64,000 nt of DNA, taken from IMG/VR virus record IMGVR_UViG_3300006139_000005, positions 26,050 through 90,049 of that record. The stretch is one strand, 5' to 3'. The notes beneath the pieces were generated by a model that saw only the letters and a list, made by a program, of their open reading frames with translations, had not been told where the DNA came from and did no database searches. This document shows positions 1 to 64,000 of this stretch, piece after piece; positions within the stretch are counted from its first letter, which is position 1; the number at the start of each line of letters is the position of its first letter. This DNA comes from a virus (lineage: Duplodnaviria > Heunggongvirae > Uroviricota > Caudoviricetes). The position numbers and the translations under genes were made by a program.

Positions 1-8220: not shown

Positions 8221-8248
8221 TTAGCAAATAGCTGTTTTATTCTGTAAT
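8221..8248 (+). promoter_or_regulatory. TTAGCA-N16-TGTAAT promoter module
   Basis: motif match; unusually long structured leader 8255-8320. Confidence 0.5.
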
Positions 8249-8332
8249 AAGAATAGGACAAGCGTGGAGCCGCTGAAACATCTGCGGCAGGCCAAAAGCC
8301 CACGCCACAAAATACAGAACGGAGGCATGACA

Positions 8333-9094
8333 ATGAAAGAATACATGATCGACGACATCCAGGCCATGACGGAGGCGGAGGCCGCTGCTATTGCGCTGGA
8401 AACGCTGGATGTAAAAGGACATACGATTTACTTGGTGGACTTCGGCGGCTACTTCGGATATAGCTGTCTGGTGTTCAAGAACGGACATCACATCTACTAT
8501 GCGAACGACTACGAGTTGCATCACAAGTGGAGAAAAGCGACACAGGAGCAGTTGCGGGAGGTGTATTTGCAGAAGATGCAGGACATTCTCTTTACACCGA
8601 AGGAGATTGCCGCTCCCCTATCGGACTATACCGACTACCATCGCCGTGAGTATTATCTGCGGAACTACTACGGGATGCAGGAGGATCACATCTCCATGTT
8701 CTGCGCTGGCGGTGGTACGGAACAGGAGCGAGCGGAACGGAAGAAAGAGATCGACAAGATGATTTTCAACCCTATCTGTTTCGCCTACTATACCAACGCC
8801 GAGTTTGTGCAGGAACACAATGCGCTTTTCGAGTTGCTGGAAGCGGTGCGGAACGCTGTAGATGACAATTTTGACTATTGGAAATCCGCTTTTAAGTACG
8901 AGATGGCAAACCATGAGTACGCAATCAACTGGCAGGCGGACTATGATACCCTGGGGGCGTTTGGAAACATCCAGTATCACGGCCACGATGATAACGAGGT
9001 TGACCAGTATTTTGATGAGCTGAATTTTACGGAGACACAAAGAAAAGCGTACTGGGCCGCAAGACGGGAGTATATGCGGGAAGCCAACTATTAA
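8333..9094 (+). CDS. hypothetical protein
   Basis: GGAGG RBS 7 nt before ATG 8333; 253 aa. Confidence 0.55.
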   Translation: MKEYMIDDIQAMTEAEAAAIALETLDVKGHTIYLVDFGGYFGYSCLVFKNGHHIYYANDYELHHKWRKATQEQLREVYLQKMQDILFTPKEIAAPLSDYTDYHRREYYLRNYYGMQEDHISMFCAGGGTEQERAERKKEIDKMIFNPICFAYYTNAEFVQEHNALFELLEAVRNAVDDNFDYWKSAFKYEMANHEYAINWQADYDTLGAFGNIQYHGHDDNEVDQYFDELNFTETQRKAYWAARREYMREANY

Positions 9095-9139
9095 AATAGT
9101 GGAGGCCGAGAGAAATCTCGGCCAAAACTTATTTTATGG

Positions 9140-9167
9140 TTAGCAAATGCAGATAATCGGCTGTAAT
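9140..9167 (+). promoter_or_regulatory. TTAGCA-N16-TGTAAT promoter module
   Basis: motif match. Confidence 0.5.
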
Positions 9168-9187
9168 AACAAATAGGAGGCGAGGTA

Positions 9188-9376
9188 TTGAAACAATATT
9201 TTGTCGGAGGCCGAGAAATCACTGAGGCAGAGGCCAAAGAGATTGAGGCGAAAAATCAAGAGATTCTGAGGTGCGGGACGATTGAAGAATTATTGAAAAT
9301 TCAACCCATCACATACAAGGAGGTTTGGCATGAAGAAGATCGTGGAATTTCAGGCGGCGATTATGAGCAATTATGA
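9188..9376 (+). CDS. small hypothetical protein (TTG start)
   Basis: GGAGG 7 nt before TTG; 3' end overlaps the next gene by 47 nt. Confidence 0.3.
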   Translation: MKQYFVGGREITEAEAKEIEAKNQEILRCGTIEELLKIQPITYKEVWHEEDRGISGGDYEQL

Positions 9377-9737
9377 AGGATATGTTTCGCTGTGCCAGTT
9401 TGATCGAGACAAGCCCTGGGGACAAGGTGTGAAGCGTGTCTATCTGGGCAAGCGGGAAAACTATGATAATGCGGGCCATTATGACAATTCGGACGATTCG
9501 CTGGTTTATATTTCAGACAATCTAAAAATGGATAGCCTTTTATCTGGAAGCGGCTGGGTGGTGTCTCAGCAGGAGATGATCGACAATGGTGCTTTTACCG
9601 TCGAGGACTATGCGGAGTTTGCCGCCCTACGGAACGGTCTGCTAAAGCAGTTCAAGGAAACAAGGGTGGTCAAATTCTCTATTGACATTGACAAGCCTGG
9701 GAGCGGGACGCCGTTTCGTTTTCCTGAATGGATCTGA
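9330..9737 (+). CDS. hypothetical protein
   Basis: AAGGAGG RBS; 135 aa. Confidence 0.5.
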   Translation: MKKIVEFQAAIMSNYEGYVSLCQFDRDKPWGQGVKRVYLGKRENYDNAGHYDNSDDSLVYISDNLKMDSLLSGSGWVVSQQEMIDNGAFTVEDYAEFAALRNGLLKQFKETRVVKFSIDIDKPGSGTPFRFPEWI

Positions 9738-9741
9738 GTGG

Positions 9742-9769
9742 TTAGCAAATACATAGGAAGCGCTGTAAT
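9742..9769 (+). promoter_or_regulatory. TTAGCA-N16-TGTAAT promoter module
   Basis: motif starts 5 nt after the previous stop codon. Confidence 0.5.
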
Positions 9770-9808
9770 AAGAATAGAGGCCACAAATTTTTGACGGAGG
9801 TATCTGTT

Positions 9809-10240
9809 ATGTACGATATTGAAAAGCTGGTTGGCATCGTTTGTGATTTGCTGGAAGCGGAGGAAGAGGTTAGAAGGTACAATCTGGAAATCCGCAAGGC
9901 AAAGGGCTATATGCCTGATACGATGCTGTGGATTCCGTCGCTGGGCGGTTCGGAGGCATATCGGCTGGGCGAGCTGTCTGAGCGGTCTGCCCGAAGTTCT
10001 CGGATTCTGGCGGACATCTGTGCTATGCTGGACATTGACCAGACTCTGTTGATCGCCGCTGTGAAGTCTATGCAGCGCAAGGAGCGCCACAACGGTCGCT
10101 GGGACAATAAAAATTATACGTGTTGGATGAATCGGGGCGATAAAGAACGGCTGGCGAAATTTCTTCAGATTGGAGATGTGTGGATGAAGCAGCACTATAA
10201 GAGCACTTGCCGTAAGATGCCTTGGTGTGAGGAAAAATAA
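9809..10240 (+). CDS. hypothetical protein
   Basis: GGAGG RBS; 143 aa. Confidence 0.55.
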   Translation: MYDIEKLVGIVCDLLEAEEEVRRYNLEIRKAKGYMPDTMLWIPSLGGSEAYRLGELSERSARSSRILADICAMLDIDQTLLIAAVKSMQRKERHNGRWDNKNYTCWMNRGDKERLAKFLQIGDVWMKQHYKSTCRKMPWCEEK

Positions 10241-10246
10241 AAATTA

Positions 10247-10287
10247 GGGGAGATGGTTAGCAAGACCGTCTCCCCTATTGTTATTTA
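10247..10287 (+). terminator. terminator hairpin with the TTAGCA promoter motif in its loop
   Basis: GGGGAGATGG-ttagcaaga-CCGTCTCCCC followed by T-rich tail. Confidence 0.55.
10257..10284 (+). promoter_or_regulatory. TTAGCA-N16-TGTTAT promoter module
   Basis: -35 element embedded in the terminator loop. Confidence 0.4.
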
Positions 10288-10335
10288 TAATGGGAGGCAT
10301 CCCAAATAAAAAATCATAAAACGGAGGGCTACAAG

Positions 10336-10662
10336 ATGAGCAAGATTTACATGATCGGTGAGCGGAACGGTAAGAAGTACGTTGCGCACGTGGACAAGAC
10401 CGGTGCCGCCGTGCTGGACAACTCTGTGGAGATCACCAAGGCGGAGTACCGCCGCCACCGCGCCGCTGGTGTACCGAGCTGGGGCGAGGAGCAGACGGCC
10501 AAGGCCAGGGCGCTCCACCGCGACCCCAAGCGGGCGAGCCGGTGGGCGGCGAGGGCTGCGAAGGCCCGCAAGGAGGCGCGGGACATGGAGAACGAGCGGC
10601 TGATGGACTTGCAGAGGCGGAAAGCCAAAGCCGATACGGAGCGTGCGCAGATCACCGCATGA
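10336..10662 (+). CDS. basic Arg/Ala-rich hypothetical protein
   Basis: GGAGGG RBS; 108 aa; locally higher GC than neighbours. Confidence 0.5.
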   Translation: MSKIYMIGERNGKKYVAHVDKTGAAVLDNSVEITKAEYRRHRAAGVPSWGEEQTAKARALHRDPKRASRWAARAAKARKEARDMENERLMDLQRRKAKADTERAQITA

Positions 10663-10667
10663 GATGG

Positions 10668-10704
10668 CGGGGAGAGGATAAAACCTCTCCCCGTTTTTTA
10701 TTTT
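10668..10704 (+). terminator. rho-independent terminator
   Basis: CGGGGAGAGG-ataaaa-CCTCTCCCCG followed by T6. Confidence 0.65.
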
Positions 10705-10708
10705 GCCG

Positions 10709-10737
10709 GTTAGCAAATATTCAATGCTCCATGTAAT
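10709..10737 (+). promoter_or_regulatory. TTAGCA-N17-TGTAAT promoter module
   Basis: motif match. Confidence 0.5.
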
Positions 10738-10756
10738 AGTAATGGGAGGTGTCAGT

Positions 10757-11272
10757 ATGGACATGAACATTATATATGATGAAATGCGTCGGCTGGATAA
10801 AATTTCTGGACTGGACACCAGAAACATTCCAGTGCGTATCTCTTCCAGGATGACGAAGGGCTGGGGATCGTGCCGTTACTGCTACGAGCGGAGAAAGTAT
10901 CAGATCAAGGAACTGGTTTTTGCGAAACGCCTTTTAGAGCGTGGCACGATGGAACATATCTTGAACGTCGTGCGTCACGAGTATGCCCATGCCTATGTGA
11001 CATTGACATATAATCATCACCATGGCCACGACGCTGTGTGGAAACGGGTGGCGTTGTTGTTCGGATGCAACGCAAAGCGTTGTGAGAACTTTGACGAGGT
11101 GGATAGTGTTTACAAGTACAAAGTGATCTGTCGGGGCTGTGGTAGCGTAAGCCGGTATCAGCGGAAAGCTGGCATTGTAAAGGAGTTGGAAGTAAACCCT
11201 GATTCAACACGGTTTTACTGCTGTAAATGCCATAGTCATAAATTTATTTTGGAAAAGGTTAGCAATAGTTAA
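10757..11272 (+). CDS. SprT-like zinc metallopeptidase-domain protein with C-terminal zinc ribbon
   Basis: VVRHEYAHAY HExxH within SprT-like context (W..G.C...I.....L); CRGCG...CCKCH ribbon. Confidence 0.6.
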   Translation: MDMNIIYDEMRRLDKISGLDTRNIPVRISSRMTKGWGSCRYCYERRKYQIKELVFAKRLLERGTMEHILNVVRHEYAHAYVTLTYNHHHGHDAVWKRVALLFGCNAKRCENFDEVDSVYKYKVICRGCGSVSRYQRKAGIVKELEVNPDSTRFYCCKCHSHKFILEKVSNS

Positions 11273-11286
11273 TTTTTGGCTGTAAT
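11259..11286 (+). promoter_or_regulatory. TTAGCA-N16-TGTAAT promoter module overlapping the 3' end of the previous gene
   Basis: motif match. Confidence 0.5.
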
Positions 11287-11305
11287 ATCAATGGAGGTGT
11301 TCAAC

Positions 11306-11626
11306 ATGACAACAAAAACTGACTATCATGCTATCATGGAACTGCGGGACAAATATACGCCGGCAGAGCGAGGCATCGTTAATGCGGCTGAGATGGAGAT
11401 AATCAACTCTATTCTGGAAGTCAAGACCAGAAACAACATTGAGCTTCAAAATATCCGCGACGTTGTAGTTATGCTCTATGGGCGGTGGAGCGATACAATG
11501 CGTGAGAAATACCAGCGCGACCACGATAAAGAGGCGTTTGATAAGTCTATGGAGTATATGGACGCTATGAGCGCAATCTGTTGTGTGGTTGACCAGGAAA
11601 AATTCAGTCGCGGGTTGGATGTATAG
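11306..11626 (+). CDS. hypothetical protein
   Basis: GGAGGTG RBS; 106 aa. Confidence 0.55.
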   Translation: MTTKTDYHAIMELRDKYTPAERGIVNAAEMEIINSILEVKTRNNIELQNIRDVVVMLYGRWSDTMREKYQRDHDKEAFDKSMEYMDAMSAICCVVDQEKFSRGLDV

Positions 11627-11632
11627 AGATTT

Positions 11633-11668
11633 GGCGGACTGGTGGAAACACTGGCCCGCCTTTTTTTC
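11633..11668 (+). terminator. rho-independent terminator
   Basis: GGCGGACTGGTGG-aaa-CACTGGCCCGCC followed by T7. Confidence 0.65.
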
Positions 11669-11689
11669 TTTTCCTTTGGTTAGCAAAAC

Positions 11690-11717
11690 TTCTTTATTAT
11701 TTGTAAATACAATAGGA
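11690..11717 (+). promoter_or_regulatory. TTAGCA-N16-TGTAAA promoter module
   Basis: motif match. Confidence 0.45.
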
Positions 11718-11726
11718 GGTGTCAAC

Positions 11727-12011
11727 ATGAAAAACGCAAAGCAAATTTGTACCACTGTGATGGAAGCTCTGAACACCGGAAAATCTGTTTTCCTAACAGA
11801 TGGAACGGTAACACGTGAAGTAGTCCAGGTTGAAATTTCCAACTGGGGATTCTCAAAGGACACCTTTGATGTAATGGTAATTGATGGATGTGGAAATAAG
11901 GTCTGGATACAAATTCGCATTGTGTGGCCGTGGGATGAGCTGGATAGCTATGGCATGGTCGAGTTTGATGGTGCTTTGTATATTGCTCCTGACTGGTGGA
12001 TTGAAATTTAA
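11727..12011 (+). CDS. hypothetical protein
   Basis: AGGAGGTG RBS; 94 aa. Confidence 0.55.
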   Translation: MKNAKQICTTVMEALNTGKSVFLTDGTVTREVVQVEISNWGFSKDTFDVMVIDGCGNKVWIQIRIVWPWDELDSYGMVEFDGALYIAPDWWIEI

Positions 12012-12019
12012 GATACTGG

Positions 12020-12047
12020 TTAGCAAATATGGCTATGCCACTATAAT
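12020..12047 (+). promoter_or_regulatory. TTAGCA-N16-TATAAT promoter module
   Basis: this copy has a perfect -10 hexamer TATAAT. Confidence 0.55.
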
Positions 12048-12068
12048 ATAAATAGGAGGTGTTTCAAA

Positions 12069-12557
12069 ATGAAAATTTGCAAAACTTGCGGAAAACCTAT
12101 TTGGGACGATGAGAACGATGATCTGGCTTATACCGTAAATTCTGGCATCCCTGGCAAGGAATATGTGGAGTGCGAGAGCTGCCACGACTATTCCGTTGAC
12201 CAGCACAAGATTATCCAGTGCGAAGCCTGCGGTGAGTGGTTCTCCAACGATGTGCTACATGACGATGATGAGGAGATCGGCGGGGATTCGTTCTGTTCCT
12301 GTCCTTCCTGCGGCAAGGATATCGTAGATGGCATGACCCGTGAGGAACGGCGGCAGGAGGATGATGACGCCTACATCCCGCAATATTCCATTGTGGTTCA
12401 GTTTACAAACGGCGGGAGCCGTGGGTTCCTGATCTCTGCTGAGGATAAGCGGCAGGCGCTGGAAAAGCTGATGGACAAGCTGGGCGAGGGCAACACCGCC
12501 TGCATGGATTCTATTCATATTGGGTTTGTCTATCTGGACGAAGATATTATTTCTTAA
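12069..12557 (+). CDS. acidic zinc-ribbon protein
   Basis: CKTCG...CESCH...CEACG...CSCPSCG; D/E-rich; 162 aa. Confidence 0.55.
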   Translation: MKICKTCGKPIWDDENDDLAYTVNSGIPGKEYVECESCHDYSVDQHKIIQCEACGEWFSNDVLHDDDEEIGGDSFCSCPSCGKDIVDGMTREERRQEDDDAYIPQYSIVVQFTNGGSRGFLISAEDKRQALEKLMDKLGEGNTACMDSIHIGFVYLDEDIIS

Positions 12558-12569
12558 TGGGAGGATGCT

Positions 12570-12779
12570 ATGGAGTTTAAGGTAAACAATGGACGAACAA
12601 TTAAGTTGGAGCAGTCCGAACCGGATGGCCCGGTGAGCGTCACAACCTGGGAAGCTCCTGACCGTGACGGGAATGTAGGCTGTGATAGTGAGTACACTAT
12701 CTCCCCTGGGGACTTTGTGATGATGCTGAACTGGTATTGTCACCAGAAACGGATGGGCAACACGGACTTGAATTTCTGA
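12570..12779 (+). CDS. hypothetical protein (second gene of the cassette)
   Basis: GGGAGG RBS; 69 aa. Confidence 0.5.
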   Translation: MEFKVNNGRTIKLEQSEPDGPVSVTTWEAPDRDGNVGCDSEYTISPGDFVMMLNWYCHQKRMGNTDLNF

Positions 12780-12785
12780 TTGAAC

Positions 12786-12820
12786 GGGACGCCACATTTA
12801 GTAGCGTCCCGTTTTTATTT
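12786..12820 (+). terminator. rho-independent terminator
   Basis: GGGACGC-cacatttagta-GCGTCCC followed by T5. Confidence 0.6.
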
Positions 12821-12830
12821 TTCAGAATGG

Positions 12831-12858
12831 TTAGCAAATGTGGGCGCGTAGCTGTAAT
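12831..12858 (+). promoter_or_regulatory. TTAGCA-N16-TGTAAT promoter module
   Basis: motif match. Confidence 0.5.
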
Positions 12859-12877
12859 AAAAATAGGAGGTGCGATT

Positions 12878-13237
12878 ATGAGCTATCGTTATTATTCTTC
12901 TCAACGTCCGGTCACTCCTGGGAGTTTTCCGAAGCCAGTTGGCAATCGTATTCTGGAGATTGTCAACTTTGATGAGAGGACGCCGTGCTATGATGCCAAC
13001 TGCGACGCATGGGGCTATATCGAGTATGAGAAACCTTTGGGTGAGGAACTGGCCCGGTGCTATGAGCTGGTAAAGCAGAAGTATCCGCTGTATATCAAGT
13101 GCGGCGAGTACATTGGCCGGTTCCAGTATGAGGAGTCAAAAGGCATCCCGATTTATCGGTTCCCTGGTGGTGATCGTGTTGGAGATAATTTTGAGATCGA
13201 GCATGGTAGCAACAATATGGATGACTTGAAAGACTGA
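12878..13237 (+). CDS. hypothetical protein
   Basis: AGGAGGTG RBS; 119 aa. Confidence 0.55.
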   Translation: MSYRYYSSQRPVTPGSFPKPVGNRILEIVNFDERTPCYDANCDAWGYIEYEKPLGEELARCYELVKQKYPLYIKCGEYIGRFQYEESKGIPIYRFPGGDRVGDNFEIEHGSNNMDDLKD

Positions 13238-13242
13238 TTGGA

Positions 13243-13275
13243 GGCGGGGAGAAAATTCCCCGCCTTTTCATTTTG
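13243..13275 (+). terminator. rho-independent terminator
   Basis: GGCGGGGA-gaaaat-TCCCCGCC followed by TTTT. Confidence 0.6.
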
Positions 13276-13278
13276 TGG

Positions 13279-13306
13279 TTAGCGGCAAACAAAATCATTG
13301 TGTAAT
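13279..13306 (+). promoter_or_regulatory. TTAGCG-N16-TGTAAT promoter module (variant fused with the CAAACAAAATCA motif)
   Basis: motif match. Confidence 0.45.
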
Positions 13307-13326
13307 AGTAATAGGAGGTGGACACG

Positions 13327-13530
13327 ATGCAATCGTTCACAAAAAATGAGGTGGCCTGGACGCTGGATGCAATCAAGCTGACAGCTGAATATTACAATAC
13401 ACATTCCCGTCGCACATCTGGTATGGAGGCATCGTTGGCGGCTCTGAGATCGGAGCAGCTGACAGCTATCGCTGATAAGCTGAACCGTGCGCTGGACGCT
13501 GGAAACAAGCGCATCGAGATCAAATATTGA
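13327..13530 (+). CDS. hypothetical protein
   Basis: GGAGGTG RBS; 67 aa. Confidence 0.5.
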   Translation: MQSFTKNEVAWTLDAIKLTAEYYNTHSRRTSGMEASLAALRSEQLTAIADKLNRALDAGNKRIEIKY

Positions 13531-13545
13531 TAGGAGGAAAATAAA

Positions 13546-13722
13546 TTGAGTAAGCGGATGGAGCAGAAATTGATGGGACTGGCGCTGCTGGTTATCTGCG
13601 CTTTTGTGCTGTGGCTGTGTTCTACTGGCACAACTCCAGAAGATCAGGATGCCACGGCTGTGGTTCTGCTGGCTCCTCTTGGGCTGTGGATGCTATTTAC
13701 CAAGGACATTGTGATTTATTAA
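13546..13722 (+). CDS. small two-helix membrane protein (TTG start, alternative ATG at 13558)
   Basis: TAGGAGG RBS; LMGLALLVICAFVLWLC...AVVLLAPLGLWMLF hydrophobic segments; below the ORF-track length cutoff. Confidence 0.35.
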   Translation: MSKRMEQKLMGLALLVICAFVLWLCSTGTTPEDQDATAVVLLAPLGLWMLFTKDIVIY

Positions 13723-13734
13723 GGGGGATGCGTT

Positions 13735-14007
13735 ATGAAAAAGGTATTTCATGTGACGAGATCGACGAAAACCGGCAAGCCTATGGACATCGGGGACTTC
13801 TCCACGGTGGAGCAGGCACAGGAGGCTATGCTGAAGCACTACAAGGAAACGCCGAAGCGTGGGCATTTCTGGTATCGGATTTCCGAGGAGGAGTTGAAAG
13901 AGATCAACGGCGTTGAGTATCGGCAATTTTGCATGGTGATTGTTGGTGGAAACAGGCCGTACAACAGGAGGTTTGACGGGAATGAGTTGAAAGAGCTGGC
14001 AAGCTGA
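13735..14007 (+). CDS. hypothetical protein
   Basis: AAGGGGG RBS; 90 aa. Confidence 0.5.
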   Translation: MKKVFHVTRSTKTGKPMDIGDFSTVEQAQEAMLKHYKETPKRGHFWYRISEEELKEINGVEYRQFCMVIVGGNRPYNRRFDGNELKELAS

Positions 14008-14013
14008 AATTTT

Positions 14014-14050
14014 GGGGAGGGCATTAGCTCTCCCCTATTTTATTTTCTGG
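14014..14050 (+). terminator. rho-independent terminator
   Basis: GGGGAG-ggcattag-CTCTCCCC followed by T-rich tail. Confidence 0.5.
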
Positions 14051-14055
14051 ACTGG

Positions 14056-14083
14056 TTAGCAAGAATACAAATCGGCTTGTAAA
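14056..14083 (+). promoter_or_regulatory. TTAGCA-N16-TGTAAA promoter module
   Basis: motif match. Confidence 0.45.
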
Positions 14084-14126
14084 TATAATAGGCATCGGCC
14101 AACAAAAAAGGAGGACAAGGAGAAAT

Positions 14127-14360
14127 ATGGAAGAATTGAAGAAGTATCACGAAGCCGCTTACTACGACTGTGATGACATTGCAGCGAAGCTGATCGAGTT
14201 GTCCGATCTGGGTTCCGATGTGGAGGATACTAAGGCACTTCACGAGGCCGTATCTGATGCTTTGTATCAGCTCAAGGCCACGGCACAAAACCCGTACAAC
14301 TGTGATTACTACCGTGTGCTCTACAATGTACTTTTGAAGATCACTGGACTTGATTTTTAA
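14127..14360 (+). CDS. hypothetical protein
   Basis: AAGGAGG RBS; 77 aa. Confidence 0.5.
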   Translation: MEELKKYHEAAYYDCDDIAAKLIELSDLGSDVEDTKALHEAVSDALYQLKATAQNPYNCDYYRVLYNVLLKITGLDF

Positions 14361-14374
14361 GGGAGGAAACGGAA

Positions 14375-14617
14375 ATGTATATGACAAAAGAGAAGTTTGA
14401 TGAGATCAAACGGAAACACAATACGCTCCTGATAATGGACGATGACACGAGTGAAGCGTTTGAATTTGTCCAGGAGCTGTTGGCGGCTGAGGCGGATGCA
14501 CTGAAAGAAAAATGTGCCTATGCCACCAGGTCGATCAAAGAGATGGAGAACGCCGCCCACGAGGTTTTCTCCATGCTCCAGGAAATTGAAGATGAGCAGT
14601 TTGGGGATGGGGATTAA
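14375..14617 (+). CDS. acidic hypothetical protein
   Basis: GGGAGG RBS; 80 aa, D/E-rich. Confidence 0.5.
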   Translation: MYMTKEKFDEIKRKHNTLLIMDDDTSEAFEFVQELLAAEADALKEKCAYATRSIKEMENAAHEVFSMLQEIEDEQFGDGD

Positions 14618-14657
14618 ACCCTGTCCCCATTCTTTTTTGAAAAACTTTTCTTTATGG

Positions 14658-14685
14658 TTAGCAGATTCCGATTTTCGGCTGTAAA
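14658..14685 (+). promoter_or_regulatory. TTAGCA-N16-TGTAAA promoter module
   Basis: motif match. Confidence 0.45.
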
Positions 14686-14732
14686 TAGAATGTAGAGAGT
14701 TTCACAACAAATTTTTGATGGAGGTTCGAGCT

Positions 14733-15269
14733 ATGAGCGCTATGAATTTTGAGATAATGAGGGACTTCCCTCTGTTCGCTAAAAACTATATGGCCGAGGT
14801 CAAACGCTGCCCTGTGTGCGGTGCGATTCAGGATATAGAGAGCGAAGTCTGCGAGTTCTGTGAGACGGACGAGCTGGAAAGCGGCTATGAGTTCGACAGC
14901 TTGGCCTGTTCTATGGATTGGGATGAGATCACCGCCGAGATGGATGAGTTTAACCGTGAGCTTTTGTTCCACAAATTGTCCATGAAGAACGGCTACTATT
15001 CCGGTGTTCAATTTATCGTAGATACTGAGCATGACTTAATGGAATACGACTACGACAACGATGAGTGCCACTACTACTTTGATTGCTGCCGGAGTGTGGC
15101 CTATCGGAAGTGCGCCGCTGAGGTGCGGAAGATCAACCGCTGGATGGCGAAGTTGGCACAACGCTACGGATTTGAGGAGCTTGTGTGTACCAGTGTCTTT
15201 TCAAATGGCGAAGCGTCGTATGCACCAGCCTCTAATTCCCGTGCCCGTCTGTACTCTGCTGTTGCATGA
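14733..15269 (+). CDS. Cys-rich hypothetical protein
   Basis: GGAGG RBS; CPVCG...CEFCE zinc ribbon; 178 aa. Confidence 0.55.
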   Translation: MSAMNFEIMRDFPLFAKNYMAEVKRCPVCGAIQDIESEVCEFCETDELESGYEFDSLACSMDWDEITAEMDEFNRELLFHKLSMKNGYYSGVQFIVDTEHDLMEYDYDNDECHYYFDCCRSVAYRKCAAEVRKINRWMAKLAQRYGFEELVCTSVFSNGEASYAPASNSRARLYSAVA

Positions 15270-15275
15270 TGGAAA

Positions 15276-15303
15276 AGCCCGCCGAAAACGGCGGGCTTTT
15301 TTA
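15276..15303 (+). terminator. rho-independent terminator
   Basis: AGCCCGCCG-aaaa-CGGCGGGCT followed by T6. Confidence 0.65.
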
Positions 15304-15312
15304 TTTGAATGG

Positions 15313-15340
15313 TTAGCAAATATCTTCTTCTCTCTGTAAT
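15313..15340 (+). promoter_or_regulatory. TTAGCA-N16-TGTAAT promoter module
   Basis: motif match. Confidence 0.5.
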
Positions 15341-15379
15341 TACAATATAGGCCACAAAAACAACAAGGAGGAATTAACT

Positions 15380-15817
15380 ATGAAAATTTACATTCTGATT
15401 CACGAGCAGGATACCGATGCTGCCTGGGGCTGTAATGTGAAGCCGTTTACGGATAAACAGGCTGCGTTGGATGCTATGCGGGCCGACTGGCAAGAGACGG
15501 TCAAAGATTGGGATTACACTTCCAAGGAGCACAATAGCGATGACGAGTGCGAGTGCCGCGAGGATGGCGCTGTGATCCGTGACGGTGACGATGTGGAATC
15601 CTGGCGCATTGAGGAGCACAATTTGGATGTGCAGATGGCCGTAGAGGTCAAGGGTGGTTTGGTTCAGAATATCTACGCTAACGCCGATGTGTACGCTGAT
15701 GTGTACGATCTGGACGTATCCAGCTTTCCTGACGACGGAGAGGAGGACGAGGCTGACCGAAAAGAGGCCGAGTTGAATGAGCTGGTCAATTCTCCTGGCT
15801 GGCGGAATGTGTGGTAA
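15380..15817 (+). CDS. highly acidic protein (candidate DNA-mimic, Ocr-like)
   Basis: AAGGAGG RBS; 145 aa with about 30 percent D/E incl. DDGEEDEAD run. Confidence 0.5.
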   Translation: MKIYILIHEQDTDAAWGCNVKPFTDKQAALDAMRADWQETVKDWDYTSKEHNSDDECECREDGAVIRDGDDVESWRIEEHNLDVQMAVEVKGGLVQNIYANADVYADVYDLDVSSFPDDGEEDEADRKEAELNELVNSPGWRNVW

Positions 15818-15830
15818 AGGAGGAAATGCG

Positions 15831-16193
15831 ATGAAAGAACCGTTTGATATCCATTCCCAGGAGGAATTGGCCGAGATGATAGAACGTAATGAGAACTTTG
15901 ACGGGCAGCGTGCAGATTTTGCCAAGCTGAAACTATACCAGGAGATCAAGACAGAGCTGACCGACTTTTTGCAGCTGTGCGACGATGTTTTGCGACTGGA
16001 AGAGATTAAGCCTAACAAGTACGAGCGAAACGCATTGATCTCTTTGGATGTAAAAATCGTTTCCACCTTCGATAAAGATGAAACTGCTATGTTGACTTCG
16101 ATTATGAATAAGGCTGATCTTGTGACCGTTAGTGCGGTGGGTGGAAAGTTCATCCGATATTCTTTTGGCGTGGAAGATGTCTGGATTGATTAA
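15831..16193 (+). CDS. hypothetical protein
   Basis: AAGGAGG RBS; 120 aa. Confidence 0.55.
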   Translation: MKEPFDIHSQEELAEMIERNENFDGQRADFAKLKLYQEIKTELTDFLQLCDDVLRLEEIKPNKYERNALISLDVKIVSTFDKDETAMLTSIMNKADLVTVSAVGGKFIRYSFGVEDVWID

Positions 16194-16199
16194 AACTGG

Positions 16200-16227
16200 T
16201 TAGCAAATGATAGATTTTGTCTGTGAT
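16200..16227 (+). promoter_or_regulatory. TTAGCA-N16-TGTGAT promoter module
   Basis: motif starts 7 nt after the previous stop. Confidence 0.45.
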
Positions 16228-16246
16228 TATAATAGGAGGTGCGCAA

Positions 16247-16666
16247 ATGAACAATTTGAGAGATAAGATTGCGGAAACCAAGGCTGAGTATCAGCGGCGC
16301 TATGGCAAGCTGGACTGGAAGTTTACTGATGAGGGCTTGCCTTGGGCTATCCAAGATTACCACGGGAGCGTGGGTTCCGTGATGGGCTTTACCGAGAATG
16401 ACTGGCTGGCCTGCAAAGAGAATGGATGGACGTTGGAGGCTATCTGCCAGCTTTGTGATGAGCTGTGGTTCAACGCCGAGGTAGAAAGTCTTTCTTGGTA
16501 TCTGGATGTCCGTATGGGAGATTGGAAAGATAGCAACGGCGGCATTGAAAAAGAAATTAAGGATGACGAAGTTCCACAGGATGTGGTTGTAGGTTTCGTG
16601 TCTGATTTTTATAAGTGGCGCAAAGAGCTGTTGCCAATGGCGGAAAAAGTTTATGGCAATGGTTAG
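16247..16666 (+). CDS. hypothetical protein
   Basis: AGGAGGTG RBS; 139 aa; its TAG stop lies inside the next GGTTAGCAA motif. Confidence 0.55.
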   Translation: MNNLRDKIAETKAEYQRRYGKLDWKFTDEGLPWAIQDYHGSVGSVMGFTENDWLACKENGWTLEAICQLCDELWFNAEVESLSWYLDVRMGDWKDSNGGIEKEIKDDEVPQDVVVGFVSDFYKWRKELLPMAEKVYGNG

Positions 16667-16690
16667 CAAGTGCTATTTCGGCGCTGTAAT
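16663..16690 (+). promoter_or_regulatory. TTAGCA-N16-TGTAAT promoter module
   Basis: motif match. Confidence 0.5.
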
Positions 16691-16745
16691 AACAATGTAG
16701 GTATTCACAACAAAATCACCACATAAAATTTAGGAGGTTTGCAAA

Positions 16746-17525
16746 ATGGCTGCTAATGTTGAAACTATGATGTACGTTCGTGAGAAGCCCTGGCACGGTC
16801 TGGGGACTATGGTGGAGGAGGCTCCCACCAGCGCCGATGCGCTGCGGCTGGCCGGTCTGGACTGGACGGTGGACAAGAAGAACATCCAGGTCTGCGGCGG
16901 GGCGAAGATCGCCAACTACAAGGCCAATGTGCGGAGCAGCGATGGCGCTGTTCTGGGTGTCGTGACCGACCGCTATAAGATTGTCCAGAATGTGGAAGCG
17001 TTCGCTTTTACGGACTCCCTGATTGACGGCGAGGTTCACTACGAGACGGCTGGAAGTCTCCAAGGTGGCAAGAAGATCTGGCTGTTGGCGAAGTTACCTG
17101 ATACGGAGATCGTCGGGGACAAGACAGAGCCTTACCTGTGTTTCTCCAACACCCACGACGGAAGCGGTGCTATTCGCGTCTGCATGACCCCGATTCGTGT
17201 GGTTTGCAACAACACCCTGAACATCGCCCTGAGCGGGGCCAGACGTGCGTGGTCTGTGCGACATACTGGCGACATCCAAACCAAGCTCCATGAGGCGCGG
17301 ATGTGCCTGGATATGGCAAACAAGTACATGGACAAGTTGGCCGTGTACGCTGACCAGCTGGCGAACAAGACCGTCAAGGATGAGGAGATCGCCAAGATTC
17401 TGGATGAGATGTTCCCCGTAACCGAGGAGAGCAGCGACCGCGAGAAGCGGAACGCGGAAAAGGCCTGGGTGGAGGAAGTTTCTGCTGACGGCTACGACTT
17501 TACAGTTTATAAAAGCGAAATTTAG
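16746..17525 (+). CDS. DUF932-like phage/plasmid-associated protein
   Basis: N-terminus MAANVETMMYVREKPWHGLG resembles the DUF932/TIGR03299 start; 259 aa. Confidence 0.5.
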   Translation: MAANVETMMYVREKPWHGLGTMVEEAPTSADALRLAGLDWTVDKKNIQVCGGAKIANYKANVRSSDGAVLGVVTDRYKIVQNVEAFAFTDSLIDGEVHYETAGSLQGGKKIWLLAKLPDTEIVGDKTEPYLCFSNTHDGSGAIRVCMTPIRVVCNNTLNIALSGARRAWSVRHTGDIQTKLHEARMCLDMANKYMDKLAVYADQLANKTVKDEEIAKILDEMFPVTEESSDREKRNAEKAWVEEVSADGYDFTVYKSEI

Positions 17526-17536
17526 GAGGTAGCAAG

Positions 17537-17746
17537 ATGACAAAGATATGTTGGCCTTGGAAAATGGTGGCGCGTTATGCTGACGGTGAAGAAATTGAAG
17601 TCGGCGGGAACAGCGAGGAGGATTGCATGGAACGGCTGGCCGCGTTCGAGGAAGCACATGGCGAGATGACCTGGTACAGCGGAGTCTGTGATGAGGACTA
17701 TGCAAACGGTGAGTATATCGGACGGGACAACTTCATTTACGATTAA
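17537..17746 (+). CDS. hypothetical protein
   Basis: AGGAGG RBS; 69 aa. Confidence 0.5.
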   Translation: MTKICWPWKMVARYADGEEIEVGGNSEEDCMERLAAFEEAHGEMTWYSGVCDEDYANGEYIGRDNFIYD

Positions 17747-17757
17747 CCGATACCGGA

Positions 17758-17790
17758 CGGCGGGGTAAAATCCCCCGCCGTTTTTTATTT
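17758..17790 (+). terminator. rho-independent terminator
   Basis: CGGCGGGG-taaaatc-CCCCGCCG followed by T6. Confidence 0.65.
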
Positions 17791-17796
17791 TGGTGG

Positions 17797-17824
17797 TTAG
17801 CAATATTTTGAATTAGCCTGTAAA
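17797..17824 (+). promoter_or_regulatory. TTAGCA-N16-TGTAAA promoter module
   Basis: motif match. Confidence 0.45.
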
Positions 17825-17843
17825 TATAGTGGGAGGTGGATGT

Positions 17844-18197
17844 ATGTTTAGAGTTATCGTCGCAGGAGGACGTGACTTCGGTGACTACCAACTACTTCGG
17901 AAAACGCTGGATAACCTTCTTTGCAATATCACTGAGGAGATTGTGGTGGTATGTGGACAAGCCAAGGGAGCTGACACATTGGGAGAGCAGTACGCCAAGG
18001 AAAGAGGATATGCAGTAAACTACTACCCTGCTAACTGGAAGCTGTACGGTAAACGAGCTGGATTCCTTCGCAATGAACAAATGGCTCAGAACGCGGATGC
18101 TTTGGTAGCGTTTTGGGATGGAGAAAGTCGAGGCACCAAGCATATGATCGACCTTGCTAAGCAATACAATCTAAAAATTCGGATAAAGCGATACTAA
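17844..18197 (+). CDS. SLOG/DUF2493-like Rossmann-fold protein (DprA/LOG-related)
   Basis: VIVAGGRDFGD...VVCGQAKGADTLGEQYA...FWDGESRGTKHMI pattern. Confidence 0.5.
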   Translation: MFRVIVAGGRDFGDYQLLRKTLDNLLCNITEEIVVVCGQAKGADTLGEQYAKERGYAVNYYPANWKLYGKRAGFLRNEQMAQNADALVAFWDGESRGTKHMIDLAKQYNLKIRIKRY

Positions 18198-18212
18198 GAG
18201 GAGGAGTAAGTA

Positions 18213-18374
18213 TTGAATATCGCTGAGAATATCAAATGCAAGGAATTTACATTTAAGTGCCGCCCGACTGGAAGTCGGCTGCGCGGAATGGAAAATACTT
18301 GGGAGTATGAAATCTGGTTTCGTGGCAAGATTGTTGGAACGGCGAGAACTAAAAAGAAGCCCAGCAATGGGTGA
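18213..18374 (+). CDS. small hypothetical protein (TTG start)
   Basis: GAGGAGG 8 nt upstream; 53 aa; not in ORF track. Confidence 0.25.
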   Translation: MNIAENIKCKEFTFKCRPTGSRLRGMENTWEYEIWFRGKIVGTARTKKKPSNG

Positions 18375-18439
18375 GCAAGAAAGTCAAAGCGGTCAACGCC
18401 GTTCTGGAGGCGGCTCGAAAAAAGTATGGAGAGGAGAAG

Positions 18440-18469
18440 GAGAGAGGTTAGCAGCCTCTCTCCTTTTTC
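18440..18469 (+). terminator. terminator hairpin with TTAGCA in the loop
   Basis: GGAGAGAGG-ttagcag-CCTCTCTCC followed by T5. Confidence 0.55.
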
Positions 18470-18475
18470 TGTATA
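18448..18475 (+). promoter_or_regulatory. TTAGCA-N16-TGTATA promoter module
   Basis: motif match. Confidence 0.4.
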
Positions 18476-18494
18476 TATAGTGGAGGTGTTGATA

Positions 18495-18692
18495 ATGACA
18501 GTAGACAATATCAAGTACGGCATTAGCATATTGCCAGAAAACTGCATGGCCTATTCTGACGGCTACCGTTTTGGAGCTTATAAGAATGATCTTGCAACTG
18601 GGGAAACTCATGTAGTGGAGTTTTTCAAGACCCGTAGCGAGATACAGGCTTTCGTAAATGCCAATCCACAATACGGGAAGGAGCGGGGCTGA
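18495..18692 (+). CDS. hypothetical protein
   Basis: GGAGGTG RBS; 65 aa. Confidence 0.5.
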   Translation: MTVDNIKYGISILPENCMAYSDGYRFGAYKNDLATGETHVVEFFKTRSEIQAFVNANPQYGKERG

Positions 18693-18694
18693 TA

Positions 18695-18985
18695 ATGTTA
18701 CGGCCTGGACGATACAAGGCCGAACATGATGGGGATATCTTCCACGCATACCGCTACATCATGGAGGTCAAGGAAACAGAGAAAAGCTACATTTTCAAGA
18801 TGGTGGAGACGTCCAATCGGTACGCCAGCGATCAAATTGAGACAATGTTTAACGGAAGGTCAAAGGTGGTTCTTCGTAAGGACAAACCGTGTCGCCACGC
18901 TATGCGAGTATGGAGCGATCATGATTTTACAATCTATCCATATCAGGCCGGTGTGCCATTTTATTTTCAGTTGGAGGAGGGTTAG
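18695..18985 (+). CDS. hypothetical protein
   Basis: AAGGAG RBS; start overlaps previous stop (TGATAATG); 96 aa. Confidence 0.5.
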   Translation: MLRPGRYKAEHDGDIFHAYRYIMEVKETEKSYIFKMVETSNRYASDQIETMFNGRSKVVLRKDKPCRHAMRVWSDHDFTIYPYQAGVPFYFQLEEG

Positions 18986-19005
18986 TGCCCTCCTCTTTTT
19001 TTTTG
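18973..19005 (+). terminator. rho-independent terminator
   Basis: GGAGGAGGG-ttagtg-CCCTCCTC followed by T9. Confidence 0.6.
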
Positions 19006-19022
19006 TAAATGTAGTGAGAAGG

Positions 19023-19050
19023 TTAGCAAATCGGTGTTTTATCTTGAAAT
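19023..19050 (+). promoter_or_regulatory. TTAGCA-N16-TGAAAT promoter module (weaker -10)
   Basis: motif match. Confidence 0.35.
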
Positions 19051-19073
19051 AGCAATAGGGCACCAACAACAAA

Positions 19074-19409
19074 ATGACTTTTGGAGGGAAGGAAATGATT
19101 ACTGAAAGAAGTCTGGCTCGCTTATACAATCTGGTTGCTAAATATGCCTATCAAGATTTTTTGGCAGCCAACAAGAAGCGTATCAAGCGTGGTAGCAAAA
19201 CACACGCCCCGTACTCTTTGTCGGATGCCACCAATGAGGCTCGTGAAATGTACCAGCTTGCGTTGAAAGGAGATAGGATCACGCCGGATGAGGAGAACCG
19301 TGTTAAGGCATATTTGCTAAAGAAAAATATGCTGGGCGAGCTGGATGATATTATTGCTGCGGAAAACGAGGGGAGAAAATACAGTCCCTCAGAAAAGGTA
19401 GAAATTTGA
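19074..19409 (+). CDS. hypothetical protein
   Basis: GGAGGGAAGG RBS region; 111 aa. Confidence 0.55.
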   Translation: MTFGGKEMITERSLARLYNLVAKYAYQDFLAANKKRIKRGSKTHAPYSLSDATNEAREMYQLALKGDRITPDEENRVKAYLLKKNMLGELDDIIAAENEGRKYSPSEKVEI

Positions 19410-19428
19410 TTTTTGATACAAAAAGATT

Positions 19429-19460
19429 GGGGAGTGGTTAGCAGACCGCTCCCCTTTTTC
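19429..19460 (+). terminator. terminator hairpin with TTAGCA in the loop
   Basis: GGGGAGTGG-ttagcaga-CCGCTCCCC followed by T5. Confidence 0.55.
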
Positions 19461-19466
19461 TGTAAT
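19438..19466 (+). promoter_or_regulatory. TTAGCA-N17-TGTAAT promoter module driving a 7-gene operon
   Basis: motif match; no further modules until 22841. Confidence 0.45.
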
Positions 19467-19490
19467 TGTAGTGAGAGGAGGTTCGCAACC

Positions 19491-19601
19491 ATGGAAATTT
19501 TCTTTGCACTGATTCTGGTGATTGGGAAGCTGGTCATAGAACAGGTCGCTGTGAAGCGGGCCAACAAATATGCCGACCTTGTGGTGCGGCGCTACGAATA
19601 A
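19491..19601 (+). CDS. small hydrophobic peptide
   Basis: GAGGAGG RBS; 36 aa MEIFFALILVIGKLVIE... Confidence 0.3.
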   Translation: MEIFFALILVIGKLVIEQVAVKRANKYADLVVRRYE

Positions 19602-19619
19602 AAGGAAGGATGGAACGAC

Positions 19620-20597
19620 ATGGGCATTATGGATAAGTTCTCCGCTGTGGAGATCAAGGCGGACAATAGAATTTCTGAGGCGGACAAGGCTTTCTGCCAG
19701 CGTCAACAGGACGCTTTCGATAAGTCCGGGCCGGCGCTCCAAAAAATCGCGGACATGATGGTATCCGCCCAGAACGAGCAGAGCAAAATCCTGGCTGTGG
19801 ATAGGGACAAATTCTGTAGTTCCTACATGACCGCTGATGGATTCAGCTGTGACGAGGCTTATGTTTACAAGGCGATGACGCGGCGGAACAAGACCTTCAT
19901 CTCCACTATTGTGAATTACTTCTCCAAAAATTACAAAGTGGAGCTGGATGCTCATGCGATTATGGAACATTTGGTTCCAGCGGAGCCTCAGCAGCCTAAA
20001 CTTCCTGGCGGTGGATACCGTAACATGAGCGACGACGAAATTGACGCTTATAAGGAAGCACTGGATGCTCACAAGGCCAAAAGCTATGAGCATGAAAAAC
20101 TCCTGCGCTCTTTGCCACTCCGTTATGAGCAGATCGTGGACGAGATTTTTGTCCAGTTGGGTGGATTCTCTTTTCAAGAGCAGGCTATGAACGAATTTCT
20201 GGAACGCACTTGGAAAAGCTGCCACAAAGCATGGAAGGATGATGAAGAAGCGTTCGAGATCAAAAATGACGTTCTTCGTCTGCCCAACGGTTGCTACTGT
20301 GATGAGAACAAGTGGATGACTTACCCTGAGCCGCGTTATGAGCTGAGCGATAATTCCAAAATTTTGCTGGACGCTTTGGCCTACTACGAGTGTGGGCGTA
20401 TGGATGAGGGGCACCTATGGTTTCCTAATCTCTGTGGATTCAGTAAAACGACGGAGAATTTCTTTGAAATCCGTAACATGAGCAAAGTCAAAAGTATCAG
20501 GCTCTTTAAGAATGGCCGTGTGGATATCAAATTCCGCAGTGCGGCCTATCTGCAAGAGTTCGCGGAGCAATATATGAGGAGGCGGAGAGTTTCATGA
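19620..20597 (+). CDS. hypothetical protein
   Basis: AAGGAAGGA RBS; 325 aa. Confidence 0.55.
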   Translation: MGIMDKFSAVEIKADNRISEADKAFCQRQQDAFDKSGPALQKIADMMVSAQNEQSKILAVDRDKFCSSYMTADGFSCDEAYVYKAMTRRNKTFISTIVNYFSKNYKVELDAHAIMEHLVPAEPQQPKLPGGGYRNMSDDEIDAYKEALDAHKAKSYEHEKLLRSLPLRYEQIVDEIFVQLGGFSFQEQAMNEFLERTWKSCHKAWKDDEEAFEIKNDVLRLPNGCYCDENKWMTYPEPRYELSDNSKILLDALAYYECGRMDEGHLWFPNLCGFSKTTENFFEIRNMSKVKSIRLFKNGRVDIKFRSAAYLQEFAEQYMRRRRVS

Positions 20598-21193
20598 AAA
20601 TGACCAAAAAGCAAATTTCCGCATTGCAGCGGATGATCGACCGAGAGGCTTCCCGTATTGAGTGGAAGAAGCAGAACAGGAAAGAGGGCGACCCGGCGGT
20701 TGAGGAAACCGCCGGTGCCCATCCCAGCCATGAGAAGTACATTGTAACAGATGGGTATGTGGCTGTTATCTTTCCTGAGAAGCCTGCGGAGCTGCCCGAG
20801 GCCGAACGCATGGATAGTCTGTATGATGTGATGCGGAGCGACATCCAAAATCAGGATTGTTTCAACGATCATTTTCTGGCTTTGGCCGTCACCGCCGCCC
20901 ACATCAGCGAGTGGAAACAGCAGGCCAAACCGTGGAAAGCTGGAAAGACTCACAAAACTGGTGCTGTTCCCGTGAAACTCACCGCTCAGAAGCCGGACGG
21001 TGGAACGGTTGAGGGATTCTATGATCCACGCTATCTGGTGGATGTTGTGGAGGCTATCGGCCCCGGTGCAATGCTCTATATTGGGAGGTATAGCCGACAC
21101 AGCCCCTTCTGTTCCTTGTTGGTGTATCCCAAGAACTGGATGGAGGAACACGATTCCAAGGTTGGCTATGTCCTGCCGCTCAGAATTATGTGA
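20594..21193 (+). CDS. hypothetical protein
   Basis: ATGA start/stop overlap; 199 aa. Confidence 0.55.
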   Translation: MKMTKKQISALQRMIDREASRIEWKKQNRKEGDPAVEETAGAHPSHEKYIVTDGYVAVIFPEKPAELPEAERMDSLYDVMRSDIQNQDCFNDHFLALAVTAAHISEWKQQAKPWKAGKTHKTGAVPVKLTAQKPDGGTVEGFYDPRYLVDVVEAIGPGAMLYIGRYSRHSPFCSLLVYPKNWMEEHDSKVGYVLPLRIM

Positions 21194-21207
21194 TGGAGGT
21201 GTCTACA

Positions 21208-21930
21208 ATGACCAGACGACAGATTTACTTTTTCGACCCCGACAAAAATACCTACTATCTGTCCGGGGAACTAAACGGAGACAAAGAGGAGTTTGAGCGT
21301 TTTGGCTCCTCTGATACCTGTGAAAAGACGTGGACGGAAATTGCGGCGGAACTGAGCTGTGTCCAGACTTTGCCCGAGTTTATGGAGACTGTGGCCCGAG
21401 TTATGCGCTACTACCATTCCTCTATTGCTTCGGAAATCCCCGGTACCCGTCTGATCGTCAAACATTCCCGCAACGATTTGGAGCGGAAGGATGAAACGTG
21501 GGGAATTGTTGCCGGGTGCCCACGTATTTTCAAGGATAATTCGTTCTCTGAATACAGCGGAGGGCAGATGTTCTACAATGGCAGGCCGCTATATGGAGAG
21601 AGTGACTTTTCCTACTCCTCTGTAAAAGTTGGTGACTATGTGACCCAGGACGTGGTGGACGACGCCATGGACTGTTTGCCGCCTGCCTGTATGAGGTCGG
21701 ATTGTTCGCAGATGGGCGAACCATACTCCAGCAAATACGATGAGCAGAGCGGCAAATGGCGGAATACCTACGCCACGTTCAGCCAGATTCCCAGCCAGCG
21801 ATATAACTACACGCCACGGGAAAACAGGATTTGGAAATACTGTGGTCACTGTTTCTGTGGCGAAACTGAGGAGCGCGGTATGGATATGCCCATCGTGGCG
21901 GCGTCAAATGGAGGGAATGGCAATGGCTGA
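21208..21930 (+). CDS. hypothetical Cys-containing protein
   Basis: GGAGGTG RBS; 240 aa. Confidence 0.55.
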   Translation: MTRRQIYFFDPDKNTYYLSGELNGDKEEFERFGSSDTCEKTWTEIAAELSCVQTLPEFMETVARVMRYYHSSIASEIPGTRLIVKHSRNDLERKDETWGIVAGCPRIFKDNSFSEYSGGQMFYNGRPLYGESDFSYSSVKVGDYVTQDVVDDAMDCLPPACMRSDCSQMGEPYSSKYDEQSGKWRNTYATFSQIPSQRYNYTPRENRIWKYCGHCFCGETEERGMDMPIVAASNGGNGNG

Positions 21931-22180
21931 GAAAATTCAGATTGCCCTTGTCTACATTCGGAACGGGAAAGAGACAATCTTTCCCGTTCGGGATGTTGAC
22001 CAGGCCGTGCAGCTTGCAGATGCCATAGCTGACAGTGATCTCCTTAACGATTCTGTGGATTACAATATGTTCGATGTGTGCTGGTATCATGATGGGGAGA
22101 TCGGAGATTCCTGGGAAAATGGAGACGGGCAGGATTTTGAGGAGTATTGGAACCTTTGTCGAGCGGAGGCAACACCATGA
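21923..22180 (+). CDS. hypothetical protein
   Basis: GGAGGGAATGG RBS region; 85 aa. Confidence 0.45.
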   Translation: MAEKIQIALVYIRNGKETIFPVRDVDQAVQLADAIADSDLLNDSVDYNMFDVCWYHDGEIGDSWENGDGQDFEEYWNLCRAEATP

Positions 22181-22428
22181 GAATGTATCAAGTGTATGTC
22201 TGTGAACACTGTGGAAAAGAGTCCACAAACTGCGCGGATATTGAGGTTTGTGAGGCGTCTCATATGGGATTGTCGGTCGAAGAAAAACACTCTTGGGACG
22301 CTTTGAAGTCTGCTGCGGCTTATTTTGGAAGCGTTGTAGCAACAACAAATAATGAAAAGACGCGAGCTGCATATGACGAAGCGATTGAGAAACTTGTTTC
22401 GTTTGAGCAGGCTCATGGGATATCGTAA
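22177..22428 (+). CDS. small zinc-ribbon protein
   Basis: ATGA overlap; CEHCG...CADIEVCE; 83 aa. Confidence 0.45.
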   Translation: MRMYQVYVCEHCGKESTNCADIEVCEASHMGLSVEEKHSWDALKSAAAYFGSVVATTNNEKTRAAYDEAIEKLVSFEQAHGIS

Positions 22429-22445
22429 ATCGGCATTTGGAGCAG

Positions 22446-22844
22446 ATGGAGGACGGTATGGAGCAAAGAACTTGCAATATTATCATGTGCTGTAAAGGTC
22501 ATTGTCAGTTGGAGGGAGCGGGCGAAACACCTATGGAGGCTATCGCTGCATACATGAGCCATGAGTGTGATTGCCCCAAAGAGGATTATAAAGGTGCGCT
22601 GATGGAGTCTATTTTGCGGGAGGCGCTATTTGACTATATTGCTACTGCGGATAAGCCTGGTTTTGATCTGCGTCAGCTTTTTTATCAATACGCCCTTCGG
22701 GAACCTACTTTGTCGGAGCGTATTTGTACCATGTTCCAGCTGGTGAAGGTGCGAGATGATTCTTTTGGATGCACCAATGGATTTTCTGAGAAACAGCTTA
22801 CTCAAAGTGAAAAAGATTTGGGTGGGAAGGTAACGATCGGTTAG
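22446..22844 (+). CDS. hypothetical Cys/His-rich protein
   Basis: alternative start 22458; TAG stop lies inside the GGTTAGCAA motif. Confidence 0.5.
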   Translation: MEDGMEQRTCNIIMCCKGHCQLEGAGETPMEAIAAYMSHECDCPKEDYKGALMESILREALFDYIATADKPGFDLRQLFYQYALREPTLSERICTMFQLVKVRDDSFGCTNGFSEKQLTQSEKDLGGKVTIG

Positions 22845-22868
22845 CAACATTCGTCTCCCGTCTGTAAT
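22841..22868 (+). promoter_or_regulatory. TTAGCA-N16-TGTAAT promoter module
   Basis: motif match. Confidence 0.5.
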
Positions 22869-22899
22869 TAAAATAGAAACGATTTTGGAGGTGTTAAAT

Positions 22900-23757
22900 T
22901 TGAAGCGTTTCAGGATTACGACGGGAGACGGTCATACCTTGCGGCTCTGTTATCCTTCACTTGAAACAGCCAAAGAGCGGTATCCGGATGCTGAAATCGT
23001 CGAGGATAATGACCAATCCCATGTGGCCTATATTCAGCGGATGATCGAAGCGGCGGCAGAGTGCCAGACTGTGGAGCGAAACGGATCTATCGTCTATCTG
23101 TTACGGTTTGAGACTTCAGTTGGAACTTGCTTTGCTATGCTCTCTAAAGATAGCAATGATGGTGTGTGGTATGACCTATGTAAGTACCAGCTATGGAAAA
23201 CAGGTGCGGTTGTCGTACCTTTTGGGTGGAATCTCTCAAATCCCGTTGATTTTTGTAAACGGTTTTTATTCCAAAAGGCGGAGTACATTGTGCTTTCCAG
23301 TGGACGGAATCATAAGAAGCCAAAAGAACTGTGTGGCATCAGGAAATTCGCGTCTGTTTCTTTTGGGAAATGTAAATGCCAACTCTTTCTAAAAGGTGAT
23401 GATCTCTATATCAATCATCATGATTATTTTAGTCGATCATGGAGGCCCCCGGATGATGATATTGGGAAGCCGACAACATATTACTTGAAAAAGTATTTCG
23501 GGATCATTAAGCCAGAGAAGTTTTGCTATGCGGATTGCTGGGGCGACATAGTGCTACAAAACAAAGCGTGGTTACAGATCAACAACTTTATCCCTATGGT
23601 AAAAATTCTGAACGCTTCGCAAATTGCCCAAGTAGTTTGGGTTTTGATTCGAGAGTATTATAAGTGGCCGTCTTATGAACGCAATATGGATTGGGAGCGC
23701 TTTCTGGAGGACATAGCAAATGTAACCAAAAGCTATCTTGATCGGGAGGTAACATAA
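22900..23757 (+). CDS. hypothetical protein (TTG start)
   Basis: GGAGGTG 8 nt before TTG 22900; 285 aa. Confidence 0.5.
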   Translation: MKRFRITTGDGHTLRLCYPSLETAKERYPDAEIVEDNDQSHVAYIQRMIEAAAECQTVERNGSIVYLLRFETSVGTCFAMLSKDSNDGVWYDLCKYQLWKTGAVVVPFGWNLSNPVDFCKRFLFQKAEYIVLSSGRNHKKPKELCGIRKFASVSFGKCKCQLFLKGDDLYINHHDYFSRSWRPPDDDIGKPTTYYLKKYFGIIKPEKFCYADCWGDIVLQNKAWLQINNFIPMVKILNASQIAQVVWVLIREYYKWPSYERNMDWERFLEDIANVTKSYLDREVT

Positions 23758-23760
23758 CAG

Positions 23761-24843
23761 ATGGGCAAAAGAGTTGAGTATAGAGACACCTTTGATTTTC
23801 GCTTATTCCCAGAGTATACCTATACAAGAGCGCAGAATAGGCGATTGCGCTTATTCCAGGGGAGGGTTGAACACTGGCGAGCAGCAATCAATTATGCGGA
23901 CTCCTTTAACTATCCAAATGAAATAAACCTGCTGTATATGATTGGATATAAACCCCAGATGAAAGCGTATGTAGAAAAAACTGTGAGCAATGTTGTGGTA
24001 CTGTGTGCAGATGTTCCTCCAGAATTTTTAGCCGCATATGACGCATATTGGGGGTTTGTCAAACAATACCGGGGAACAGGATATGTGAACCAAGATGGCG
24101 TATTCTCCCCCGCATTTTTTGCAGAACGTGAAAAAGAGGAAGCATATCGTGGCACTGGTATACTACCGGATGAACTGTATCGGCGCAACGATGAGCAGGC
24201 AGCTATCATTAGTGCTTACCAGCGTATCACAGAAGAATCAGAAAAATATTTTTCGCATTATCTCATTATAAGTAAATCAATCCCTGAATGTAGTATTTCT
24301 CATGACGAGCTGGATTGGCTTATTCAGGAATACTTTCCTTTTGGCCGAGAACAGTGTGGCATTGGTGAAAAAGCGTATAGGTCTTTGCGCAAAATCGAAG
24401 AGGCTTTAAGGGCTGGATTGAATCGGGCTGATACTGCAAAACTGTTAGACCTTCCTAACGGAGTAGATAGTTATACCGCTTGTCAAAATGGAATCAAGCA
24501 GTGTCAAATGAATCTGAGCGTAGCTATGCAAAATGACGGATTGGTGGATCTGGTTCAGCTAATGGAGGATATGAAAAAACCGCCATATGGATGGGACGAT
24601 GATCCTCATGCGGCTTATTGCCTTGGGTATGCCATATGTGATTATTTGGATAATACATGGATTTGGGACGAGATTTATTGTTTTCAATCTCATAGCGAAA
24701 CGCTCGTTAGTGTTCTACGTAATGTTCTCAGAGGAAGTCTGGGACGGAGACATTCTTTTGTGTTGGTGTCAGAGGTCGGTCAGTATCTCTCCAGTCGGTT
24801 TGCGTATATGTTTGGAATTAAGGGAAGTGAGTATTGTCTTTGA
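23761..24843 (+). CDS. hypothetical protein
   Basis: 360 aa continuous ORF. Confidence 0.55.
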   Translation: MGKRVEYRDTFDFRLFPEYTYTRAQNRRLRLFQGRVEHWRAAINYADSFNYPNEINLLYMIGYKPQMKAYVEKTVSNVVVLCADVPPEFLAAYDAYWGFVKQYRGTGYVNQDGVFSPAFFAEREKEEAYRGTGILPDELYRRNDEQAAIISAYQRITEESEKYFSHYLIISKSIPECSISHDELDWLIQEYFPFGREQCGIGEKAYRSLRKIEEALRAGLNRADTAKLLDLPNGVDSYTACQNGIKQCQMNLSVAMQNDGLVDLVQLMEDMKKPPYGWDDDPHAAYCLGYAICDYLDNTWIWDEIYCFQSHSETLVSVLRNVLRGSLGRRHSFVLVSEVGQYLSSRFAYMFGIKGSEYCL

Positions 24844-24864
24844 GACGCTACAGATGTAAGGATA

Positions 24865-25359
24865 TTGGAACTCTATAAGGATGGGGCGTCTGAACGCAAG
24901 ATCGCCGCTGAACTTGGTACAATATCCAATGTTGCAATACACAAACGTATTGTAAAAATGCAGACTTTTTCAAAAGAAGATATGCCGTTTTGCAACATGG
25001 CTCTTCAGATTTGTTCAAAAATTGAGAAAACTACACGATGGCCTGTAGCTGTAATTGATGAACATTTGCACGAAGTCTTATGTGGCACCTTTGACTCCGA
25101 AAAACATATCTGTATCCCAGTGTTTGGTAGGACTAACGTTTGTGCTGAGCTTTCTTATTTTACAGCAGAAAAATGTAAAGCATTGAAGAAAGTATTGGAG
25201 ACAATTAACACTTACGTTCCCGCTTTGATACAACAAAAGTATGGCACTGATATAGATATGGCGGAGTTGGAACAGGCTTGTACCACATCAGCTTCTGGAT
25301 GGTTATGGAGCAGTGAAACTTTTTGGGAATGTGTTGAGCACTATATAAAAAAAAGATAG
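24865..25359 (+). CDS. HTH protein with N-terminal sigma-70 region-4-like motif
   Basis: ASERKIAAELGTISNVAIHKRIVKM parallels the C-terminal HTH of ORF 3836-4630; TTG start with poor RBS; same frame as the upstream gene across a single TGA. Confidence 0.45.
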   Translation: MELYKDGASERKIAAELGTISNVAIHKRIVKMQTFSKEDMPFCNMALQICSKIEKTTRWPVAVIDEHLHEVLCGTFDSEKHICIPVFGRTNVCAELSYFTAEKCKALKKVLETINTYVPALIQQKYGTDIDMAELEQACTTSASGWLWSSETFWECVEHYIKKR

Positions 25360-25392
25360 CTGGTATTGGAAGTCTGAAAAACGTAAAGATGG

Positions 25393-25420
25393 TTAGCAAA
25401 TCCGCCTCCCCTTCTGTAAT
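25393..25420 (+). promoter_or_regulatory. TTAGCA-N16-TGTAAT promoter module (last copy)
   Basis: motif match; 70-nt leader before the large gene. Confidence 0.5.
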
Positions 25421-25497
25421 AAGAAGTGGGAGGCATTTTTGCGTTCGGAAAATCTCCGGTGCATAGAGCCGAAAATACATAGCGAGGGTGAGAACGA

Positions 25498-28400
25498 ATG
25501 AAGTACATATACCACAATGAACCTATTCCGCAGGAAGCTCGCCAAGAGTTGAACGACAAAATCCTTTATCTGGTTGAACAGGATTTAGCCGCTCAGTCTG
25601 GGATTACCTGCGAGGATATTTATAACGCATACACCGGAGATGGTGGGCTGCATGGCCTGAAGCGTTCCGATTTTGCCAACTACCATGAATATTCGGAAGC
25701 TAAGAAGGAGTTTGAAAACGGCCAGTTCTTTACCCCGCCCGCTCTCTGCCAGTTTATTATGGAGGCTCTGTCCCCGGAGATGGACGAGACGGTGGCTGAC
25801 CTCACTTCCGGCATTGCCACCTTTGCCAATTTTATGCCGTTGGAAGCCAACTTCTACGGCTGTGAGTTGGACATCAAATCTCATAAGGTGGCGCACTACC
25901 TCTACCCCGCTGCCAATCTGGAACATCGGGACATTCGGTTTTACCAGCCGGATATGCGCTTTGATTACGTGGTCGGCAATCCTCCGTTCAATTTGAAATG
26001 GAGTACAGAACAGGGGGAGATCATCTCCCAGATGTACTACTGTCTTAAAGCGGCGGAACTGTTAAAGCCTATGGGGATTATGGCGATCGTTGTACCGGCG
26101 CAATTTCTCTCTGACGACTATATGGATAAGCAGAAGATAGCGGAGATGGAGAAACATTTCTCCTTTATGGGACAGATTGAAATTATGGCCGGCGCGTTCA
26201 AGTATCTTGGTGTAACCAACTATCTGACGAAGGTGATGTTTTGGCAGAAGCGGATGGACGGCGAAGAAATCTCTGGCGAATACCGTTTGGACTGCGACGC
26301 TCAAATGCACAGCCTGGATAATACCGCTGATTTACTGGCCTACACCAAGGAGAAGATTGTTGCCCCTGCCAGGATGCTGAAGCAACAAAATCGTACCCGT
26401 GCCAAACTGCTTGGACGCAGTGATAGCAATGGCGAGTTTGACTACCAGGTGCGGAAAATGCTGTTTCACATCAAAAAGAACCCCAAATTGGTGGACAAAT
26501 ATGCTAAGTGTCAGGAATATCTGTACAAATTCCAGCACCAGGAGCAGCCCAAGGACATGAAGGCTGAGGAATGGGCGAAAGTTCGCATCACCGAGGCCAA
26601 AGTTCTGGCCTATCTGCGCCGTGTTATTTGTTCCCAAAATAAAAAGCCGAGCCAAGATATAGTGCGGTTGGTCAAACAGGACGGAGGATTGGTTTATAAG
26701 GGCTACAGTCAAAAGTCACGCAATTCTATCCCAGCTGAACTGAAGCAGCCCATCCCGTTCTATGAACTGGCTTCGGGGCAGGTGGACGCCAAAGGCTATG
26801 AACTGTATGGGCGGCTAATTCGTCGCAAACAGCGTAACTATGAGCGAGAAACCAAACCGTTCAAAGAAATGGTGGAACAGTCGGATATCGCTCAGTACCT
26901 GGACGAGTTTACCGTCTACGACAAGGAGAATGAGGAATGGATTTATCTTAACGATACACAAAAGCACGACCTCAACCTTGTTCTTCAGAAGCACTACCAC
27001 CTGTTGCAATGGGAGCAGGGCGGCGGTAAGACGCTGGCCGGTATCTCTACGGGCCGATATCGGATGGAACGCCAAGGAGCGCGGAATGTCTGGGTAGTGT
27101 CCTCTGCTATCTCCATCAAGAACAACTGGGATTTGGTGTTCAAGAATTATGGGATGACAAACTATCGGATGATCCGCAGCCTTGCCGATTTGGACGCGGT
27201 ACAAGATGGAGAGTTTGTCATAATCACTTTGAATATGCTTTCCAAGTACCGGAAGCAGATTAAACGCCACATTAGGATCAGAGGCAGGAATGTCTGCTTG
27301 GTTTTTGATGAGTCGGATGAAATGACCAATCCTGATAGCAAGCGCACCAAAGCCGTACTGGATTGCTTCCGTCGTGTGAGGTTCAAGCTGGCAATGACTG
27401 GTACTGTTACCCGTAACAACATTTCGGAATGTGCGCCTCAGCTGGAACTGTTGTATAACAACTCCTACAATATGCTTTCCTGGGCGGATACATTGTACTA
27501 CTTTGAGAAGGGCGATGGTGGTGAAGGGTTCTTGAGCTGCACCAATAATCCGTACTATGGAAAACCCATTCCTGCCTATAAGCCTGGATACACTCTGTTT
27601 GCTGAGTCTCATTTGCCGGAGAAGATCACAGTTTTCGGAGTGGGTAAGAAATCACAGGACATCTTCAACGCGGAGGCGCTGGATAAATTGCTGTCCTATG
27701 CGGTCATCACCCGGACGTTTGCGGAAATCACAGGCAAGGAGATCAGAAGGATTCATCAAATCCCAGTTTCATTCGCCCCTGCGGAGCGTGAGGTGTACAA
27801 AAAGGCCGTAGAGGAGTTCTATTCTATGCGGTCACGGTACTTTGCTTTGACCGGGAATAGCCGTAAGGACAGCATGATGGCGCTGATTCAACAGATTACT
27901 TTACTGTTGCGTATTTCTGCTGCTCCAAACACTGTGGATGAATATGCTGGAGCAGAAGCGCCGGTAAAAATCCAAACGGTTTGTAATATGGTGGAAGAAT
28001 GGGATAACGAGATCGTAGTGATTGGTGTGCGCCACAAAGTCGTAGTGGAGTCATATGCCGAGGAGATTCGCAGAAGATTCCCAGATCGGAAACTGTTTGT
28101 TGTCACCGGGTCTACTACCACCTTGGCTGGACGGCGGAAGTTGAAGCGGACACTGAAGGAGAGCGGGAACGGGATTCTGCTTTGTACGCAACAGTGCCTC
28201 CCCTCCTCTGTCAATTTTGAGTTCGTCAATAAGATCATCATTCCTGAGCTGCACTACAACAATGCCCGGATGAGTCAATTCTATATGCGTTTTGTCCGGT
28301 TCACTTCTACGGATTGGAAGGACATCTACTTTGTCACCTATTCTGGAAGTATTGAGTCAAATCAAATGCAAATGGTGTTAGCAAAAGAGAAATTGAATCT

Positions 28401-28545
28401 GTTTATGAAGGGGGAGGACGTAGACCTGGACGAGATATACACCCGCTTTGGTGTTGATTACGATTTGATGGGATTACTTATGTCTCGTGATATGGACAAA
28501 GACGGAAACTTCCATATCTCATGGGGAGAGCAGACAATTAACTGA
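25498..28545 (+). CDS. N6-adenine DNA methyltransferase / SNF2-family helicase fusion protein (DarB-like)
   Basis: FFTPPALCQF and DYVVGNPPFNLKW amino-MTase motifs at the N-terminus; helicase motif II LVFDESDEM and a long ATPase region at the C-terminus; 1015 aa. Confidence 0.8.
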   Translation: MKYIYHNEPIPQEARQELNDKILYLVEQDLAAQSGITCEDIYNAYTGDGGLHGLKRSDFANYHEYSEAKKEFENGQFFTPPALCQFIMEALSPEMDETVADLTSGIATFANFMPLEANFYGCELDIKSHKVAHYLYPAANLEHRDIRFYQPDMRFDYVVGNPPFNLKWSTEQGEIISQMYYCLKAAELLKPMGIMAIVVPAQFLSDDYMDKQKIAEMEKHFSFMGQIEIMAGAFKYLGVTNYLTKVMFWQKRMDGEEISGEYRLDCDAQMHSLDNTADLLAYTKEKIVAPARMLKQQNRTRAKLLGRSDSNGEFDYQVRKMLFHIKKNPKLVDKYAKCQEYLYKFQHQEQPKDMKAEEWAKVRITEAKVLAYLRRVICSQNKKPSQDIVRLVKQDGGLVYKGYSQKSRNSIPAELKQPIPFYELASGQVDAKGYELYGRLIRRKQRNYERETKPFKEMVEQSDIAQYLDEFTVYDKENEEWIYLNDTQKHDLNLVLQKHYHLLQWEQGGGKTLAGISTGRYRMERQGARNVWVVSSAISIKNNWDLVFKNYGMTNYRMIRSLADLDAVQDGEFVIITLNMLSKYRKQIKRHIRIRGRNVCLVFDESDEMTNPDSKRTKAVLDCFRRVRFKLAMTGTVTRNNISECAPQLELLYNNSYNMLSWADTLYYFEKGDGGEGFLSCTNNPYYGKPIPAYKPGYTLFAESHLPEKITVFGVGKKSQDIFNAEALDKLLSYAVITRTFAEITGKEIRRIHQIPVSFAPAEREVYKKAVEEFYSMRSRYFALTGNSRKDSMMALIQQITLLLRISAAPNTVDEYAGAEAPVKIQTVCNMVEEWDNEIVVIGVRHKVVVESYAEEIRRRFPDRKLFVVTGSTTTLAGRRKLKRTLKESGNGILLCTQQCLPSSVNFEFVNKIIIPELHYNNARMSQFYMRFVRFTSTDWKDIYFVTYSGSIESNQMQMVLAKEKLNLFMKGEDVDLDEIYTRFGVDYDLMGLLMSRDMDKDGNFHISWGEQTIN

Positions 28546-28554
28546 GGGCAAGAA

Positions 28555-28580
28555 AAGCCGCCCTCGAAAAAGGGCGGCTT
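28555..28580. terminator. hairpin between convergent genes
   Basis: AAGCCGCCC-tcgaaaaa-GGGCGGCTT. Confidence 0.5.
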
Positions 28581-28586
28581 CCTCGG

Positions 28587-29186
28587 TTAGCCATGGTACT
28601 TCTGGCGGAACTCTCGCAGCATATTGTTTTCCCAAGCTGTTTTGATATGGCCTCTACACCACTTCACATAACGATCATATTGGAGTGCCATGGCCTGGGA
28701 TGACATCCCAAAAACGGATTGAATCTCTGAAGCAGAACGGATGCCAAGCTCTCGCATGATTGGCAATGGTGCAATGAGGTTCCACGCAAAATAGTCTGCC
28801 TCGCTTTCAAACTGGTCGTAGGGTTCTCGCCAGTCTGTATAGGCTATATCTGCCTCCTCGATCATCTCAAGATGCCCAATACAGATGTGGCCGATCTCGT
28901 GGCAAAGTGTCCATAAAACTCGACCAGGATTCATAGAAGCGTTGTAGAGAATCAGATAGCGGCTCTGTTCCACATCGTAATGAGTTGCGCCAGAATTACT
29001 TTTGCATAGGACGGCAACATCCTGTATGGAACATTGGTTCAGCTCTGCCATTTTCTGATAGGATATGATACGACATTGCTGAGGAAGATAGGAGATTATC
29101 TCTTCTGGCTGGATAGGATATGAAATCGTGCCCATGAGTCGGTACAGCTCCAATACTTTACGCTGTATGAACACAGTTCTGACCAT
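28587..29186 (-). CDS. immA: ImmA/IrrE-family metallo-endopeptidase (anti-repressor protease)
   Basis: LCHEIGHICIGH HExxH; GGAGGT RBS; immediately downstream of the XRE repressor gene. Confidence 0.75.
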   Translation of the reverse strand: MVRTVFIQRKVLELYRLMGTISYPIQPEEIISYLPQQCRIISYQKMAELNQCSIQDVAVLCKSNSGATHYDVEQSRYLILYNASMNPGRVLWTLCHEIGHICIGHLEMIEEADIAYTDWREPYDQFESEADYFAWNLIAPLPIMRELGIRSASEIQSVFGMSSQAMALQYDRYVKWCRGHIKTAWENNMLREFRQKYHG

Positions 29187-29248
29187 TTAGACCTCCCCTC
29201 CTGAATTACGTGGATTGAAAACTCTTCGTGAGTAACCATTATACCATA

Positions 29249-29614
29249 TTAGCTGTCCGATTTTTTGGACTGTTCATCGGAAAAAGCGTAGTCAAAGCCA
29301 ATCTTCAGCATTGCCATCATGCGGTTTTTGTCACGATCTGTCATTCGTTCTCTTGCCCGCTGCAAGGAAACAAAGTCTTGATCTCGCATAACAGTGTCGA
29401 TTGGGGTGCGGATATCGGTTGCGCCTACAATGTAATCTATGGAAACACCAAAGTATTTTGCAATTTTTGAGATCTTGTCAATGGTTGGGCAGGTGGCGTT
29501 TTTCCACCGCCCAATGGAATACTGGCTCATTCCAAGTTCAGTTTCCAGTTTGTTGACTGTGATCTCATTCTCAGCACACAATTCTTTAATCCTTGTGAAA
29601 ATGATAGAGTCCAT
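29249..29614 (-). CDS. XRE-family HTH repressor (cI/ImmR-like)
   Basis: ITVNKLETELGMSQYSIGRWKNATCPTIDKISKIAKYFGVSIDYIVG HTH_3 pattern; divergent from a rightward promoter; track ORF 5' extension rejected. Confidence 0.75.
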   Translation of the reverse strand: MDSIIFTRIKELCAENEITVNKLETELGMSQYSIGRWKNATCPTIDKISKIAKYFGVSIDYIVGATDIRTPIDTVMRDQDFVSLQRARERMTDRDKNRMMAMLKIGFDYAFSDEQSKKSDS

Positions 29615-29642
29615 AACACAACCCCCAAACAGAAAATTCATC

Positions 29643-29750
29643 ATATCACGAAAAAGTGCGTGATAACCCCTTGACAACACGTATAAATGCTGGTATAGTA
29701 AGCACCAGGCACGAAAACTATCGTGATATTGCTGATATTGTATCACACGT
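29643..29750. promoter_or_regulatory. operator cluster: CGTGATA/TATCACG palindromic half-sites (TATCACGaaaaagtgCGTGATA; CACGAaaactaTCGTG; TCGTGATA-N12-TATCACAC) around the divergent promoters
   Basis: read directly from sequence. Confidence 0.55.
29670..29698 (+). promoter_or_regulatory. sigma-A promoter TTGACA-N17-TATAGT (rightward, cro-side)
   Basis: consensus hexamers and spacing, embedded in the operators. Confidence 0.55.
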
Positions 29751-29798
29751 TTTCAGTTTAGTCAACCCAAAAATTATAAAACATTGGAGGAGTGCAAA

Positions 29799-30239
29799 AT
29801 GAGAATCGTCAATAGTTTGGTCGAAGACTTTGGTGGCTTCGAGCTGGACGCTGGTGCTGTAAAATTACGCAGCTCAGATACACAGGACATCATGCTTCCG
29901 TATAACGGCACTCTCCCAGAGCAGATGTCCTCAGCGTCCAGCGCTTTCCTCCATATTAACGTCCAGCCTGTGCAGGGCGCAAGAGTGGTTTTGGTCGTTG
30001 ATAAGGAGAATGGGAGAGTTCGTCGGCCCTTGGAGGCTACCAATGAAGAGATCATTGCTTTGCTCGATAGGTTTTATGAGCAAAGCGAAACTGGCCTTGA
30101 TCGTTACTGGCATGGTTTCTGGGAAGCTCACTACATGGGCTGGAGGCAAATGGTCAAGGATTCTCAGAAACTGTTGAAGATGTTACGATCTCTACCTGCT
30201 AAGAATATGGCTTATATATCACAACGATTGCTGGAATAA
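29799..30239 (+). CDS. hypothetical protein at the Cro/antirepressor position
   Basis: GGAGGAG RBS; 146 aa. Confidence 0.5.
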   Translation: MRIVNSLVEDFGGFELDAGAVKLRSSDTQDIMLPYNGTLPEQMSSASSAFLHINVQPVQGARVVLVVDKENGRVRRPLEATNEEIIALLDRFYEQSETGLDRYWHGFWEAHYMGWRQMVKDSQKLLKMLRSLPAKNMAYISQRLLE

Positions 30240-30288
30240 GCCGAGGTAGCCTCCCAAAAAAGTTTTTCAATGATTTTGTTGTTTGCTA

Positions 30289-30320
30289 TTGACAACGGGA
30301 ACGTCTTGTGGTAGTATAAT
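30289..30320 (+). promoter_or_regulatory. sigma-A promoter TTGACA-N17-TAGTAT(AAT)
   Basis: consensus -35, TG-extended -10 region. Confidence 0.5.
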
Positions 30321-30355
30321 GACACGGAACACATTGGAGGGAGACGGAGGATACC

Positions 30356-31291
30356 ATGAGAGAGAACTTCTTCACGGATCAAAATGAAGGATACGCTTCA
30401 TTCCCTCAGCAAAAGCAATTCACTAAAACATGGAATAAGGTTTTGGCTTTTGAGAAAAGCACTGGAAAGACTTTGGACGAAGGATATACCAAAGATGAGT
30501 ATGTAGAACTTTTTAATTCCATGTTAGTGAAGAAGTCCAGCACATTTTTCAACGATAAAAAGGCTGTCCTTTACTATGTTCGCTATATGATTGCTCATGG
30601 CGAACTCCAAAAGGAGCAGGAAGAAATTTTGTCAAGTGTGATGGCGGAAGATCTGAGCATTAGTTCAAAATCGGCACGCATTACCTACTTCAAAGATTTA
30701 GACCATCTACGGGCTGCTATCGAAGATACGGTTTTTGCGGCGAACAGAATTGACGACTCTGTGTTTGATGTTCCAAGTGCAGTCCTTTATCTGGCCTGGT
30801 TCGGTTTAACCGAGGAACAGATTCTTACACTTCCAAAAACAGCTGTATGCGATGACGGAATTGTTCTTGACGGTGTAAAAATTGAAATGCCGTATTTCGT
30901 AACCGAGTTGCTAACTCATCTACGGGATGCAGAGGGATTTGAGTCTCAAGGTAGAGGCCGTATCTTTCGGAAGTATGTGTACTCGGAAAACCTTATTCGG
31001 ACAGAGGATAGCCCCAAAGTAACGGTCTTTCAGATGCGGGCCAGCCTCAGTCGGATGGACAAATATTCAAATCACGAGTATTCGTTAAAGTTCGACACAG
31101 CCAGACAGTCGGGAATTTTCTATCGGGCATATATGCTGGAACAGGAAAGTTCTAACTTTGATTTGGAAAATGTCGAATTTGCGTCGGAGGTATTCTGTGA
31201 GAATCTGATTGGTAAAAACGAAAAAGATATTCGGAAGCCTCATCGTGAACGGTTGAGAGACTATGCACTGTATAAACAGCTACACTCTTAA
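30356..31291 (+). CDS. hypothetical protein
   Basis: GGAGGATACC RBS; 311 aa. Confidence 0.55.
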   Translation: MRENFFTDQNEGYASFPQQKQFTKTWNKVLAFEKSTGKTLDEGYTKDEYVELFNSMLVKKSSTFFNDKKAVLYYVRYMIAHGELQKEQEEILSSVMAEDLSISSKSARITYFKDLDHLRAAIEDTVFAANRIDDSVFDVPSAVLYLAWFGLTEEQILTLPKTAVCDDGIVLDGVKIEMPYFVTELLTHLRDAEGFESQGRGRIFRKYVYSENLIRTEDSPKVTVFQMRASLSRMDKYSNHEYSLKFDTARQSGIFYRAYMLEQESSNFDLENVEFASEVFCENLIGKNEKDIRKPHRERLRDYALYKQLHS

Positions 31292-31362
31292 AGTGGCAGG
31301 AGCCACTTTAAGGTTAGTATAGTGACGAACAAAATCAATGTATTCAAATGGGGGGGTAAGAG

Positions 31363-31530
31363 TTGCCGGTATTCATTTTCTTGGTCTTTGCGTTTGCGGC
31401 TGTGCTGTGGGTGCTGCTATCTTTCGCATTCAAACCGCTCGGCAAGTTTGTTGGACGGCTAATCAAGGATGCAAAGGACGCAATGGACGAGGAAGATCCA
31501 AGCGATGAAGACACAGCAAATAAACATTGA
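31363..31530 (+). CDS. small membrane protein (TTG start)
   Basis: G7 tract as SD; LPVFIFLVFAFAAVLWVLLSFAF helix then acidic tail; directly upstream of the SPFH gene. Confidence 0.25.
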   Translation: MPVFIFLVFAFAAVLWVLLSFAFKPLGKFVGRLIKDAKDAMDEEDPSDEDTANKH

Positions 31531-31547
31531 CGGAGGTAAAATACACA

Positions 31548-32480
31548 ATGAGAAGAAAAGGTTTCATCGGAGCAATCGTCCTTGCAATCGCAATCTTTGG
31601 AAGTATCATTTTGGCACTGTTCTGTACCAGTCGTGTTCCGGCAGGGTATGTCGGCGTCGTCTACAACATGAACGGCGGCGTTGACGGTGAGGTTCTTTCC
31701 CAAGGTTGGCATCTGGTCGCACCTACCAAGAAAGTCACGACATACTCAATCGGTATTGAGCAAAGCTATCTGACCTCTGACGAAAAGGGCGACAGCAAGA
31801 CCGATGAGAGCTTCAGTATCCCTACTTCTGACGGCAAAACGGTTCGGGTAAATTTGGAGTTCTCCTATCGTTTCGATGAGGCACGAGTGGCTGAAACATT
31901 CGTAACATTCAAAGGAAAGTCCGGCGAAGAGATCAAGGACACATTTATCAAGCCCAAGATTATCGCATGGACTCAGGAGGTCAGTGCTAACTATCCTGTT
32001 ACAGACATCTTTGGCGATCAGCGTACCACTATCAATGCAGAGCTTGATCTTTACCTCAAGGAGAAGTTCGATAAGTATGGCATTATTATTGACACGGTGA
32101 ACTTCACCGACATCTCTGTGGATGCTGAGACTGCTGCGGCGATCCAAAAGAAAGTAACCGCCCAGCAGGAGCTTGAACTTGCGAATATTGAGGCGCAGAC
32201 TGCTAAGATTCAGGCCAACAAAGATAAGGAAGTTGCCATGATCCAGGCGGAGAAGGACAAGGAAGCCGCAGAGATTCAAGCGCAGACAGCATTGGTTAAG
32301 GCAAATGCAGATGCTGAGGTGTTGCGGATTGCTGCCGAAGCTGAGGCAGAGGCAAACAGAGTGATTGCCGCCTCCCTTACTTCTGAGTTGATTGAGAAGA
32401 TTAAGTATGAGCAGTGGGATGGTAAGATGCCTACCGTATCCGGTTCTGGCTCCATTGTCACCATCCCAGGCGTGAATTGA
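31548..32480 (+). CDS. SPFH/band-7 (stomatin/HflK-like) membrane protein
   Basis: N-terminal TM helix, SPFH core, C-terminal EAQTAKIQANKDKE...AEAEAEANR coiled coil. Confidence 0.75.
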   Translation: MRRKGFIGAIVLAIAIFGSIILALFCTSRVPAGYVGVVYNMNGGVDGEVLSQGWHLVAPTKKVTTYSIGIEQSYLTSDEKGDSKTDESFSIPTSDGKTVRVNLEFSYRFDEARVAETFVTFKGKSGEEIKDTFIKPKIIAWTQEVSANYPVTDIFGDQRTTINAELDLYLKEKFDKYGIIIDTVNFTDISVDAETAAAIQKKVTAQQELELANIEAQTAKIQANKDKEVAMIQAEKDKEAAEIQAQTALVKANADAEVLRIAAEAEAEANRVIAASLTSELIEKIKYEQWDGKMPTVSGSGSIVTIPGVN

Positions 32481-32491
32481 GGAGGAACGAT

Positions 32492-32794
32492 ATGGCGTTC
32501 AACAACAAGAAAACCAATACGGCGTCCCGTGACATTTTGCGGGAGAAGCAGCAGGAGGTTGATCGGCTTGCGCAGCAGGCGGATGATGCTGTCGAGCTTG
32601 TGACACGCGCTATCAATCGTCTGGAGCTTATCAATCAACAGATTGACGACGCTATGGGAGAGATTGACACCTATACGGCTGATCTGGCGAAGACGCGAGA
32701 AGCTATGTCCAAACAGCGCCAGGGAAATGCGGCTATCATCAATAATTTCACCAAGCTCCTAAGTACAGAGGACTCCGGCTCAATTTCTGAATAA
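32492..32794 (+). CDS. coiled-coil hypothetical protein
   Basis: GAGGAGG RBS; 100 aa. Confidence 0.5.
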   Translation: MAFNNKKTNTASRDILREKQQEVDRLAQQADDAVELVTRAINRLELINQQIDDAMGEIDTYTADLAKTREAMSKQRQGNAAIINNFTKLLSTEDSGSISE

Positions 32795-32899
32795 AAGAGC
32801 CATTTGGTTTGAGACGCTAACAGCAACTTTAACAAAACAATGAACATTTAATTCATCACGTTAAAATGCGTCTCGTGGTGGTTAGCAACCGCCGAATAT

Positions 32900-32989
32900 G
32901 GAGTGGTAAGTCTAATGGTAAGACAGCGGTTTGCTAAACCGTCAGTAGCCCGAAAGGGTGTGTGGGTTCGAGTCCCACCCACTCCGCCA
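32900..32989 (+). tRNA. tRNA-Ser (anticodon GCU), CCA encoded
   Basis: acceptor GGAGTGG/CCACTCC, anticodon loop TTGCTAA, long variable arm, T-arm GTGGGTTCGAGTCCCAC. Confidence 0.8.
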
Positions 32990-33524
32990 GCCGTGTGGTG
33001 AGCGGCATTGCGTACATTGCAAACCCCTTTCTTGACGGTGGGAAAAGACCACTACTGCCGTGTAAGTGCGGCAATATGGGAACGTCCGGTGGTCAGGCCA
33101 ATCTGTGTAATGGGTGGCGGACACATACAGCAATCTTCATTATAAAAAAGACTTGAAATCTTTTCCTTGGCGGTTCAACTCCGCCAGTTCCCACAATAGC
33201 CACCATACTGATTCTTAGGAAGGAGGTACGTGCCATGAATAGAGCACGTGACCAGACCATTTAAGAAGTCGTATCTGTAAATGTAGAACGGCTGCAACAA
33301 GTGGGGCGATGCCCCACAAGGTTTCAAAATGTGAGCCGCCCACATGAGTGCGGCAGAATCGGAACGCAGTTGAGGAGGCTCTGCAATGAATAAAGCACGA
33401 GACAAGCCCTAAGTTCGCATCCAAACAGAAATATATTTGACCGGCTCCTTTGAAATATGAAACTATGGGACGCTAACAGCAAGTCATTCTGAAATTTTAA
33501 GAAACAACAATGCGTCCCGAATAT

Positions 33525-33638
33525 GCGGAGATAGCTCAGTCGGTAGAGCGATGGTATAAAATGTGGAACATTTCGTTCTCACTAACAGCAAGGTTAAATG
33601 GAGGCTATGTGTCGTAGGTTCGAGTCCTACTCTCCGCA
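33525..33638 (+). tRNA. tRNA-like gene with about 45-nt insert in the anticodon loop (isotype not assignable)
   Basis: acceptor GCGGAGA/TCTCCGC, D-arm GCTCAGTCGGTAGAGC, T-arm GTAGGTTCGAGTCCTAC; insert ATAAAATGTGGAACATTTCGTTCTCACTAACAGCAAGGTTAAA; no CCA. Confidence 0.5.
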
Positions 33639-33851
33639 TCAGACTCCTTTGTTTTCCGGTATCCTTTCGAGTCGCTAAGAAACAAGCCGGCGTGGTTGCG
33701 GACGAAAAGGCGCAAGTGGATTCCGTTCCCACCGAGAAGCGGATAGGGGCAGGGCTTTGGGTACGCTTATGTCTGTTCTGAAATCAAGCGCCAGATAATC
33801 AGCCCAAATATCTTGAACTGGGTTGTGACAGCTTGGAAAGACAAGCAAAAC

Positions 33852-33966
33852 GTCAGGGTAGCTCAGTGGATAGAGCACGTATCAATGCGTATCTTATGAA
33901 ACGCGCACAGCAATGTTTTAAGGAATTTTAATCCCGTGGTCGTGGGTTCGAGTCCCACCCCTGGCA
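33852..33966 (+). tRNA. tRNA-like gene with long insert between D-arm and T-arm
   Basis: acceptor GTCAGGG/CCCTGGC (one G-U), D-arm GCTCAGTGGATAGAGC, T-arm GTGGGTTCGAGTCCCAC; insert contains CACAGCAATG; anticodon stem unresolved. Confidence 0.4.
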
Positions 33967-33971
33967 TCTAT

Positions 33972-34089
33972 GCGGTAGTGGTGAAGTGGTTAAACACAGC
34001 GGTCAATAAAATGTGAAATGTTATAGTTTCACTAACAGCAAGGTAAAAAGCCAAACCGCCAATCGTAGGTTCAAATCCTACCTGCCGTA
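33972..34089 (+). tRNA. tRNA-like gene with about 44-nt insert in the anticodon loop
   Basis: acceptor GCGGTAG/CTGCCGT, anticodon stem GCGGT/ACCGC, T-arm GTAGGTTCAAATCCTAC; insert ATAAAATGTGAAATGTTATAGTTTCACTAACAGCAAGGTAAAA homologous to that in 33525-33638. Confidence 0.5.
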
Positions 34090-34240
34090 CAATATAGGGG
34101 AACGTAAACCATCGTCTCCTCCCACCCTATTTAACGATAAAATGGTGACAGCTCGGAGAGACGGGCACATCTCTGAACACGTACAGCAAAAGTAGTTAAG
34201 GTGTTCCAGGTATCTCAAAATTTATTAGGAGGTAAGAGAA

Positions 34241-35800
34241 ATGAGCAACTTTATGGATGGTGTCAAGGATACACTCGTCAATGGATCTGACAATGTATCC
34301 GTAACCGAAAATGGAGCAGTTGGCTACCGTACCACGGGGCGTTCCCTGCTGGATCTCAACTTTGCGGTCGCATCTCTCCGCAATGCTTCGGAGCAGGATA
34401 TCTCCAAGCGTTTCATCAAGGCGTTCTTTGAGGATAAGGTGACGGCTATGAAGTGGCTATTCTTCGCCCGCGATGTGCGTGGTGGACTTGGTGAGCGGCG
34501 GCTGTTCCGTGCCTGCATGGTGCCGATGGCGAATGACTTCCCTGAGTATGTCGCCCCGGTTTTATCTCTGGTGCCTGAGTATGGCCGCTGGGACGATCTC
34601 TGGTGTCTGCTGGATACTCCGTTGGCCGACAAGGTGATTGAGTTGGTAGGCACTCAACTCCACGATGATATGCGTGGCTACAAGGAGAAGAAGCCTGTCT
34701 CTCTGCTCGCAAAGTGGATGCCCAGATGTAAGACATCTTCCAAGCAGACCCGCAGATATGGACAGCTTTTGCGGAGTGGTCTGAATATGACGGAGCGTGA
34801 TTATCAGCACACGCTGGCGGATTTGTCCCGCTATCTGGTCGTGGTTGAGCAGCAGATGTCTTCTCAGACGTGGGATGGAATTGACTATCAGCGTGTCCCC
34901 TCCCGTGCTAACCTGATCTACAACGATGCTTTTCTCCGCCATGACACTGAGCGGCGGCGTGAGTTTTTGGAGCGTGTGGAGAGCGGCGACGCCAAGATTA
35001 ACGCCGGCACGCTGTTCCCTCACGATATCGTGAACAAGTACCGCCGTACAAACAGTGTAGATGCTACGCTGGAGGCTCTTTGGAGTAACTTGCCGGATAC
35101 CGTGCAGGGTTGCGGCAACACGATTGTTGTCCAGGACGACAGCGGGAGCATGACATGGGTAACGCTCCCCGGTAGCACGGCCCGCCCCTTGGAGGTAGCG
35201 AACGCACTCGCAATCTATTTTGCCGAGCGTTCTTCTGGTCAGTTCAAAGATCAGTATATCACTTTCTCTGATCGCCCAGAGCTGATTGACTTGTCAAATG
35301 GCAAGAACCTCTATGAGCGGTTGAGAATCGTCCATGAGTGCCACGCTGGAGCAAACACCAATGTGGAGGCCGTCTTTGACCTCATCTTGAACACGGCAAT
35401 CTCCAAGCACATGGATCAGAGCGAACTTCCCGCCAATGTGCTTATCATTTCCGACATGGAGTTTGACTCCTGCGCCAGCTGTGGAGCGCCGTCCAGAGAT
35501 CGCTGGGGGTACAACACAAGCAGACCGAGCGCCAGACTGTTCGACGAGATCAAGCGGAAGTACGAACAGGCTGGATACAAGATGCCTCGTTTGGTGTTCT
35601 GGAATGTTGCCAGCCGTAGCGAGACGATTCCTGTCAAGGAGAACGATATGGGCGTTGCTCTGGTCAGCGGCTTCTCTGTCAATATCGCCAAGATGGTGAT
35701 GAGCGGCAAGCTCGATCCCTACGAGTGCTTGCTTGAGACTTTGAACACGGAGCGATACCAGCCCATTGAGGACGCATTGCGCCATGTTGTTGGCGAATAA
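34241..35800 (+). CDS. TROVE-like helical domain plus C-terminal vWA domain protein (Ro60/Rsr-like, DUF2828-like)
   Basis: MIDAS motif VVQDDSGSMT and downstream LIISDME; about 300-aa helical N-terminal region; 519 aa. Confidence 0.5.
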   Translation: MSNFMDGVKDTLVNGSDNVSVTENGAVGYRTTGRSLLDLNFAVASLRNASEQDISKRFIKAFFEDKVTAMKWLFFARDVRGGLGERRLFRACMVPMANDFPEYVAPVLSLVPEYGRWDDLWCLLDTPLADKVIELVGTQLHDDMRGYKEKKPVSLLAKWMPRCKTSSKQTRRYGQLLRSGLNMTERDYQHTLADLSRYLVVVEQQMSSQTWDGIDYQRVPSRANLIYNDAFLRHDTERRREFLERVESGDAKINAGTLFPHDIVNKYRRTNSVDATLEALWSNLPDTVQGCGNTIVVQDDSGSMTWVTLPGSTARPLEVANALAIYFAERSSGQFKDQYITFSDRPELIDLSNGKNLYERLRIVHECHAGANTNVEAVFDLILNTAISKHMDQSELPANVLIISDMEFDSCASCGAPSRDRWGYNTSRPSARLFDEIKRKYEQAGYKMPRLVFWNVASRSETIPVKENDMGVALVSGFSVNIAKMVMSGKLDPYECLLETLNTERYQPIEDALRHVVGE

Positions 35801-35820
35801 CGACGAACGAAATCAAAGGA

Positions 35821-35872
35821 GGCTCAGAACGATAGTATAGCGCACTGGCTGTCTACGGTCTGAGCCTCTTTT
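35821..35872 (+). terminator. hairpin terminator
   Basis: GGCTCAGAAC...GGTCTGAGCC followed by TCTTTT. Confidence 0.5.
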
Positions 35873-35891
35873 ACAGAGAGGAGTGCAATTC

Positions 35892-37010
35892 GTGATTTAC
35901 TTAGACCACGCAGCAACGACACCTATGTTTCCAGAGGTTCTGGAGGCTATGCTTCCCTGGTTCCAACCAGATCATGTTGGCAACGCAAGCAGTATCCACA
36001 CGCAAGGAGTAAACGCTTTTCGAGCCATTGAAGATGCTCGTGAAAAGGTTGCCAAAATGATTAACGCCGATGTCTCTGAAATTTTCTTTACGTCAGGCGG
36101 TACAGAATCTAATAACACATTCGCCAGCCATATCCTTGGCGAGAGGGTCATCACAACTCCCTTGGAGCATCATTCCGTTACGCATCCGCTTGAGAGATGG
36201 GCACATGAGGTGTCCTATGTAAAGAATTTGCCCGATGGTAGCGTGGATTTGGAAGATTTGAGCCGCCTGTTAAATCTCTGTTGTCACAAAGCGGTTTCTG
36301 TAATGTGGATCAACAATGAGATTGGTACAATCAATCCGGTTGAGGAAATTGCAGAGCTTTGTAAAAAGCACAGTATACTCCTTCATGTGGACGCTGTGCA
36401 GGCGGCAGGCCATATACCTATCGACGTGAAGAAGTGCGGAGTGGATTTCCTCTCCATGTCCGGGCACAAGTTTGGCGCACCGTTTGGTGTCGGAGTGTTT
36501 TATGTGCGTAGTGGAGTCCAGAAAGAATCTCTGATTAGCGGAGGAGGTCAGGAGCACGGTATAAGAGCCGGCACCTATAATGTGCCTGGTATCGTGGGGC
36601 TTGGTAAGGCCGCTGAAATCATCACAAGTCGGCTCCCCAGACAAATCGAAAAGTGGAACACGCAGGAATATGTTTTGCTGAAAGAACTGGACAAGGTGAT
36701 GCCAGGAGAATACAAGCAAAACGCCGCTGCAAAAAGGACACACAACATTATCAGTCTGACCATTCCCAGTGTAAATAGCGAGGCTCTGTTGCTTTTGCTG
36801 GATCAGAAAGAAATTTATCTTTCTGCTGGTTCCGCTTGCAGTGCATCGGATGCAAGTTTGTCTCATGTCCTGAAAGGAATTGGGTTATCAGATGAAGATG
36901 CTGCATCAACCGTTCGTATTTCGTTGGGATATGAAAACACGGCGGACGAAATGGTGGAAACGGCCCAGGCCATTGCAGAGGTGGCACACAAGCTAAAGGC
37001 TATGTATTGA
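35892..37010 (+). CDS. cysteine desulfurase (NifS/IscS-like class V aminotransferase)
   Basis: LDHAATTP start; PLP-lysine motif SMSGHKFGAPFG; SAGSACS active-site Cys loop; GTG start with GAGGAG RBS. Confidence 0.8.
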   Translation: MIYLDHAATTPMFPEVLEAMLPWFQPDHVGNASSIHTQGVNAFRAIEDAREKVAKMINADVSEIFFTSGGTESNNTFASHILGERVITTPLEHHSVTHPLERWAHEVSYVKNLPDGSVDLEDLSRLLNLCCHKAVSVMWINNEIGTINPVEEIAELCKKHSILLHVDAVQAAGHIPIDVKKCGVDFLSMSGHKFGAPFGVGVFYVRSGVQKESLISGGGQEHGIRAGTYNVPGIVGLGKAAEIITSRLPRQIEKWNTQEYVLLKELDKVMPGEYKQNAAAKRTHNIISLTIPSVNSEALLLLLDQKEIYLSAGSACSASDASLSHVLKGIGLSDEDAASTVRISLGYENTADEMVETAQAIAEVAHKLKAMY

Positions 37011-37071
37011 TAAGACTGCATAAAATTTATGTTTCATTTAGCGACGAATTAAATCGAAGAGGTGAAAATAA

Positions 37072-38483
37072 ATGTACTGTGCGTATGTTACAAGAATTAA
37101 AAATCTGCGCAAGCACACCAACGCTGATCGGCTGATGTGTGGTGAGTGTTTCGGGAACACGGTAATCGTGGATCTTGGCACCGACCCCAACCAGCTTGGC
37201 GTTTACTTTCCGGTAGACGGAAAACTTGGTGTCGAGTTTGCACAAAAGAATGACCTGTTGCGGCGAAAGGATGAGAACGGAGATCCTGCCGGTGGATATC
37301 TTGATCCTGAGAAACGAAACATCAAAGCCCTGAAACTTCGTGGAGAAAAGAGTGACGGTTTGTTTCTTCCTATTAGCTGTCTGGATGGCTTTACAGACAC
37401 TACACAACTCAAAGAGGGCGACACAATCACAATGCTGAATGGTGTCACAATTTGCGAGAAGTACATTCCAAAGGCCAAACGAGCAGCTGGTGGTGGTCGT
37501 GGCGGGAGCCGTGTCCGCAAGAAGTCTGATCCAATCTCTCCTCTGTTCTTGAAGCACGCAGATACAGAGCAGCTTGCCTACAATTTGTCTGCGTTCCATA
37601 ACGGCGATCTGGTTGAGATTACGCTGAAGATGCACGGCACCAGCCAGCGCACCGGCTATCTTCCCATCCTCAAAGGCTACCAATATAAAAACGGTTTGGA
37701 AAAGCGGCTGTTTGAGAGCGAGAAAACTCCTGATTGGCTCCGCGCCAGAATCAAGAGAACGCCTATCTATGACTGGGGATATGTTACTGGTACGAGGCGG
37801 GTTGTTCTTGACGGTTACGACGGTGGCTTTTATGGAAGCAATTCTTTCCGTGAGCAACACGCAAAGGTCTTTGAAGGGAAGCTCCGCAATGGTGAGGAGG
37901 TCTACTACGAGGTGGTTGGTTTCACCGACGATGGCACACCTATCATGTCTCCTGGAAGCAACGCCAAGATTGGTGATAAGGAGTTTACCAATATGGCTGT
38001 GATCCAACCGGAAAGAAAACAGTTATGGATGAGAGCGGAGTGGCCTCTATCCCTGTGCCGAAGTCCGATCTCTATGTCTACCGCATGACTATGACCAACG
38101 AAGATGGTGATGTGGTGGAGTATTCGCCTGACTTCATGCGTTATCGCTGTGAGCAGATGGGCGTCAAGTGTGTACCTCTCTTCTGCCGCACAATCATTCC
38201 CGATCTTTTCCAACTGCCTGATAATGTGGGTTCTCCCCAGGCGGTGGATGCTGGCGAATATGTAAAGAAGCTGGCTGAGGATTTCTACGATGGCCCTGAC
38301 CCCGTAGGCAAAACCCATGTGCGTGAAGGTGTTGTTTGCCGCATTGTCAATCGCCCAAAGTTTGCTGCTTATAAGCACAAAAATTTCTCTTTCAAGGCTC
38401 TTGAGGGATTGATTAAGGATACTGCTGCTGCACCTGATATGGAAGAGGCACAGGAAGAGGTTGTGGAGGCAACCGATGGATAA
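37072..38483 (+). CDS. ATP-dependent RNA ligase (Rnl2/Rnl5-like, N-terminal OB-like domain), interrupted by a -1 frameshift near 38016
   Basis: nucleotidyltransferase motif I LKMHGTS (KxHG); downstream EGVVCR/YKHKN motifs lie in the overlapping frame 38025-38483. Confidence 0.6.
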
Positions 38484-38787
38484 AGCTGAAATTCTCGGCT
38501 TTATCCAGAACTTCAAAGGCTCTAAGGACGTGTTTCTTAACGGCTGCTGTTATTGGTTTGCTTTCATTTTGCAAGAGCGGTTTGGCGGCAATATGATGTA
38601 CGAGCCTGTGGAAAATCACTTTGTTCAGGAAATCGGTGGACGCCTTTATGATGTGAGTGGAGATGTCACAGAGGAATACACCTCAGAGCATTTAATGTTC
38701 TGGGACGATATGGAGAGTTATGACGCATCCCTTTACCAACGACTTCTCAGAGATTGTGTGAGAAAGGAGGAGTGCCCATATGAATAA
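38476..38787 (+). CDS. hypothetical protein
   Basis: GGAGG RBS; 103 aa. Confidence 0.4.
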   Translation: MDKAEILGFIQNFKGSKDVFLNGCCYWFAFILQERFGGNMMYEPVENHFVQEIGGRLYDVSGDVTEEYTSEHLMFWDDMESYDASLYQRLLRDCVRKEECPYE

Positions 38788-39415
38788 AGACCGCATTATG
38801 AATCGGCTACAGCAGCATTTGGACGCTGTACGAGAATCTGGGCAGGATTGGTTGGGAATTTTCTTACAAGGTTCTCAAAACTACGGCCTGGACTATGAGA
38901 GTAGCGACATTTTCACTCCGTATTACATCCTCAATCCGATTTATGCCGACTTGTTCCAGCCTATTTGGGACGCCAGAGAGGACATTGCTCGCTATAACAA
39001 TTATGCTGGGATGAGCTGTCTTCTTGGTATGGCATTAGAGAAACAGAAAGCAATGGAGCATCCATATCCTGCAACCATTGATAAGATTGAACGGTTTGGC
39101 TACGATCCCAAGCAGCTCCATCACGCTTTGCGGATGCGTGAATTTATGACACGCTACATGGCCGACGAAAAATATTCCGATTGCTTGGTTAGCAAACAAG
39201 CCGATTACCTTGTAGAAGTAAAACGTGGGTGTCACTCTCTGGAAGAAGCGCGTCGGCTTATGCAAGAAGCTGTTGATTCTATGAAAGCTGATAAACAGCA
39301 GTACATGGATACAACTCCTGTTTGCATTAACGAACACGCAAATGAAGTGATGCAGACAGCCACAGTAGAAATTCTTAAACGATGTTTCTTAATGGAACTG
39401 CAAGGAGGAGAGTAG
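38780..39415 (+). CDS. minimal nucleotidyltransferase (Pol-beta superfamily)
   Basis: LQGSQNYGLDYESSDIF = GS-x10-DxD NTase signature; 211 aa. Confidence 0.55.
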   Translation: MNKDRIMNRLQQHLDAVRESGQDWLGIFLQGSQNYGLDYESSDIFTPYYILNPIYADLFQPIWDAREDIARYNNYAGMSCLLGMALEKQKAMEHPYPATIDKIERFGYDPKQLHHALRMREFMTRYMADEKYSDCLVSKQADYLVEVKRGCHSLEEARRLMQEAVDSMKADKQQYMDTTPVCINEHANEVMQTATVEILKRCFLMELQGGE

Positions 39416-39416
39416 T

Positions 39417-40355
39417 TTGAACCTGTCAACGCAATATTTCTTCATGCTGGTTGGACTTCCTGGAAGCGGAAAGTCTTGGTATGCGGAAAACAAATTGTCC
39501 CATGCGGTCATCCACTCCAGCGACGCAATTCGTGAGGAACTTTTGAACAATGTGGATGATCAGAGTCAGCAGGAATTGGTGTTTCAAACTCTTCACGACC
39601 GTGTAATCCGTGATTTGCAAATTGGCTTGAGTGTGGTATATGACGCTACCAATATCAGTTATAAGCGCCGTCGTGTTTTTCTGCAACAGGTGAAAGGACT
39701 GCATATTCCTGGCCTTAAAACCGTCTGTGTTTTTATGGCAACCCCGTATTCTAAATGCGTAGAGAATAACGCCAATCGTGAACGCACTGTGCCTGAGAAT
39801 GTAATTCATCGGATGTATCAGAATATCGACATTCCGATGAAAGCCGAGGGATGGGATGCTATCTGGATCGAAAATGTAGACCCGTTTATTGGCGACATCA
39901 ACTTCTTGCTGAGTCGCCTTGCTGGTATGGAGCACGACAACCCTCACCATGAGTTTACAGTTGGACAGCATATGTTGACGGCCTATGAATATTTCGACAA
40001 GAACTACTCTGATATGGCAAACGATATTCCTCTTGGCCGTGCAGTTGCACTCCATGATATTGGAAAAGAGTTTACAAAGGTTTTCCATGACAGCAAGGGA
40101 AATCCCACAGATATTGCCCACTATTACAACCACGAGCGTGTTGGTGCCTATGAGAGTTTTGCTCACACCGCTGATTTGTTGTCCAAGGATGACCAACTGA
40201 GGGTTGCGCTTTTGATTCGCTGGCATATGGCACCATTCGCTGTGGAAAAGTCAGATCATCCGAGCAAGACCGAGAGAAAGTTTAAGGATTTGCTTGGTGA
40301 AGATATCTGGTCGCAGGTTATGATTTTGCACGATTGTGACCTGCACGCACACTAA
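39417..40355 (+). CDS. polynucleotide kinase (P-loop) fused to HD phosphohydrolase: RNA/DNA end-healing enzyme (HD-Pnk type, domain order kinase then HD)
   Basis: Walker A LVGLPGSGKS at the N-terminus; HD-domain residues NPHHEF...ALHDIGK...H...D at the C-terminus. Confidence 0.7.
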   Translation: MNLSTQYFFMLVGLPGSGKSWYAENKLSHAVIHSSDAIREELLNNVDDQSQQELVFQTLHDRVIRDLQIGLSVVYDATNISYKRRRVFLQQVKGLHIPGLKTVCVFMATPYSKCVENNANRERTVPENVIHRMYQNIDIPMKAEGWDAIWIENVDPFIGDINFLLSRLAGMEHDNPHHEFTVGQHMLTAYEYFDKNYSDMANDIPLGRAVALHDIGKEFTKVFHDSKGNPTDIAHYYNHERVGAYESFAHTADLLSKDDQLRVALLIRWHMAPFAVEKSDHPSKTERKFKDLLGEDIWSQVMILHDCDLHAH

Positions 40356-40383
40356 AAACACTGAATTTAAGGAGGAAATTGCA

Positions 40384-40812
40384 ATGAAAGACAATCACAT
40401 CAGTCCGTGGAGTGTTAGGGTGCAGCCTGTAAACGCCGATCTGCTTCGCTTGTTGGGTTCGTATACCCCCCCCAATAAGGTAAAGGTCGGACTTGATCAA
40501 AACAGCTTCACCGCTGGATGGAACGCCGCTGTTCGCTATATGCGGGAGCATCCTGCCTTGCCGGGTATTCATCGTGTGATTTTCAACGGCCCTGCCACTA
40601 TCGTTTACTGGGACGATGGCTCCAAGACGGTGGTGAAGTGCCAGCCTGGAGACACCTTCAGTGCTGAGACTGGTCTGATGGCTGCTATGCTCAAGCGTTT
40701 TATGGGGAATGACAATACCTACAACAAGGTACTTAACCATTGGCTTGGAACGGTGACTCCTCAGCTTCCCGCTCCTGACGATTCGCCCCAACTGACAGAC
40801 GGTACGGAGTGA
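40384..40812 (+). CDS. hypothetical protein
   Basis: AAGGAGG RBS; 142 aa. Confidence 0.5.
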   Translation: MKDNHISPWSVRVQPVNADLLRLLGSYTPPNKVKVGLDQNSFTAGWNAAVRYMREHPALPGIHRVIFNGPATIVYWDDGSKTVVKCQPGDTFSAETGLMAAMLKRFMGNDNTYNKVLNHWLGTVTPQLPAPDDSPQLTDGTE

Positions 40813-40894
40813 TTTATGGATGGAGCAGTTTTCATCGTGCCTTGCTTCGTTGTTGCGGCAATACTGTGGGAACTTATAAACAATCACAATAATT

Positions 40895-41852
40895 ATGGGG
40901 GAGGTGGACGTTTTGCATAGCAAAGAACAACTGGAAGAGATGCAGCGTCTGCCTCTCTCTCGCAAAATCCAGATTACTACGGCTCGCATTATCGAATGGT
41001 ATCAGCACTACGACGGCCAAGTGTATGTTGCGTTTTCAGGTGGCAAGGATTCAACCGTACTTCTTGACATCGTGAGGCGTATTTACCCAGATGTTCCGGC
41101 TGTATTCTCCGACACTGGGCTTGAGTTCCCAGAGGTTAGAAAGTTCGCTATGAGCCGTGATAATGTGACTGTTGTACGGCCAGAGATGAATTTCCGCAAG
41201 GTTATTGAGGTGTATGGATACCCTCTGATATCAAAGCGAACAGCAGAGACGGTTGAATACGGAAAGAAGCCTGGATCGTATCGTTGGAAGGAGATCCACG
41301 GGGAGGTTATGATGTCGAATGGTAAACCATCGAAATTTAACTGTCAAAAGTGGTGCTACCTATTAGATGCGCCTTTCAAGGTGTCTTCCAAGTGCTGCGA
41401 TATTATGAAGAAGCAGCCAATGAAAAAATACGTTAAAGAGACTGGCCGTTTTCCTATCACTGCAACTATGGCAGTAGAAAGCATATCCAGAGAAGTCGTA
41501 TGGATGCGACAAGGATGCAATGCCTTTAACAATAAATCGCCCATCTCTCAGCCTATGTCGTTCTGGACAGAGAATGATGTACTCGAATATCTTTATACTT
41601 ATCAAATCCCATATGCTTCTGTCTACGGTGAAATCGTTAAAGCTGATGGGGGGGGGGTGGACGACAACAGGAGAGCATCGTACTGGCTGTGTCTTTTGTG
41701 CCTTTGGCGCTCATTTGGAAAAGTCTCCGAACCGCTTCCAGCGTCTAAAAATCACACATCCAAAACTCTGGAACTACTGCATGAAGCCGTGGGAAGAACA
41801 CGGCCTTGGTATGCGAAAAGTGCTTGAGTATATCGGAGTTCAAGTAGAATAA
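40895..41852 (+). CDS. PP-loop ATP pyrophosphatase (TtcA/DndC/PAPS-reductase-like); C-terminal CxxC segment lies in another frame after a G10 tract
   Basis: YVAFSGGKDSTVLLDIV PP-loop; frame switch at 41648-41657 to ...GCVFCAFGAHLEK... (track ORF 41520-41852). Confidence 0.65.
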
Positions 41853-41868
41853 TTTTATGAGGTGCATT

Positions 41869-42288
41869 ATGAAGAAAATTATGGCTGTTATTATTGCAGC
41901 AACCATGATGCTTGTCTTGCTTGTTGGTTGTGCAGAAAGCAATGAGTATCTGGAGCAGCAGTGTAATGAATTGCGAACAGAAATCGCTGTGCTCAAAGAA
42001 CAAAAGTCCGCTATTGAGGCTGAAATTGTAAGCGCAAAAGAAGAGAATGGAACGGCAACCTATGTAGTTACATTCCGCATCAAACAATCACATTTCACAC
42101 TCGATATCGGTGAACACCTTAAAGACTCAATGAACGAAATTACTTTTGAGGTTCCTGTCGATAAGGCGTATTATGATAGCGTTTCTGTTGGCGACACGAT
42201 CAATGATGATTTTCGTATGGGATCACTGATTATGCACGGTTCATTTGGGAATTGGAAAGTCACCATTGAAAAGAAAGAAGTGCAATAA
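41869..42288 (+). CDS. lipoprotein
   Basis: MKKIMAVIIAATMMLVLLVGCAES signal peptide with lipobox; 139 aa. Confidence 0.6.
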   Translation: MKKIMAVIIAATMMLVLLVGCAESNEYLEQQCNELRTEIAVLKEQKSAIEAEIVSAKEENGTATYVVTFRIKQSHFTLDIGEHLKDSMNEITFEVPVDKAYYDSVSVGDTINDDFRMGSLIMHGSFGNWKVTIEKKEVQ

Positions 42289-42323
42289 ATAACACTTAAA
42301 TTTAGAAAAGTGAGGTTTACAAC

Positions 42324-42608
42324 ATGAGAAATAACGACGGATTTACACTGCTTGGAATCGGCAGTGCGATTATTGGACTGATTGGGCTTCTGGTATTCAG
42401 TCCAGTCATTACATTTGGGTTTGCATGGTTTGGTGGATGGATTTTGAAGCTGTGTGTCGGAAATGCCATTGCCAGTGGTATGAACCTGATGTTCGACACA
42501 GCACGTTTCACACCAGACTTCATTCCGTTGGCCTGTGCAACACTGGCTACTATCGGAAAATATTTTAAGAGTTCACAAACCAACAGCAATAAAAACGAGA
42601 GGAGATAA
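42324..42608 (+). CDS. small integral membrane protein
   Basis: GAGGT RBS; 2-3 hydrophobic helices. Confidence 0.5.
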   Translation: MRNNDGFTLLGIGSAIIGLIGLLVFSPVITFGFAWFGGWILKLCVGNAIASGMNLMFDTARFTPDFIPLACATLATIGKYFKSSQTNSNKNERR

Positions 42609-42729
42609 TACCAATCCTGGTAAACCAGGTTCATGTAAGATTGATAAGTGCATGGTAAAGCCGCCTGTTGCAGCGTGGAGGCCGAAAAGCTGAAGCATGG
42701 GAGGATTAGGCGGTTGACCTCAGCCAGTG

Positions 42730-43557
42730 ATGGTTGTGGTCGGTATGATTCACATTGTTTGTTTTTCTGGCGGTCATTCATCTGCAATCGCCGCCGTGGA
42801 AGTGGTTAGACGGTACGGGTCTGAGAATACGGTATTACTTAACCATAATCTGTGTCCACGTACTGAAGACCAAGATATTAAGCGTTTCAAAAATGAGGTT
42901 TCGGATTATTTGGGTGTTCCAATTACTTATGCCAATATGCCTGGATGGGAGCGCAAGGATCAATTTGATGTGTGCGTGGATATCAAAGCATTCAAGACTG
43001 GCGCACAGTCAACGGCTCTTTGCACAAATAGGTTGAAAACTGAGCCTTTTCACAAATGGCTTGCGGAGAACTACCCACCCCTACTGCCAGCGGTCAGAGA
43101 TGATATATCTCTGGTTTATGGGTTCGACGCCAATGAGCAGCGCCGTATTCAGCGTAGAGTCGGTATTATGGCTGCTATGGGATACCAGACTGAGTATCCA
43201 TTGACCTGGGAGGCAAGGACGATTCACGACATCGAAGAGATTGGGATTAAGCGTCCAAGAACCTATGACATATTCAACCATGCAAATTGTATTGGTTGCC
43301 TAAAGGCCGGCAAACAACATTGGTTCATTGTTTACTGTCTCTATCCCGAAATTTGGGAAAAGGCGAAGCTGGCAGAACAAGCAATCGGGTATAGTATCCT
43401 AAAACAAGGCTTTCTCTCAGATTTCGAGGTGGAATTTGCTAAGCTCAAAAAAAAGGCGCTACCTCCTACTGAGAAAACCAAACCACAAAAATTTTGGGCA
43501 GTAGCACGAAAGCTCATCAAAGATGATGACAACCTTCCGTGTGAGTGTTCATTCTAA
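42730..43557 (+). CDS. PP-loop superfamily ATPase (QueC/PAPS-reductase-like)
   Basis: IHIVCFSGGHSSAIAAV N-terminal PP-loop variant; 275 aa; weak RBS. Confidence 0.5.
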   Translation: MVVVGMIHIVCFSGGHSSAIAAVEVVRRYGSENTVLLNHNLCPRTEDQDIKRFKNEVSDYLGVPITYANMPGWERKDQFDVCVDIKAFKTGAQSTALCTNRLKTEPFHKWLAENYPPLLPAVRDDISLVYGFDANEQRRIQRRVGIMAAMGYQTEYPLTWEARTIHDIEEIGIKRPRTYDIFNHANCIGCLKAGKQHWFIVYCLYPEIWEKAKLAEQAIGYSILKQGFLSDFEVEFAKLKKKALPPTEKTKPQKFWAVARKLIKDDDNLPCECSF

Positions 43558-43575
43558 ATTCGATGGAGGTTTACA

Positions 43576-44127
43576 ATGGCTAAATTCAACATTACCGTTG
43601 ACCTGGATTGGCTGGACGAGGAAGGAAACATTGACCAGCAGTTGAAGGACGAGATTCTTTCCAGCATTACCGAAAAAGTCTGCGGCAACATCACCAAATC
43701 TCTTGAAGAGAAAGCGGAGAAAATTCTTAACGATAAAATGCGGGACGTTGAAAACGAGGTCAACAAAAGGCTCAATTTGATGATGCAACAGTTTTTCAAC
43801 ACTCCAAAGGATATCACTGATCGCTGGGGTGAAGTAACGAGGGCACAGGTCACTGTCAAACAGTTGCTTTCTGAGGCTTGCGACAACTACCTGACGCAGC
43901 CTGTCACGCGGGAAGGGAAGCCAGACAATGGCTACAACCCCGCTTTCAAAAGCCGGGTTGATTACATCGTCCACAAGAGCATCGACAGTGACATGGAGTG
44001 GCAAATCAAGCGTGCAGTTGAAGATGTCACCAAGAACCTCAAGCAAAAGATTTCCACTGAAATTTCTACGCAGTTGGGAGAAAAATTGGCGGGGATCATC
44101 GGGATTGACAAAATCATCTCAAAGTGA
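43576..44127 (+). CDS. hypothetical protein
   Basis: GGAGGT RBS; 183 aa. Confidence 0.5.
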   Translation: MAKFNITVDLDWLDEEGNIDQQLKDEILSSITEKVCGNITKSLEEKAEKILNDKMRDVENEVNKRLNLMMQQFFNTPKDITDRWGEVTRAQVTVKQLLSEACDNYLTQPVTREGKPDNGYNPAFKSRVDYIVHKSIDSDMEWQIKRAVEDVTKNLKQKISTEISTQLGEKLAGIIGIDKIISK

Positions 44128-44141
44128 TTGGAGATGTAGGT

Positions 44142-44408
44142 ATGGACGAATTAAAGTATTCCAAAGAGGATTACGAAACCTGTGATATTTACGGCAATGA
44201 TGACACAGAAATCAGTTGCTACAAATGCAGACTCGTAAAATGTAGGAAACCACACACTTGCGGGAACTGCGGTGACGAGATTCCAAAGGGAGGGTACGCC
44301 CTATGCGAATCTGGATTCATGGACGGTGGAGCGGTTTCTTGTTATACCTGCGTACCATGTATGGATTCGTGGATTTCGGAAAGCAGAGGCAAAGAAGATA
44401 GTGAATGA
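44142..44408 (+). CDS. small zinc-ribbon protein
   Basis: CYKC...CGNCG...CYTCVPC; 88 aa. Confidence 0.5.
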   Translation: MDELKYSKEDYETCDIYGNDDTEISCYKCRLVKCRKPHTCGNCGDEIPKGGYALCESGFMDGGAVSCYTCVPCMDSWISESRGKEDSE

Positions 44409-44440
44409 AACTATTCTTTCATTAACAACGAATAAAATCA

Positions 44441-44470
44441 TTGACAGGCAAGGGAAAATACGCTATAATA
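44441..44470 (+). promoter_or_regulatory. consensus sigma-A promoter TTGACA-N18-TATAAT preceded by the AACGAATAAAATCA motif
   Basis: perfect hexamers. Confidence 0.55.
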
Positions 44471-44485
44471 AGGAGGTAGTAAACC

Positions 44486-46090
44486 TTGGATTTCAAAACT
44501 GCCCTTTTCTGCGAGTTTGATAAGTACGCCGCAGAAAGTTACTGTGCTGTGCATGGTATTGATCCGGCACTCAATATTGGCGATATTACTAAGGCCGATG
44601 AGAAGATGGTGCCAGACTTTAATACCATGTTTGGCGGAAGCCCTTGTCAGGACTTCAGTGTAGCGGGCAAACAGGGGGGGGCTGCATGGACTTGTAAGCA
44701 TTGCGGTCACACCTATAACCCATTAGAAGCTCACTATACTAAGCGCGACCATTGTCCCAGTTGCGGATCAACAGATATTAAGAAAACTCGTTCGTCACTT
44801 CTGGTTGAATGGTTACGTTTTCTCAGAGAGAAGAGGCCGCGCTTTGCTATTTACGAAAATGTGAAAAACATCGTCGGCTCACGCTTTCGTTCTACATTCG
44901 ATCTTTTTGTTAAGGAACTGGAAGACTACGGTTACAATGTCTACTGGCAGGTTCTGAATGCAAAAAACTATGGGATTCCGCAGAATCGTGAGCGTGTCTA
45001 TTGTGTCATTATCAGAAAAGATCTGGATAACGGAAAGTTCAAATTCCCTACTCCTATCCCACTGAAGCGTGCTCTGGTAGATATGCTGGATGAGAAAGTT
45101 GACGAGCATTACTACTTATCGGACGATAAGGTAGCAGCCATGATCGCCCCCCCCAGCCAGACAAATCAGTAATACCATCCGTACCGGTGGAAGAGGTTCC
45201 ACAGACCGCCACTGTTGGGACTTGCTCACTTGCCGGTGCAAAACTAAGTAAGAAAGGAACCCAGTTTAATGGGTACTGTGATACAGCTTTAACATTACTG
45301 GCCCGTGACTACAAAGGCTTCGGAAATCAACAAATGACAGGAGTAGTTGAAAAACATGAGAATCGTATGTGAGCAGCGATGTGACGAGGGTGTTCGTTTC
45401 TTCAAAGATGGCGTTTGTGGCACTATTCGCACTATTGATGGGGGGGGGGACAAGAGAGTGATTGAATCTGGAATCAAAGAGCCAGCGTTTCGAGTGCGGA
45501 AACTAACGCAGAAAGAATGCTGGAGGCTCATGGGCTTTACCGATGAAGATTTTTACAGCGCTCAGGCTGCTATGAATGAGAACATATATGGCGGTAATGA
45601 TCGTAGTGGCTCCCAGCTTTACAAGCAAGCCGGCAACTCTATTGTGGTGGATGTGCTTTGTGCTATTCTGGGAGAACTGTACCAGGCTATGCCGTATCTT
45701 TTCGAGGATATTGTGGTTGGCTCTTTCTTTTCTGGCATTGGAGCTTTTGAAAAGGCACTATCCACATTTGATAATGCTCCAATTAGCGGCGAACAAAATC
45801 ATAGCATCGAAGACAATGATCTTCGTCAGATTGGATATATCAACGACTACAACGGAGATGCCAACCGAATATATGATAGTGAAACTGTTGCCCGTGTTCT
45901 GAAAGCTGAAGCTGGCGGTGGTGGAGCAAAGACGGGATGGTATAAGGTCAAGGGCGTAATTGATCCACAGGGACGGCTCAACAAGAAATGTACTCTTAGG
46001 CAAGACTGCCCGACACTTAGAGCACAGCATCATGGCAATCCGCCGGAGGTTGTTTATGGAGAAAGTAAGGATCAGACAGGCGACCCGTAA
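44486..46090 (+). CDS. DNA (cytosine-5)-methyltransferase, interrupted (frames 44486-45172 / 45187-45372 / 45347-46090) and carrying a zinc-ribbon insertion
   Basis: motif I FCEFDKYA, IV GGSPCQDFSVAG, VI ENV, VIII QNRERV; TRD TLLARDYKG; IX/X RKLTQKECWRLMGFTDEDF...GNSIVV; frame changes at C8 (45147-45154) and A5 (45353 region); G8 and G10 tracts inside. Confidence 0.75.
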
Positions 46091-46238
46091 AGGTTTTATC
46101 GAGTGCGCTGTGTGTGGGGGGGGGTAGCGGATTTATCCTACCCGTCAAGTAAAACTCGAAGAGGCCGTGTTCAAGAAGATGGTTGGATTTGTCAAACTAT
46201 TACAGCAACAGAAACCGGCATTTGTCGGATAGAGAGGA

Positions 46239-46541
46239 ATGATACGATTGAGCATCACACTGAAAAATCGCCGTGAAGCATACGAGAATGTGAAACCGAA
46301 ACGGGATAGCCGCAAGGCTCTCATTTTGAACATACTTGAAAACGGCGATCCTGGTGGTATGACAGCAGAAGAGGTTGCACAACAGCTCCTTAAAGATGGG
46401 AAAATCCCGTACATTGATCCCAACTTCACTCGCCCACGTCTGACAGAGTTGAAAGAAGACGGCAAGATTGAGGTTGTCGGTAAACGGCGGAGTTTTATCA
46501 CAACTCGAAATACTGCGGTCTGGAAGGTGGTCAAACATTGA
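46239..46541 (+). CDS. hypothetical, possibly winged-helix protein
   Basis: 100 aa; poor RBS. Confidence 0.4.
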   Translation: MIRLSITLKNRREAYENVKPKRDSRKALILNILENGDPGGMTAEEVAQQLLKDGKIPYIDPNFTRPRLTELKEDGKIEVVGKRRSFITTRNTAVWKVVKH

Positions 46542-46795
46542 CACCAGATAGATATACTTGCTTGGACTGTGGAAGAACCTTTGAGGAACCGAAACAATGG
46601 GAGGAGCGGCATGGCCTGGATACACCACCATATGAAAAATTTAGTGGCTGTCCATTCTGTGGTGGTGCTTATGCAGAAACAATCATTTGTGACGGCTGCG
46701 GAGAAGCAATAACCGGCGATTACGTCAGAATTGAATCCAGCGGAAAGCATTTCTGTGATTCTTGCTTTATGCTGAAATCATTCGGTGACGATTAA
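46538..46795 (+). CDS. zinc-ribbon protein (TTG start)
   Basis: AAGGTGG RBS; CLDCG...CPFCGG...CDGCG...CDSC. Confidence 0.5.
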   Translation: MTPDRYTCLDCGRTFEEPKQWEERHGLDTPPYEKFSGCPFCGGAYAETIICDGCGEAITGDYVRIESSGKHFCDSCFMLKSFGDD

Positions 46796-46832
46796 AATTT
46801 CGCATAATAACAAACAAAATCAAGGAGGAAAC

Positions 46833-47579
46833 ATGGCAGACGTAAAAATCGAAGACCTGAGCCTTATTCAAAAGTTGGCTGGCATCAGGAAAATGGTTGA
46901 AGTTATCCGCAAAAACAAGAGTGGCTTCAACTACAAGTATGTGTCCGAAGATGAAATTTTGGCCCGTGTGACGGCTGGTATGGATAAGTACCATGTGCTT
47001 CTGTATCCTGGCATCGTGCCACAGACAGCAGAGGTCAGCCCGTACAACTACACGAAGATTAAGAACGCAAAAGACGGCAAGAGGATTGAGGAAAGCGTCA
47101 ACGAGGTTTTGGTAAAGGCTGATATGACCTTTACCTGGATCAACTTGGATAATCCCGACGATACATTGGTTGTTCCGTGGGTGATTGTTGGGCAACAGAG
47201 TGATGCAAGCCAAGCGGTTGGCAGCGGCCTCAGTTATCTCCATCGCTACTTCCTTTTGAAGTTCTTCCAGATTGCCACGCCCGATGATGACCCTGATAAT
47301 TGGCGTAGCAAGAAGCTCCAAGTAGCACAGGAAGAGGAGCGTGCATTGGTTACAGCGATGATCGACGAGATTGACGAGTTGGTGTCTGGCTATCTGAATG
47401 CTATCCAGGATGAAGAAAAGCTGAAAGACGCTCGTACCAAGCTGACTGCTGTGGTCAAAAAATACGTCAAGGACGACAAGGGTAAGGCATCTGGCAATTA
47501 CCGTATCGTTACCAATATGAAGACCGCCACCGAAGTTTTGGAAGCGGTTAAGAAATTTGTGGGAGGCAATGAAGAATGA
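46833..47579 (+). CDS. erf: ERF-family single-strand annealing protein
   Basis: GFNYKYVSEDEILARV matches the Erf core; AAGGAGG RBS; upstream of SSB. Confidence 0.6.
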   Translation: MADVKIEDLSLIQKLAGIRKMVEVIRKNKSGFNYKYVSEDEILARVTAGMDKYHVLLYPGIVPQTAEVSPYNYTKIKNAKDGKRIEESVNEVLVKADMTFTWINLDNPDDTLVVPWVIVGQQSDASQAVGSGLSYLHRYFLLKFFQIATPDDDPDNWRSKKLQVAQEEERALVTAMIDEIDELVSGYLNAIQDEEKLKDARTKLTAVVKKYVKDDKGKASGNYRIVTNMKTATEVLEAVKKFVGGNEE

Positions 47580-47992
47580 ACTGTATCATCATCAAGGGCC
47601 GTTTGACGGCTGATCCTGAGTTGCGCCGCACTCAGTCCGACACTGCTGTTTGTACGGTGAATGTGGCGGTTGACCGACCCTATTCAAAAGACAAAGAGAC
47701 TGATTTCTTCTCTGTGGTGTTCTGGCGGCAGACTGCGGAGTTCGTCTCGAAGTATTTTACCAAGGGGCAGGAAATTCTGGTGCAGGGTGAGATGCAGAGC
47801 CGGCACTACACTGACAAGGAAGACAATAAGCGCATCGCCTGGGAGATCAAGGCTGACCGTGTGGAGTTCTGCGGTAGCAAGGGGCAGAATGGTGGAGATA
47901 ACGACGCTTCGGCACCGGCCAAGTCCAGCGGAAAGAAGTCTCCGCCTCCTACTTCTGAAGAAGAGGGCGACGATGGTGAACTTCCGTTCTAA
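47576..47992 (+). CDS. ssb: single-stranded DNA-binding protein
   Basis: OB-fold N-terminus, Gly/Ser-rich linker, acidic tail DDGELPF. Confidence 0.8.
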   Translation: MNCIIIKGRLTADPELRRTQSDTAVCTVNVAVDRPYSKDKETDFFSVVFWRQTAEFVSKYFTKGQEILVQGEMQSRHYTDKEDNKRIAWEIKADRVEFCGSKGQNGGDNDASAPAKSSGKKSPPPTSEEEGDDGELPF

Positions 47993-48002
47993 GGAGTAGT
48001 AA

Positions 48003-48773
48003 ATGCGATACGACCTAATGATTGAGCCTATGGAATGGAGTTATTCACGCCTCACAGCATTTGAAGATTGTCCATATCTATGGCTCCAGCGATATATCTA
48101 CAATATCCAAGGTCAATCGAAATTCTTCGCTCAATACGGAAGCCTGATGCACTCAATTCTTCAACAATATTTGACTGGTGCTTTGAATAAGCAGGAACTG
48201 GTTCCCTACTACCTGTCTCATTTTACCGAGGATATTACAGATAAAGCACCGTCACACAAAATCTACATGGGCTATCTGGAGCAGGGGCGGCAGTATCTCA
48301 AAACTCTGTCGTTCCCTGACCGCCAGATTATCAAGGTAGAGGATAGAATGCAATTCCAATTTGCGGGCTATCCGTTCATTGGTTTTTTGGATGTGCTTTC
48401 AGAGGACGAAAACGGCAAACTCTACATCACCGATCATAAGTCCAGAGCATTAAAGCCAAGATCGAACCGAACCAAACCAACACTCTCTGATCTGGAACTT
48501 GATAAATACCAACGTCAGCTTTATATCTACGCTGCCGCTGTGAGTCAGCTGTATGATCGTTACCCAGATTATATTGAGTTCAACTGCTTTCGCACAGGGA
48601 CATGGATCTGTGAGCCGTTCCGATATGAGCGTCTGATGGAAGTTGAAGTATGGGCAAAACGGCTCATCGAAAAGATTACAGTGACCAACGATTGGTATGC
48701 AAACCTTGATTTCTGGTTTTGCAAGCATTTATGCGATGTGGCACCAGAATGTGAGTACGAAGAATTTCTATGA
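48003..48773 (+). CDS. PD-(D/E)xK nuclease of the Cas4/RecB superfamily
   Basis: one N-terminal Cys (FEDCPYLW) plus CKHLCDVAPEC C-terminal Fe-S cysteines; FLD...ITDHK catalytic pattern. Confidence 0.65.
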   Translation: MRYDLMIEPMEWSYSRLTAFEDCPYLWLQRYIYNIQGQSKFFAQYGSLMHSILQQYLTGALNKQELVPYYLSHFTEDITDKAPSHKIYMGYLEQGRQYLKTLSFPDRQIIKVEDRMQFQFAGYPFIGFLDVLSEDENGKLYITDHKSRALKPRSNRTKPTLSDLELDKYQRQLYIYAAAVSQLYDRYPDYIEFNCFRTGTWICEPFRYERLMEVEVWAKRLIEKITVTNDWYANLDFWFCKHLCDVAPECEYEEFL

Positions 48774-48811
48774 TGAAAGTCTGGTTTTATTCGGAAAAAA
48801 GGCGGCGAAGG

Positions 48812-49036
48812 ATGAAAGAAAAATTATTTGAACTGCTGGAAGAAATCAACCAAAACTGTGATACAGAGTGTGAACAGAAAATTAAAGATTTTCTACACAC
48901 TCTTGGTGCAGAACAGATTGAAGTGTCTGTTGACGAAATGTTTGACAGTTGTGGGTTGGATGTTTATTCCGTTTCCGTTGCCTGGATAGAGGGCGGAAAA
49001 ATCCAGCTTGCAGTTGGAAGCATTGAAATGTGCTGA
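48812..49036 (+). CDS. hypothetical protein
   Basis: GGCGGCGAAGG RBS region; 74 aa. Confidence 0.4.
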   Translation: MKEKLFELLEEINQNCDTECEQKIKDFLHTLGAEQIEVSVDEMFDSCGLDVYSVSVAWIEGGKIQLAVGSIEMC

Positions 49037-49077
49037 AAACTATCGTATGCAACTGTGACAATAATAGGGAGGATAAT

Positions 49078-49881
49078 ATGAATTTTTTCATTACACAAGA
49101 GGAACTTGCCCAGCGTAAGCATATCAACTTCACCGTGGACATGGATGCTTCTGGTCTGCTTATTTCCAGTTGCCTATCAGATATTGCAGTCGCTTCTACA
49201 ATTCAAAAACCCAGTGTAGAGCTTTTGACCGATCTGAACCATCTCTCTTGGCTGGAATTGAACAGCATCGGTCAAAGTGGGCTTGCTCGCCAGCAGATTG
49301 CTCTTGGAGCTGTCAAGACGGATCACATGAAGAACGGCTTTAATGCTGAGTATCGGATTATCGGGTTTGACCATGACGATTTGGCAGACAACTCCGGTAA
49401 GGCTCCTTTCACATGGCAGATGGTTCGTGTGTATAAGGACGAGCGTTCCATGAATGACAGTGGCACCAATAGAGGTGGCTGGGACGCGAGCGATATGCGG
49501 AGATGGCTCAATACAGAGTTTTTGGAGCTTTGCTCTGATGAATTACAGTCGGTTATTCGTCCAGTAGTCAAACTCACTTCTGCTGGTGGTGAGAGCAAAG
49601 AAATCGTCAAGAGTATTGATCGAATCTTTATCCTCAGTGAAAAGGAAGTGTTTGGGCGAGTTATTTACTCAGCTCCTGGTGAGGGGCATTGGTATGAATA
49701 CTTCCGACTGGAGGATGTACCGTATTTTGCTCTGAATGAAGACGACACTGCTGTGTGGTGGTGGTTGCGTTCCCCCTTTTACGGCAACACCAGCTGTTTC
49801 TGTTATGTGTACAGCAACGGCGGCATCTACTCCAACTTTGCTTCCTGGTCGGCGGGCGTGCGCCCCGGCTTTAGTTTCTAA
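49078..49881 (+). CDS. hypothetical protein (DUF1566/Lcl-C-like C-terminus)
   Basis: WWWLRSP...NGG...GVRPGF resembles the DUF1566 tail. Confidence 0.45.
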   Translation: MNFFITQEELAQRKHINFTVDMDASGLLISSCLSDIAVASTIQKPSVELLTDLNHLSWLELNSIGQSGLARQQIALGAVKTDHMKNGFNAEYRIIGFDHDDLADNSGKAPFTWQMVRVYKDERSMNDSGTNRGGWDASDMRRWLNTEFLELCSDELQSVIRPVVKLTSAGGESKEIVKSIDRIFILSEKEVFGRVIYSAPGEGHWYEYFRLEDVPYFALNEDDTAVWWWLRSPFYGNTSCFCYVYSNGGIYSNFASWSAGVRPGFSF

Positions 49882-49940
49882 TCTTGAATCATGGTAAAGT
49901 CAAGCCCACGGAAGTGGGCTGACTTTCCAGACGGATCGAG

Positions 49941-51914
49941 GTGATTTTATCTGTGCAAATCGACCGTGATGCAATTATGCAGGCCAAGGAAAAACTCGGT
50001 GATGATAACGCTCGAATTATCATAGAAGAGCTTGGCATTGTTGACTATGACGAGCGTGATATGAAGTGCTGCTGCCCGTTTCACCAAGAGGATCACGCCA
50101 GTTTCATTTATAACAAAAAAGCATTCAATTTTAGATGCTTTGGGGCGTGTTCTCGTAGTTATGACATTCTCGATGTGCTGATGTATAAAGGAATGACATA
50201 TGCCCAGGCGTGCCGCAAACTTTTCGATCTGGCCGGTATGCCATATTCTTTCGGTGAACTTGGAGTAAAGACACGGCGGCAGTATCAATACCCCAAAGAG
50301 GTTATATGCGATGATAAATCTCGTGTGTACGAATACTTCCAAAAGCGTAAGATTAGCCCACAGACGATAGACTATGCCGATGTGCGCCAGGACAGTGAGG
50401 GGAACACCGTTTTCAATTACTACGACACCAACGATGTGTTGACAATGGTGAAATATCGCCCGTCCAGAAAAGTCAAAAAAGGCGAGAACAAATGCTGGTG
50501 TCAAAAAGGTGCAGACACAACCCCACTTCTGTTTAATATGAATCGTATCAATACAACCGTCCCTTTGTTGATCTGCGAAGGTGAGCCAGATTGTCTATCT
50601 GCAATCGAGTCTGGTTTTACAAATGCCGTATCCGTTCCTCTTGGAAGCACAAATTTCCATTGGATTGAAGAAAACTGGGACTTTCTTGAACAATTCGATT
50701 CCATTATTATCTGTTCTGATAATGATGAGGCTGGCCTTAAAATGCAGAAAGAGTGTATTTACCGTTTAGGCAGCTGGCGGACAAAGGTGGTTGAAGTCCC
50801 ACAATTTTATGTGGATGAAGCCGCAAATACCAAATACTCCGTAAACGATCTCAACGAAGTCCTCTATTATTACGGGAAAGAAAAGGTTATGGAAATTATT
50901 CTGGATGCCAAAGACTCACCTGTTCCTGGTGTGGTTGACTTCTCTGATATTGAGGATATTGACCTTGACGCTCTTGACGGCATTCCGACAGGGCTTCCTA
51001 ACCTTGACCGATATCTAATGAAGCTGTTTTACGGAACACTAAACATTGTGACAGGTATCAATGGTAGTGGTAAGTCATCATTTTTGAACCAAGTGATTTG
51101 TCAGTGCCTGGATCGAGATGAAAATGCCTATCTGTTCTCTGGTGAGTTGCCAAATTTCCAGGCAAAAAACTGGTTGAACTTCATCTTTGCGGGGCAGAGA
51201 AATGTAAAGGAATGTCAGTACAACGATTCTATCTTCTATAAGGTGACGCCGGAAGCAAAAAGAGCGATTAGCGAGTTTTACCGAGGGCGACTCTATATTC
51301 GGCAGGACGGAGAATCCAATAAGTCAGCAGACCTTTTGAAGTCTATGGAGGACTCGGTAAGGAAGTATGGGACGAAGCTGTTGATTCTTGACAACCTGAC
51401 AGCTATTAACTTGGAGAGCAACGATAACAATAAATACGATAAACAGGCTGATTTTATTATGGATCTGATTGCTTTTGCTGTGAAGTTCAATGTCGTTGTA
51501 ATCTTGGTAGTACATCCACACAAAATTGACATGATGCGTCGGTTGAGTAAGATGGATGTGCAGGGCATTTCGGCCATTATTGATCTTGCTCATCGTATTA
51601 TCAGCCTCTACCGTGTGCAAGAGTCTGACCGGCAAGGTATCCCAAAGCTCAATGGAAGTGGATGGAAAGTTAAGCCAATTAAAGCGGATGTTATCTTCGA
51701 CATCTTGAAAGACCGATTGACTGGCTATGAAAGCCGTAGCATTGAAACATTTTATGATCGCCCGTCCAGACGGTTTTTCACAACCGAGGCTGAACTGGAT
51801 TATCAATACGCTTGGGACAAGAGGCGATACACAACTCCGCTTCCATTCCCACCTCAGCAGCTGGTAGAGGATGACAGCGAAGATGAGGTATTCGGAAGAA
51901 CAAGCGATCAATAA
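49941..51914 (+). CDS. bifunctional DNA primase/helicase (T7 gp4-like)
   Basis: CHC2 zinc finger CCCPFHQEDHASF...CFGAC; TOPRIM LLICEGEPD...SDNDEAG; Walker A GINGSGKSSF. Confidence 0.8.
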   Translation: MILSVQIDRDAIMQAKEKLGDDNARIIIEELGIVDYDERDMKCCCPFHQEDHASFIYNKKAFNFRCFGACSRSYDILDVLMYKGMTYAQACRKLFDLAGMPYSFGELGVKTRRQYQYPKEVICDDKSRVYEYFQKRKISPQTIDYADVRQDSEGNTVFNYYDTNDVLTMVKYRPSRKVKKGENKCWCQKGADTTPLLFNMNRINTTVPLLICEGEPDCLSAIESGFTNAVSVPLGSTNFHWIEENWDFLEQFDSIIICSDNDEAGLKMQKECIYRLGSWRTKVVEVPQFYVDEAANTKYSVNDLNEVLYYYGKEKVMEIILDAKDSPVPGVVDFSDIEDIDLDALDGIPTGLPNLDRYLMKLFYGTLNIVTGINGSGKSSFLNQVICQCLDRDENAYLFSGELPNFQAKNWLNFIFAGQRNVKECQYNDSIFYKVTPEAKRAISEFYRGRLYIRQDGESNKSADLLKSMEDSVRKYGTKLLILDNLTAINLESNDNNKYDKQADFIMDLIAFAVKFNVVVILVVHPHKIDMMRRLSKMDVQGISAIIDLAHRIISLYRVQESDRQGIPKLNGSGWKVKPIKADVIFDILKDRLTGYESRSIETFYDRPSRRFFTTEAELDYQYAWDKRRYTTPLPFPPQQLVEDDSEDEVFGRTSDQ

Positions 51915-52016
51915 TCAGCACGAAACCATGTACCGAAAAGGCAAAATCATAAATCAAACAGTATTGTGAGTTTTGTTGACGATACAAATATGGTTCGTGA
52001 AATAGGAGAAGTCAAT

Positions 52017-55000
52017 ATGAGTGATAAAAACTATACCGTATATCATCTGCATACCGAACTGTCTCTGCTTGACAGCGCAACCAAATTCTCAGACTATATT
52101 GCTCGTGCTGTCGAACTTGGGCAATCTGCGATTGCTTTTACTGAGCATGGAAACATCTATCAGTGGATCGAAAAAAAGATGGCTTGTGATAAAGCTGGTC
52201 TAAAATATCTTCACGGTTGTGAAGTTTATTTAACAGAAGCCCTCTTAGTTCCACCTGATAAAAAAGAGATACAGCGGCAAGTAATGGAAGAGGCCGCTCA
52301 GAGAGATCGTGAACAAAAAGCTCTTGCTGAACGCCTACTTGCCGAAATGGAAAGAGCAAACTATCAAGAAGAACCAGATTTAGGCTCGATTACGCAAGAC
52401 GATGCACAATGCGAACCAGATGATTATGCGGAACGGCGATTTACAGAATTGATGGAAGCTGGGATGCACAAGGTACGTGACAACTACCATACAATCCTAA
52501 TTGCTAAGAATTATGCGGGCCTTCAGGAAATGAACGAGTTGATTAGTCGGTCTACTCGTGACGATCACTTTTACTATAAACCCAGGATTTCATTTGACGA
52601 ATTTCTTGGTCTTTCAGATAACGTCATCAAAATAAGTGCTTGTCTCGCCTCTCCACTCAATAAAATGAGTATTCGGCATCCGATGTATGAACGCATTTTG
52701 AAGCACTATGACTATCTGGAAATCCAGCCGCACGATCATCCAGAGCAAATTGCGTACAACCGTCATCTGGTAGATATGTCTCAGCGTTACCGTATTCCGC
52801 TGATTGCTGGTACTGATACACATAGTCTCAACAAATACAAAGCAGAGTGTAGGAGTATCATGCAACTGTCAAAGCATATTGAATTTGCTGACGAAGACAG
52901 TTTTGATCTTACCTACAAGTCATACGAAGAATTGGTAGCGATGTTCGCTAAGCAAAATGCTATCCCAGAAATCATCTATCTTGAGGCAATCGAAAATACC
53001 AATCGTATGGCGGCATCTGTTGAGTCCTTTGAGTTGGACACATCTTTCAAGTATCCGCCACTTTATGGTGATCGTGACAGAGAGGTGTTGCATAAGGTAC
53101 TGGATAACAACTTGCAATCGAAAATTGCAGATGGTGCTATTACACCTGAACAGGTAGAACCGTTCAAAGAGGCGATTGCCGAAGAATGCCGCGTATTCGA
53201 TAAAATTGATATGTCCGGCTTCATGTTGTTCATGTCTGAGTTGGTAACATGGTGTAAAGAGAACGGCATCCCGATTGGTTTTAACCGCGGCTCCTGTGGC
53301 GGCTCCCGCGTGGCCTATGTGTCCAATACGACAGATCTTAACCCAGAGACATGGCACACTGTTTTCTCCCGTTTTTGCAATGAGGACAGAAAAGAAATCG
53401 GAGACATTGATATTGATGTTTCCCCTTCTCAACGTGATTTAGTCTACGACTACATTATCAACCGTTTTGGGCAGGAGCGCACCGCATTTATTCTTGCTAT
53501 CGGCACAATCAAGTCCAAAGGCTGTATTGACGAGATTTGTCGTGCATTAGGTGTAAAGTGGAATAAAGAACACCAGCACGATGAAAAAGGGTTCCGAAAA
53601 GCATTAGAAATGTTGAAAAATGAAAACATCACCATCAGATTTGGTGATGCACGGGACGGTTTCTCTGCATACTGTTTTGATGAGGCTGGGAATCTGATGT
53701 TGCCCAGTCGTATGAAAGATGTTCCACGTGCAGAACTTGTCAAACAGTTTACCAAAGAGTACAGTAAATTGAAAGAAGAAAACGAAAAGATTTTTGCTAA
53801 AAACCCGTGGGTTGGCAAAATCAGCGCAACGATCAAAAAAGAGTTCGAGGCAGACGAGGATGCGGCACGGAAGAAATACCCAGATGTTTTCTACTACTAT
53901 GATGGCTTGCTTGATGTGGCAATCTCCCAGTCAATGCACCCAGCCGGCATTGTGGCAAGTCCAATCACTCTGCGAGATAATTATGGCACCTTTATTTCTG
54001 ACGGCAAAGAGATCTTGCAGATTGATATGGAGTGCGTGCATGATGTTAGTTTGGTCAAGTATGACATTCTTGGACTGAAGAACATTGAGATTGTCAAAGA
54101 CGCTTATGAGCTAATGGGGAAGCCGTATCCAAAGTCCCATGAAATTAACTGGAATGACGAAGCAGTATGGAAAGATATGCTCCGCTCTCCGGTTGGAATC
54201 TTTCAGTTTGAGGGTGACTTCGCTTTCCAAATGCTCAAACAATACGAACCACACAGTATTTTTGACATGAGTTTAATTACGGCAGCACTTCGTCCGTCTG
54301 GTGCGTCCTATCGTGATGATCTCATGCAGCATAAGCCGCACAAGAACCCATCTGCTCTTATTGATGAGCTGTTGAAAGATAATAACGGATACCTAATTTA
54401 CCAAGAGGACGTTATCAAATTTTTACAGCAAATTTGTGGTTTCTCTGGTTCTGATGCCGACAATACACGGCGCACCATCGCCCGTAAGAAGCCAGAGGAC
54501 TTGGAGAAAATTTTACCTGACATCCTAAATGGGTATTGTGAAAAGTCACCACAGCCCAGAGAAATCGCAGAACAGGAAGCAAAAGAATTTTTGCAGATCA
54601 TAAGCGATGCTTCCAGCTATATGTTTGGCTATAACCATTCAGTTGGATATTGCATGATTGGTTATCTTTGCGCTTACCTACGGTACTATCACCCATACGA
54701 ATTTATCACCGCATACCTCAACAATGCCAATGGTGAGGAAGATGTGAAGAATGGTAATGAACTTGCGACACTCTATGGCATCAAGATCGTGCCTCCTCGT
54801 TTCGGATTTTCAAAGGATAAGTACCTGCTTAACAAGGAGGAAAAGGTAATTGCTAAGGGAATCAGCTCTGTCAAATATATGAACGCCGATGTTGCAAACG
54901 AGCTGTATGAACTGGCTGAGGCTGGTAAGCCAAAATCGTTTATGGAATTGCTTCAGCTTATGAATGAGCGGACGCACCTGGACACACGCCAAAGAGATAT

Positions 55001-55577
55001 ACTTGTCAAAATTGACTATTTCATTGAGTACGGCAACGCAAAAGAGTTACTTCGCATGGTAGAAATGTTCTCTTTCTTCAAGAACGGAACCATGAAGAAA
55101 ATATCCAAAGAAAAGTTGACTCCACAAGTTGAAGCAATCGTGTCACAGTACGCTACCAACATTGCCAAAAATGGTGCAACAGCTAAAAGTTACACATTTA
55201 CGGATATGCCAGGACTTCTTCGGCATATGGAGCAAGTAGTCAGAGATATGCACATCCAAGATTTTGACTTGAAAAGCAAAATGCAGGATCAACTTGAAAA
55301 TTTGGGTTACATTGATTTGACAACCGACAAGAAAGAAGATCGGCGCAAACTTGTTATTATGGATGTTTTTCCACTAAAGAGTAAAGCAAACAAGGAAGTT
55401 TGGGGGTATGCTCTTCAGACCAGATCTATTGGCAGCGGAAAGACTTCCAGACTGACAGTTCGCAGTCGGATCTTTGACAAAAAGCCACTTAAACGCTTCG
55501 ATGTAATTTATGCCTCTGATGTGAGACAGGAGCGCACTGGCTACTGGTATTTGATTGGTTATGACTACGTGGTGTAG
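52017..55577 (+). CDS. dnaE: DNA polymerase III alpha subunit (DnaE-type)
   Basis: N-terminal PHP domain YHLHTELSLLDS...AFTEHGN; 1186 aa. Confidence 0.85.
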   Translation: MSDKNYTVYHLHTELSLLDSATKFSDYIARAVELGQSAIAFTEHGNIYQWIEKKMACDKAGLKYLHGCEVYLTEALLVPPDKKEIQRQVMEEAAQRDREQKALAERLLAEMERANYQEEPDLGSITQDDAQCEPDDYAERRFTELMEAGMHKVRDNYHTILIAKNYAGLQEMNELISRSTRDDHFYYKPRISFDEFLGLSDNVIKISACLASPLNKMSIRHPMYERILKHYDYLEIQPHDHPEQIAYNRHLVDMSQRYRIPLIAGTDTHSLNKYKAECRSIMQLSKHIEFADEDSFDLTYKSYEELVAMFAKQNAIPEIIYLEAIENTNRMAASVESFELDTSFKYPPLYGDRDREVLHKVLDNNLQSKIADGAITPEQVEPFKEAIAEECRVFDKIDMSGFMLFMSELVTWCKENGIPIGFNRGSCGGSRVAYVSNTTDLNPETWHTVFSRFCNEDRKEIGDIDIDVSPSQRDLVYDYIINRFGQERTAFILAIGTIKSKGCIDEICRALGVKWNKEHQHDEKGFRKALEMLKNENITIRFGDARDGFSAYCFDEAGNLMLPSRMKDVPRAELVKQFTKEYSKLKEENEKIFAKNPWVGKISATIKKEFEADEDAARKKYPDVFYYYDGLLDVAISQSMHPAGIVASPITLRDNYGTFISDGKEILQIDMECVHDVSLVKYDILGLKNIEIVKDAYELMGKPYPKSHEINWNDEAVWKDMLRSPVGIFQFEGDFAFQMLKQYEPHSIFDMSLITAALRPSGASYRDDLMQHKPHKNPSALIDELLKDNNGYLIYQEDVIKFLQQICGFSGSDADNTRRTIARKKPEDLEKILPDILNGYCEKSPQPREIAEQEAKEFLQIISDASSYMFGYNHSVGYCMIGYLCAYLRYYHPYEFITAYLNNANGEEDVKNGNELATLYGIKIVPPRFGFSKDKYLLNKEEKVIAKGISSVKYMNADVANELYELAEAGKPKSFMELLQLMNERTHLDTRQRDILVKIDYFIEYGNAKELLRMVEMFSFFKNGTMKKISKEKLTPQVEAIVSQYATNIAKNGATAKSYTFTDMPGLLRHMEQVVRDMHIQDFDLKSKMQDQLENLGYIDLTTDKKEDRRKLVIMDVFPLKSKANKEVWGYALQTRSIGSGKTSRLTVRSRIFDKKPLKRFDVIYASDVRQERTGYWYLIGYDYVV

Positions 55578-55622
55578 TCTAACTTTTCATAAAACAACGA
55601 ATAAAATCAAGGAGGAGCATCA

Positions 55623-56252
55623 ATGAAGATTATCAAAGCGGGGTTTCATGTACTTTCACAAGTTAATGGTACGGAAATCTTGAAATCAATCGAGGAAGCT
55701 GGACGGGTCTGTTACAAGTCTGAGGACAAGATCACAGACGGGAGTGCAGAGAAATTTGTTGCCAATATCATCAAGCGTGGGCATGAAGCTGTTTTGGAAC
55801 ACGAGAAAATCACAGTGAAGTTTATTGTGGATCGCGGCGTTAGCCATGAGATTGTTCGACACCGCATCGCGGCGTACTGCCAAGAGAGCACACGCTATTG
55901 TAACTACTCCATGGGTAAGTTTGGCGAGGAGATCGCTGTAATCGAGCCGTGCTTCTGGGATGAAAATTCGGAGGAGTACCAGTTGTGGTTCAAATGTATG
56001 AAGTATTCGGAAGAAATGTATCTGCAACTTATTCATGCAGGAGCAAAACCGCAGGAAGCTCGCTCTGTTCTCCCTAACAGCCTCAAAACTGAGGTAGTTA
56101 TGACGGCCAACCTTCGTGAGTGGCGGCACTTCTTTAAGCTCAGAACTTCACCGGCGGCTCACCCCCAGATGCGTGAGGTTGCGATCCCACTTCTCAAAGA
56201 GTTCCAAATGCTGATTCCTGTGGTCTTTGACGACATTGAGGTGATCGTATGA
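55623..56252 (+). CDS. thyX: flavin-dependent thymidylate synthase
   Basis: ThyX signature RHRIAAYCQESTRY. Confidence 0.85.
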   Translation: MKIIKAGFHVLSQVNGTEILKSIEEAGRVCYKSEDKITDGSAEKFVANIIKRGHEAVLEHEKITVKFIVDRGVSHEIVRHRIAAYCQESTRYCNYSMGKFGEEIAVIEPCFWDENSEEYQLWFKCMKYSEEMYLQLIHAGAKPQEARSVLPNSLKTEVVMTANLREWRHFFKLRTSPAAHPQMREVAIPLLKEFQMLIPVVFDDIEVIV

Positions 56253-56791
56253 AAGTGATCTGCATTTCTGGTAAAGCACAAAATGGCAAAGACACCACAG
56301 CAAAGATTCTGGAAGAGCAGCTGACAGCCGACGGCAATAAAGTTCTGATTGCGCATTTTGGCGATTTGGTCAAGTACGTTTGCAAGACTTTCTTTGGCTG
56401 GGACGGCAAGAAAGATGAAAGGGGACGGACGATTCTTCAGTATGTTGGAACCGACAAGATTCGCGCTAAGTCTCCTGATTACTGGGTCAACTTTATTGTC
56501 AGCATCCTGGACATCTTCTGTGACACATGGGACTATGTACTTTTGCCAGACTGCCGTTTTCCAAACGAGTATGAAATTTTTGAACACCATAACATGGATG
56601 CTATTCTGCTGCGGGTGATTCGTCCTAACTTTACTTCTCCCCTAACGGCAGAACAACAGAAACATCCGTCTGAAACCGCACTGGATGACTACCCATACGA
56701 CGCCACTATTATCAATGGTGGTACTCTGGAAGACCTTAAAGATGCTGTTGAGAAATTTGTGAGCACTACTATCAAAGGAGAAAACACATGA
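56249..56791 (+). CDS. deoxynucleoside monophosphate kinase
   Basis: MKVICISGKAQNGKDTTA P-loop resembling T4 gp1 dNMP kinase. Confidence 0.6.
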   Translation: MKVICISGKAQNGKDTTAKILEEQLTADGNKVLIAHFGDLVKYVCKTFFGWDGKKDERGRTILQYVGTDKIRAKSPDYWVNFIVSILDIFCDTWDYVLLPDCRFPNEYEIFEHHNMDAILLRVIRPNFTSPLTAEQQKHPSETALDDYPYDATIINGGTLEDLKDAVEKFVSTTIKGENT

Positions 56792-57363
56792 AGCCGCTGA
56801 CGATTTTATTCGATGCCGATGATGTGGCTGAGAACCTGTTGAATTGCTGGATAAAGTTTATCAATGAGCGTTACGGTACAACAGTTGCATTTGAGGATAT
56901 CAAAGACTGGGATATGACTTTGGCATTTCCAACATTGACAAAGCAACAGATTTTTGGGGTTCTCCACGATGATGAGTTGTGGAAAAGCCTTGAACCAATG
57001 CCAGGGAGTCAGCGAGTGCTCCAGAAATGGTTTGACCAAGGCCACCAGCTGTATATGGTCACAGCTTCGGACTACCGCACTTGCAAGGTAAAGGTTGAGC
57101 GGATTCTGGAAATGTTTCCTTTCCTTGACTGGGAGCACATTATCTTTGCCAGCAATAAGCAAATGATTCGTGGCGATATCCTGATTGACGATGGGATTCA
57201 CAATCTTCTCAATGGCGAATACTTCAAGATTTTGTTTAACCGCCCCCACAATAGAGGTTTAGATGTTGAGAAGTATGGGGTTCAACGCGCCGATACTTGG
57301 GACGATGTTGATTCCATGGTTCAAGAGTTTGCAGAAAGAGAGGATCTGAATGGTTGTAATTAA
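56788..57363 (+). CDS. HAD-family 5'(3')-deoxyribonucleotidase-like protein
   Basis: ILFDADDVAEN DxDxV motif at the N-terminus. Confidence 0.5.
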   Translation: MKPLTILFDADDVAENLLNCWIKFINERYGTTVAFEDIKDWDMTLAFPTLTKQQIFGVLHDDELWKSLEPMPGSQRVLQKWFDQGHQLYMVTASDYRTCKVKVERILEMFPFLDWEHIIFASNKQMIRGDILIDDGIHNLLNGEYFKILFNRPHNRGLDVEKYGVQRADTWDDVDSMVQEFAEREDLNGCN

Positions 57364-59662
57364 GCGAAACGGTACAGAGGTCAGCTTTGACAAGAGTAAG
57401 ATTACAAACGCCATCGTTAAAGCGTTTACAGAAGTTGAAAAGCTCAGTTCCGTAGGTGATAAAAACGAGATTTCCAAGAGAATTTCTAATCGTTTGTATA
57501 GCCGTTATCAGCGGCGCAATCGTGCAATTTCGGTTGAGGAAATCCAAGACGATGTTGAAATTGAACTGATGAAAGAGCACGAGTACATCGTCGCGGTAGC
57601 GTATATCAAGTATCGGTATGAACATGAACTTTTGCGCAATGCCACCTCTCTTTACAACAAAATTCTCTCTATTGCGGACGGCACAAATGAAACAGTTATT
57701 CAGGAAAACTCAAATAAAAATCCCATGATTCTTTCGACACAACGGGATTATATTGCTGGTGAGGTAAGCCGTGATGTAACAGATTGTTTGCTTCTGCCAG
57801 AGAAAATTACTAAAGCGCACGAAGAGGGCATTCTGCATTTCCATGACAGTGATTATTTTGTGCAGCATATGCACAACTGCTGTCTTGTCAATCTCGAAGA
57901 TATGCTCCAAAACAACACCGTAATTAGTGGAACGCTTATTGAAAAGCCCCATTCTTTTAGCACGGCTTGCACTATTGCTACCCAGATTATTGCACAAGTT
58001 GCCTCTAACCAATATGGAGGGCAGTCCATCTCTTTAGCACACCTTGCTCCGTTTGTCGAAGTGAGCCGTCAAGCAATCCGAGAAGAGGTCATACAAGAAC
58101 TCAACGATGGTATCAAAGCTGGTGAAATTTCTTTGACGGTTGGTTCAAGTAGTTATAACCAATATGTTGAACGTACTACTGAACGGCGAGTTCGTAAAGA
58201 TATTGAAAAGGGCGTACAAACAATTCAATATCAAGTGATTACACTAATGACCACGAACGGTCAGGCCCCATTCATTACTGTGTTCATGTATTTGGGAGAA
58301 ACAAACGATCCGCAGACAAAGAAAGATCTTGCTTTGGTTATTGAAGAGACTGTGCGGCAGCGTTACCAGGGAGTAAAAAACGAAAAAGGTGTATGGGTCA
58401 CACCAGCGTTCCCAAAACTTATCTATGTGCTGGAGGAAGACAATATTACCGAAGATTCTCCATACTGGTATCTGACGGAATTGTGCGCTGAGTGCTCTGC
58501 AAAACGGCTTGTCCCTGACTATATTTCTGAGAAAAAGATGCGTGAATACAAACTGTCTAAGGGCGAAGTTGATGGTAGCGGTGACTGTTATACCTGCATG
58601 GGATGTCGTAGTTTCTTGACCCCTGACCGTTCTGGTAATGGCTGGGATAACATTGCAAACGCAAAAAACTATCAGTCAGACAGACCCAAATATTATGGGC
58701 GATTTAACCAGGGCGTTGTGACTATCAATTTACCTGACGTTGCGTTGAGTGCGCTTCATACCTGGCAGGTCTGCGAGGATCACGACGATATCCAAGCACT
58801 GTTTGATACTTTCTGGGAAATTTTTGAGGAACGCTTGGAGTTGTGCCACGAGGCATTGCAAATTCGGCATGAGCGACTTTCAGGCACAGTTTCTGACGCT
58901 TCCCCTATTCACTGGCAGTACGGTGCTTTGGCCCGTTTGCAGAAAGGTGAAACAATCGACAAGCTACTACACGGTGGATACTCCACAATTTCGCTTGGGT
59001 ATGCTGGTCTTTATGAATGCGTAAAGGCAATGACTGGCAAGAGCCATACTGATCCTGATGGTGAGCCGTTTGCACTCAAAGTCATGCAGTATATGAACGA
59101 TAAGTGCGCACAGTGGAAAGCAGCTGAGGACATTGACTACTCTCTTTACGGAACGCCCATCGAGTCCACTACGTACAAATTTGCCAAGTGTTTGCAAAAG
59201 CGTTTCGGCGTGATTGAGGGGATCACAGATAAGGGATATATCACAAACTCCTATCATGTCCATGTTACAGAGCATATCAACGCTTTTGATAAGTTGAAAT
59301 TTGAGTCTCAGTTTCAGAGACTGTCCCCTGGCGGTGCAATCAGCTATATCGAAGTTGCGAATCTCTCCGACAATATCCCTGCCGTGCTGTCAGTGCTGAA
59401 GTACATCTACAACAACATTATGTATGCTGAAATCAACACAAAGTCCGATTACTGCCAGGTGTGCGGCTGGGATAAGGAAATCGAAGTTGTTGATGACGGA
59501 CGTGGAAAGTTGATCTGGAAATGTCCAAATTGCGGAAACACTGACAAGAACAAGATGAACATTGCTCGCCGCACTTGTGGTTACATCGGTCTGAATGACT
59601 GGAACCAAGGCCGGACACAGGAAATTGTGGAGCGGTTTGTCCATCTTGGTGGAGACGAATGA
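57350..59662 (+). CDS. nrdD: anaerobic ribonucleoside-triphosphate reductase (class III)
   Basis: N-terminal ATP-cone; glycyl-radical motif RRTCGYIG; zinc ribbon CQVCG...CPNCG. Confidence 0.9.
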   Translation: MVVIKRNGTEVSFDKSKITNAIVKAFTEVEKLSSVGDKNEISKRISNRLYSRYQRRNRAISVEEIQDDVEIELMKEHEYIVAVAYIKYRYEHELLRNATSLYNKILSIADGTNETVIQENSNKNPMILSTQRDYIAGEVSRDVTDCLLLPEKITKAHEEGILHFHDSDYFVQHMHNCCLVNLEDMLQNNTVISGTLIEKPHSFSTACTIATQIIAQVASNQYGGQSISLAHLAPFVEVSRQAIREEVIQELNDGIKAGEISLTVGSSSYNQYVERTTERRVRKDIEKGVQTIQYQVITLMTTNGQAPFITVFMYLGETNDPQTKKDLALVIEETVRQRYQGVKNEKGVWVTPAFPKLIYVLEEDNITEDSPYWYLTELCAECSAKRLVPDYISEKKMREYKLSKGEVDGSGDCYTCMGCRSFLTPDRSGNGWDNIANAKNYQSDRPKYYGRFNQGVVTINLPDVALSALHTWQVCEDHDDIQALFDTFWEIFEERLELCHEALQIRHERLSGTVSDASPIHWQYGALARLQKGETIDKLLHGGYSTISLGYAGLYECVKAMTGKSHTDPDGEPFALKVMQYMNDKCAQWKAAEDIDYSLYGTPIESTTYKFAKCLQKRFGVIEGITDKGYITNSYHVHVTEHINAFDKLKFESQFQRLSPGGAISYIEVANLSDNIPAVLSVLKYIYNNIMYAEINTKSDYCQVCGWDKEIEVVDDGRGKLIWKCPNCGNTDKNKMNIARRTCGYIGLNDWNQGRTQEIVERFVHLGGDE

Positions 59663-60183
59663 ACTACGCCGCTATCCGCAACTATGACATCGCAAACGGA
59701 GAGGGAGTCCGCACCTCCCTCTTCGTGAGTGGGTGTAATTTACACTGTCCTGGGTGTTTTAATCCAGAAGCTCAAGACTTTGAATATGGAGAACATTTTA
59801 CTGACGAAACGGTTGAGAAAATCATTGCCATGGTGTCAGAGCCTACCATATCTGGTCTGTCGATACTCGGCGGAGATCCACTGTGCCAGAATGCTGACGG
59901 TATGATGGCGTTGGCGTCACTCTGCCGCCGCATACGAGACAGAGGGAAGACCACATGGTTGTGGACGGGATTTCTATGGGAAGACGTATTTGCTTTGCCG
60001 TGTAGAGATATACAGCACCAGAACCAAAAGTTCCTATTGGCTGACTGCGATGTGGTCGTGGACGGCCCATTCAAACAAGAACTTGCAGACCGCAAATTGG
60101 TTTGGCGAGGCTCGGCCAATCAACGCATCATTGATGTTCAAAAGACTATCTTTAACAATCAAATTACACTGTATAAGGAGTGA
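59659..60183 (+). CDS. nrdG: anaerobic RNR activating protein (radical SAM)
   Basis: CNLHCPGCFN CxxxCxxC cluster; translationally coupled to nrdD. Confidence 0.85.
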   Translation: MNYAAIRNYDIANGEGVRTSLFVSGCNLHCPGCFNPEAQDFEYGEHFTDETVEKIIAMVSEPTISGLSILGGDPLCQNADGMMALASLCRRIRDRGKTTWLWTGFLWEDVFALPCRDIQHQNQKFLLADCDVVVDGPFKQELADRKLVWRGSANQRIIDVQKTIFNNQITLYKE

Positions 60184-60189
60184 GAGAAT

Positions 60190-60513
60190 ATGGACGGAAC
60201 CTGGCAAAACATTTGCCCTAAATGTGGGAAAGTTCTTGATGGCACCACATTTGACTATGGGACTAAGTGGGTATGCAGCGAGTGTGCAGAGGATCAGACC
60301 GATGTGCTGCACTGTGAGCGTGGGTCTAAGGTTAGAGTGGTGGATTTGGATGCTGGTATGAAAAGTGATTCTGAACAGGCAAAGAGGCTTTTAACAACGG
60401 GTCAGATTTATGAGGTCGAAGCGCTTAGTGTTGGTAGCTGGTACTCCAGCATCTGGCTTAAAGAGTTCCCAGGTCAGAAATTCAATACTGTGCATTTTGT
60501 ACGGTGTGAATAG
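60190..60513 (+). CDS. zinc-ribbon hypothetical protein
   Basis: CPKCG...CSECA. Confidence 0.5.
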   Translation: MDGTWQNICPKCGKVLDGTTFDYGTKWVCSECAEDQTDVLHCERGSKVRVVDLDAGMKSDSEQAKRLLTTGQIYEVEALSVGSWYSSIWLKEFPGQKFNTVHFVRCE

Positions 60514-60527
60514 GAGAAAAAATAGAA

Positions 60528-61055
60528 ATGGTTGAAATTTTAGCTGGCGATAAATTTGCAAACGCCGTGTATAGTCTTAAATTAGCATCTGCAAAATGCG
60601 TTTATTACTACCAGCCCCCAAAAGATAGTCAACGTGAAAATTACCAAGTCTGGTTGTTGTCTGAGGATGATTTTGACAAAATATGCTCCGTAAAAGACGA
60701 TTATTGGAAAGAAGATTGGGGTTGGTGGAGATATGCCAAAGGATCGAATCTTGGTTATGCGGATCAAGAGTATGTTGTCAATAATGAAAAACTGATTGCT
60801 TGGGATGGTAGCAATCGTTCATCGTGGCTTGAGGAGTGTAAAGAAAACTGTTCTGACCACAAGCGTGGATTATGCGATGGAGCAGAAAAAGATTTTGAAC
60901 AATGTTTTGGTAGCCGGGTATATCCAGACATTATTTCTTATCTTCTCAGCGAGATTGGAGCATCTACAGAGAAAAATGTATGCGCTTGCACAGTTGATCT
61001 TGCTCGTCAAAACAATCTAACATTAGCGGAGTTTTTCAAAAAATACCTGGGCTGA
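60528..61055 (+). CDS. hypothetical protein
   Basis: 175 aa. Confidence 0.5.
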   Translation: MVEILAGDKFANAVYSLKLASAKCVYYYQPPKDSQRENYQVWLLSEDDFDKICSVKDDYWKEDWGWWRYAKGSNLGYADQEYVVNNEKLIAWDGSNRSSWLEECKENCSDHKRGLCDGAEKDFEQCFGSRVYPDIISYLLSEIGASTEKNVCACTVDLARQNNLTLAEFFKKYLG

Positions 61056-61063
61056 GGTGAAAA

Positions 61064-61450
61064 ATGGCAAAGTATAAAATCGGGATTACCGAAGCGGGCG
61101 ACGCCGGCTTGGATTTGTCTTGGAAAGAAAGACTTGAATCTGTTGATGGTGCTATTTTGATTACAAAGTGCGTCTCTCCATCGTTTCTAAAAGCGGTTCT
61201 GGAACACAAAGAAAAAATCATTGTTCATGCTACATTTACAGGTTATGGACGTTCTGTGGTAGAGCCGTGTGTGCCACCTCCATATGAAGAGTTCGATGCG
61301 ATTTTGCAGTTGGTCAAGAATGGATTTCCAAGAGAACGCATTGTTATTCGGATTGATCCAATTATTCCAACTGTAAAAGGCACACGTACTGCTCTTGGGG
61401 TAATCGAAACATTTATGGATCAAGGGTTTCCCGTTACCGTATCAGCGTAA
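61064..61450 (+). CDS. hypothetical protein (possibly the N-terminal half of a split gene)
   Basis: 128 aa; next ORF starts 6 nt downstream in another frame. Confidence 0.4.
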   Translation: MAKYKIGITEAGDAGLDLSWKERLESVDGAILITKCVSPSFLKAVLEHKEKIIVHATFTGYGRSVVEPCVPPPYEEFDAILQLVKNGFPRERIVIRIDPIIPTVKGTRTALGVIETFMDQGFPVTVSA

Positions 61451-61455
61451 TTGAT

Positions 61456-61833
61456 ATGTACCCACACGTCAGAGAGCGATTCAAGCAGGCTGGCCTACCA
61501 CTGCCGTATGGTGACAATTTCTCTGCCAGTAAAGAGCAAATGGCAAGAGTTGATGAGATGGTGCGGATTGCAAAAGCATATTGGGAAGACCAATACAGAA
61601 ATATCCCGCTCCGCATTGAGGCGTGCGCAGAGCCAGGTTTGACAGAGCCAATTAAATGCGGGTGTGTCTCAGAGTATGATTTAATACTCCTTGGCATGGA
61701 GGACGATCATCCAGACAGTCCAGGATATCAGCGAAAAGGCTGTATGTGTTACTCTGGTAAGATAGAGCTTTTACAACATCGGCAACAGTGTCCACATGGA
61801 TGCCTATATTGCTATTGGAAGTCAAAATTTTAG
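61456..61833 (+). CDS. Cys-rich hypothetical protein (possibly the C-terminal half of a split gene)
   Basis: CGC...GCMCYSG...CPHGCLYCYW. Confidence 0.4.
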   Translation: MYPHVRERFKQAGLPLPYGDNFSASKEQMARVDEMVRIAKAYWEDQYRNIPLRIEACAEPGLTEPIKCGCVSEYDLILLGMEDDHPDSPGYQRKGCMCYSGKIELLQHRQQCPHGCLYCYWKSKF

Positions 61834-61847
61834 AAAGAAGGTGCCAT

Positions 61848-62030
61848 ATGATTCAGGTAGAGGGGTATAAAGCATTTCGTGGCACAATGCGGATCACGCC
61901 CAAGAATCGGCAATTTCCTCAGCAGGAGATTTACGGAGATTGGTTATACAAGCCAGAACACAACTGTTGGTACGGGCATGGGCAGAGCTTTATGGCTGAG
62001 ATTTGTGAAATCATCTCTGATGAAACGTGA
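61848..62030 (+). CDS. small hypothetical protein
   Basis: AGAAGGTG RBS; 60 aa. Confidence 0.4.
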   Translation: MIQVEGYKAFRGTMRITPKNRQFPQQEIYGDWLYKPEHNCWYGHGQSFMAEICEIISDET

Positions 62031-62039
62031 GGTGCTGAT

Positions 62040-62408
62040 ATGCGAACTGGTCTAAATGCTGGCGGTTGTGAGAACTGCCCAGTTAATAAGTCTGGCTGTG
62101 ATGCAATGTATCGTGGATCACGCTGTTTCGCATACAGAGAACGTGCTGGCGTTGACTTCGATCCAAAAACCAATATAGAGGCACTACGAAATGCAGAAGA
62201 AGACGAAGTGCGTTCTATACTGATGGACTACTTTTGTCAGTGGGCAAGCTGCGGTGACAGCTATATCTATGATTTGACACGGGTGAAAGAAGCATTCGCA
62301 ATCGGGACAATGAGCTTTGATGACTTTGTGGAGTGGGATGAATCAAGAATAGCAGAGCTTGTTGATGAATTTATCGCATGGCTGAAAGAACCAGCAGAAT
62401 CTAAATAA
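62040..62408 (+). CDS. hypothetical Cys-containing protein
   Basis: 122 aa. Confidence 0.5.
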   Translation: MRTGLNAGGCENCPVNKSGCDAMYRGSRCFAYRERAGVDFDPKTNIEALRNAEEDEVRSILMDYFCQWASCGDSYIYDLTRVKEAFAIGTMSFDDFVEWDESRIAELVDEFIAWLKEPAESK

Positions 62409-62424
62409 GCGAGGTAATACCAAA

Positions 62425-62910
62425 ATGCAAGACAAATTTATTGAAATTGAGCGTAAGTTTTTGCTTAACTCATTTCCAACCAATCTTCCTCTAAAAGAGG
62501 AGTTCCAGGTTTATCAAGCCTATCTGTCCATTGATCCAGAGGTCAGAATCCGGCGCAACGCAGTGAACGGTCAGGACGTGGCGTACTTCCTCGCTATTAA
62601 GTCCAACGGAGAGTTGGTTCGTCAAGAGGTTGAGTTCCATATTACTAAGGAGCATTTCTACGCTATGGCAGAGATGATTACACAGCCATTCATTACAAAG
62701 GATTTTCGCATCTATCAGCTTCCAGGCGGGCTGGAATTGGAATGTTCCCATGTCGATAAGGGGCGTGACACCGAGTTCATGTATGCGGAGGTCGAGTTTC
62801 CGAGCGTACAGGCCGCTGAGGATTTTGAATTGCTCCCGTGTTTCACGGCAGATGTCACTAAGGACTTTTCATATAAGATGAAAAATTTCTGGAAGAGAAC
62901 AAGAATTTAA
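62425..62910 (+). CDS. CYTH-domain (triphosphate tunnel metalloenzyme) protein
   Basis: N-terminal EIERKFLL signature. Confidence 0.75.
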
Positions 62911-62923
62911 GGAGGTGCTTGAT

Positions 62924-63361
62924 ATGACTGAGACAATCAAGATTCGTTATTTGAGCGACAAAATTAAGCCTCTTCAGTATATTGGTGGCAAATCCGACTG
63001 GATTGACCTTCGGGCTGCTGAGGAAGTGGATATGAAGAAGGGCGACTTCAAGATGATTCCTTTGGGCGTTGCTATGCAGCTCCCAACTGGTTATGAGGCG
63101 CATATGATTCCTCGCAGTTCCACATTCAAAAACTTTGGTATCATCCAGGCCAACCATATGGGCATGATCGACGAGAGTTACTGCGGTGATAATGACCAAT
63201 GGCACTTCCCCGCCATTGCTATGCGTGACACTGTGATTCATGTTGGCGACCGCATCTGCCAGTTCCGCATTGATAAGCACCAACCTCAGCTGTCTTTTGA
63301 GGCTGTTGAAACACTGGGAAATGCTGATCGTGGTGGTTTCGGCACCACTGGAAAGAGGTAA
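62924..63361 (+). CDS. dut: dUTP diphosphatase (trimeric dUTPase)
   Basis: motifs [24 protein letters not shown]; AAGGAGGTG RBS. Confidence 0.85.
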
Positions 63362-63365
63362 GAAT

Positions 63366-63998
63366 ATGAAGATTGGTGTCTGGACTTCTGATTACGTACT
63401 TGCAAGAGAAACCATAGAACGGTTGGAAAAAACAGAACTTGGTGAAATCTACTATCGTTGCCTTGGGAGAGCCAATATGAAAGTTCAAGACAGACATGGC
63501 AATGTCATTCAATGGCTTAGACCATCTGATAACTCCAGGGGGTACAAACTCGACAAGGCGTATGTTGATGTCAAAGTCAACACTGATATCTTGTTTAACA
63601 TTATCTTGCCTTGTTTATGGCAGGGAGAATTTGAAGATGTCATATGGATCGCCGGCGATAGAACAACAGTATATGAATACCTCCATGCCCTTCCACAACC
63701 TCTCTTTGAGGCAACACTTCTTGGCCTTATGGGGCTTCCACTCGATACAGAAAAAGAAGAGTGGTTCCATAAATGGATGGAGCGTCCCTATAACGAGGTA
63801 TTTCCGACTTATAATTTGTCTGCTCTCAAAAGTAGTATTACTACACCGCTTAACCATATGACGATGTTGCTTGGAAAAACTGCCGAGACACTTCCGAAAG
63901 AAAAGCAAGAGCAGCTTGCACACGCTATGCGGGAATACTGCGAGGTCTGTGATTATATCAATCAAGGTCTTGCAAATCAACAAAAAAAGAGTGAATGA
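63366..63998 (+). CDS. hypothetical protein
   Basis: GAGGTAAG RBS; 210 aa. Confidence 0.5.
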   Translation: MKIGVWTSDYVLARETIERLEKTELGEIYYRCLGRANMKVQDRHGNVIQWLRPSDNSRGYKLDKAYVDVKVNTDILFNIILPCLWQGEFEDVIWIAGDRTTVYEYLHALPQPLFEATLLGLMGLPLDTEKEEWFHKWMERPYNEVFPTYNLSALKSSITTPLNHMTMLLGKTAETLPKEKQEQLAHAMREYCEVCDYINQGLANQQKKSE

Positions 63999-64000
63999 AA

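What the first reader, a model, noticed from the sequence alone, without database searches (positions are those of the whole stretch)
32805..34095. Phage tRNA cluster in which tRNA-shaped genes carry conserved ~45-nt insertions in the anticodon loop
Next to a normal tRNA-Ser(GCU) are three genes with intact tRNA acceptor stems, D-arms and canonical T-arms (GTAGGTTCGAGTCCTAC, GTGGGTTCGAGTCCCAC, GTAGGTTCAAATCCTAC). They are 114-118 nt long because 42-48 nt are inserted in or next to the anticodon loop. Two inserts are homologous (ATAAAATGTGrAA...TTYCACTAACAGCAAGGTwAAA). In gene 33972 the anticodon stem GCGGT/ACCGC closes around the insert. The heptamer (T)AACAGCAA recurs six times in 1.3 kb. Two of those are in hairpin elements (GRGACGCTAACAGCAA...GCGTCYC; 32811-32874 and 33468-33519) that sit immediately 5' of tRNA-Ser and of the first insert-bearing gene. 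Another is in a possible degenerate fifth tRNA-like gene (33078-33193). The inserts are far too short for group I introns and no such bacterial or phage tRNA inserts are known to me. They may be mini-introns or insertion elements needing endonuclease cleavage plus the adjacent healing and sealing enzymes. Alternatively they are tRNA-mimic decoys partnered with the adjacent Ro60-like protein.
Basis: seen in the sequence. Interest (0 to 1): 0.9.

Follow-up and report, generated by a model that had tools for sequence, protein, structure and literature searches.

The report
Ro60-linked tRNA-like RNA cluster in phage
The odd "tRNAs with inserts" are real and belong to a large, apparently undescribed family of small phage RNAs that carry one shared module (a 7-bp helix followed by ACAGCAA) and always sit beside a Ro60-like gene, so they are most likely its RNA partners (Y-RNA analogues), not spliced tRNAs.

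Summary
Rfam's tRNA model finds tRNA-Ser(GCU) plus three 114-118-nt tRNA-like genes. ACAGCAA occurs seven times on the + strand within 1.4 kb, where about 0.1 is expected.

The anatomy needs correcting. The insert always lies 5' of the anticodon nucleotides, not inside a normal loop. It is a covarying 7-bp hairpin, then 2 nt, then ACAGCAA.

The same module occurs as free-standing stem-loops (three in the window) and in a fourth, degenerate tRNA-like gene.

Across 75 related phage loci, 70 carry the motif within 1.6 kb upstream of, and on the same strand as, a DUF2828 gene. This is the only gene shared by all loci. Its predicted fold best matches Ro60 structures.

A motif-only scan of bacterial genomes recovered DUF2828 genes in 29 of 120 hits.

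Among orthologues, anticodon triplets vary while the tRNA bodies stay conserved. No consistent splice solution or BHB (bulge-helix-bulge) motif exists. RNA ligase and kinase genes are not conserved neighbours.

Best reading (about 0.6): these are Y-RNA-like partners of a Ro60-like protein, some built on unpermuted tRNA scaffolds that display anticodon loops. The mini-intron idea is unlikely. This is a new variant of a known kind. RNA-protein binding is inferred, not shown.

The parts
32810..32875 (+). Free-standing Y-like stem-loop (unit A). The closing stem is TGAGACGC/GCGTCTCG, followed by TA and then ACAGCAA (32820-32826). The loop holds an anticodon-arm-like hairpin, ATGAA-CATTTAA-TTCAT.
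   Evidence: Sequence. The minimum-free-energy fold contains both helices. It belongs to the free-standing family, which has a covarying 7-bp closing stem.
32900..32989 (+). Ordinary tRNA-Ser(GCU). It is a neighbour inside the cluster and carries no module.
   Evidence: ARAGORN. Rfam tRNA 57.7 bits.
33078..33193 (+). Fourth, degenerate tRNA-like gene ('type D'). Acceptor GGGAAC/GTTCCC; no clear D-arm; hairpin followed by ACAGCAA (33127-33133); anticodon-arm-like hairpin AAAAGA-CTTGAAA-TCTTTT (33146-33164); T-arm GGCGG-TTCAACT-CCGCC.
   Evidence: Rfam tRNA 20.3 bits on 33119-33193. Model R1 16.3 bits, E = 0.04. Fold. Orthologues with the same layout in L002, L012, L015, L018, L019 and L051.
33467..33517 (+). 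Free-standing Y-like stem-loop (unit B). Stem GGGACGC/GCGTCCC, then TA, then ACAGCAA (33476-33482). The loop contains ATTTTAA.
   Evidence: Sequence. Fold. Family membership.
33525..33638 (+). tRNA-like gene, type A. Anticodon stem ATGGT/GCTAT encloses: linker ATAAAAT; hairpin GTGGAAC..GTTCTCAC; TA; ACAGCAA (33585-33591); linker; and the last loop nucleotides TGGAG (Pro-like; NGG-G-A in orthologues).
   Evidence: Rfam tRNA 51.6 bits. R1 22.0 bits. Anatomy and orthologues.
33852..33966 (+). tRNA-like gene, type B. The outer anticodon-stem pairs (CG) come first. Then the insert: hairpin TGCGT..ACGCG, then C, then ACAGCAA (33907-33913). Then the inner pairs GGA, the 7-nt loop ATTTTAA (UUU, Lys-like) and TCC-CG.
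   Evidence: Rfam tRNA 43.4 bits. R1 33.9 bits. The split-stem layout and its covariation (CG/CG, CT/AG, ACG/CGT) across orthologues. The anticodon varies among orthologues.
33972..34089 (+). tRNA-like gene, type C. Anticodon stem GCGGT/ACCGC encloses: linker; hairpin GTGAAAT..GTTTCAC; TA; ACAGCAA (34035-34041); linker; and GCCAA (Gly-like; NCC-A-A in orthologues).
   Evidence: Rfam tRNA 47.2 bits. R1 28.2 bits. Fold z = -3.4. Orthologues.
34175..34206 (+). Short free-standing module in the leader of the Ro60-like gene. Stem GAACAC/GTGTTC, then GT, then ACAGCAA (34183-34189), within a 20-nt loop. It lies 58 nt before the ATG.
   Evidence: Sequence. Fold. A module at -55 to -117 from the start codon is seen in nearly all loci examined.
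34241..35800 (+). Gene for a 519-aa Ro60-like protein (alpha-helical-repeat ring plus vWA domain with an invariant DxSxS MIDAS motif; Pfam DUF2828 + DUF7788). It is the inferred protein partner of the RNAs.
   Evidence: Pfam. PHROG 850 'RNA-binding protein'. Invariant D299/S301/S303. AF2 model, pLDDT 77. The best full-length PDB matches are Ro60 of Thermus phage phiLo, D. radiodurans Rsr and vertebrate Ro60.
37072..40355 (+). Local context only: RNA-ligase-like ORFs (37072-38088 and 38025-38483), a possible nucleotidyltransferase (38780-39415) and a polynucleotide-kinase-like ORF (39417-40355). These are not conserved partners of the RNA cluster.
   Evidence: PHROG/Pfam hits. Found next to the Ro60-like gene in only 16-19 of 75 loci.

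Best explanation
**What it is.** The 1.4-kb non-coding stretch (32810-34206) encodes a battery of seven small RNAs or RNA modules. I infer that they are the RNA partners of the Ro60-like (DUF2828, ring + vWA) protein encoded immediately downstream. That would make them functional analogues of Y RNAs.

**The shared module.** It is a 7-bp helix of free sequence, then 1-2 nt, then single-stranded ACAGCAA, usually followed by U-rich sequence. It comes in two topologies that present the same junction:
- (a) The helix partner lies downstream, giving a '5'-3' stem closing a large loop that starts with the motif'. This is the classic Y-RNA layout. There are three copies in the window.
- (b) The helix is a short hairpin just upstream of the motif, and the whole module is inserted into the anticodon arm of a tRNA-like scaffold, 5' of the anticodon nucleotides. 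There are three good copies and one degenerate copy.

**Inferred mechanism.**
1. The cluster is transcribed with or ahead of the gene.
2. The tRNA-like bodies are released by the tRNA-end-processing machinery. Some orthologues encode CCA.
3. The Ro60-like protein binds the helix-ACAGCAA module.
4. The attached tRNA body or anticodon stem-loop is the effector end. It engages tRNA-recognising proteins such as host anticodon nucleases or tRNA repair and processing enzymes.
5. The copy in the gene's own leader may give feedback control.

**Shown versus inferred.**
- Shown: the RNA structures, their conservation, their exclusive linkage to the gene, and the Ro60-like fold.
- Inferred: RNA-protein binding, processing and the effector role.
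For: 1. **The tRNA-like bodies are real.** Rfam tRNA scores 43-52 bits against a cut-off of 29.
2. **The module hairpin covaries.**
   - Seed set: 94.6% of cells paired, all 7 pairs with double changes, slid controls 23-48%.
   - 128 model hits, 60 distinct: 92.9% paired, 129 double-change cells.
3. **The free-standing closing stem is real.** 71 of 93 units have a partner of at least 7 contiguous bp within 75 nt, against 13 of 93 for a displaced control. Covariation is seen at 7 pairs.
4. **Linkage to the gene.**
   - ACAGCAA on the gene's strand: 198 copies in the 500 nt before the start codon across 75 loci, against roughly 1-8 per bin within and downstream of the gene.
   - 70 of 75 loci have at least one copy within 1.6 kb upstream; the median is 4.
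   - All 128 R1 hits are on the gene's strand.
   - In the window the structured motif is confined to this region.
5. **Independent test.** A motif-only scan of 596 Gb of genomes returned 120 stretches. 29 of them carry a DUF2828 gene within 8 kb; in 28 of the 29 the motif is commoner on that gene's strand.
6. **Only this gene is shared.** The Ro60-like gene is the only gene common to all loci.
7. **Protein fold.** The three best PDB matches, all full length, are Ro60 proteins (E = 2.7e-7 to 6e-5).
8. **Precedent.**
   - Y RNAs lie within 4 kb of Ro60 on the same strand, have a short 5' motif and often a tRNA-like domain (PMC4201824).
Against: - No binding, expression or end-mapping data exist.
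- The motif (ACAGCAA) differs from the known Ro60-binding motifs (GGUCCGA, GNCGAAN0-1G, CGAA).
- Rfam's YrlA model scores only 16.4 bits against a cut-off of 69, and that match spans two adjacent genes.
- The protein is only a remote relative of Ro60: TM-scores are 0.36-0.49, and the sequence-level PDB match is E = 1.9, at the MIDAS motif only. RNA binding by this clade is therefore itself an inference.
- The Gly-like (NCC-A-A) and Pro-like (NGG-G-A) nucleotides kept in types C and A, and the encoded CCA in some orthologues, would also suit a translation-related role.
- Four distant loci with upstream sequence (36-38% protein identity) lack the exact motif.
Confidence: 0.62

Rival explanations
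1. **Protein-dependent mini-introns.** The inserts would be excised by an endonuclease that recognises the hairpin-ACAGCAA signal. The halves would then be healed and sealed by the phage Pnk and Rnl, giving ordinary Pro/Lys/Gly tRNAs.
For: - The bodies are good tRNAs.
- In type B, removing the insert would restore a perfect 5-bp stem and a 7-nt loop.
- In gene 33525-33638, joining AT to TGGAG would give a loop AUUGGAG with U33 (by inspection).
- Some orthologues encode CCA.
- RNA ligase and kinase genes lie 3-5 kb downstream in this phage.
Against: - The insert position slides between 26/27, 28/29, 29/30 and 31-33 in different members.
- No excision gives U33 in gene 33972-34089 or in most type C orthologues.
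- ARAGORN's intron calls are inconsistent.
- BHB motifs are at chance level.
- The module occurs in about 90 distinct free-standing units with no exons to join.
- Anticodons differ among orthologues with 89-100% identical 3' bodies.
- Phages that carry these elements also carry normal tRNAs with the same anticodons (L026, L019).
- The ligase and kinase are absent from most loci examined.
Confidence: 0.07
2. **Working tRNAs with an extra arm.** The RNAs would stay unspliced and still decode. The bulky insert next to the anticodon would make them resistant to host anticodon nucleases.
For: - Canonical acceptor, D and T arms.
- A 7-nt loop with U33 and A37 in type B.
- Gly- and Pro-like anticodon nucleotides conserved in types C and A.
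- Phage tRNAs that evade tRNA-cleaving defence systems are known (my own background knowledge).
Against: - Types A and C have 48-50-nt 'loops', mostly without U33.
- The type B anticodon changes freely (UUU, GUU, GCU, UGU) on a conserved body.
- The inner anticodon helix is only 3 bp in type B.
- Free-standing units show the same module plus an anticodon-arm-like hairpin but have no acceptor or T arm.
- The tight linkage to the Ro60-like gene would be left unexplained.
Confidence: 0.07
3. **Cis-acting RNA signals.** The module would be a processing, stability or translational-operator element of the long leader of the Ro60-like mRNA. It would be recognised by a host factor rather than forming trans-acting RNPs with the encoded protein.
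For: - One module lies 55-117 nt before the start codon in nearly all loci examined.
- No sigma-70-like promoter or intrinsic terminator separates the units on the + strand.
Against: - There is a median of 4 and up to 8 copies per locus, spread over more than 1 kb.
- Many copies are embedded in complete tRNA-like bodies, which would be cut out by tRNA processing.
- In L071 the cluster lies downstream of the gene.
- The motif is kept across hosts as different as Clostridia, Acholeplasmataceae and Treponema MAGs. That fits a phage-encoded reader better than a host one.
Confidence: 0.12

Closest known systems
YrlA-type bacterial and phage Y RNAs (Rfam RF02553) bound by Ro60/Rsr
   Same: - Encoded within a few kb of, and on the same strand as, a Ro60-type ring + vWA protein.
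- Several different RNAs per locus.
- A short conserved single-strand motif next to a stem.
- A tRNA-like module with D and T arms and an acceptor stem.
- In this phage, neighbourhood with RNA repair genes, parallel to the Salmonella rsr-yrlBA-rtcBA operon (PMC4201824, PMC7790460).
   Different: - YrlA is circularly permuted relative to tRNA: its acceptor stem is closed by a loop, its ends form the Ro60-binding stem, and it has no anticodon loop. Here the acceptor ends are free, the protein-binding module is internal, and the anticodon nucleotides or a full anticodon loop are kept.
- The motif is ACAGCAA, not GNCGAAN0-1G.
- The RF02553 score is 16.4 bits against a cut-off of 69.
- The partner protein belongs to DUF2828/DUF7788, not Pfam TROVE.
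Yrl1/Yrl2 of Thermus phage phiLo with phage Ro60 (PDB 9KOP, 9L5Y; PMC12135203)
   Same: - Phage-encoded Ro60-type protein, which is the best structural match of the window protein.
- Small RNAs encoded just upstream of the gene.
- A 5'-3' stem closing a large loop or bulge that holds a short conserved motif. This is exactly the layout of the three free-standing units here.
   Different: - The motif there is CGAA.
- No tRNA-like scaffold or anticodon-arm mimic is reported for those RNAs.
- The protein here shares only about 15% identity with phiLo Ro60.
D. radiodurans Yrn1
   Same: The D-like and T-like arms occur in tRNA order, with a stem-loop in the anticodon-arm position (PMC4201824).
   Different: - In Yrn1 the Ro60-binding stem is formed by the RNA ends, in the acceptor position.
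- Here the acceptor stem is a normal 7-bp tRNA stem, and the conserved module sits in the anticodon arm.
Intron-containing tRNA genes (bacterial group I introns; archaeal and eukaryal BHB introns)
   Same: A tRNA gene is interrupted in the anticodon arm.
   Different: - The inserts are 42-57 nt, far too small for group I introns, and there is no Rfam intron hit.
- They lie 5' of the anticodon at variable positions.
- There is no BHB signal.
- The same sequence module exists outside tRNA genes.

Membership tests
tRNA (functional decoder) | Cloverleaf recognised by the Rfam tRNA covariance model above its gathering score | tested here: met
   43.4-51.6 bits against a cut-off of 29 for the three genes. 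The fourth scores 20.3 bits, below the cut-off.
tRNA (functional decoder) | Continuous 5-bp anticodon stem closing a 7-nt loop with U33 and a purine at position 37 | tested here: not met
   - Gene 33852: the stem's 5' strand is interrupted by 44 nt.
- Genes 33525 and 33972: the loops are 48-50 nt, and A (not U) precedes the anticodon-like triplet.
- ARAGORN in default mode rejects all three.
tRNA (functional decoder) | Anticodon conserved among orthologues | tested here: not met
   Type B orthologues whose 3' bodies are 89-100% identical carry UUU, GUU, GCU, GUU and UGU. Near-identical L019 and L020 copies differ as UGA versus UGU. Types A and C do keep NGG and NCC.
Group I intron in tRNA | Self-splicing intron of roughly 200 nt or more with the group I core (my recalled size criterion; Rfam Intron_gpI) | tested here: not met
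   The inserts are 42-57 nt. No intron family matches at E <= 10 in 32300-34700.
BHB (archaeal/eukaryal-type) tRNA intron | Bulge-helix-bulge motif at the exon-intron junctions, at a consistent position | tested here: not met
   A strict hBHBh' search finds 8 of 41 elements against about 5 expected from shuffled inserts. The positions are scattered and several cut into the variable or T region. ARAGORN's intron positions are inconsistent.
Y RNA (Ro60 partner RNA) | Encoded close to, and on the same strand as, a Ro60-type gene | tested here: met
   - 70 of 75 loci have the motif within 1.6 kb upstream.
- All 128 model hits are on the gene's strand.
- 29 of 120 motif-only genome hits have the gene within 8 kb.
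Y RNA (Ro60 partner RNA) | Partner protein is a Ro60-type ring (helical repeats) plus vWA/MIDAS | tested here: met
   - The top three PDB fold matches are Ro60 proteins over about 500 aligned columns, E = 2.7e-7 to 6e-5.
- The DxSxS motif is invariant.
- There is no significant sequence-level match, and Pfam assigns DUF2828/DUF7788, not TROVE.
Y RNA (Ro60 partner RNA) | Stem formed by the RNA ends, next to a large loop with a short conserved protein-contact motif | tested here: met
   The free-standing units have a covarying 7-bp closing stem with ACAGCAA at the 5' edge of a 20-50-nt loop. In the tRNA-embedded copies the helix is a local hairpin instead.
Y RNA (Ro60 partner RNA) | Known Ro60-binding sequence (GGUCCGA / GNCGAAN0-1G / CGAA) or a match to Rfam YrlA | tested here: not met
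   The conserved motif is ACAGCAA. RF02553 scores 16.4 bits against a cut-off of 69.
Y RNA (Ro60 partner RNA) | Physical binding to the Ro60-type protein | not testable with these tools
   Needs RIP/CLIP or gel-shift experiments.

The most novel reading that the evidence does not exclude
**An 'anticodon display' ribonucleoprotein for the tRNA arms race.** The Ro60-like protein would hold, through the helix-ACAGCAA handle, a set of tRNA-shaped and minimal RNAs. Each would present an anticodon stem-loop whose triplet evolves rapidly (UUU, GUU, GCU, UGU, GUA, GCA, UGA and others).

These RNAs would act as uncleavable or sacrificial decoys, or as sensors, for host anticodon nucleases. In some phages they would also recruit the repair enzymes. 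A competitive-inhibitor role was suggested, without evidence, for YrlA in Salmonella (PMC7790460).

Here the anticodon arm is actually present and hypervariable. If true, this would also give a first RNA-linked function to the DUF2828 family, which extends to eukaryotes.
Probability: 0.25. Interest if true: 0.9.

Novelty: new variant of a known kind. Interest (0 to 1): 0.72.

Why it matters
- **A partner for a domain of unknown function.** DUF2828 is very large: more than 7,900 scored homologues, and by its Pfam description (from memory) it also occurs in eukaryotes. These results give it a concrete, testable RNA partner and recognition motif.
- **A wider Y-RNA concept.** The known tRNA-mimicking Y RNAs are permuted and lack an anticodon loop. 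These are full, unpermuted tRNA scaffolds and mini stem-loops that keep and diversify an anticodon arm. That points to tRNA-targeting conflict as the arena in which Ro60-type RNPs act in phages. It makes the long-standing question 'what does the tRNA-like end of a Y RNA bind?' experimentally approachable.
- **Annotation.** Such genes are missed, or mis-called as intron-containing or suppressor tRNAs, by tRNA finders. ARAGORN's intron mode calls 'tRNA-Stop(tta)' here.

Tried and rejected
- **ARAGORN with intron models**. It detects the genes but assigns contradictory intron positions and anticodons (Glu/Stop/Tyr in the window; His for the same gene in L001). It is not usable as evidence of splicing.
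- **Rfam at E <= 10 over the region**. Nothing matches but tRNA and chance-level hits. The weak YrlA hit spans the 3' half of one gene and the 5' half of the next. This is the dimeric-tRNA false positive that the YrlA authors warn about.
- **BLASTN against 50,697 phage records**. Only the tRNA-Ser matches; no cultured relative was found.
- **Genome-wide promoter reading of the motif.** Rejected, because in the 64-kb window the structured motif occurs only here and the flanking helix covaries.
- **Sigma-70 promoter and terminator scan**. Nothing useful on the + strand.
- **BHB search**. Chance level.
- **Sequence search of the PDB with the protein and with a 24-sequence profile**. No significant hit; only fold comparison showed the Ro60 relationship.
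- **Literature searches for DUF2828, Ro60 + phage, and tRNA-like + Y RNA**. No description of this RNA family was found in the held library.
- **Two micro-ORFs with strong Shine-Dalgarno sites** (33235-33264, 33386-33412). They are not conserved beyond the near-identical contig.
- **Anticodon-arm-like hairpin after the motif.** 53% of modules have one, against 14% when shuffled. The count is inflated by T-arms, so I treat it as supportive only.
Full report

Yes. Rfam's tRNA model (gathering score 29 bits) matches four places in the region:
- 32900-32986, 57.7 bits, the ordinary tRNA-Ser(GCU).
- 33525-33638, 51.6 bits.
- 33852-33966, 43.4 bits.
- 33972-34089, 47.2 bits.

The last three each have 48-55 extra nucleotides where the model expects the anticodon loop. 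ARAGORN in default mode sees only tRNA-Ser.

ACAGCAA occurs seven times on the + strand between 32820 and 34189. From the window-wide shuffles about 0.12 would be expected there.

The inserts are not an assembly artefact. They are present in a 98%-related viral contig and in 55 of 75 related loci.

**2. Corrected anatomy of the inserts**

The insert is never in the middle of a normal anticodon loop. It always lies 5' of the anticodon nucleotides.
- **Gene 33852-33966.** The two outer pairs of the anticodon stem (CG...CG) precede the insert. The three inner pairs (GGA/TCC) and a canonical 7-nt loop (ATTTTAA) follow it. Orthologues show the same split, with covariation of the outer pairs (CG/CG, CT/AG, ACG/CGT).
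- **Genes 33525-33638 and 33972-34089.** The stem is complete (ATGGT/GCTAT and GCGGT/ACCGC). The insert is followed only by the last five loop nucleotides: TGGAG (NGG-G-A in orthologues, Pro-like) and GCCAA (NCC-A-A in orthologues, Gly-like).

The insert itself is modular: an A/U-rich linker, a 7-bp hairpin (often with a GNNA loop), 2 nt, ACAGCAA, then U-rich sequence. The hairpin sequence is free, but its pairing is kept:
- In a gap-free set of 21 sequences, 94.6% of cells pair and all 7 pairs show changes on both sides. Slid controls pair at 23-48%.
- This set was chosen for at least 6 of 7 pairs, so the percentage is biased but the compensatory changes are not.
- A covariance model built from it (R1) finds 128 hits at E <= 0.01 in the 75 loci. 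60 are distinct. They are 92.9% paired, with 129 double-change cells.

**3. The same module outside tRNA bodies**

Here the strand preceding NN-ACAGCAA pairs with a partner 20-50 nt downstream. The motif therefore opens a large loop closed by a 7-9-bp stem. The consensus is (A)AAGRCRC-NN-ACAGCAA ... GYGYCTTG.

- Of 93 distinct units upstream of the gene in the loci, 71 have a contiguous partner of at least 7 bp within 75 nt. A control anchored 13 nt away gives 13 of 93.
- Seven of the stem's pairs covary strongly.
- At the junction both topologies present the same thing: a helix end followed by a 3' single strand, NN-ACAGCAA.
- Many loops, and the tRNA-embedded copies, place an anticodon-arm-like hairpin 8-11 nt after the motif. 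It has 4-5 bp and a 7-nt loop such as CTTTTAA, CTGTTAA, CTGCAAA or CTTGAAA. The statistic is inflated by T-arms, so it is supportive only.
- The 'degenerate fifth tRNA-like gene' (33078-33193) is a conserved fourth type. It has an acceptor stem, no clear D-arm, a hairpin plus ACAGCAA, an anticodon-arm mimic and a T-arm.

**4. What the module is linked to**

The next gene (34241-35800) encodes a DUF2828 + DUF7788 protein, listed as PHROG 850 'RNA-binding protein'.

- Relatives of it were fetched from viral contigs (75 loci, 36-98% identity).
- On the gene's strand, ACAGCAA occurs 198 times in the 500 nt before the start codon and 66 times in the 500 nt before that. That compares with roughly 1-8 per 500-nt bin within and downstream of the gene, and 0-7 per bin on the other strand.
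- 70 of 75 loci have at least one copy within 1.6 kb upstream; the median is 4. One of the five exceptions has no upstream sequence.
- All 128 R1 hits lie on the gene's strand.
- Within the 64-kb window the structured motif is confined to this region, so it is not a general promoter.
- The neighbouring genes are not conserved with the cluster: NifS-like 23, RNA ligase 17, kinase 16 and SPFH 15 of 75 loci.

As an independent test I scanned one genome per prokaryotic species for the RNA motif alone. About 280 chance matches are expected for this pattern in 596 Gb (my estimate). 29 of the 120 stretches carry a DUF2828 gene within 8 kb, and in 28 of the 29 ACAGCAA is commoner on that gene's strand. 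These are mostly gut or rumen Clostridia (Oscillospiraceae, Ruminococcus, Acutalibacteraceae, Christensenellaceae, Lachnospiraceae). A few are Acholeplasmataceae, Treponema and Prevotella MAGs.

**5. What the protein is**

Sequence searches of the PDB found nothing significant. An AlphaFold2 model (35-sequence alignment, pLDDT 77, pTM 0.71) was compared with the PDB. The three best matches, all over roughly the full length, are:
- Ro60 of Thermus phage phiLo (E = 2.7e-7).
- D. radiodurans Rsr (E = 4e-5).
- Vertebrate Ro60 in a La/pre-5S complex (E = 6e-5).

Isolated vWA domains follow. The MIDAS motif DxSxS is invariant in the family. TM-scores are modest (0.36-0.49), so this is a remote Ro60-like protein, not an orthologue.

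**6. Comparison with what is known**

- Bacterial Y RNAs lie within 4 kb of the Ro60 gene on the same strand. They carry a short motif (GNCGAAN0-1G) near the 5' end, and at least one per species has a tRNA-like domain (PMC4201824). In YrlA that domain is permuted: the acceptor stem is closed by a loop and the RNA ends form the Ro60-binding stem.
- For phage phiLo, two RNAs upstream of the Ro60 gene bind the protein. They are described as a 5'-3' stem flanking a large bulge with a CGAA motif (PMC12135203).

The free-standing units here have that layout with a different motif. The tRNA-embedded units resemble YrlA in principle, but they keep normal tRNA topology and keep the anticodon nucleotides. 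Rfam's YrlA model does not recognise them: 16.4 bits against a cut-off of 69, and that hit straddles two genes. I found no description of this RNA family in Rfam 15 or in the searchable literature.

**7. Why not introns or working tRNAs?**

- ARAGORN's intron mode gives incompatible solutions.
- The insert position slides along the 5' side of the anticodon arm among family members.
- No excision restores U33 in gene 33972-34089.
- BHB motifs are at chance level.
- The module occurs without exons (section 3).
- Orthologous type B genes with 89-100% identical 3' bodies carry UUU, GUU, GCU, GUU and UGU.
- Phages with these genes also have ordinary tRNAs with the same anticodons.
- The healing and sealing enzymes are not conserved neighbours.

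Points that keep these rivals alive: removing the type B insert would give a perfect tRNA, types A and C conserve Pro- and Gly-like nucleotides, and some orthologues encode CCA.

**8. Most likely mechanism (inferred)**

1. The cluster is transcribed on the gene's strand. No sigma-70-like promoter or terminator separates the units.
2. The tRNA-like bodies are released by tRNA end-processing.
3. The Ro60-like protein binds the helix-ACAGCAA handle.
4. The tRNA body or anticodon arm engages tRNA-recognising proteins.
5. The copy in the gene's leader may provide feedback.

In this phage the nearby ligase, kinase and nucleotidyltransferase genes parallel the Salmonella rsr-yrlBA-rtcBA operon. For that operon a nuclease-inhibitor role of the tRNA-like domain has been proposed (PMC7790460). 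The fast-changing anticodon triplets make a decoy or sensor role against anticodon nucleases the most interesting untested reading.

**9. Verdict**

This is a real, strongly conserved feature. It is a new RNA family best filed as a new variant of the Y-RNA/Ro60 theme. RNA-protein binding and function remain to be shown.

Noticed in passing
L031:8427-8549, L023:577-741, L033:6764-6913 and 8565-8687, L030:5603-5735 (related loci, not the window): A second, unrelated class of interrupted tRNA genes occurs in the larger relatives. They look like true tRNAs, often with encoded CCA, and carry 47-93-nt inserts right after the anticodon. The inserts contain conserved blocks such as GGGGCAGCACC, GGGCAGGACTTAC and GAGGTCATCACTCG and lack ACAGCAA. 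Rfam sees only the tRNA (e.g. L033 8565-8684, 52 bits). These could be genuine small introns.
   Followed up: partly
window 37072-38088 and 38025-38483: The RNA-ligase homologue is split into two overlapping ORFs in different frames. They match PHROG 968 positions 9-254 and 296-393. The same two pieces are found in 17 related loci. This could be a frameshift, a programmed recoding event or two subunits.
   Followed up: no
window 33852-33966 and orthologues (L002:3548-3665, L012:3692-3806, L015:3586-3703, L068:3170-3287): The anticodon-position triplet of one orthologous tRNA-like gene differs between relatives (UUU, GUU, GCU, GUU, UGU). The 3' body stays 89-100% identical, and the loop keeps T at position 2 and AA at positions 6-7.
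   Followed up: partly
window 33825-33847 and 34145-34167: A 23-nt repeat, GTGACAGCTYGGARAGACRRGCA, forms a 5-bp hairpin with one compensatory change. It sits just upstream of gene 33852 and of the leader unit (family D5). I did not see it in L002.
   Followed up: no
window 33235-33264 and 33386-33412: Two tiny ORFs (MNRARDQTI and MNKARDKP) each follow a strong AGGAGG/GAGGAGG site, inside repeated segments of the spacer (families D4, D6, D8). They are conserved only in the 98%-related contig. They may be remnants of tRNA D-arm sequence rather than genes.
   Followed up: partly
window 35883-37010 and 40895-41827: A class-V aminotransferase (cysteine-desulfurase-like) gene and a PAPS-reductase/PP-loop gene flank the RNA repair genes. 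They could form a thiolation pair acting on tRNA or DNA. The NifS-like gene follows the Ro60-like gene in 23 of 75 loci.
   Followed up: no
window 31527-32794: An SPFH/Band-7 gene and a 105-aa ORF with one sub-threshold Pfam hit (CUX1_N 'tRNA-binding arm', 16.4 bits against a cut-off of 27) lie just upstream of the RNA cluster. They recur near the Ro60-like gene in 15-16 loci, sometimes downstream of it.
   Followed up: no
L071:5694-6250: In this relative the whole RNA cluster (three tRNA-like genes plus free-standing units) lies downstream of the Ro60-like gene instead of upstream, still on the same strand.
   Followed up: no
L065:3420-3540; L018:3504-3622; L037, L042, L047: Motif variants exist (ACTGCAA, ACCGCAA, GCAGCAA, TCAGCAA and others). 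Four distant loci (L060, L061, L066, L067; 36-38% protein identity) show no exact motif. This is possible coevolution of motif and protein clade.
   Followed up: partly

What the first reader, a model, noticed from the sequence alone, without database searches (positions are those of the whole stretch)
34241..40355. RNA-repair-like cassette next to the tRNA cluster: Ro60/TROVE-vWA-like, NifS, RNA ligase, minimal NTase, kinase-HD end-healing enzyme
Five consecutive plus-strand genes begin 150 nt after the last tRNA-like gene. First is a 519-aa protein with a helical N-terminal domain and C-terminal vWA MIDAS motif (DDSGSM), the Ro60/Rsr or DUF2828 architecture; bacterial Rsr partners with tRNA-mimicking Y RNAs and RNA ligases. 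Next come a NifS/IscS-type cysteine desulfurase, an Rnl-type ATP-dependent RNA ligase with the KMHG motif, a minimal Pol-beta nucleotidyltransferase (GS-x10-DxD), and a P-loop polynucleotide kinase fused to an HD phosphoesterase (an HD-Pnk-type end-healing enzyme with reversed domain order). This is a heal-and-seal toolkit like T4 Pnk/Rnl1, but of a different enzyme lineage and bundled with an Ro60-like protein and unusual tRNA-like RNAs. Plausible roles are repair of anticodon-nuclease damage, maturation of the insert-bearing tRNAs, or an RNP-based anti-defence function.
Basis: partly seen in the sequence, partly recalled or inferred. Interest (0 to 1): 0.85.

Follow-up and report, generated by a model that had tools for sequence, protein, structure and literature searches.

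The report
Phage Ro60-like RNP plus tRNA-repair genes
A gut-bacterial virus carries a protein shaped like the human Ro60 autoantigen next to tRNA-shaped RNAs that all hold one conserved hairpin-plus-CAGCAA tag, followed by partly broken tRNA-repair genes; the tagged RNAs appear to be an undescribed partner family for this very common protein.

Summary

The upstream "insert-bearing tRNAs" carry a covarying 7-bp GNNA hairpin followed by RCAGCAA, placed 5' of the anticodon. Open copies of this module sit in tRNA leaders and in the DUF2828 5'UTR. The module lies next to DUF2828 genes in 63/75 protein-seeded loci, 56/62 bacterial-genome loci and about 73/102 RNA-seeded loci, always on the gene's strand. 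No Rfam family matches it. The repair genes are linked to DUF2828 only in nearby clades.

Best reading: a Ro60/Y-RNA-like RNP, here placed beside a decaying heal-and-seal tRNA-repair set. RNA binding and any splicing are inferred, not shown.

The parts
32810..32875 (+). Leader-type ('open') copy of the module upstream of tRNA-Ser: stem strand TGAGACGC, then UA, ACAGCAA, a 41-nt loop, AAAU, and stem strand GCGTCTCG
   Evidence: 8-bp stem flanking the box; MFE fold pairs GAGACGC with GCGUCUC; CM hit 32793-32832, E 0.09
32900..32989 (+). Ordinary tRNA-Ser(GCU), the only uninterrupted tRNA in the window
   Evidence: ARAGORN; Rfam tRNA 57.7 bits
33077..33193 (+). Degenerate insert-bearing tRNA-like RNA. 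Module at 33099-33139; local anticodon stem-loop AAAGA/CTTGAAA/TCTTT; T arm GCGG/TTCAACT/CCGC
   Evidence: Weak Rfam tRNA hit 33119-33193; CM R1 E 0.045; dissection
33466..33519 (+). Leader-type module 6 nt upstream of the next tRNA-like gene: TGGGACGC, UA, ACAGCAA, 29-nt loop, CAAU, GCGTCCCG
   Evidence: E 0.6
33525..33638 (+). Insert-bearing tRNA of the Pro-like subfamily. Module at 33557-33597, inserted right after the 5' strand of the anticodon stem
   Evidence: Rfam tRNA 51.6 bits with a 48-nt insert; CM R1 E 8.7e-5; in-silico removal gives an ARAGORN-valid tRNA
33852..33966 (+). Insert-bearing tRNA-Lys(UUU)-like RNA. Module at 33881-33919, inserted between positions 28 and 29 of the anticodon stem. 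Removing it leaves stem CGGGA/TCCCG and loop AUUUUAA
   Evidence: Rfam tRNA 43.4 bits; CM R1 E 1.1e-7
33972..34090 (+). Insert-bearing tRNA of the Gly(GCC)-like subfamily. Module at 34007-34047, inside the anticodon loop; no U33 on either side of the insert
   Evidence: Rfam tRNA 47.2 bits; CM R1 E 3.4e-7; fold z-score -3.3
34175..34206 (+). Open module in the 5'UTR of the DUF2828 gene: GAACAC, GU, ACAGCAA, 11 nt, GTGTTC. It ends about 22 nt before the AGGAGG Shine-Dalgarno sequence. Candidate autoregulatory site
   Evidence: aligned with 1-3 tandem leader copies in other phages; density 4.36/kb in the 400 nt upstream of DUF2828 starts against 0.22 and 0.125/kb elsewhere
34241..35800 (+). 519-aa Ro60-like protein (DUF2828 helical domain plus DUF7788 vWA domain with complete MIDAS)
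35883..37010 (+). Class-V PLP cysteine desulfurase (NifS/IscS/DndA/SspA-like), with the SGHK lysine and GSAC cysteine loop present
   Evidence: NifS 3e-108; SspA 8e-114
37072..38483 (+). ATP-dependent RNA ligase with N-terminal OB fold and motif I KMHG (DraRnl/NgrRnl-like). Here it is split into two frames (37072-38088 and 38025-38483) by a 28-nt deletion at 37991|37992
   Evidence: phrog_968 5e-49 and 1e-11; TIGR02306 1.3e-9; PHA02142 OB in 8/8 and RNA_ligase in 7/8 relatives; deletion shown
38461..38787 (+). YunG-like small protein of unknown function, reduced to a 30-aa remnant in most of the 72% clade
   Evidence: Pfam Phage_YunG-like 1.6e-10
38780..39415 (+). RlaP-like Pol-beta nucleotidyltransferase remnant (211 aa). 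A 165-nt in-frame deletion at about 38910 removes the second and third catalytic carboxylates
   Evidence: no Pfam hit; full-length relatives hit RlaP weakly (best 2.1e-5); the three Asp are required (PMC12776372); the short form is shared by L193-L197
39417..40355 (+). Bifunctional end-healing candidate: N-terminal P-loop polynucleotide kinase (CthPnkp-like) fused to a C-terminal HD phosphoesterase
   Evidence: AAA_33 3e-18; 4gp7 4e-13; bacter_Pnkp 7e-17; HD 5e-3, CCA-enzyme HD region 1e-3, Cas3-HD 1.5e-3
40384..40812 (+). Conserved 142-aa protein with no family assignment. It travels with the cassette in the >=72% clade only
   Evidence: no hits
40895..43557 (+). Two PP-loop ATPase genes (40895-41827 PAPS-reductase-like; 42727-43557 with an SGGHSS motif). 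Likely sulfur-transfer partners of NifS rather than repair enzymes
   Evidence: PF01507 7.6e-18; phrog_424; weak TtcA/DndC hits; sequence motif

Best explanation
The locus belongs to a roughly 135-kb phage of gut Clostridia, probably Oscillospiraceae. It combines two things.

(A) A Ro60/Y-RNA-like ribonucleoprotein.
- The 519-aa DUF2828/DUF7788 protein has the Ro60 fold: a helical domain plus a vWA domain with MIDAS.
- Its gene is preceded by an array of its presumptive RNA ligands. Each ligand carries one conserved module: an A-rich lead, a 7-bp covarying stem with a GNNA loop, two nucleotides, then the single-stranded box RCAGCAA followed by U's.
- In four RNAs the module sits inside an otherwise complete tRNA, always 5' of the anticodon. 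That is the position where the Ro60-binding stem emerges in bacterial YrlA.
- In three places the same helix-plus-box occurs in an 'open' topology: in two tRNA leaders and in the protein's own 5'UTR.
- Inferred: the protein binds the helix end and the RCAGCAA strand, represses or tunes its own mRNA, and uses the tRNA-shaped bodies to bring tRNA-handling or RNA-degrading enzymes to it, as Y RNAs do for Ro60.

(B) A heal-and-seal tRNA-repair set placed next to it in this clade.
- Pnk phosphorylates 5'-OH ends.
- HD removes 2',3'-cyclic or 3'-phosphate.
- RlaP restores lost 3' nucleotides.
- The DraRnl-like ligase seals the break. This would reverse cleavage by host anticodon nucleases.
- In this window, part B is decaying. 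RlaP is catalytically gutted across the lineage, and the ligase is frameshifted in this sequence only.

NifS probably serves the two downstream PP-loop enzymes (thiolation of tRNA or DNA), not repair.

Shown: gene identities, the fold, the RNA module with its covariation and its two-way linkage to the gene, and the lesions. Inferred: RNA binding, autoregulation, repair substrates, and any cooperation between A and B.
For: Protein identity:
- DUF2828 and DUF7788 domains, phrog_850.
- MIDAS residues are invariant.

RNA module:
- All 7 stem pairs show compensatory changes. Pairing is 96.9% in the seed and 97.7% in 83 independent sequences, against <= 55% in slid controls.
- C, G, C, A, A of the box are invariant in 82-84 of 84 sequences.

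Linkage, protein to RNA:
- 153 CM hits in 75 viral loci. 152 are on the gene's strand, nearly all within about 1 kb upstream, in 63/75 loci.
- 118 hits in 62 bacterial-genome loci, all on the + strand and all within 2 kb upstream, in 56/62 loci.

Linkage, RNA to protein:
- A tRNA-plus-ACAGCAA pattern scan that used no protein information returned 117 loci. 63 have a DUF2828 gene within 1.5 kb downstream and 10 have one just upstream, out of 102 evaluable.

Leader copies:
- They are enriched 20-35-fold in the 400 nt before the start codon, in 63/75 loci.

Redundancy:
- Phages carrying module-bearing Asn- and Gly-like RNAs also encode normal tRNA-Asn and tRNA-Gly.
- No insert-free alleles of the module-bearing RNAs were found.

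Precedents:
- Y-RNA genes lie directly upstream of Ro60 genes in bacteria and phages, and the phiLo RNP recruits host PNPase (PMC4201824, PMC12135203).
- Phage cassettes combining Rnl, RlaP, Pnk, a phosphoesterase and TROVE are described in PMC7824862.

Repair enzymes.

Gene order: DUF2828-NifS-Rnl-(YunG)-RlaP-PnkHD is kept in about 20 loci at 72% identity, and as a block 6 kb downstream at 64% identity.
Against: - No binding or expression data exist.
- The protein is not a sequence-level TROVE member, and the RNAs match no Y-RNA model.
- The module-bearing RNAs keep canonical 7-nt anticodon loops with U33 and R37, and their bodies match their anticodons. A pure scaffold would not need this.
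- Linkage of DUF2828 to Rnl, RlaP and Pnk-HD is clade-limited (3-4 of 50 clades within 6 kb), so A and B may be independent neighbours in a tRNA-region hotspot.
- Cassette genes are often lost or broken in relatives.
- The most divergent DUF2828 loci in the protein-seeded set (<= 43% identity) lack detectable modules.
Confidence: 0.55

Rival explanations
1. Protein-dependent tRNA splicing. The hairpin-RCAGCAA inserts are introns of real phage tRNAs (Lys, Pro, Gly, Ser here; Asn, Thr, His, Leu elsewhere). DUF2828 recognises the intron, an unidentified endonuclease cuts at both junctions, and Pnk-HD, optionally RlaP, and Rnl heal and join the halves. This would be a Trl1-like pathway in a bacterial virus.
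For: - Deleting the insert in silico gives ARAGORN-valid tRNAs in 55 of 56 cases. Anticodon loops are canonical, and the bodies are about 85-90% identical to normal phage tRNAs with the same anticodon.
- An insert at 28|29, 31|32 or inside the anticodon loop should be incompatible with decoding (my own inference from ribosome-tRNA contacts).
- Healing and sealing enzymes lie adjacent in this clade.
- Sibling phages tolerate interrupted tRNAs. A different 47-nt insert is present or absent at nt 34|35 of orthologous tRNA-Leu(UAA).
Against: - No endonuclease candidate was found in the cassette.
- Junction positions and the distances from the conserved box to the junctions vary, and no conserved boundary or bulge-helix-bulge is visible.
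- The Gly-like subfamily yields no U33 after simple excision.
- No insert-free alleles were found.
- The same module occurs outside tRNAs, in leaders and the 5'UTR.
- Most DUF2828-plus-module loci have no ligase within 6-10 kb.
- This lineage keeps the RNAs although RlaP is dead.
Confidence: 0.2
2. Unrelated neighbours. The tRNA region of these phages is a hotspot for accessory genes. DUF2828 with its RNAs, the NifS/PP-loop thiolation genes, and the Rnl/RlaP/Pnk-HD repair genes act independently. The apparent cassette is only local synteny in one clade.
For: - Across 50 DUF2828 clades no protein family is a neighbour in more than 7.
- In the 64% clade about 6 kb separates DUF2828 from the repair block.
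- Individual genes are lost or broken independently: L002 lacks Rnl, L011 lacks RlaP, YunG is a remnant, and L198 has a split RlaP.
- NifS is as similar to DNA-phosphorothioation desulfurases as to NifS.
Against: - The same combination recurs elsewhere: a Ro-type protein, tRNA-like RNAs, an RNA ligase and an end-modifying enzyme form the Salmonella rsr-yrlBA-rtcBA operon (PMC4201824, PMC7790460).
- TROVE proteins are listed among phage RNA-repair components (PMC7824862).
- Within the block, genes overlap or are separated by at most 82 nt, and no intergenic terminator was found.
Confidence: 0.2
3. Decoy or sensor for host anticodon nucleases. The module-bearing RNAs display authentic anticodon stem-loops of commonly targeted tRNAs while held by the Ro-like protein. 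They would titrate the nucleases, or report cleavage to the RNP.
For: - Anticodon loops are preserved even though normal isoacceptors exist in the same phages.
- Anticodons switch among orthologues: GUU, UUU, UGU, GGU.
- Phage tRNAs are known to counter tRNA-targeting defences (PMC7824862).
Against: This is purely inferential. An insert next to or inside the anticodon arm may destroy nuclease recognition. No defence partner has been identified.
Confidence: 0.05

Closest known systems
Ro60 (Rsr)/Y-RNA RNPs of bacteria and phages: D. radiodurans Rsr-Yrn1-PNPase, Salmonella rsr-yrlBA-rtcBA, Thermus phage phiLo Ro60-Yrl1/2
   Same: - Two-domain fold: helical repeats plus a vWA domain with MIDAS.
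- Small structured RNA genes lie directly upstream of the protein gene on the same strand (PMC4201824; PMC12135203).
- The RNAs mimic tRNA, and the putative protein-binding element sits where the anticodon arm is.
- In Salmonella the operon also holds an RNA ligase and an end-modifying enzyme.
   Different: - No TROVE sequence signature; the Pfam families are different.
- The RNAs are full cloverleaf tRNAs with acceptor ends and anticodon loops, not permuted tRNA-like domains.
- The conserved element is a GNNA hairpin plus single-stranded RCAGCAA, not the bulged Ro-binding helix or the CGAA motif. There are no Rfam Y-RNA hits.
- Open copies occur in mRNA leaders.
- The ligase is ATP-dependent Rnl, not RtcB.
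Phage T4 Pnk/Rnl1 heal-and-seal repair, and the phage RNA-repair cassettes catalogued by Aravind and co-workers (PMC7824862)
   Same: The logic is the same: a 5' kinase, a 3' phosphoesterase, an ATP-dependent RNA ligase and an RlaP nucleotidyltransferase, placed near phage tRNA genes.
   Different: - The phosphoesterase is an HD domain, not HAD.
- The ligase has an N-terminal OB fold (DraRnl/NgrRnl type), unlike Rnl1 and Rnl2.
- In this window the ligase and RlaP are inactivated.
Runella slithyformis HD-Pnk with its adjacent ligase (Munir and Shuman 2017, as described in PMC6097658), and Clostridium thermocellum Pnkp
   Same: A bifunctional HD phosphoesterase and P-loop polynucleotide kinase encoded next to an ATP-dependent ligase. 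The kinase domain is homologous to that of CthPnkp (4gp7, 4e-13).
   Different: The domain order is Pnk-HD rather than HD-Pnk. There is no metallophosphoesterase or fused ligase domain as in CthPnkp, and no Hen1 or Tpt1 partner.
DraRnl/NgrRnl (Rnl5-type) RNA ligases
   Same: N-terminal OB domain followed by a nucleotidyltransferase domain with KxxG. TIGR02306 matches at 1.3e-9, with weak NgrRnl hits over the OB region.
   Different: The protein is about 140 aa longer, with insertions and a C-terminal extension. Scores fall below the family cut-offs. The window copy is frameshifted.
RlaP (PF10127) nucleotidyltransferases
   Same: Full-length relatives carry GSQNYG..SDIDTK and hit PF10127 (best 2.1e-5). 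The gene sits between the ligase and the kinase, as RlaP genes do (PMC12776372).
   Different: This is a distant subfamily, below the Pfam cut-off. The window's 211-aa form lacks two of the three essential Asp.
Protein-spliced tRNA introns of archaea and eukaryotes, and group I introns in bacterial tRNA genes
   Same: Short inserts interrupt the anticodon arm of otherwise normal tRNAs.
   Different: At 40-55 nt the inserts are far too small for group I introns. No bulge-helix-bulge is seen. The positions are non-canonical, 5' of the anticodon. The conserved RCAGCAA module also occurs outside tRNAs. Splicing has not been shown.

Membership tests
Pfam DUF2828 / DUF7788 | Significant match to both Pfam models | tested here: met
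   118.2 and 152.8 bits, above cut-offs of 29 and 27.1
Ro60 / TROVE | TROVE (PF05731) sequence signature | tested here: not met
   No TROVE hit at E <= 0.01 in Pfam. No PDB sequence hit at E <= 10
Ro60 / TROVE | Two-domain Ro60 fold (helical repeat domain plus vWA) | tested here: met
Ro60 / TROVE | MIDAS motif (DxSxS...T...D) in the vWA domain | tested here: met
   D299, S301, S303, T373 and D405 are invariant in 44 sequences
Ro60 / TROVE | Cognate small RNA genes adjacent to the protein gene | tested here: met
   Module-bearing RNAs lie upstream in 63/75 and 56/62 loci. The reciprocal scan found DUF2828 in about 73/102 loci
Ro60 / TROVE | The RNAs are Y RNAs (Rfam Y RNA/YrlA models; bulged Ro-binding helix) | tested here: not met
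   Only tRNA hits in 32400-34400 at E <= 1
Ro60 / TROVE | Direct binding of the RNA by the protein | not testable with these tools
   Needs EMSA or RIP
ATP-dependent RNA ligase, DraRnl/NgrRnl (Rnl5) type | N-terminal OB domain followed by a nucleotidyltransferase domain with the motif I lysine (KxxG) | tested here: inconclusive
   PHA02142 OB in 8/8 and RNA_ligase in 7/8 relatives, with best E-values of 4.6e-5 and 6.5e-6. TIGR02306 scores 1.3e-9, which is 37.5 bits against a cut-off of 151. KMHG is invariant
ATP-dependent RNA ligase, DraRnl/NgrRnl (Rnl5) type | Motifs I, III, IV and V in one intact polypeptide | tested here: not met
   In the window, a 28-nt deletion puts motif IV (EGVV) and motif V (KHK) in another frame. 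The gene is intact in L193-L198
RlaP (PF10127) | Pol-beta core with three catalytic Asp (GS...DxD...D) | tested here: not met
   The window protein reads GS-x10-D-I-F and lacks the next 55 residues. It has no Pfam hit. The requirement for three Asp is from PMC12776372
RlaP (PF10127) | Profile match of full-length relatives | tested here: inconclusive
   2 of 7 relatives hit PF10127 (best 2.1e-5). L001 scores 18.1 bits against a cut-off of 23
HD-Pnk (Runella type) | N-terminal HD 2',3'-phosphoesterase followed by C-terminal P-loop 5'-OH kinase | tested here: not met
   Both domains are present but in the opposite order: kinase at residues 9-150, HD at about 170-300. The Runella order is from PMC6097658
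Polynucleotide kinase (CthPnkp/T4 Pnk clade) | P-loop kinase domain homologous to characterised 5'-OH polynucleotide kinases | tested here: met
   4gp7 4e-13; TIGR04075 7e-17 over the kinase segment; AAA_33 67 bits
HD phosphohydrolase superfamily | H...HD...H...D metal-binding motifs and a profile match | tested here: inconclusive
   Motifs HH(EF), LHDIGK, NHER and HDCD are visible. PF01966 scores 17.4 bits against a cut-off of 22. CCA-enzyme and Cas3-HD models hit at about 1e-3
NifS/IscS class-V cysteine desulfurase | Aminotran_5 fold with the PLP lysine and catalytic cysteine loop | tested here: met
   PF00266 270.6 bits. SGHK and GSACSA are present. NifS 3e-108 and SspA 8e-114, below the equivalog cut-offs
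Group I or bulge-helix-bulge tRNA introns | Ribozyme core of more than 200 nt, or a BHB motif at the exon-intron junctions | tested here: not met
   The inserts are 40-55 nt, and no ribozyme family matches. The junction sequences show no complementary 4-bp helix with 3-nt bulges; this rests on inspection only

The most novel reading that the evidence does not exclude
The hairpin-RCAGCAA module is the address tag of a large, unrecognised family of Ro60-like RNPs in phages of gut Clostridia. When embedded in tRNAs it would act as a protein-dependent intron. DUF2828 would hold the precursor, the insert would be cut out, and the neighbouring Pnk-HD, RlaP and Rnl enzymes would join the halves. That would be an enzyme-catalysed tRNA-splicing pathway in a bacterial virus, letting the phage keep its tRNAs unreadable, or resistant to nucleases, until they are matured.
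Probability: 0.15. Interest if true: 0.9.

Novelty: new variant of a known kind. Interest (0 to 1): 0.7.

Why it matters
Ro60 and its Y RNAs are conserved from bacteria to humans, but their roles in bacteria and phages remain poorly defined. DUF2828 proteins are very abundant: at least 7958 homologues were found in the metagenome protein set. They have no assigned function.

If they are Ro60-fold proteins with their own recognisable RNA partner, then:
- thousands of orphan genes and unannotated, aberrant-looking tRNAs in gut phage genomes gain an annotation;
- a 39-nt RNA with an invariant CAGCAA box and a defined protein provides a compact system for studying RNP recognition;
- it becomes possible to test whether phages use tRNA-shaped RNPs to counter tRNA-targeting immunity.

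There is also a practical point. tRNA finders give inconsistent anticodons for these genes, including a spurious suppressor call.

Tried and rejected
1. Suppressor tRNA or stop-codon recoding. ARAGORN -i called 33852-33966 'tRNA-Stop(tta)'. The call depends on an arbitrary intron placement. Comparative dissection gives the loop AUUUUAA. ORF coverage under each single-stop reassignment was uninformative.
2. Programmed frameshift or intron in the ligase. Rejected: six 99.9%-identical assemblies carry the 28 extra nucleotides and a single ORF. No direct repeats flank the deletion.
3. Y-RNA/YrlA or any other Rfam family for the RNAs. No hits.
4. Group I or small-ribozyme introns. The inserts are too short, and no Rfam ribozyme matches.
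5. Bulge-helix-bulge junctions. None seen on inspection.
6. Insert-free orthologues of the module-bearing tRNAs. None among 680 distinct normal tRNAs from the fetched loci; the best matches are about 85-90% identical paralogue-like sequences.
7. A conserved protein partner, such as an endonuclease, next to DUF2828. Clustering of neighbours found none in more than 7 of 50 clades.
8. rrn-type boxA antitermination similarity of UAACAGCAA. Only superficial (my own recollection of the boxA consensus), so not pursued.
9. Near-identical annotated phages. No megablast hit in the 50,697-record phage collection.
10. The Burroughs and Aravind 2016 paper could not be read. Its content is cited only through PMC7824862.
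11. Profile searches of the ligase and NTase alignments against PDB sequences gave only marginal hits.

Full report
**What is at 34241-40355**

The interval holds seven same-strand ORFs.
- 34241-35800: 519 aa, DUF2828 (5e-34) plus DUF7788 (1e-44), phrog_850 'RNA-binding protein' (3e-138).
- 35883-37010: a class-V cysteine desulfurase (Aminotran_5 3e-80, NifS model 3e-108, SspA/DndA about 1e-112).
- 37072-38088 and 38025-38483: two halves of one RNA ligase, matching phrog_968 positions 9-254 and 296-393.
- 38780-39415: 211 aa with no Pfam hit, matching only the C-terminal part of a phage nucleotidyltransferase PHROG.
- 39417-40355: a P-loop polynucleotide kinase fused to an HD domain. The kinase matches AAA_33 at 3e-18, the CthPnkp kinase domain 4gp7 at 4e-13 and bacter_Pnkp at 7e-17. 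The HD region has the motifs HH, LHDIGK and HDCD, with HD at 5e-3, the CCA-enzyme HD region at 1e-3 and Cas3-HD at 1.5e-3.

Intergenic gaps are at most 82 nt or the genes overlap. No intergenic terminator-like site was found. This fits co-transcription but does not prove it.

**Two lesions**

The window is 99.9% identical to six independent metagenome assemblies (L193-L198) and 93-99% identical to IMG/VR contig 3300006201_000003 (L001).
- Ligase. Relative to all seven, the window lacks 28 nt (ACAGTACGGCAAAACAACTTTCTTCAGT) at 37991|37992. This shifts the frame after KEFT and separates motif I (KMHG) from motifs IV (EGVV) and V (KHK). The lesion is private to this sequence. It is either a rare variant or an assembly artefact, not a programmed feature.
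- NTase. The 211-aa protein is a 165-nt in-frame deletion derivative of a 265-277-aa protein that reads GSQNYGLDxxxSDIDTK.... The deletion removes the second Asp and the following core. RlaP enzymes need three Asp (PMC12776372). The short form is shared by L193-L197 and is further split in L198, so this lineage has lost the activity. Full-length relatives are distant RlaP homologues (best PF10127 E-value 2.1e-5).
- Relatives show further decay. L002 lacks the ligase, L005 and L029 have it split, L011 lacks the NTase, and YunG is a 30-aa remnant in most of the 72% clade.

**The 519-aa protein is Ro60-like by fold, not by sequence**

**The upstream RNAs**

ARAGORN finds only tRNA-Ser(GCU). Rfam finds three more tRNA matches of 114-118 nt with 48-55-nt inserts, plus a weak fourth.

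Comparison with 75 related viral loci showed that the inserts share one module:
- an A-rich lead;
- a 7-bp stem closed mostly by a GNNA tetraloop;
- two nucleotides;
- RCAGCAA, followed by U's.

Evidence for the module's structure:
- The stem covaries at all seven pairs. Pairing is 96.9% in 14 seed sequences and 97.7% in 83 independent sequences, with 173 double substitutions. Slid controls give <= 55%.
- The seed was chosen for having a hairpin, and the second alignment was fitted to the model. However, a hairpin was found at the same place in all 66 distinct inserts examined.
- C, G, C, A, A of the box are invariant in 82-84 of 84 sequences.

The insert always lies 5' of the anticodon:
- between positions 28 and 29 of the anticodon stem in the commonest type. 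In window 33852-33966, removal leaves CGGGA/AUUUUAA/UCCCG, a Lys(UUU) arm;
- right after the stem's 5' strand in a Pro-like type (33525-33638);
- inside the loop in a Gly-like type (33972-34090), which lacks U33.

In-silico removal gives ARAGORN-valid tRNAs in 55 of 56 cases. Some bodies are 85-90% identical to ordinary phage tRNAs with the same anticodon.

**Open copies of the module**

The same helix-plus-box also occurs with the opposite connectivity: stem strand, UA, ACAGCAA, a loop of 11-45 nt, AAUG, then the complementary strand.

In the window this form is found at:
- 32810-32875, before tRNA-Ser;
- 33466-33519, six nt before the Pro-like RNA;
- 34175-34206, in the DUF2828 5'UTR about 22 nt before the Shine-Dalgarno sequence.

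Other phages have one to three tandem copies in the same leader. Across 75 loci the density is 4.36 per kb in the 400 nt before the start codon. The rest of the strand has 0.22 per kb and the opposite strand 0.125 per kb. Copies are present in 63 of 75 loci.

**Linkage to the protein gene, in both directions**

Starting from the protein:
- A covariance model of the module gave 153 hits (E <= 0.1) in 1.45 Mb of viral loci. 152 are on the gene's strand, and nearly all lie within about 1 kb upstream (63/75 loci).
- In 62 loci from bacterial genome assemblies it gave 118 hits (E <= 0.01). All are on the gene's strand and all lie within 2 kb upstream (56/62 loci).

Starting from the RNA:
- A pattern of tRNA D-arm, ACAGCAA and T-loop, scanned over IMG/VR without any protein information, returned 117 new loci.
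- Of the 102 with enough flanking sequence, 63 have a DUF2828 gene within 1.5 kb downstream (median gap about 400 nt) and 10 have one just upstream.
- 11 of the 24 negatives lack the hairpin and are probably chance matches.

In the window itself only the tRNA region scores: three hits at E < 1e-4 and two more at E <= 0.09. Seven of the 18 ACAGCAA sites fall in 1.4 kb.

By contrast, no protein family neighbours DUF2828 within 6 kb in more than 7 of 50 clades: SPFH 7, NifS 5, RlaP 4, Rnl 3, Pnk-HD 3. Blastp clustering may split some families, so these counts could be underestimates.

**Interpretation**

The constant unit is the Ro60-like protein with the module-bearing RNAs. This mirrors Ro60 systems. 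Y-RNA genes sit directly upstream of rsr, mimic tRNA, and carry the Ro-binding stem at the position of the anticodon arm (PMC4201824). The phiLo phage Ro60 binds two upstream Y-like RNAs and recruits host PNPase (PMC12135203).

I therefore infer three things. None has been shown.
- The DUF2828 protein binds the helix end and the single-stranded RCAGCAA.
- It autoregulates through the 5'UTR copy.
- It uses tRNA-shaped RNAs as adaptors.

Two observations favour a constitutive partner over an optional parasite. Phages with module-bearing Asn- and Gly-like RNAs also encode ordinary tRNA-Asn and tRNA-Gly. No insert-free alleles were found.

The Rnl/RlaP/Pnk-HD block matches the known phage heal-and-seal toolkit (PMC7824862; HD-Pnk in PMC6097658). 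It is adjacent only in the clades at >= 64% identity. The Salmonella rsr-yrlBA-rtcBA operon shows that pairing a Ro-type RNP with a ligase recurs (PMC4201824, PMC7790460). Cooperation here is plausible but unproven.

NifS more likely serves the two PP-loop ATPases downstream, at 40895-41827 and 42727-43557.

**Rivals**

- Protein-dependent splicing of the inserts remains open. In favour: valid tRNAs result after removal, anticodon loops are preserved, the ligase is nearby, and a different insert is optional in sibling phages. Against: there is no endonuclease candidate, the junctions vary, the Gly-like type lacks U33, the module also occurs outside tRNAs, and the RNAs persist where RlaP or the ligase is broken.
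- Independent neighbours in a tRNA-region hotspot, and a nuclease-decoy role, are also possible.

**Verdict**

The cassette is an ordinary kind of phage RNA-repair set, and here it is partly decayed. The Ro60-fold DUF2828 protein with its hairpin-RCAGCAA RNA family appears undescribed. Five papers mention DUF2828, none of them on function, and no Rfam family matches. It is best classed as a new variant of the Ro60/Y-RNA theme.

Noticed in passing
L031:11603-11735, L030 and L039 versus L032:11603-11688 and L035 (related loci, not the window): A second, unrelated class of tRNA inserts. Orthologous tRNA-Leu(UAA) genes differ by an exact 47-nt insertion after nt 34 of the anticodon. The insert looks like a tRNA minihelix: a 6-7-bp acceptor-like stem, a T-arm-like hairpin and a 3' ACCA. 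Similar CACCA-ending inserts of 47-93 nt interrupt Gln-, Arg-, Thr- and Met-like tRNAs in these phages. Their ends suggest excision by tRNA-processing enzymes followed by ligation.
   Followed up: partly
window 33235-33264 and 33386-33412 (+): Two tiny ORFs with strong AGGAGG ribosome-binding sites sit between the tRNA-like genes: MNRARDQTI* and MNKARDKP*. They are conserved in near relatives, and L201 has MNRARDKP. Possibly leader peptides; function unknown.
   Followed up: partly
window 33640-33850 (+): About 210 nt of non-coding sequence between two tRNA-like genes, with no Rfam hit and no module. It holds ACAGCTT-like degenerate boxes near 33828 and, further on, near 34147.
   Followed up: no
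window 31503-31569 (+), at the start of the SPFH/Band-7 gene 31527-32480: An exact ACAGCAA box flanked by an 8-bp stem (CGATGAAG/TTTCATCG) in the open-module arrangement overlaps the start of the SPFH gene. SPFH is the most frequent protein neighbour of DUF2828, in 7 of 50 clades. This could be co-regulation or chance; about one such match is expected among the other boxes.
   Followed up: no
window 35883-37010, 40895-41827, 42727-43557 (+): The cysteine desulfurase and two PP-loop ATPases (one PAPS-reductase-like, one with an SGGHSS motif and no family hit) look like a sulfur-relay set. The desulfurase scores equally well against DndA/SspA (DNA phosphorothioation) and NifS. The target, tRNA or DNA, is unresolved.
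   Followed up: partly
window 40055-40102 (+), inside the Pnk-HD gene: A weak module-like hit (E 0.38): a 7-bp stem followed by UGACAGCAAGG within coding sequence. Probably chance.
   Followed up: no
window 1-22000: The first third of the window is made of short ORFs on alternating strands. Coverage by ORFs of at least 450 nt is 61%, against 86% in the rest. Relaxing any single stop codon did not single out a recoding.
   Followed up: partly
window 38910 onward, compared with L001: Identity to L001 drops from 98-99% to about 93% exactly at the NTase deletion point, and to 87% beyond 42588. This suggests a recombination boundary at the lesion.
   Followed up: no
window 25498-29746: A 1015-aa N6-methyltransferase/Eco57I-like protein, followed on the opposite strand by an M78 peptidase and HTH pair. 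The Pfam calls are on the identical loci L193-L196. This looks like a restriction-modification or regulatory module just upstream of the tRNA region.
   Followed up: no

Follow-up and report, generated by a model that had tools for sequence, protein, structure and literature searches.

Conserved G/C homopolymer tracts as probable contingency loci in counter-defence genes of a temperate Oscillospiraceae phage

The 64,000-nucleotide stretch of DNA analysed here (the window) comes from a temperate phage of gut Oscillospiraceae. Its long G/C runs are, in our judgement, likely to be selected hypermutable contingency loci that toggle counter-defence genes; slippage is inferred, without read-level data. 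Run length was almost the only difference between otherwise identical genomes, and the tracts therefore look like real slipped-strand ON/OFF switches. Conserved tracts, tract-only differences at zero substitutions and intact frames in OFF alleles lend support to the slipped-strand reading put forward in a preliminary description of this DNA.

Inventory, conservation and length variation of the tracts

A run scan of the window found nine G/C runs 7 or more bases long, all on the plus strand. Six of the nine are packed into 5.66 kb (binomial P ~3e-5 had the span been fixed beforehand; here it was chosen post hoc): C8 at 40466-40473 in a 142-aa ORF, G10 at 41648-41657 in a PAPS-reductase-like gene, G8 at 44674-44681 in the alpha chain of a C5-methyltransferase, C8 at 45147-45154 at the junction of the alpha core and its target recognition segment TRD-A, G10 at 45440-45449 in TRD-B of the beta chain, and G9 at 46116-46124 inside a small ORF, ORF3. 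The others are G11 at 3140-3150, non-coding, in the interval between integrase and early genes; G9 at 3737-3745, in the 5' leader of the gene at 3818-4630; and G7 at 31350-31356, in a minimal uORF 5' of a 55-aa membrane-protein ORF. The scan recovered the runs at 41648, 44674, 45147, 45440, 3140, 3737 and 31350 as they had been listed in the preliminary description, whose inventory of five plus three tracts overlooked the C8 at 40466 and gave the G9 at 46116 as a G8 at 46117.

Window GC was 46.5%, rather than the ~48 percent first estimated, and the claim that such tracts are unexpected by chance was borne out. Eight G/C runs reached 8 bases or more, against 1.15 expected with independent bases, 0.92 and 0.38 under first- and third-order Markov models, and 0.07 by geometric extrapolation from lengths 4-5. 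The run-length histogram was bimodal, with 150 runs of length 4, 21 of length 5, one each of lengths 6 and 7, three of length 8, two each of lengths 9 and 10, and one of length 11, while A/T runs decayed smoothly. The tracts use the rarest glycine and proline codons (GGG, 14% of Gly; CCC, 18% of Pro), and none of the 35 Gly-Gly pairs in tract-free ORFs was encoded as GGG-GGN.

Tracts at matching codons were seen in over 50 viral contigs, in 7 loci from bacterial genomes or MAGs and in another 80 contigs from metagenomes. Uninterrupted tracts were present at the same positions in ~130 related contigs, isolate genomes of Oscillospiraceae among them, and the comparison of lengths among relatives that had been proposed as a check showed variation. 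At least three of the seven bacterial loci with tracts are from cultured isolates, one of them a complete genome (Dysosmobacter segnis, Hominicoprocola fusiformis and the complete genome AP018533.1). Five of the window tracts were tested. They recurred at identical codons in 15-53 of the first 80 viral loci (flank identity 67-96%) and in 22-64 of the 80 loci from an independent metagenome set; they remained unbroken where flanks had diverged to 67-80% identity. Pooled G/C runs of lengths 5, 6, 7, 8, 9 and 10 numbered 216, 4, 27, 234, 122 and 16 in the first set and 173, 10, 41, 205, 145 and 21 in the second, a bimodal distribution unlike the monotonic decay of A/T runs in both. The combination of ON and OFF states differed in nearly every genome. 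Length 8 was the most frequent state at almost every tract, ON or OFF alike, a predominance that mutational equilibrium or transcriptional slippage would explain no worse than adaptive switching does.

Hypermutability of the tracts was supported by comparison of near-identical genomes. Contigs with zero substitutions over ~7-21 kb differed at one to four tracts and nowhere else: L036, L040 and L043 had no mismatches over 20.9 kb, yet showed one or two tract changes; L195 matched the window without mismatch over 7018 nt, the sole change being G8 at the 46116 tract; and between L195 and both L205 and L206, again with no mismatches, all four methylase tracts had changed. L010 and L011 differed by 26 mismatches and five tract changes, with no other indels. 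No non-tract indels were found in the zero-mismatch pairs; the region compared includes an A8 run, at 43447, which is thus unchanged.

Genes and leaders that carry the tracts

The PAPS-reductase-like (PP-loop) gene (40895..41852, +) matched Pfam PF01507 at 6e-18 once the tract was repaired. With G10, the assembled window is OFF and needs a change of -1: the N-terminal part runs to 41827 in the wrong frame, while the genuine C-terminal part (TTGEHRTGCVFCAFG...) extends to 41852. Frame reconstruction upheld the proposal that G9 would fuse the PP-loop domain to the Cys-rich C-terminus, and relatives with G9 encode a product of 316-318 aa. At 54 homologous sites the tract was in frame in 17 (14 G9, and 3 G8 after a base substitution) and out of frame in 37 (31 G8, 3 G9, 2 G10 and 1 G20). 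Near-identical relatives carried G8 (eight cases) or G10 (the window and L196), OFF in 10 of 10; the tract was missing in relatives at or below 60% identity. The neighbouring C8 at 40466, within the 142-aa ORF (40384-40812), is in frame and codes for T-P-P-N. No Pfam or PHROG match was obtained for this ORF, and no length variation has yet been seen at its tract, which was C8 in L023 and in 10 of 10 near-identical relatives.

Judged from its motifs, the C5-methyltransferase is made naturally as separate chains and is circularly permuted; that these chains assemble, and that alternative starts are translated, is inferred. Reading of the sequence placed a promoter-like element (TTGACA, 44441-44446; 17-bp spacer; TATAAT, 44464-44469; +) and a Shine-Dalgarno (SD) sequence, AAGGAGG (44470-44476, +), 5' of the methylase operon, and a repeated 16-mer (44428-44443) overlaps the promoter-like site. 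The alpha chain (44486..45372, +) matched PF00145 at 9e-48 and aligned to M.HhaI residues 17-208; it comprises motifs II-VIII, a zinc-ribbon insert and TRD-A. The G8 at 44674 lies where motif IV ends (GKQGG, corresponding to GKQKG of M.HhaI), and this tract serves as a master ON/OFF switch for the catalytic alpha chain, whose enzyme activity is inferred. Among 48 sites it was G8 (ON) in 28, G9 in 15 and G7 in 5, with G8 and G9 both found among zero-mismatch relatives. Since the 45147 tract is C8 in the window, alpha stops at 45172 after 228 aa, OFF for TRD-A. Lengths computed for C7-C11 gave 295 aa with C9, the ON length, and homologue clusters span 228-308 aa. C8 does, as first described, end the N-terminal half, and C9 does read on; the extension, however, takes in TRD-A only and then stops. 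Twenty of 46 sites were in frame, all of them C9, and 26 out of frame (lengths overall: C7 2, C8 19, C9 21, C10 3, C11 1); C8 and C9 both occurred among zero-mismatch relatives. An alpha-beta fusion was found in none of the 120 clusters listed for the multi-TRD clade; single-chain relatives also exist.

The beta chain (45356..46090, +), in which motifs IX-X matched PF00145, runs in the order TRD-B, motif IX, motif X, motif I (FSGIGAFEKAL), then TRD-like segments C and D; its homologues span 142-357 aa. Joining ...EKALSTF of beta to DFKTALFCEFDKYA of alpha gave a gapless alignment to M.HhaI 17-92. In the literature we found no description of the order II-VIII, TRD, IX, X, I. The G10 at 45440 falls within TRD-B, in its Gly loop (CGTIRTIDGGG, which aligns to ITLSAYGGG of M.HhaI); like the G8 at 44674 it is inside methylase coding sequence, as reported, and both are in frame in the window. 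The first set of relatives had G10 (ON) in 8 and G9 in 13, the second G8 in 10, G9 in 16 and G10 in 7, and G8, G9, G10 and G11 were all present among zero-mismatch relatives. A start codon for the part with motifs IX, X and I is available in every frame at this tract. Given that the catalytic chain and single recognition modules bear tracts of their own, specificity could vary, not only presence, and the tracts probably switch methylase specificities besides ON/OFF. The 46116 tract had been called intergenic but is coding, inside ORF3 (46056..46276, +; ATG at 46056, SD GGAGG at 46045-46049), a TRD-like peptide (TRD-E) with homologous segments inside Streptococcus phage C5 methylases. G9 cuts ORF3 to 23 aa, OFF in the assembled window, and G10 or G7 would restore the conserved 73 aa; 41 homologous sites had G8 in 18, G9 in 21 and G7 in 2.

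The non-coding tracts are less conserved. The G9 at 3737 lies ~20 nt 3' of a promoter-like TTGACA-17-TAAAAT and forms one stem arm; L110, the closest relative, has G8 here, and more distant ones have an interrupted G-rich stretch (GGGGGGTGGG or GAGGGGGACGGG). The G11 at 3140 sits in a G-rich non-coding region and is absent from L110; other relatives have G9, C8 or C9 elsewhere in the same integrase/early-gene region. The G7 at 31350 makes the minimal uORF ATG-GGG-GGG-TAA (31348-31359) and an SD-like stretch 6 nt 5' of the 55-aa ORF (TTG start, 31363-31530), and is G8 in L023 and L081. Tracts found only in relatives occur in an N6A methylase (C8, out of frame in 27 of 33), other TRDs (TRD-F: G8, OFF in 14 of 14 genomes) and RNA ligase; the RNA ligase of the window is broken by a 28-bp deletion, a non-homopolymer lesion.

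Reversibility or continued use of the switched genes was supported by the frames 3' of OFF tracts, whose length is preserved and whose dN/dS matches that of ON alleles. The ORF 3' of the PAPS-reductase tract spans 64 codons in 51 of 54 genomes, with dN/dS of 0.063 in OFF and 0.069 in ON genomes; the value was 0.028 among OFF alleles of the N6A methylase and 0.14-0.19 for ORF3.

Alternative explanations

Systematic homopolymer error was the alternative named in the preliminary description: the genes would really be intact and the frameshifts artefacts of sequencing or assembly. Short-read assemblies are least trustworthy in the lengths they give for G8-G11, several relatives are low-coverage contigs (cov 1.3-5 in contig names), and the RNA ligase deletion is a lesion outside any homopolymer. 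Miscalls, however, cannot create tracts at conserved codons in ~130 independent assemblies, isolate and complete genomes included, nor a bimodal length spectrum confined to G/C. They are also contradicted by the zero-mismatch pairs, in which only tracts varied and the A8 run did not, and by the frequency of both ON and OFF lengths at every site. We regard this explanation as barely tenable.

Somewhat more room remains for programmed recoding, unlikely as it also appears, in which RNA-polymerase slippage or ribosomal frameshifting supplies the in-frame product, 'OFF' is the normal state and length differences are largely neutral. It would fit the dominance of length 8 whatever the frame (out of frame at TRD-F in 14/14, N6A methylase in 27/33 and PAPS reductase in 31/54) and the strong purifying selection that persists on frames 3' of tracts. 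Recoding sites are, on the other hand, normally fixed in length, whereas here lengths 7-11 coexist per site among identical genomes and in-frame lengths are common; transcriptional slippage is also less favoured on G/C than on A/T runs, and separate start codons in all three TRD-B frames fit isoform switching at the DNA level. It is also conceivable, though very improbable, that the tracts are non-adaptive mutational hotspots, arising for example from a replication bias of the phage Pol III alpha, in dispensable genes where frameshifts are mere loss of function. The methylase cassette is indeed dispensable, being absent from the near-identical relatives L199-L201, the RNA ligase of the window is broken by deletion, and at several tracts most genomes are OFF. 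Against this, the tracts stay unbroken at fixed codons while surrounding synonymous sites have diverged by 20-30%, lengths 6-7, where a neutral random walk would accumulate, are depleted, frames 3' of tracts are conserved in OFF genomes, and the tracts cluster in one functional gene class instead of genome-wide.

Known systems and the proposed switch

Bacillus phages SPR, phi3T, rho11s and H2 encode multispecific C5 methylases with tandem TRDs between motifs VIII and IX, each TRD thought to confer one target. Those enzymes are single chains with canonical motif order and no repeats, unlike the present two to three ORFs with motif I after motif X and a tract in each module. M.AquI is split and M.BssHII circularly permuted. 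Together with the engineered circularly permuted M.MpeI and M.SssI (PMC5944983), they resemble the present enzyme in that C5 methylases tolerate a split in the variable region and circular permutation. The break here, between motifs I and II, and a chain that continues past motif I into further TRD-like segments set this enzyme apart.

Precedent exists in the hypermutable polyG tracts of phages of Campylobacter (Sorensen et al., Cell Rep 2021, cited in PMC12823448), where frequent length changes of long G runs in phage ORFs are reported to give ON/OFF subpopulations inside a single phage stock, as bet-hedging. Those tracts belong to receptor-binding and tail genes, in lytic phages whose host is itself polyG-switching, whereas the present ones, several per operon and including C runs, are in DNA-modification and RNA-repair genes of temperate Oscillospiraceae phages. 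In phage T2, a poly-A contingency locus in agt reversibly toggles DNA glucosylation by frameshifting, trading TgvAB sensitivity for McrA/BC sensitivity (Gomez, Barrick, Waters; bioRxiv 10.1101/2025.10.21.683753). The accessible part of that preprint screens repeats of at least 6, concerns A runs (one at agt bases 288-296) in an AT-rich genome and offers no evidence of positional conservation; the present runs are G/C tracts of 8-11 bases against a background that avoids them, conserved over a wide clade and in every methylase recognition module. Phasevarions, such as Type III mod genes and the phase-variable Campylobacter Type IIG methyltransferase cj0031 (PMC4889913), likewise have a simple-sequence repeat in a methylase ORF that switches methylation, but are chromosomal restriction-modification genes with a single on/off repeat, unlike this orphan phage-borne C5 methylase.

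In the contingency-locus model, slipped-strand mispairing during replication would add or remove one or two bases at rates well above those of ordinary mutation, and the resulting frame shift would make each tract an independent, reversible switch. The PAPS-reductase-like enzyme, its activity inferred, would be ON with G9 and OFF with the G10 of the window. G8 (ON) would gate the catalytic alpha chain, whose activity and DNA targets are likewise inferred; C8 (OFF) would decide whether alpha carries TRD-A, G10 (ON) whether beta carries TRD-B, and G9 (OFF) would gate an additional short TRD-like peptide. An N6-adenine methylase, other TRDs and RNA ligase would be gated by more such tracts in relatives, and the tracts at 3140, 3737 and 31350 may affect expression. 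A lysogen population or a burst would then be a mixture of genomes with different DNA-modification repertoires, in which some progeny may be protected from methylation-sensitive restriction while others escape methylation-dependent restriction, an inferred form of bet-hedging.

Distribution and conservation of the G/C tracts

In the window (64 kb, 46.5% GC), nine runs of G or C reach at least 7 bases, with lengths of 7–11, and six of the nine fall within 5.7 kb. Six lie inside ORFs: C8 at 40466, in frame in the gene for a 142-aa unknown protein; G10 at 41648–41657, in the first of two PAPS-reductase-like genes (the PAPS tract); and four in the separate chains (alpha, beta and ORF3) of a C5 methyltransferase, namely G8 at 44674 in alpha, C8 at 45147 at the junction of the alpha core and target-recognition domain (TRD) A, G10 at 45440 in TRD-B of beta, and G9 at 46116–46124 in ORF3. 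The remaining three, G11 at 3140, G9 at 3737 (leader) and G7 at 31350, are non-coding, in leader or intergenic DNA. The preliminary description had recorded these tracts as they stand, except that it overlooked C8 at 40466 and read the last tract as G8 at 46117. G/C runs of 4 to 11 bases numbered 150, 21, 1, 1, 3, 2, 2 and 1, respectively, unlike A/T runs, which decayed smoothly with length. Eight G/C runs of at least 8 bases were observed, compared with 1.15 expected from independent bases, 0.38 from a third-order Markov model and 0.07 by extrapolation of the decay. A Markov-5 null (4.3 expected runs) was set aside, as that model learns the tracts themselves.

When the region was compared with 50,697 phage records by blastn set for distant similarity, the only matches were short ones to phages of Ruminococcus and Faecalibacterium, and an annotated close relative is therefore lacking. 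Relatives were collected with a repaired PAPS-reductase query, which gave a first set of 80 viral contigs and 29 bacterial genome loci, and with a beta query, which gave 80 more metagenome contigs (set 2); contig look-ups return one contig per sample. Seven of the 29 bacterial loci were close relatives carrying tracts (Dysosmobacter segnis BX15, Hominicoprocola fusiformis CLA-AA-H269, the complete genome of Clostridiales bacterium CCNA10, 'Clostridiaceae bacterium strain 9', a mouse Oscillospiraceae isolate and two MAGs). The window tracts recurred at identical codons in about 54 close relatives with flanks 67–96% identical, and remained uninterrupted even at 67–80% flank identity. Leaving out relatives without a tract at the site, the PAPS tract was G8 in 30, G9 in 14, and G10 and G20 in one each; the 44674 tract was G8 in 21, G9 in 15 and G7 in 5; that at 45147 was C8 in 18, C9 in 16, C10 in 3 and C7 in 2; that at 45440 was G9 in 11 and G10 in 4; and that at 46116 was G9 in 16, G8 in 13 and G7 in 2. 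Pooled G/C runs of 5, 6, 7, 8, 9 and 10 bases numbered 216, 4, 27, 234, 122 and 16 in set 1 and 173, 10, 41, 205, 145 and 21 in the independent set 2, which gave the same tract picture; lengths were bimodal in both sets, and A/T runs decayed monotonically. Relatives of no more than 60% protein identity had ordinary codons, without a tract, at the PAPS site. Gly and Pro are least often encoded by GGG and CCC, and not one of the 35 Gly-Gly pairs in ORFs without a tract was written as GGG-GGN. The tracts being uninterrupted, bimodal in length and built of rare codons, it is therefore the nucleotide tract itself that is maintained.

Clustering of 407 tracts yielded about 17 recurrent families, for which in-frame (ON) and out-of-frame (OFF) lengths were tabulated. 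Families not present in the window were those of an N6A methylase, further TRDs and an RNA ligase, at whose site the window has GCTGGTGGTGGTCGTGGCGGG versus G8 in relatives. The PAPS tract of one related contig (L026, position 10748) was G20, an extreme expansion relative to the 8–10 seen elsewhere. Among more distant, higher-GC lineages (contigs L063–L069, L089, L096 and L102), C8–C11 or G8–G10 runs lay close to the PAPS-reductase gene but outside it, so the use of tracts may reach past this clade.

The three non-coding tracts were less conserved. G11 at 3140 was missing from the closest relative; G9 at 3737, which forms part of a stem in a leader 3′ of a promoter-like site, was shortened to G8 in the closest relative, and in other relatives the run was interrupted; and G7 at 31350, which forms a minimal uORF and SD-like element upstream of the gene for a 55-aa membrane protein, was G8 in two relatives. 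Between the integrase and early genes, positions 2970–3620 are G-rich and CT-rich repetitive non-coding DNA (GGCGGGGCGGGG and ATGGCAGGCGGGGCC motifs), and the G/C tracts of relatives sit at differing places within this region. The 16-mer ACGAATAAAATCAWTG occurs five times on the + strand (3679, 3805, 31325, 44428 and 55597) versus 0.1 expected. Every copy either coincides with a promoter-like or start region or lies immediately 5′ of one, and three copies adjoin loci with tracts; the 16-mer is probably a regulatory element specific to the phage.

Tract-length polymorphism and OFF alleles

Comparison of tract lengths among related genomes, which the preliminary description had proposed as a check, revealed polymorphism: pairs with 0 mismatches over 7–21 kb differed at 1–4 tracts and had no other indels, so that an A8 run at 43447, inside the compared region, was unchanged. 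Contigs L036, L040 and L043, from three metagenomes, were identical over 20.9 kb bar one or two tract lengths, and L010 and L011 differed by 26 substitutions and five tract changes, with no other indel. The Logan contig L195 matched the window throughout 7,018 nt, the sole difference being G8 in place of G9 at 46116, and other contigs with 0 substitutions relative to L195 differed from it at between two and all four methylase tracts. For 44674, 45147, 45440 and 46116, respectively, the window has G8, C8, G10 and G9; L198 has G8, C9, G8 and G8; L203 and L204 have G8, C9, G9 and G8; L205 and L206 have G9, C9, G11 and G9; L202 has G8, C8, G8 and G8; and L197 has G9, C8, G8 and G8. Across the wider clade, almost every genome carried its own ON/OFF combination. 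Assembly error cannot account for the conservation of the tracts in isolate genomes, for length variation confined to G/C or for the bimodal length spectrum. Generally poor assembly was also set aside: apart from the tracts and one 28-bp deletion, the window agrees at every base with near-identical contigs.

The frame 3′ of the PAPS tract was 64 codons in 51 of 54 genomes, with a median dN/dS of 0.063 in OFF and 0.069 in ON genomes. For the N6A methylase, whose tract was OFF in 28 of 33 genomes, dN/dS was 0.028; OFF and ON values were 0.19 and 0.14 for TRD-E, and 0.33 and 0.28 for TRD-A. Evidently, frames beyond OFF tracts are used often enough to stay under selection, and OFF alleles are not pseudogenes. 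Such conserved frames, which are indirect evidence only, fit reversible switching or, less simply, recoding. The tracts lack the single conserved out-of-frame length of a programmed frameshift or slippage site, as lengths 7–11 coexist at most sites, TRD-F excepted. Room is left for a contribution from transcriptional slippage: length 8 was the mode whether ON or OFF, the TRD-F tract was G8 (OFF) in 14 of 14 genomes, and the PAPS tract was OFF in all ten near-identical genomes. Because of these same three observations, the data suggest that mutational equilibrium, not frame selection, sets the majority tract state in lysogen populations. That selection is able to hold a state is shown by the RNA-ligase tract, G8 (ON) in 28 of 29 genomes. 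Overall, the tracts fit selected SSR contingency loci that phase-vary by slipped-strand mispairing, with hypermutable tract length, polymorphism in close relatives, frame toggling and tract maintenance all observed; reversible switching within a clonal population is inferred without reads, and any effect of tract state on the methylome or on restriction escape is likewise an inference.

Architecture of the methyltransferase and its tracts

The methylase operon is preceded by a strong promoter-like site (TTGACA, 17 bp, TATAAT, then AAGGAGG). C5 motifs I (FxGxG), IV (PC), VI (ENV), VIII (QxRxR), IX and X (GN) were sought, and all were found in the methyltransferase (PF00145), as FSGIGAF, SPCQDFS, YENVKN, QNRERVY, RKLTQKECWRLMGF and QAGNSIVV. 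The motifs do not follow the canonical I-to-X order on one polypeptide; the order is II–VIII and TRD–IX–X–I across two ORFs. The alpha N-terminus (LDFKTALFCEFDKYA) is motif II, with motif I absent there, and motif I (VGSFFSGIGAFEKAL) sits downstream of motif X in the next ORF. An artificial join of the C-terminal motif-I piece to the N-terminus of the first ORF aligned without gaps to M.HhaI residues 17–92, and the motifs run II–VIII, TRD, IX, X, I in two single-chain homologues, P0159 (394 aa) and P0220 (391 aa); the methylase family is therefore circularly permuted, with the break between motifs I and II. When complete, alpha (44486–45372) carries motifs II–VIII with a zinc-ribbon insert, and TRD-A; beta (45356–46090) carries TRD-B, which aligns to the M.HhaI TRD, then IX, X and I and two TRD-like segments; and ORF3, when complete (46056–46276), carries a further such segment, TRD-E, with homologues inside Streptococcus phage C5 methylases. 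Among the best 120 homologue clusters (alpha 175–394 aa, beta 142–357 aa), no alpha–beta fusion was found except in single-TRD single-chain relatives such as P0159 and P0220. The methylase is more than a broken gene: the split is native, and alpha and beta are unfused in the multi-TRD clusters compared.

TRD-like modules A–E were recognisable in the window, and F and G in relatives. Multispecific phage C5 methyltransferases of the SPR/phi3T type carry several tandem TRDs, each with a separate target; the window enzyme may be of this type, with TRD-like modules of unassigned target, of which C–E are placed after motif I, where no recognition domain is expected. These segments (45760–46276) lack following IX–X motifs. 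They are conserved and bear their own tracts in relatives, with TRD-E under purifying selection (dN/dS 0.14–0.19). A TRD-like segment after motif I had no tblastn match in the phage collection, and no description of the motif order II–VIII, TRD, IX, X, I was found in the literature. The permuted and split architecture is a separate observation, and possibly a new one. In the near-identical contigs L199, L200 and L201, the whole methylase cassette (window 44400–46800) is absent, and the site holds thymidylate synthase, dNMP kinase and NrdD genes or a direct junction to SSB; the operon therefore behaves as an exchangeable accessory module.

Each methylase tract has a distinct coding consequence. 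Where motif IV ends, G8 at 44674 encodes the GG in GKQGG and gates the entire alpha chain. Truncation by C8 at 45147 was borne out: C8 or C11 ends alpha at 228–229 aa, C9 reads into TRD-A to give 295 aa, and with C7 or C10 the tail is a different one. G10 at 45440 encodes the Gly loop of TRD-B, aligned with ...TLSAYGGG of M.HhaI. The G10 or G7 frame of beta can start at TTG 45347 or ATG 45356 and includes TRD-B; the G8 or G11 frame can start at GTG 45369, overlapping the alpha stop codon, and has a different N-terminus; and the G9 frame can start at a GTG directly 3′ of the tract, which together with AAGAGA resembles a ribosome-binding site. Gene callers choose exactly these ORFs in relatives with matching tract lengths, and we infer that this tract switches beta isoforms and does not abolish beta. 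The 46116 tract, previously placed in intergenic DNA, is a G9 that interrupts coding ORF3. It is possible, although we put the odds somewhat against it, that the operon and the tract-gated PAPS-reductase-like, N6A-methylase and RNA-ligase genes form a combinatorial specificity randomiser with many counter-defence states per lineage. The catalytic chain and every recognition module would each be under their own hypermutable tract, and because start codons exist in all three frames, a slip would exchange isoforms instead of killing the methylase.

Genomic setting and relation to known switches

The tract-bearing region is a counter-defence and nucleic-acid-modification module. It comprises tRNA and tRNA-like genes, a DUF2828/DUF7788 protein, a NifS/DndA-like cysteine desulfurase, an RNA ligase, a nucleotidyltransferase, a polynucleotide-kinase-like protein, the 142-aa unknown protein, two PAPS-reductase-like PP-loop proteins, the C5 methyltransferase operon, and Erf, SSB and exonuclease recombination genes. 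The element is temperate, as it has an integrase (1872–2693). As first proposed, G10 at 41648 cuts the first PAPS-reductase-like gene from its Cys-rich C-terminus (TTGEHRTGCVFCAFG...), and G9 restores a 318-aa protein. The desulfurase (35883–37010) is grouped with the two PP-loop proteins (40895–41852 and 42727–43557), which hints at sulfur-based nucleic-acid modification, phosphorothioation-like or thiolation, although function is not established. The RNA ligase (37072–38483) lacks 28 bp (ACAGTACGGCAAAACAACTTTCTTCAGT) at 37991/37992 that are present in near-identical relatives; this gap, not homopolymer-related, splits the 479-aa protein into ORFs of 338 and 152 aa and represents a genuine deletion that inactivates the gene or else an error of assembly. 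In addition to a tRNA-Ser (32900–32989), three tRNA-like genes (33525–33638, 33852–33966 and 33972–34089) scored above the Rfam tRNA threshold but drew no ARAGORN call; 48–55 nt replace the anticodon loop. They adjoin the DUF2828/DUF7788 protein and RNA-repair genes, an arrangement that by analogy is reminiscent of Ro/Y-RNA-like or intron-containing tRNA modules. Stop-codon recoding was rejected for the many short ORFs at 9–17 kb, since TAG, TGA or TAA readthrough yields no long genes.

Methylases switched by homopolymers are a classic theme in a few bacterial pathogens. Among phages, to our knowledge, homopolymer switching has been shown only in Campylobacter phage tail genes and in T-even phages (2025 preprint). 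Bacterial homopolymer-switched methylases are well known (e.g. PMC4889913). Hypermutable polyG tracts in Campylobacter phage receptor-binding genes have been described (Sorensen 2021, cited in PMC12823448). According to the 2025 preprint, a run of A in T2 agt switches DNA glucosylation, exchanging TgvAB sensitivity for McrA/BC sensitivity (bioRxiv 10.1101/2025.10.21.683753), the same logic as proposed here. Literature searches turned up no account of G/C tracts from phages of Oscillospiraceae, nor of such tracts within single TRDs of phage methylases. The label phasevarion, for a switching methylase that alters transcription of a regulon, would apply to the window methylase only if the prophage enzyme is active in the lysogen. 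The idea of a switch is directly testable, as read sets exist and lysogens are cultured (Dysosmobacter and Hominicoprocola).

Switching logic of this kind would be present across a large group of related temperate phages that infect abundant gut anaerobes, with tracts that are clearly under selection and target counter-defence genes, individual methylase recognition modules included. In gut metagenomes, many phage methylase genes labelled 'frameshifted' or 'fragmented' would be switches, not pseudogenes or errors, and gut phage methylation patterns may be heterogeneous by design, which is relevant to annotation pipelines and host-range prediction. If the operon does act as a specificity randomiser, it would represent a widespread, undescribed bet-hedging strategy of human-gut Oscillospiraceae phages.
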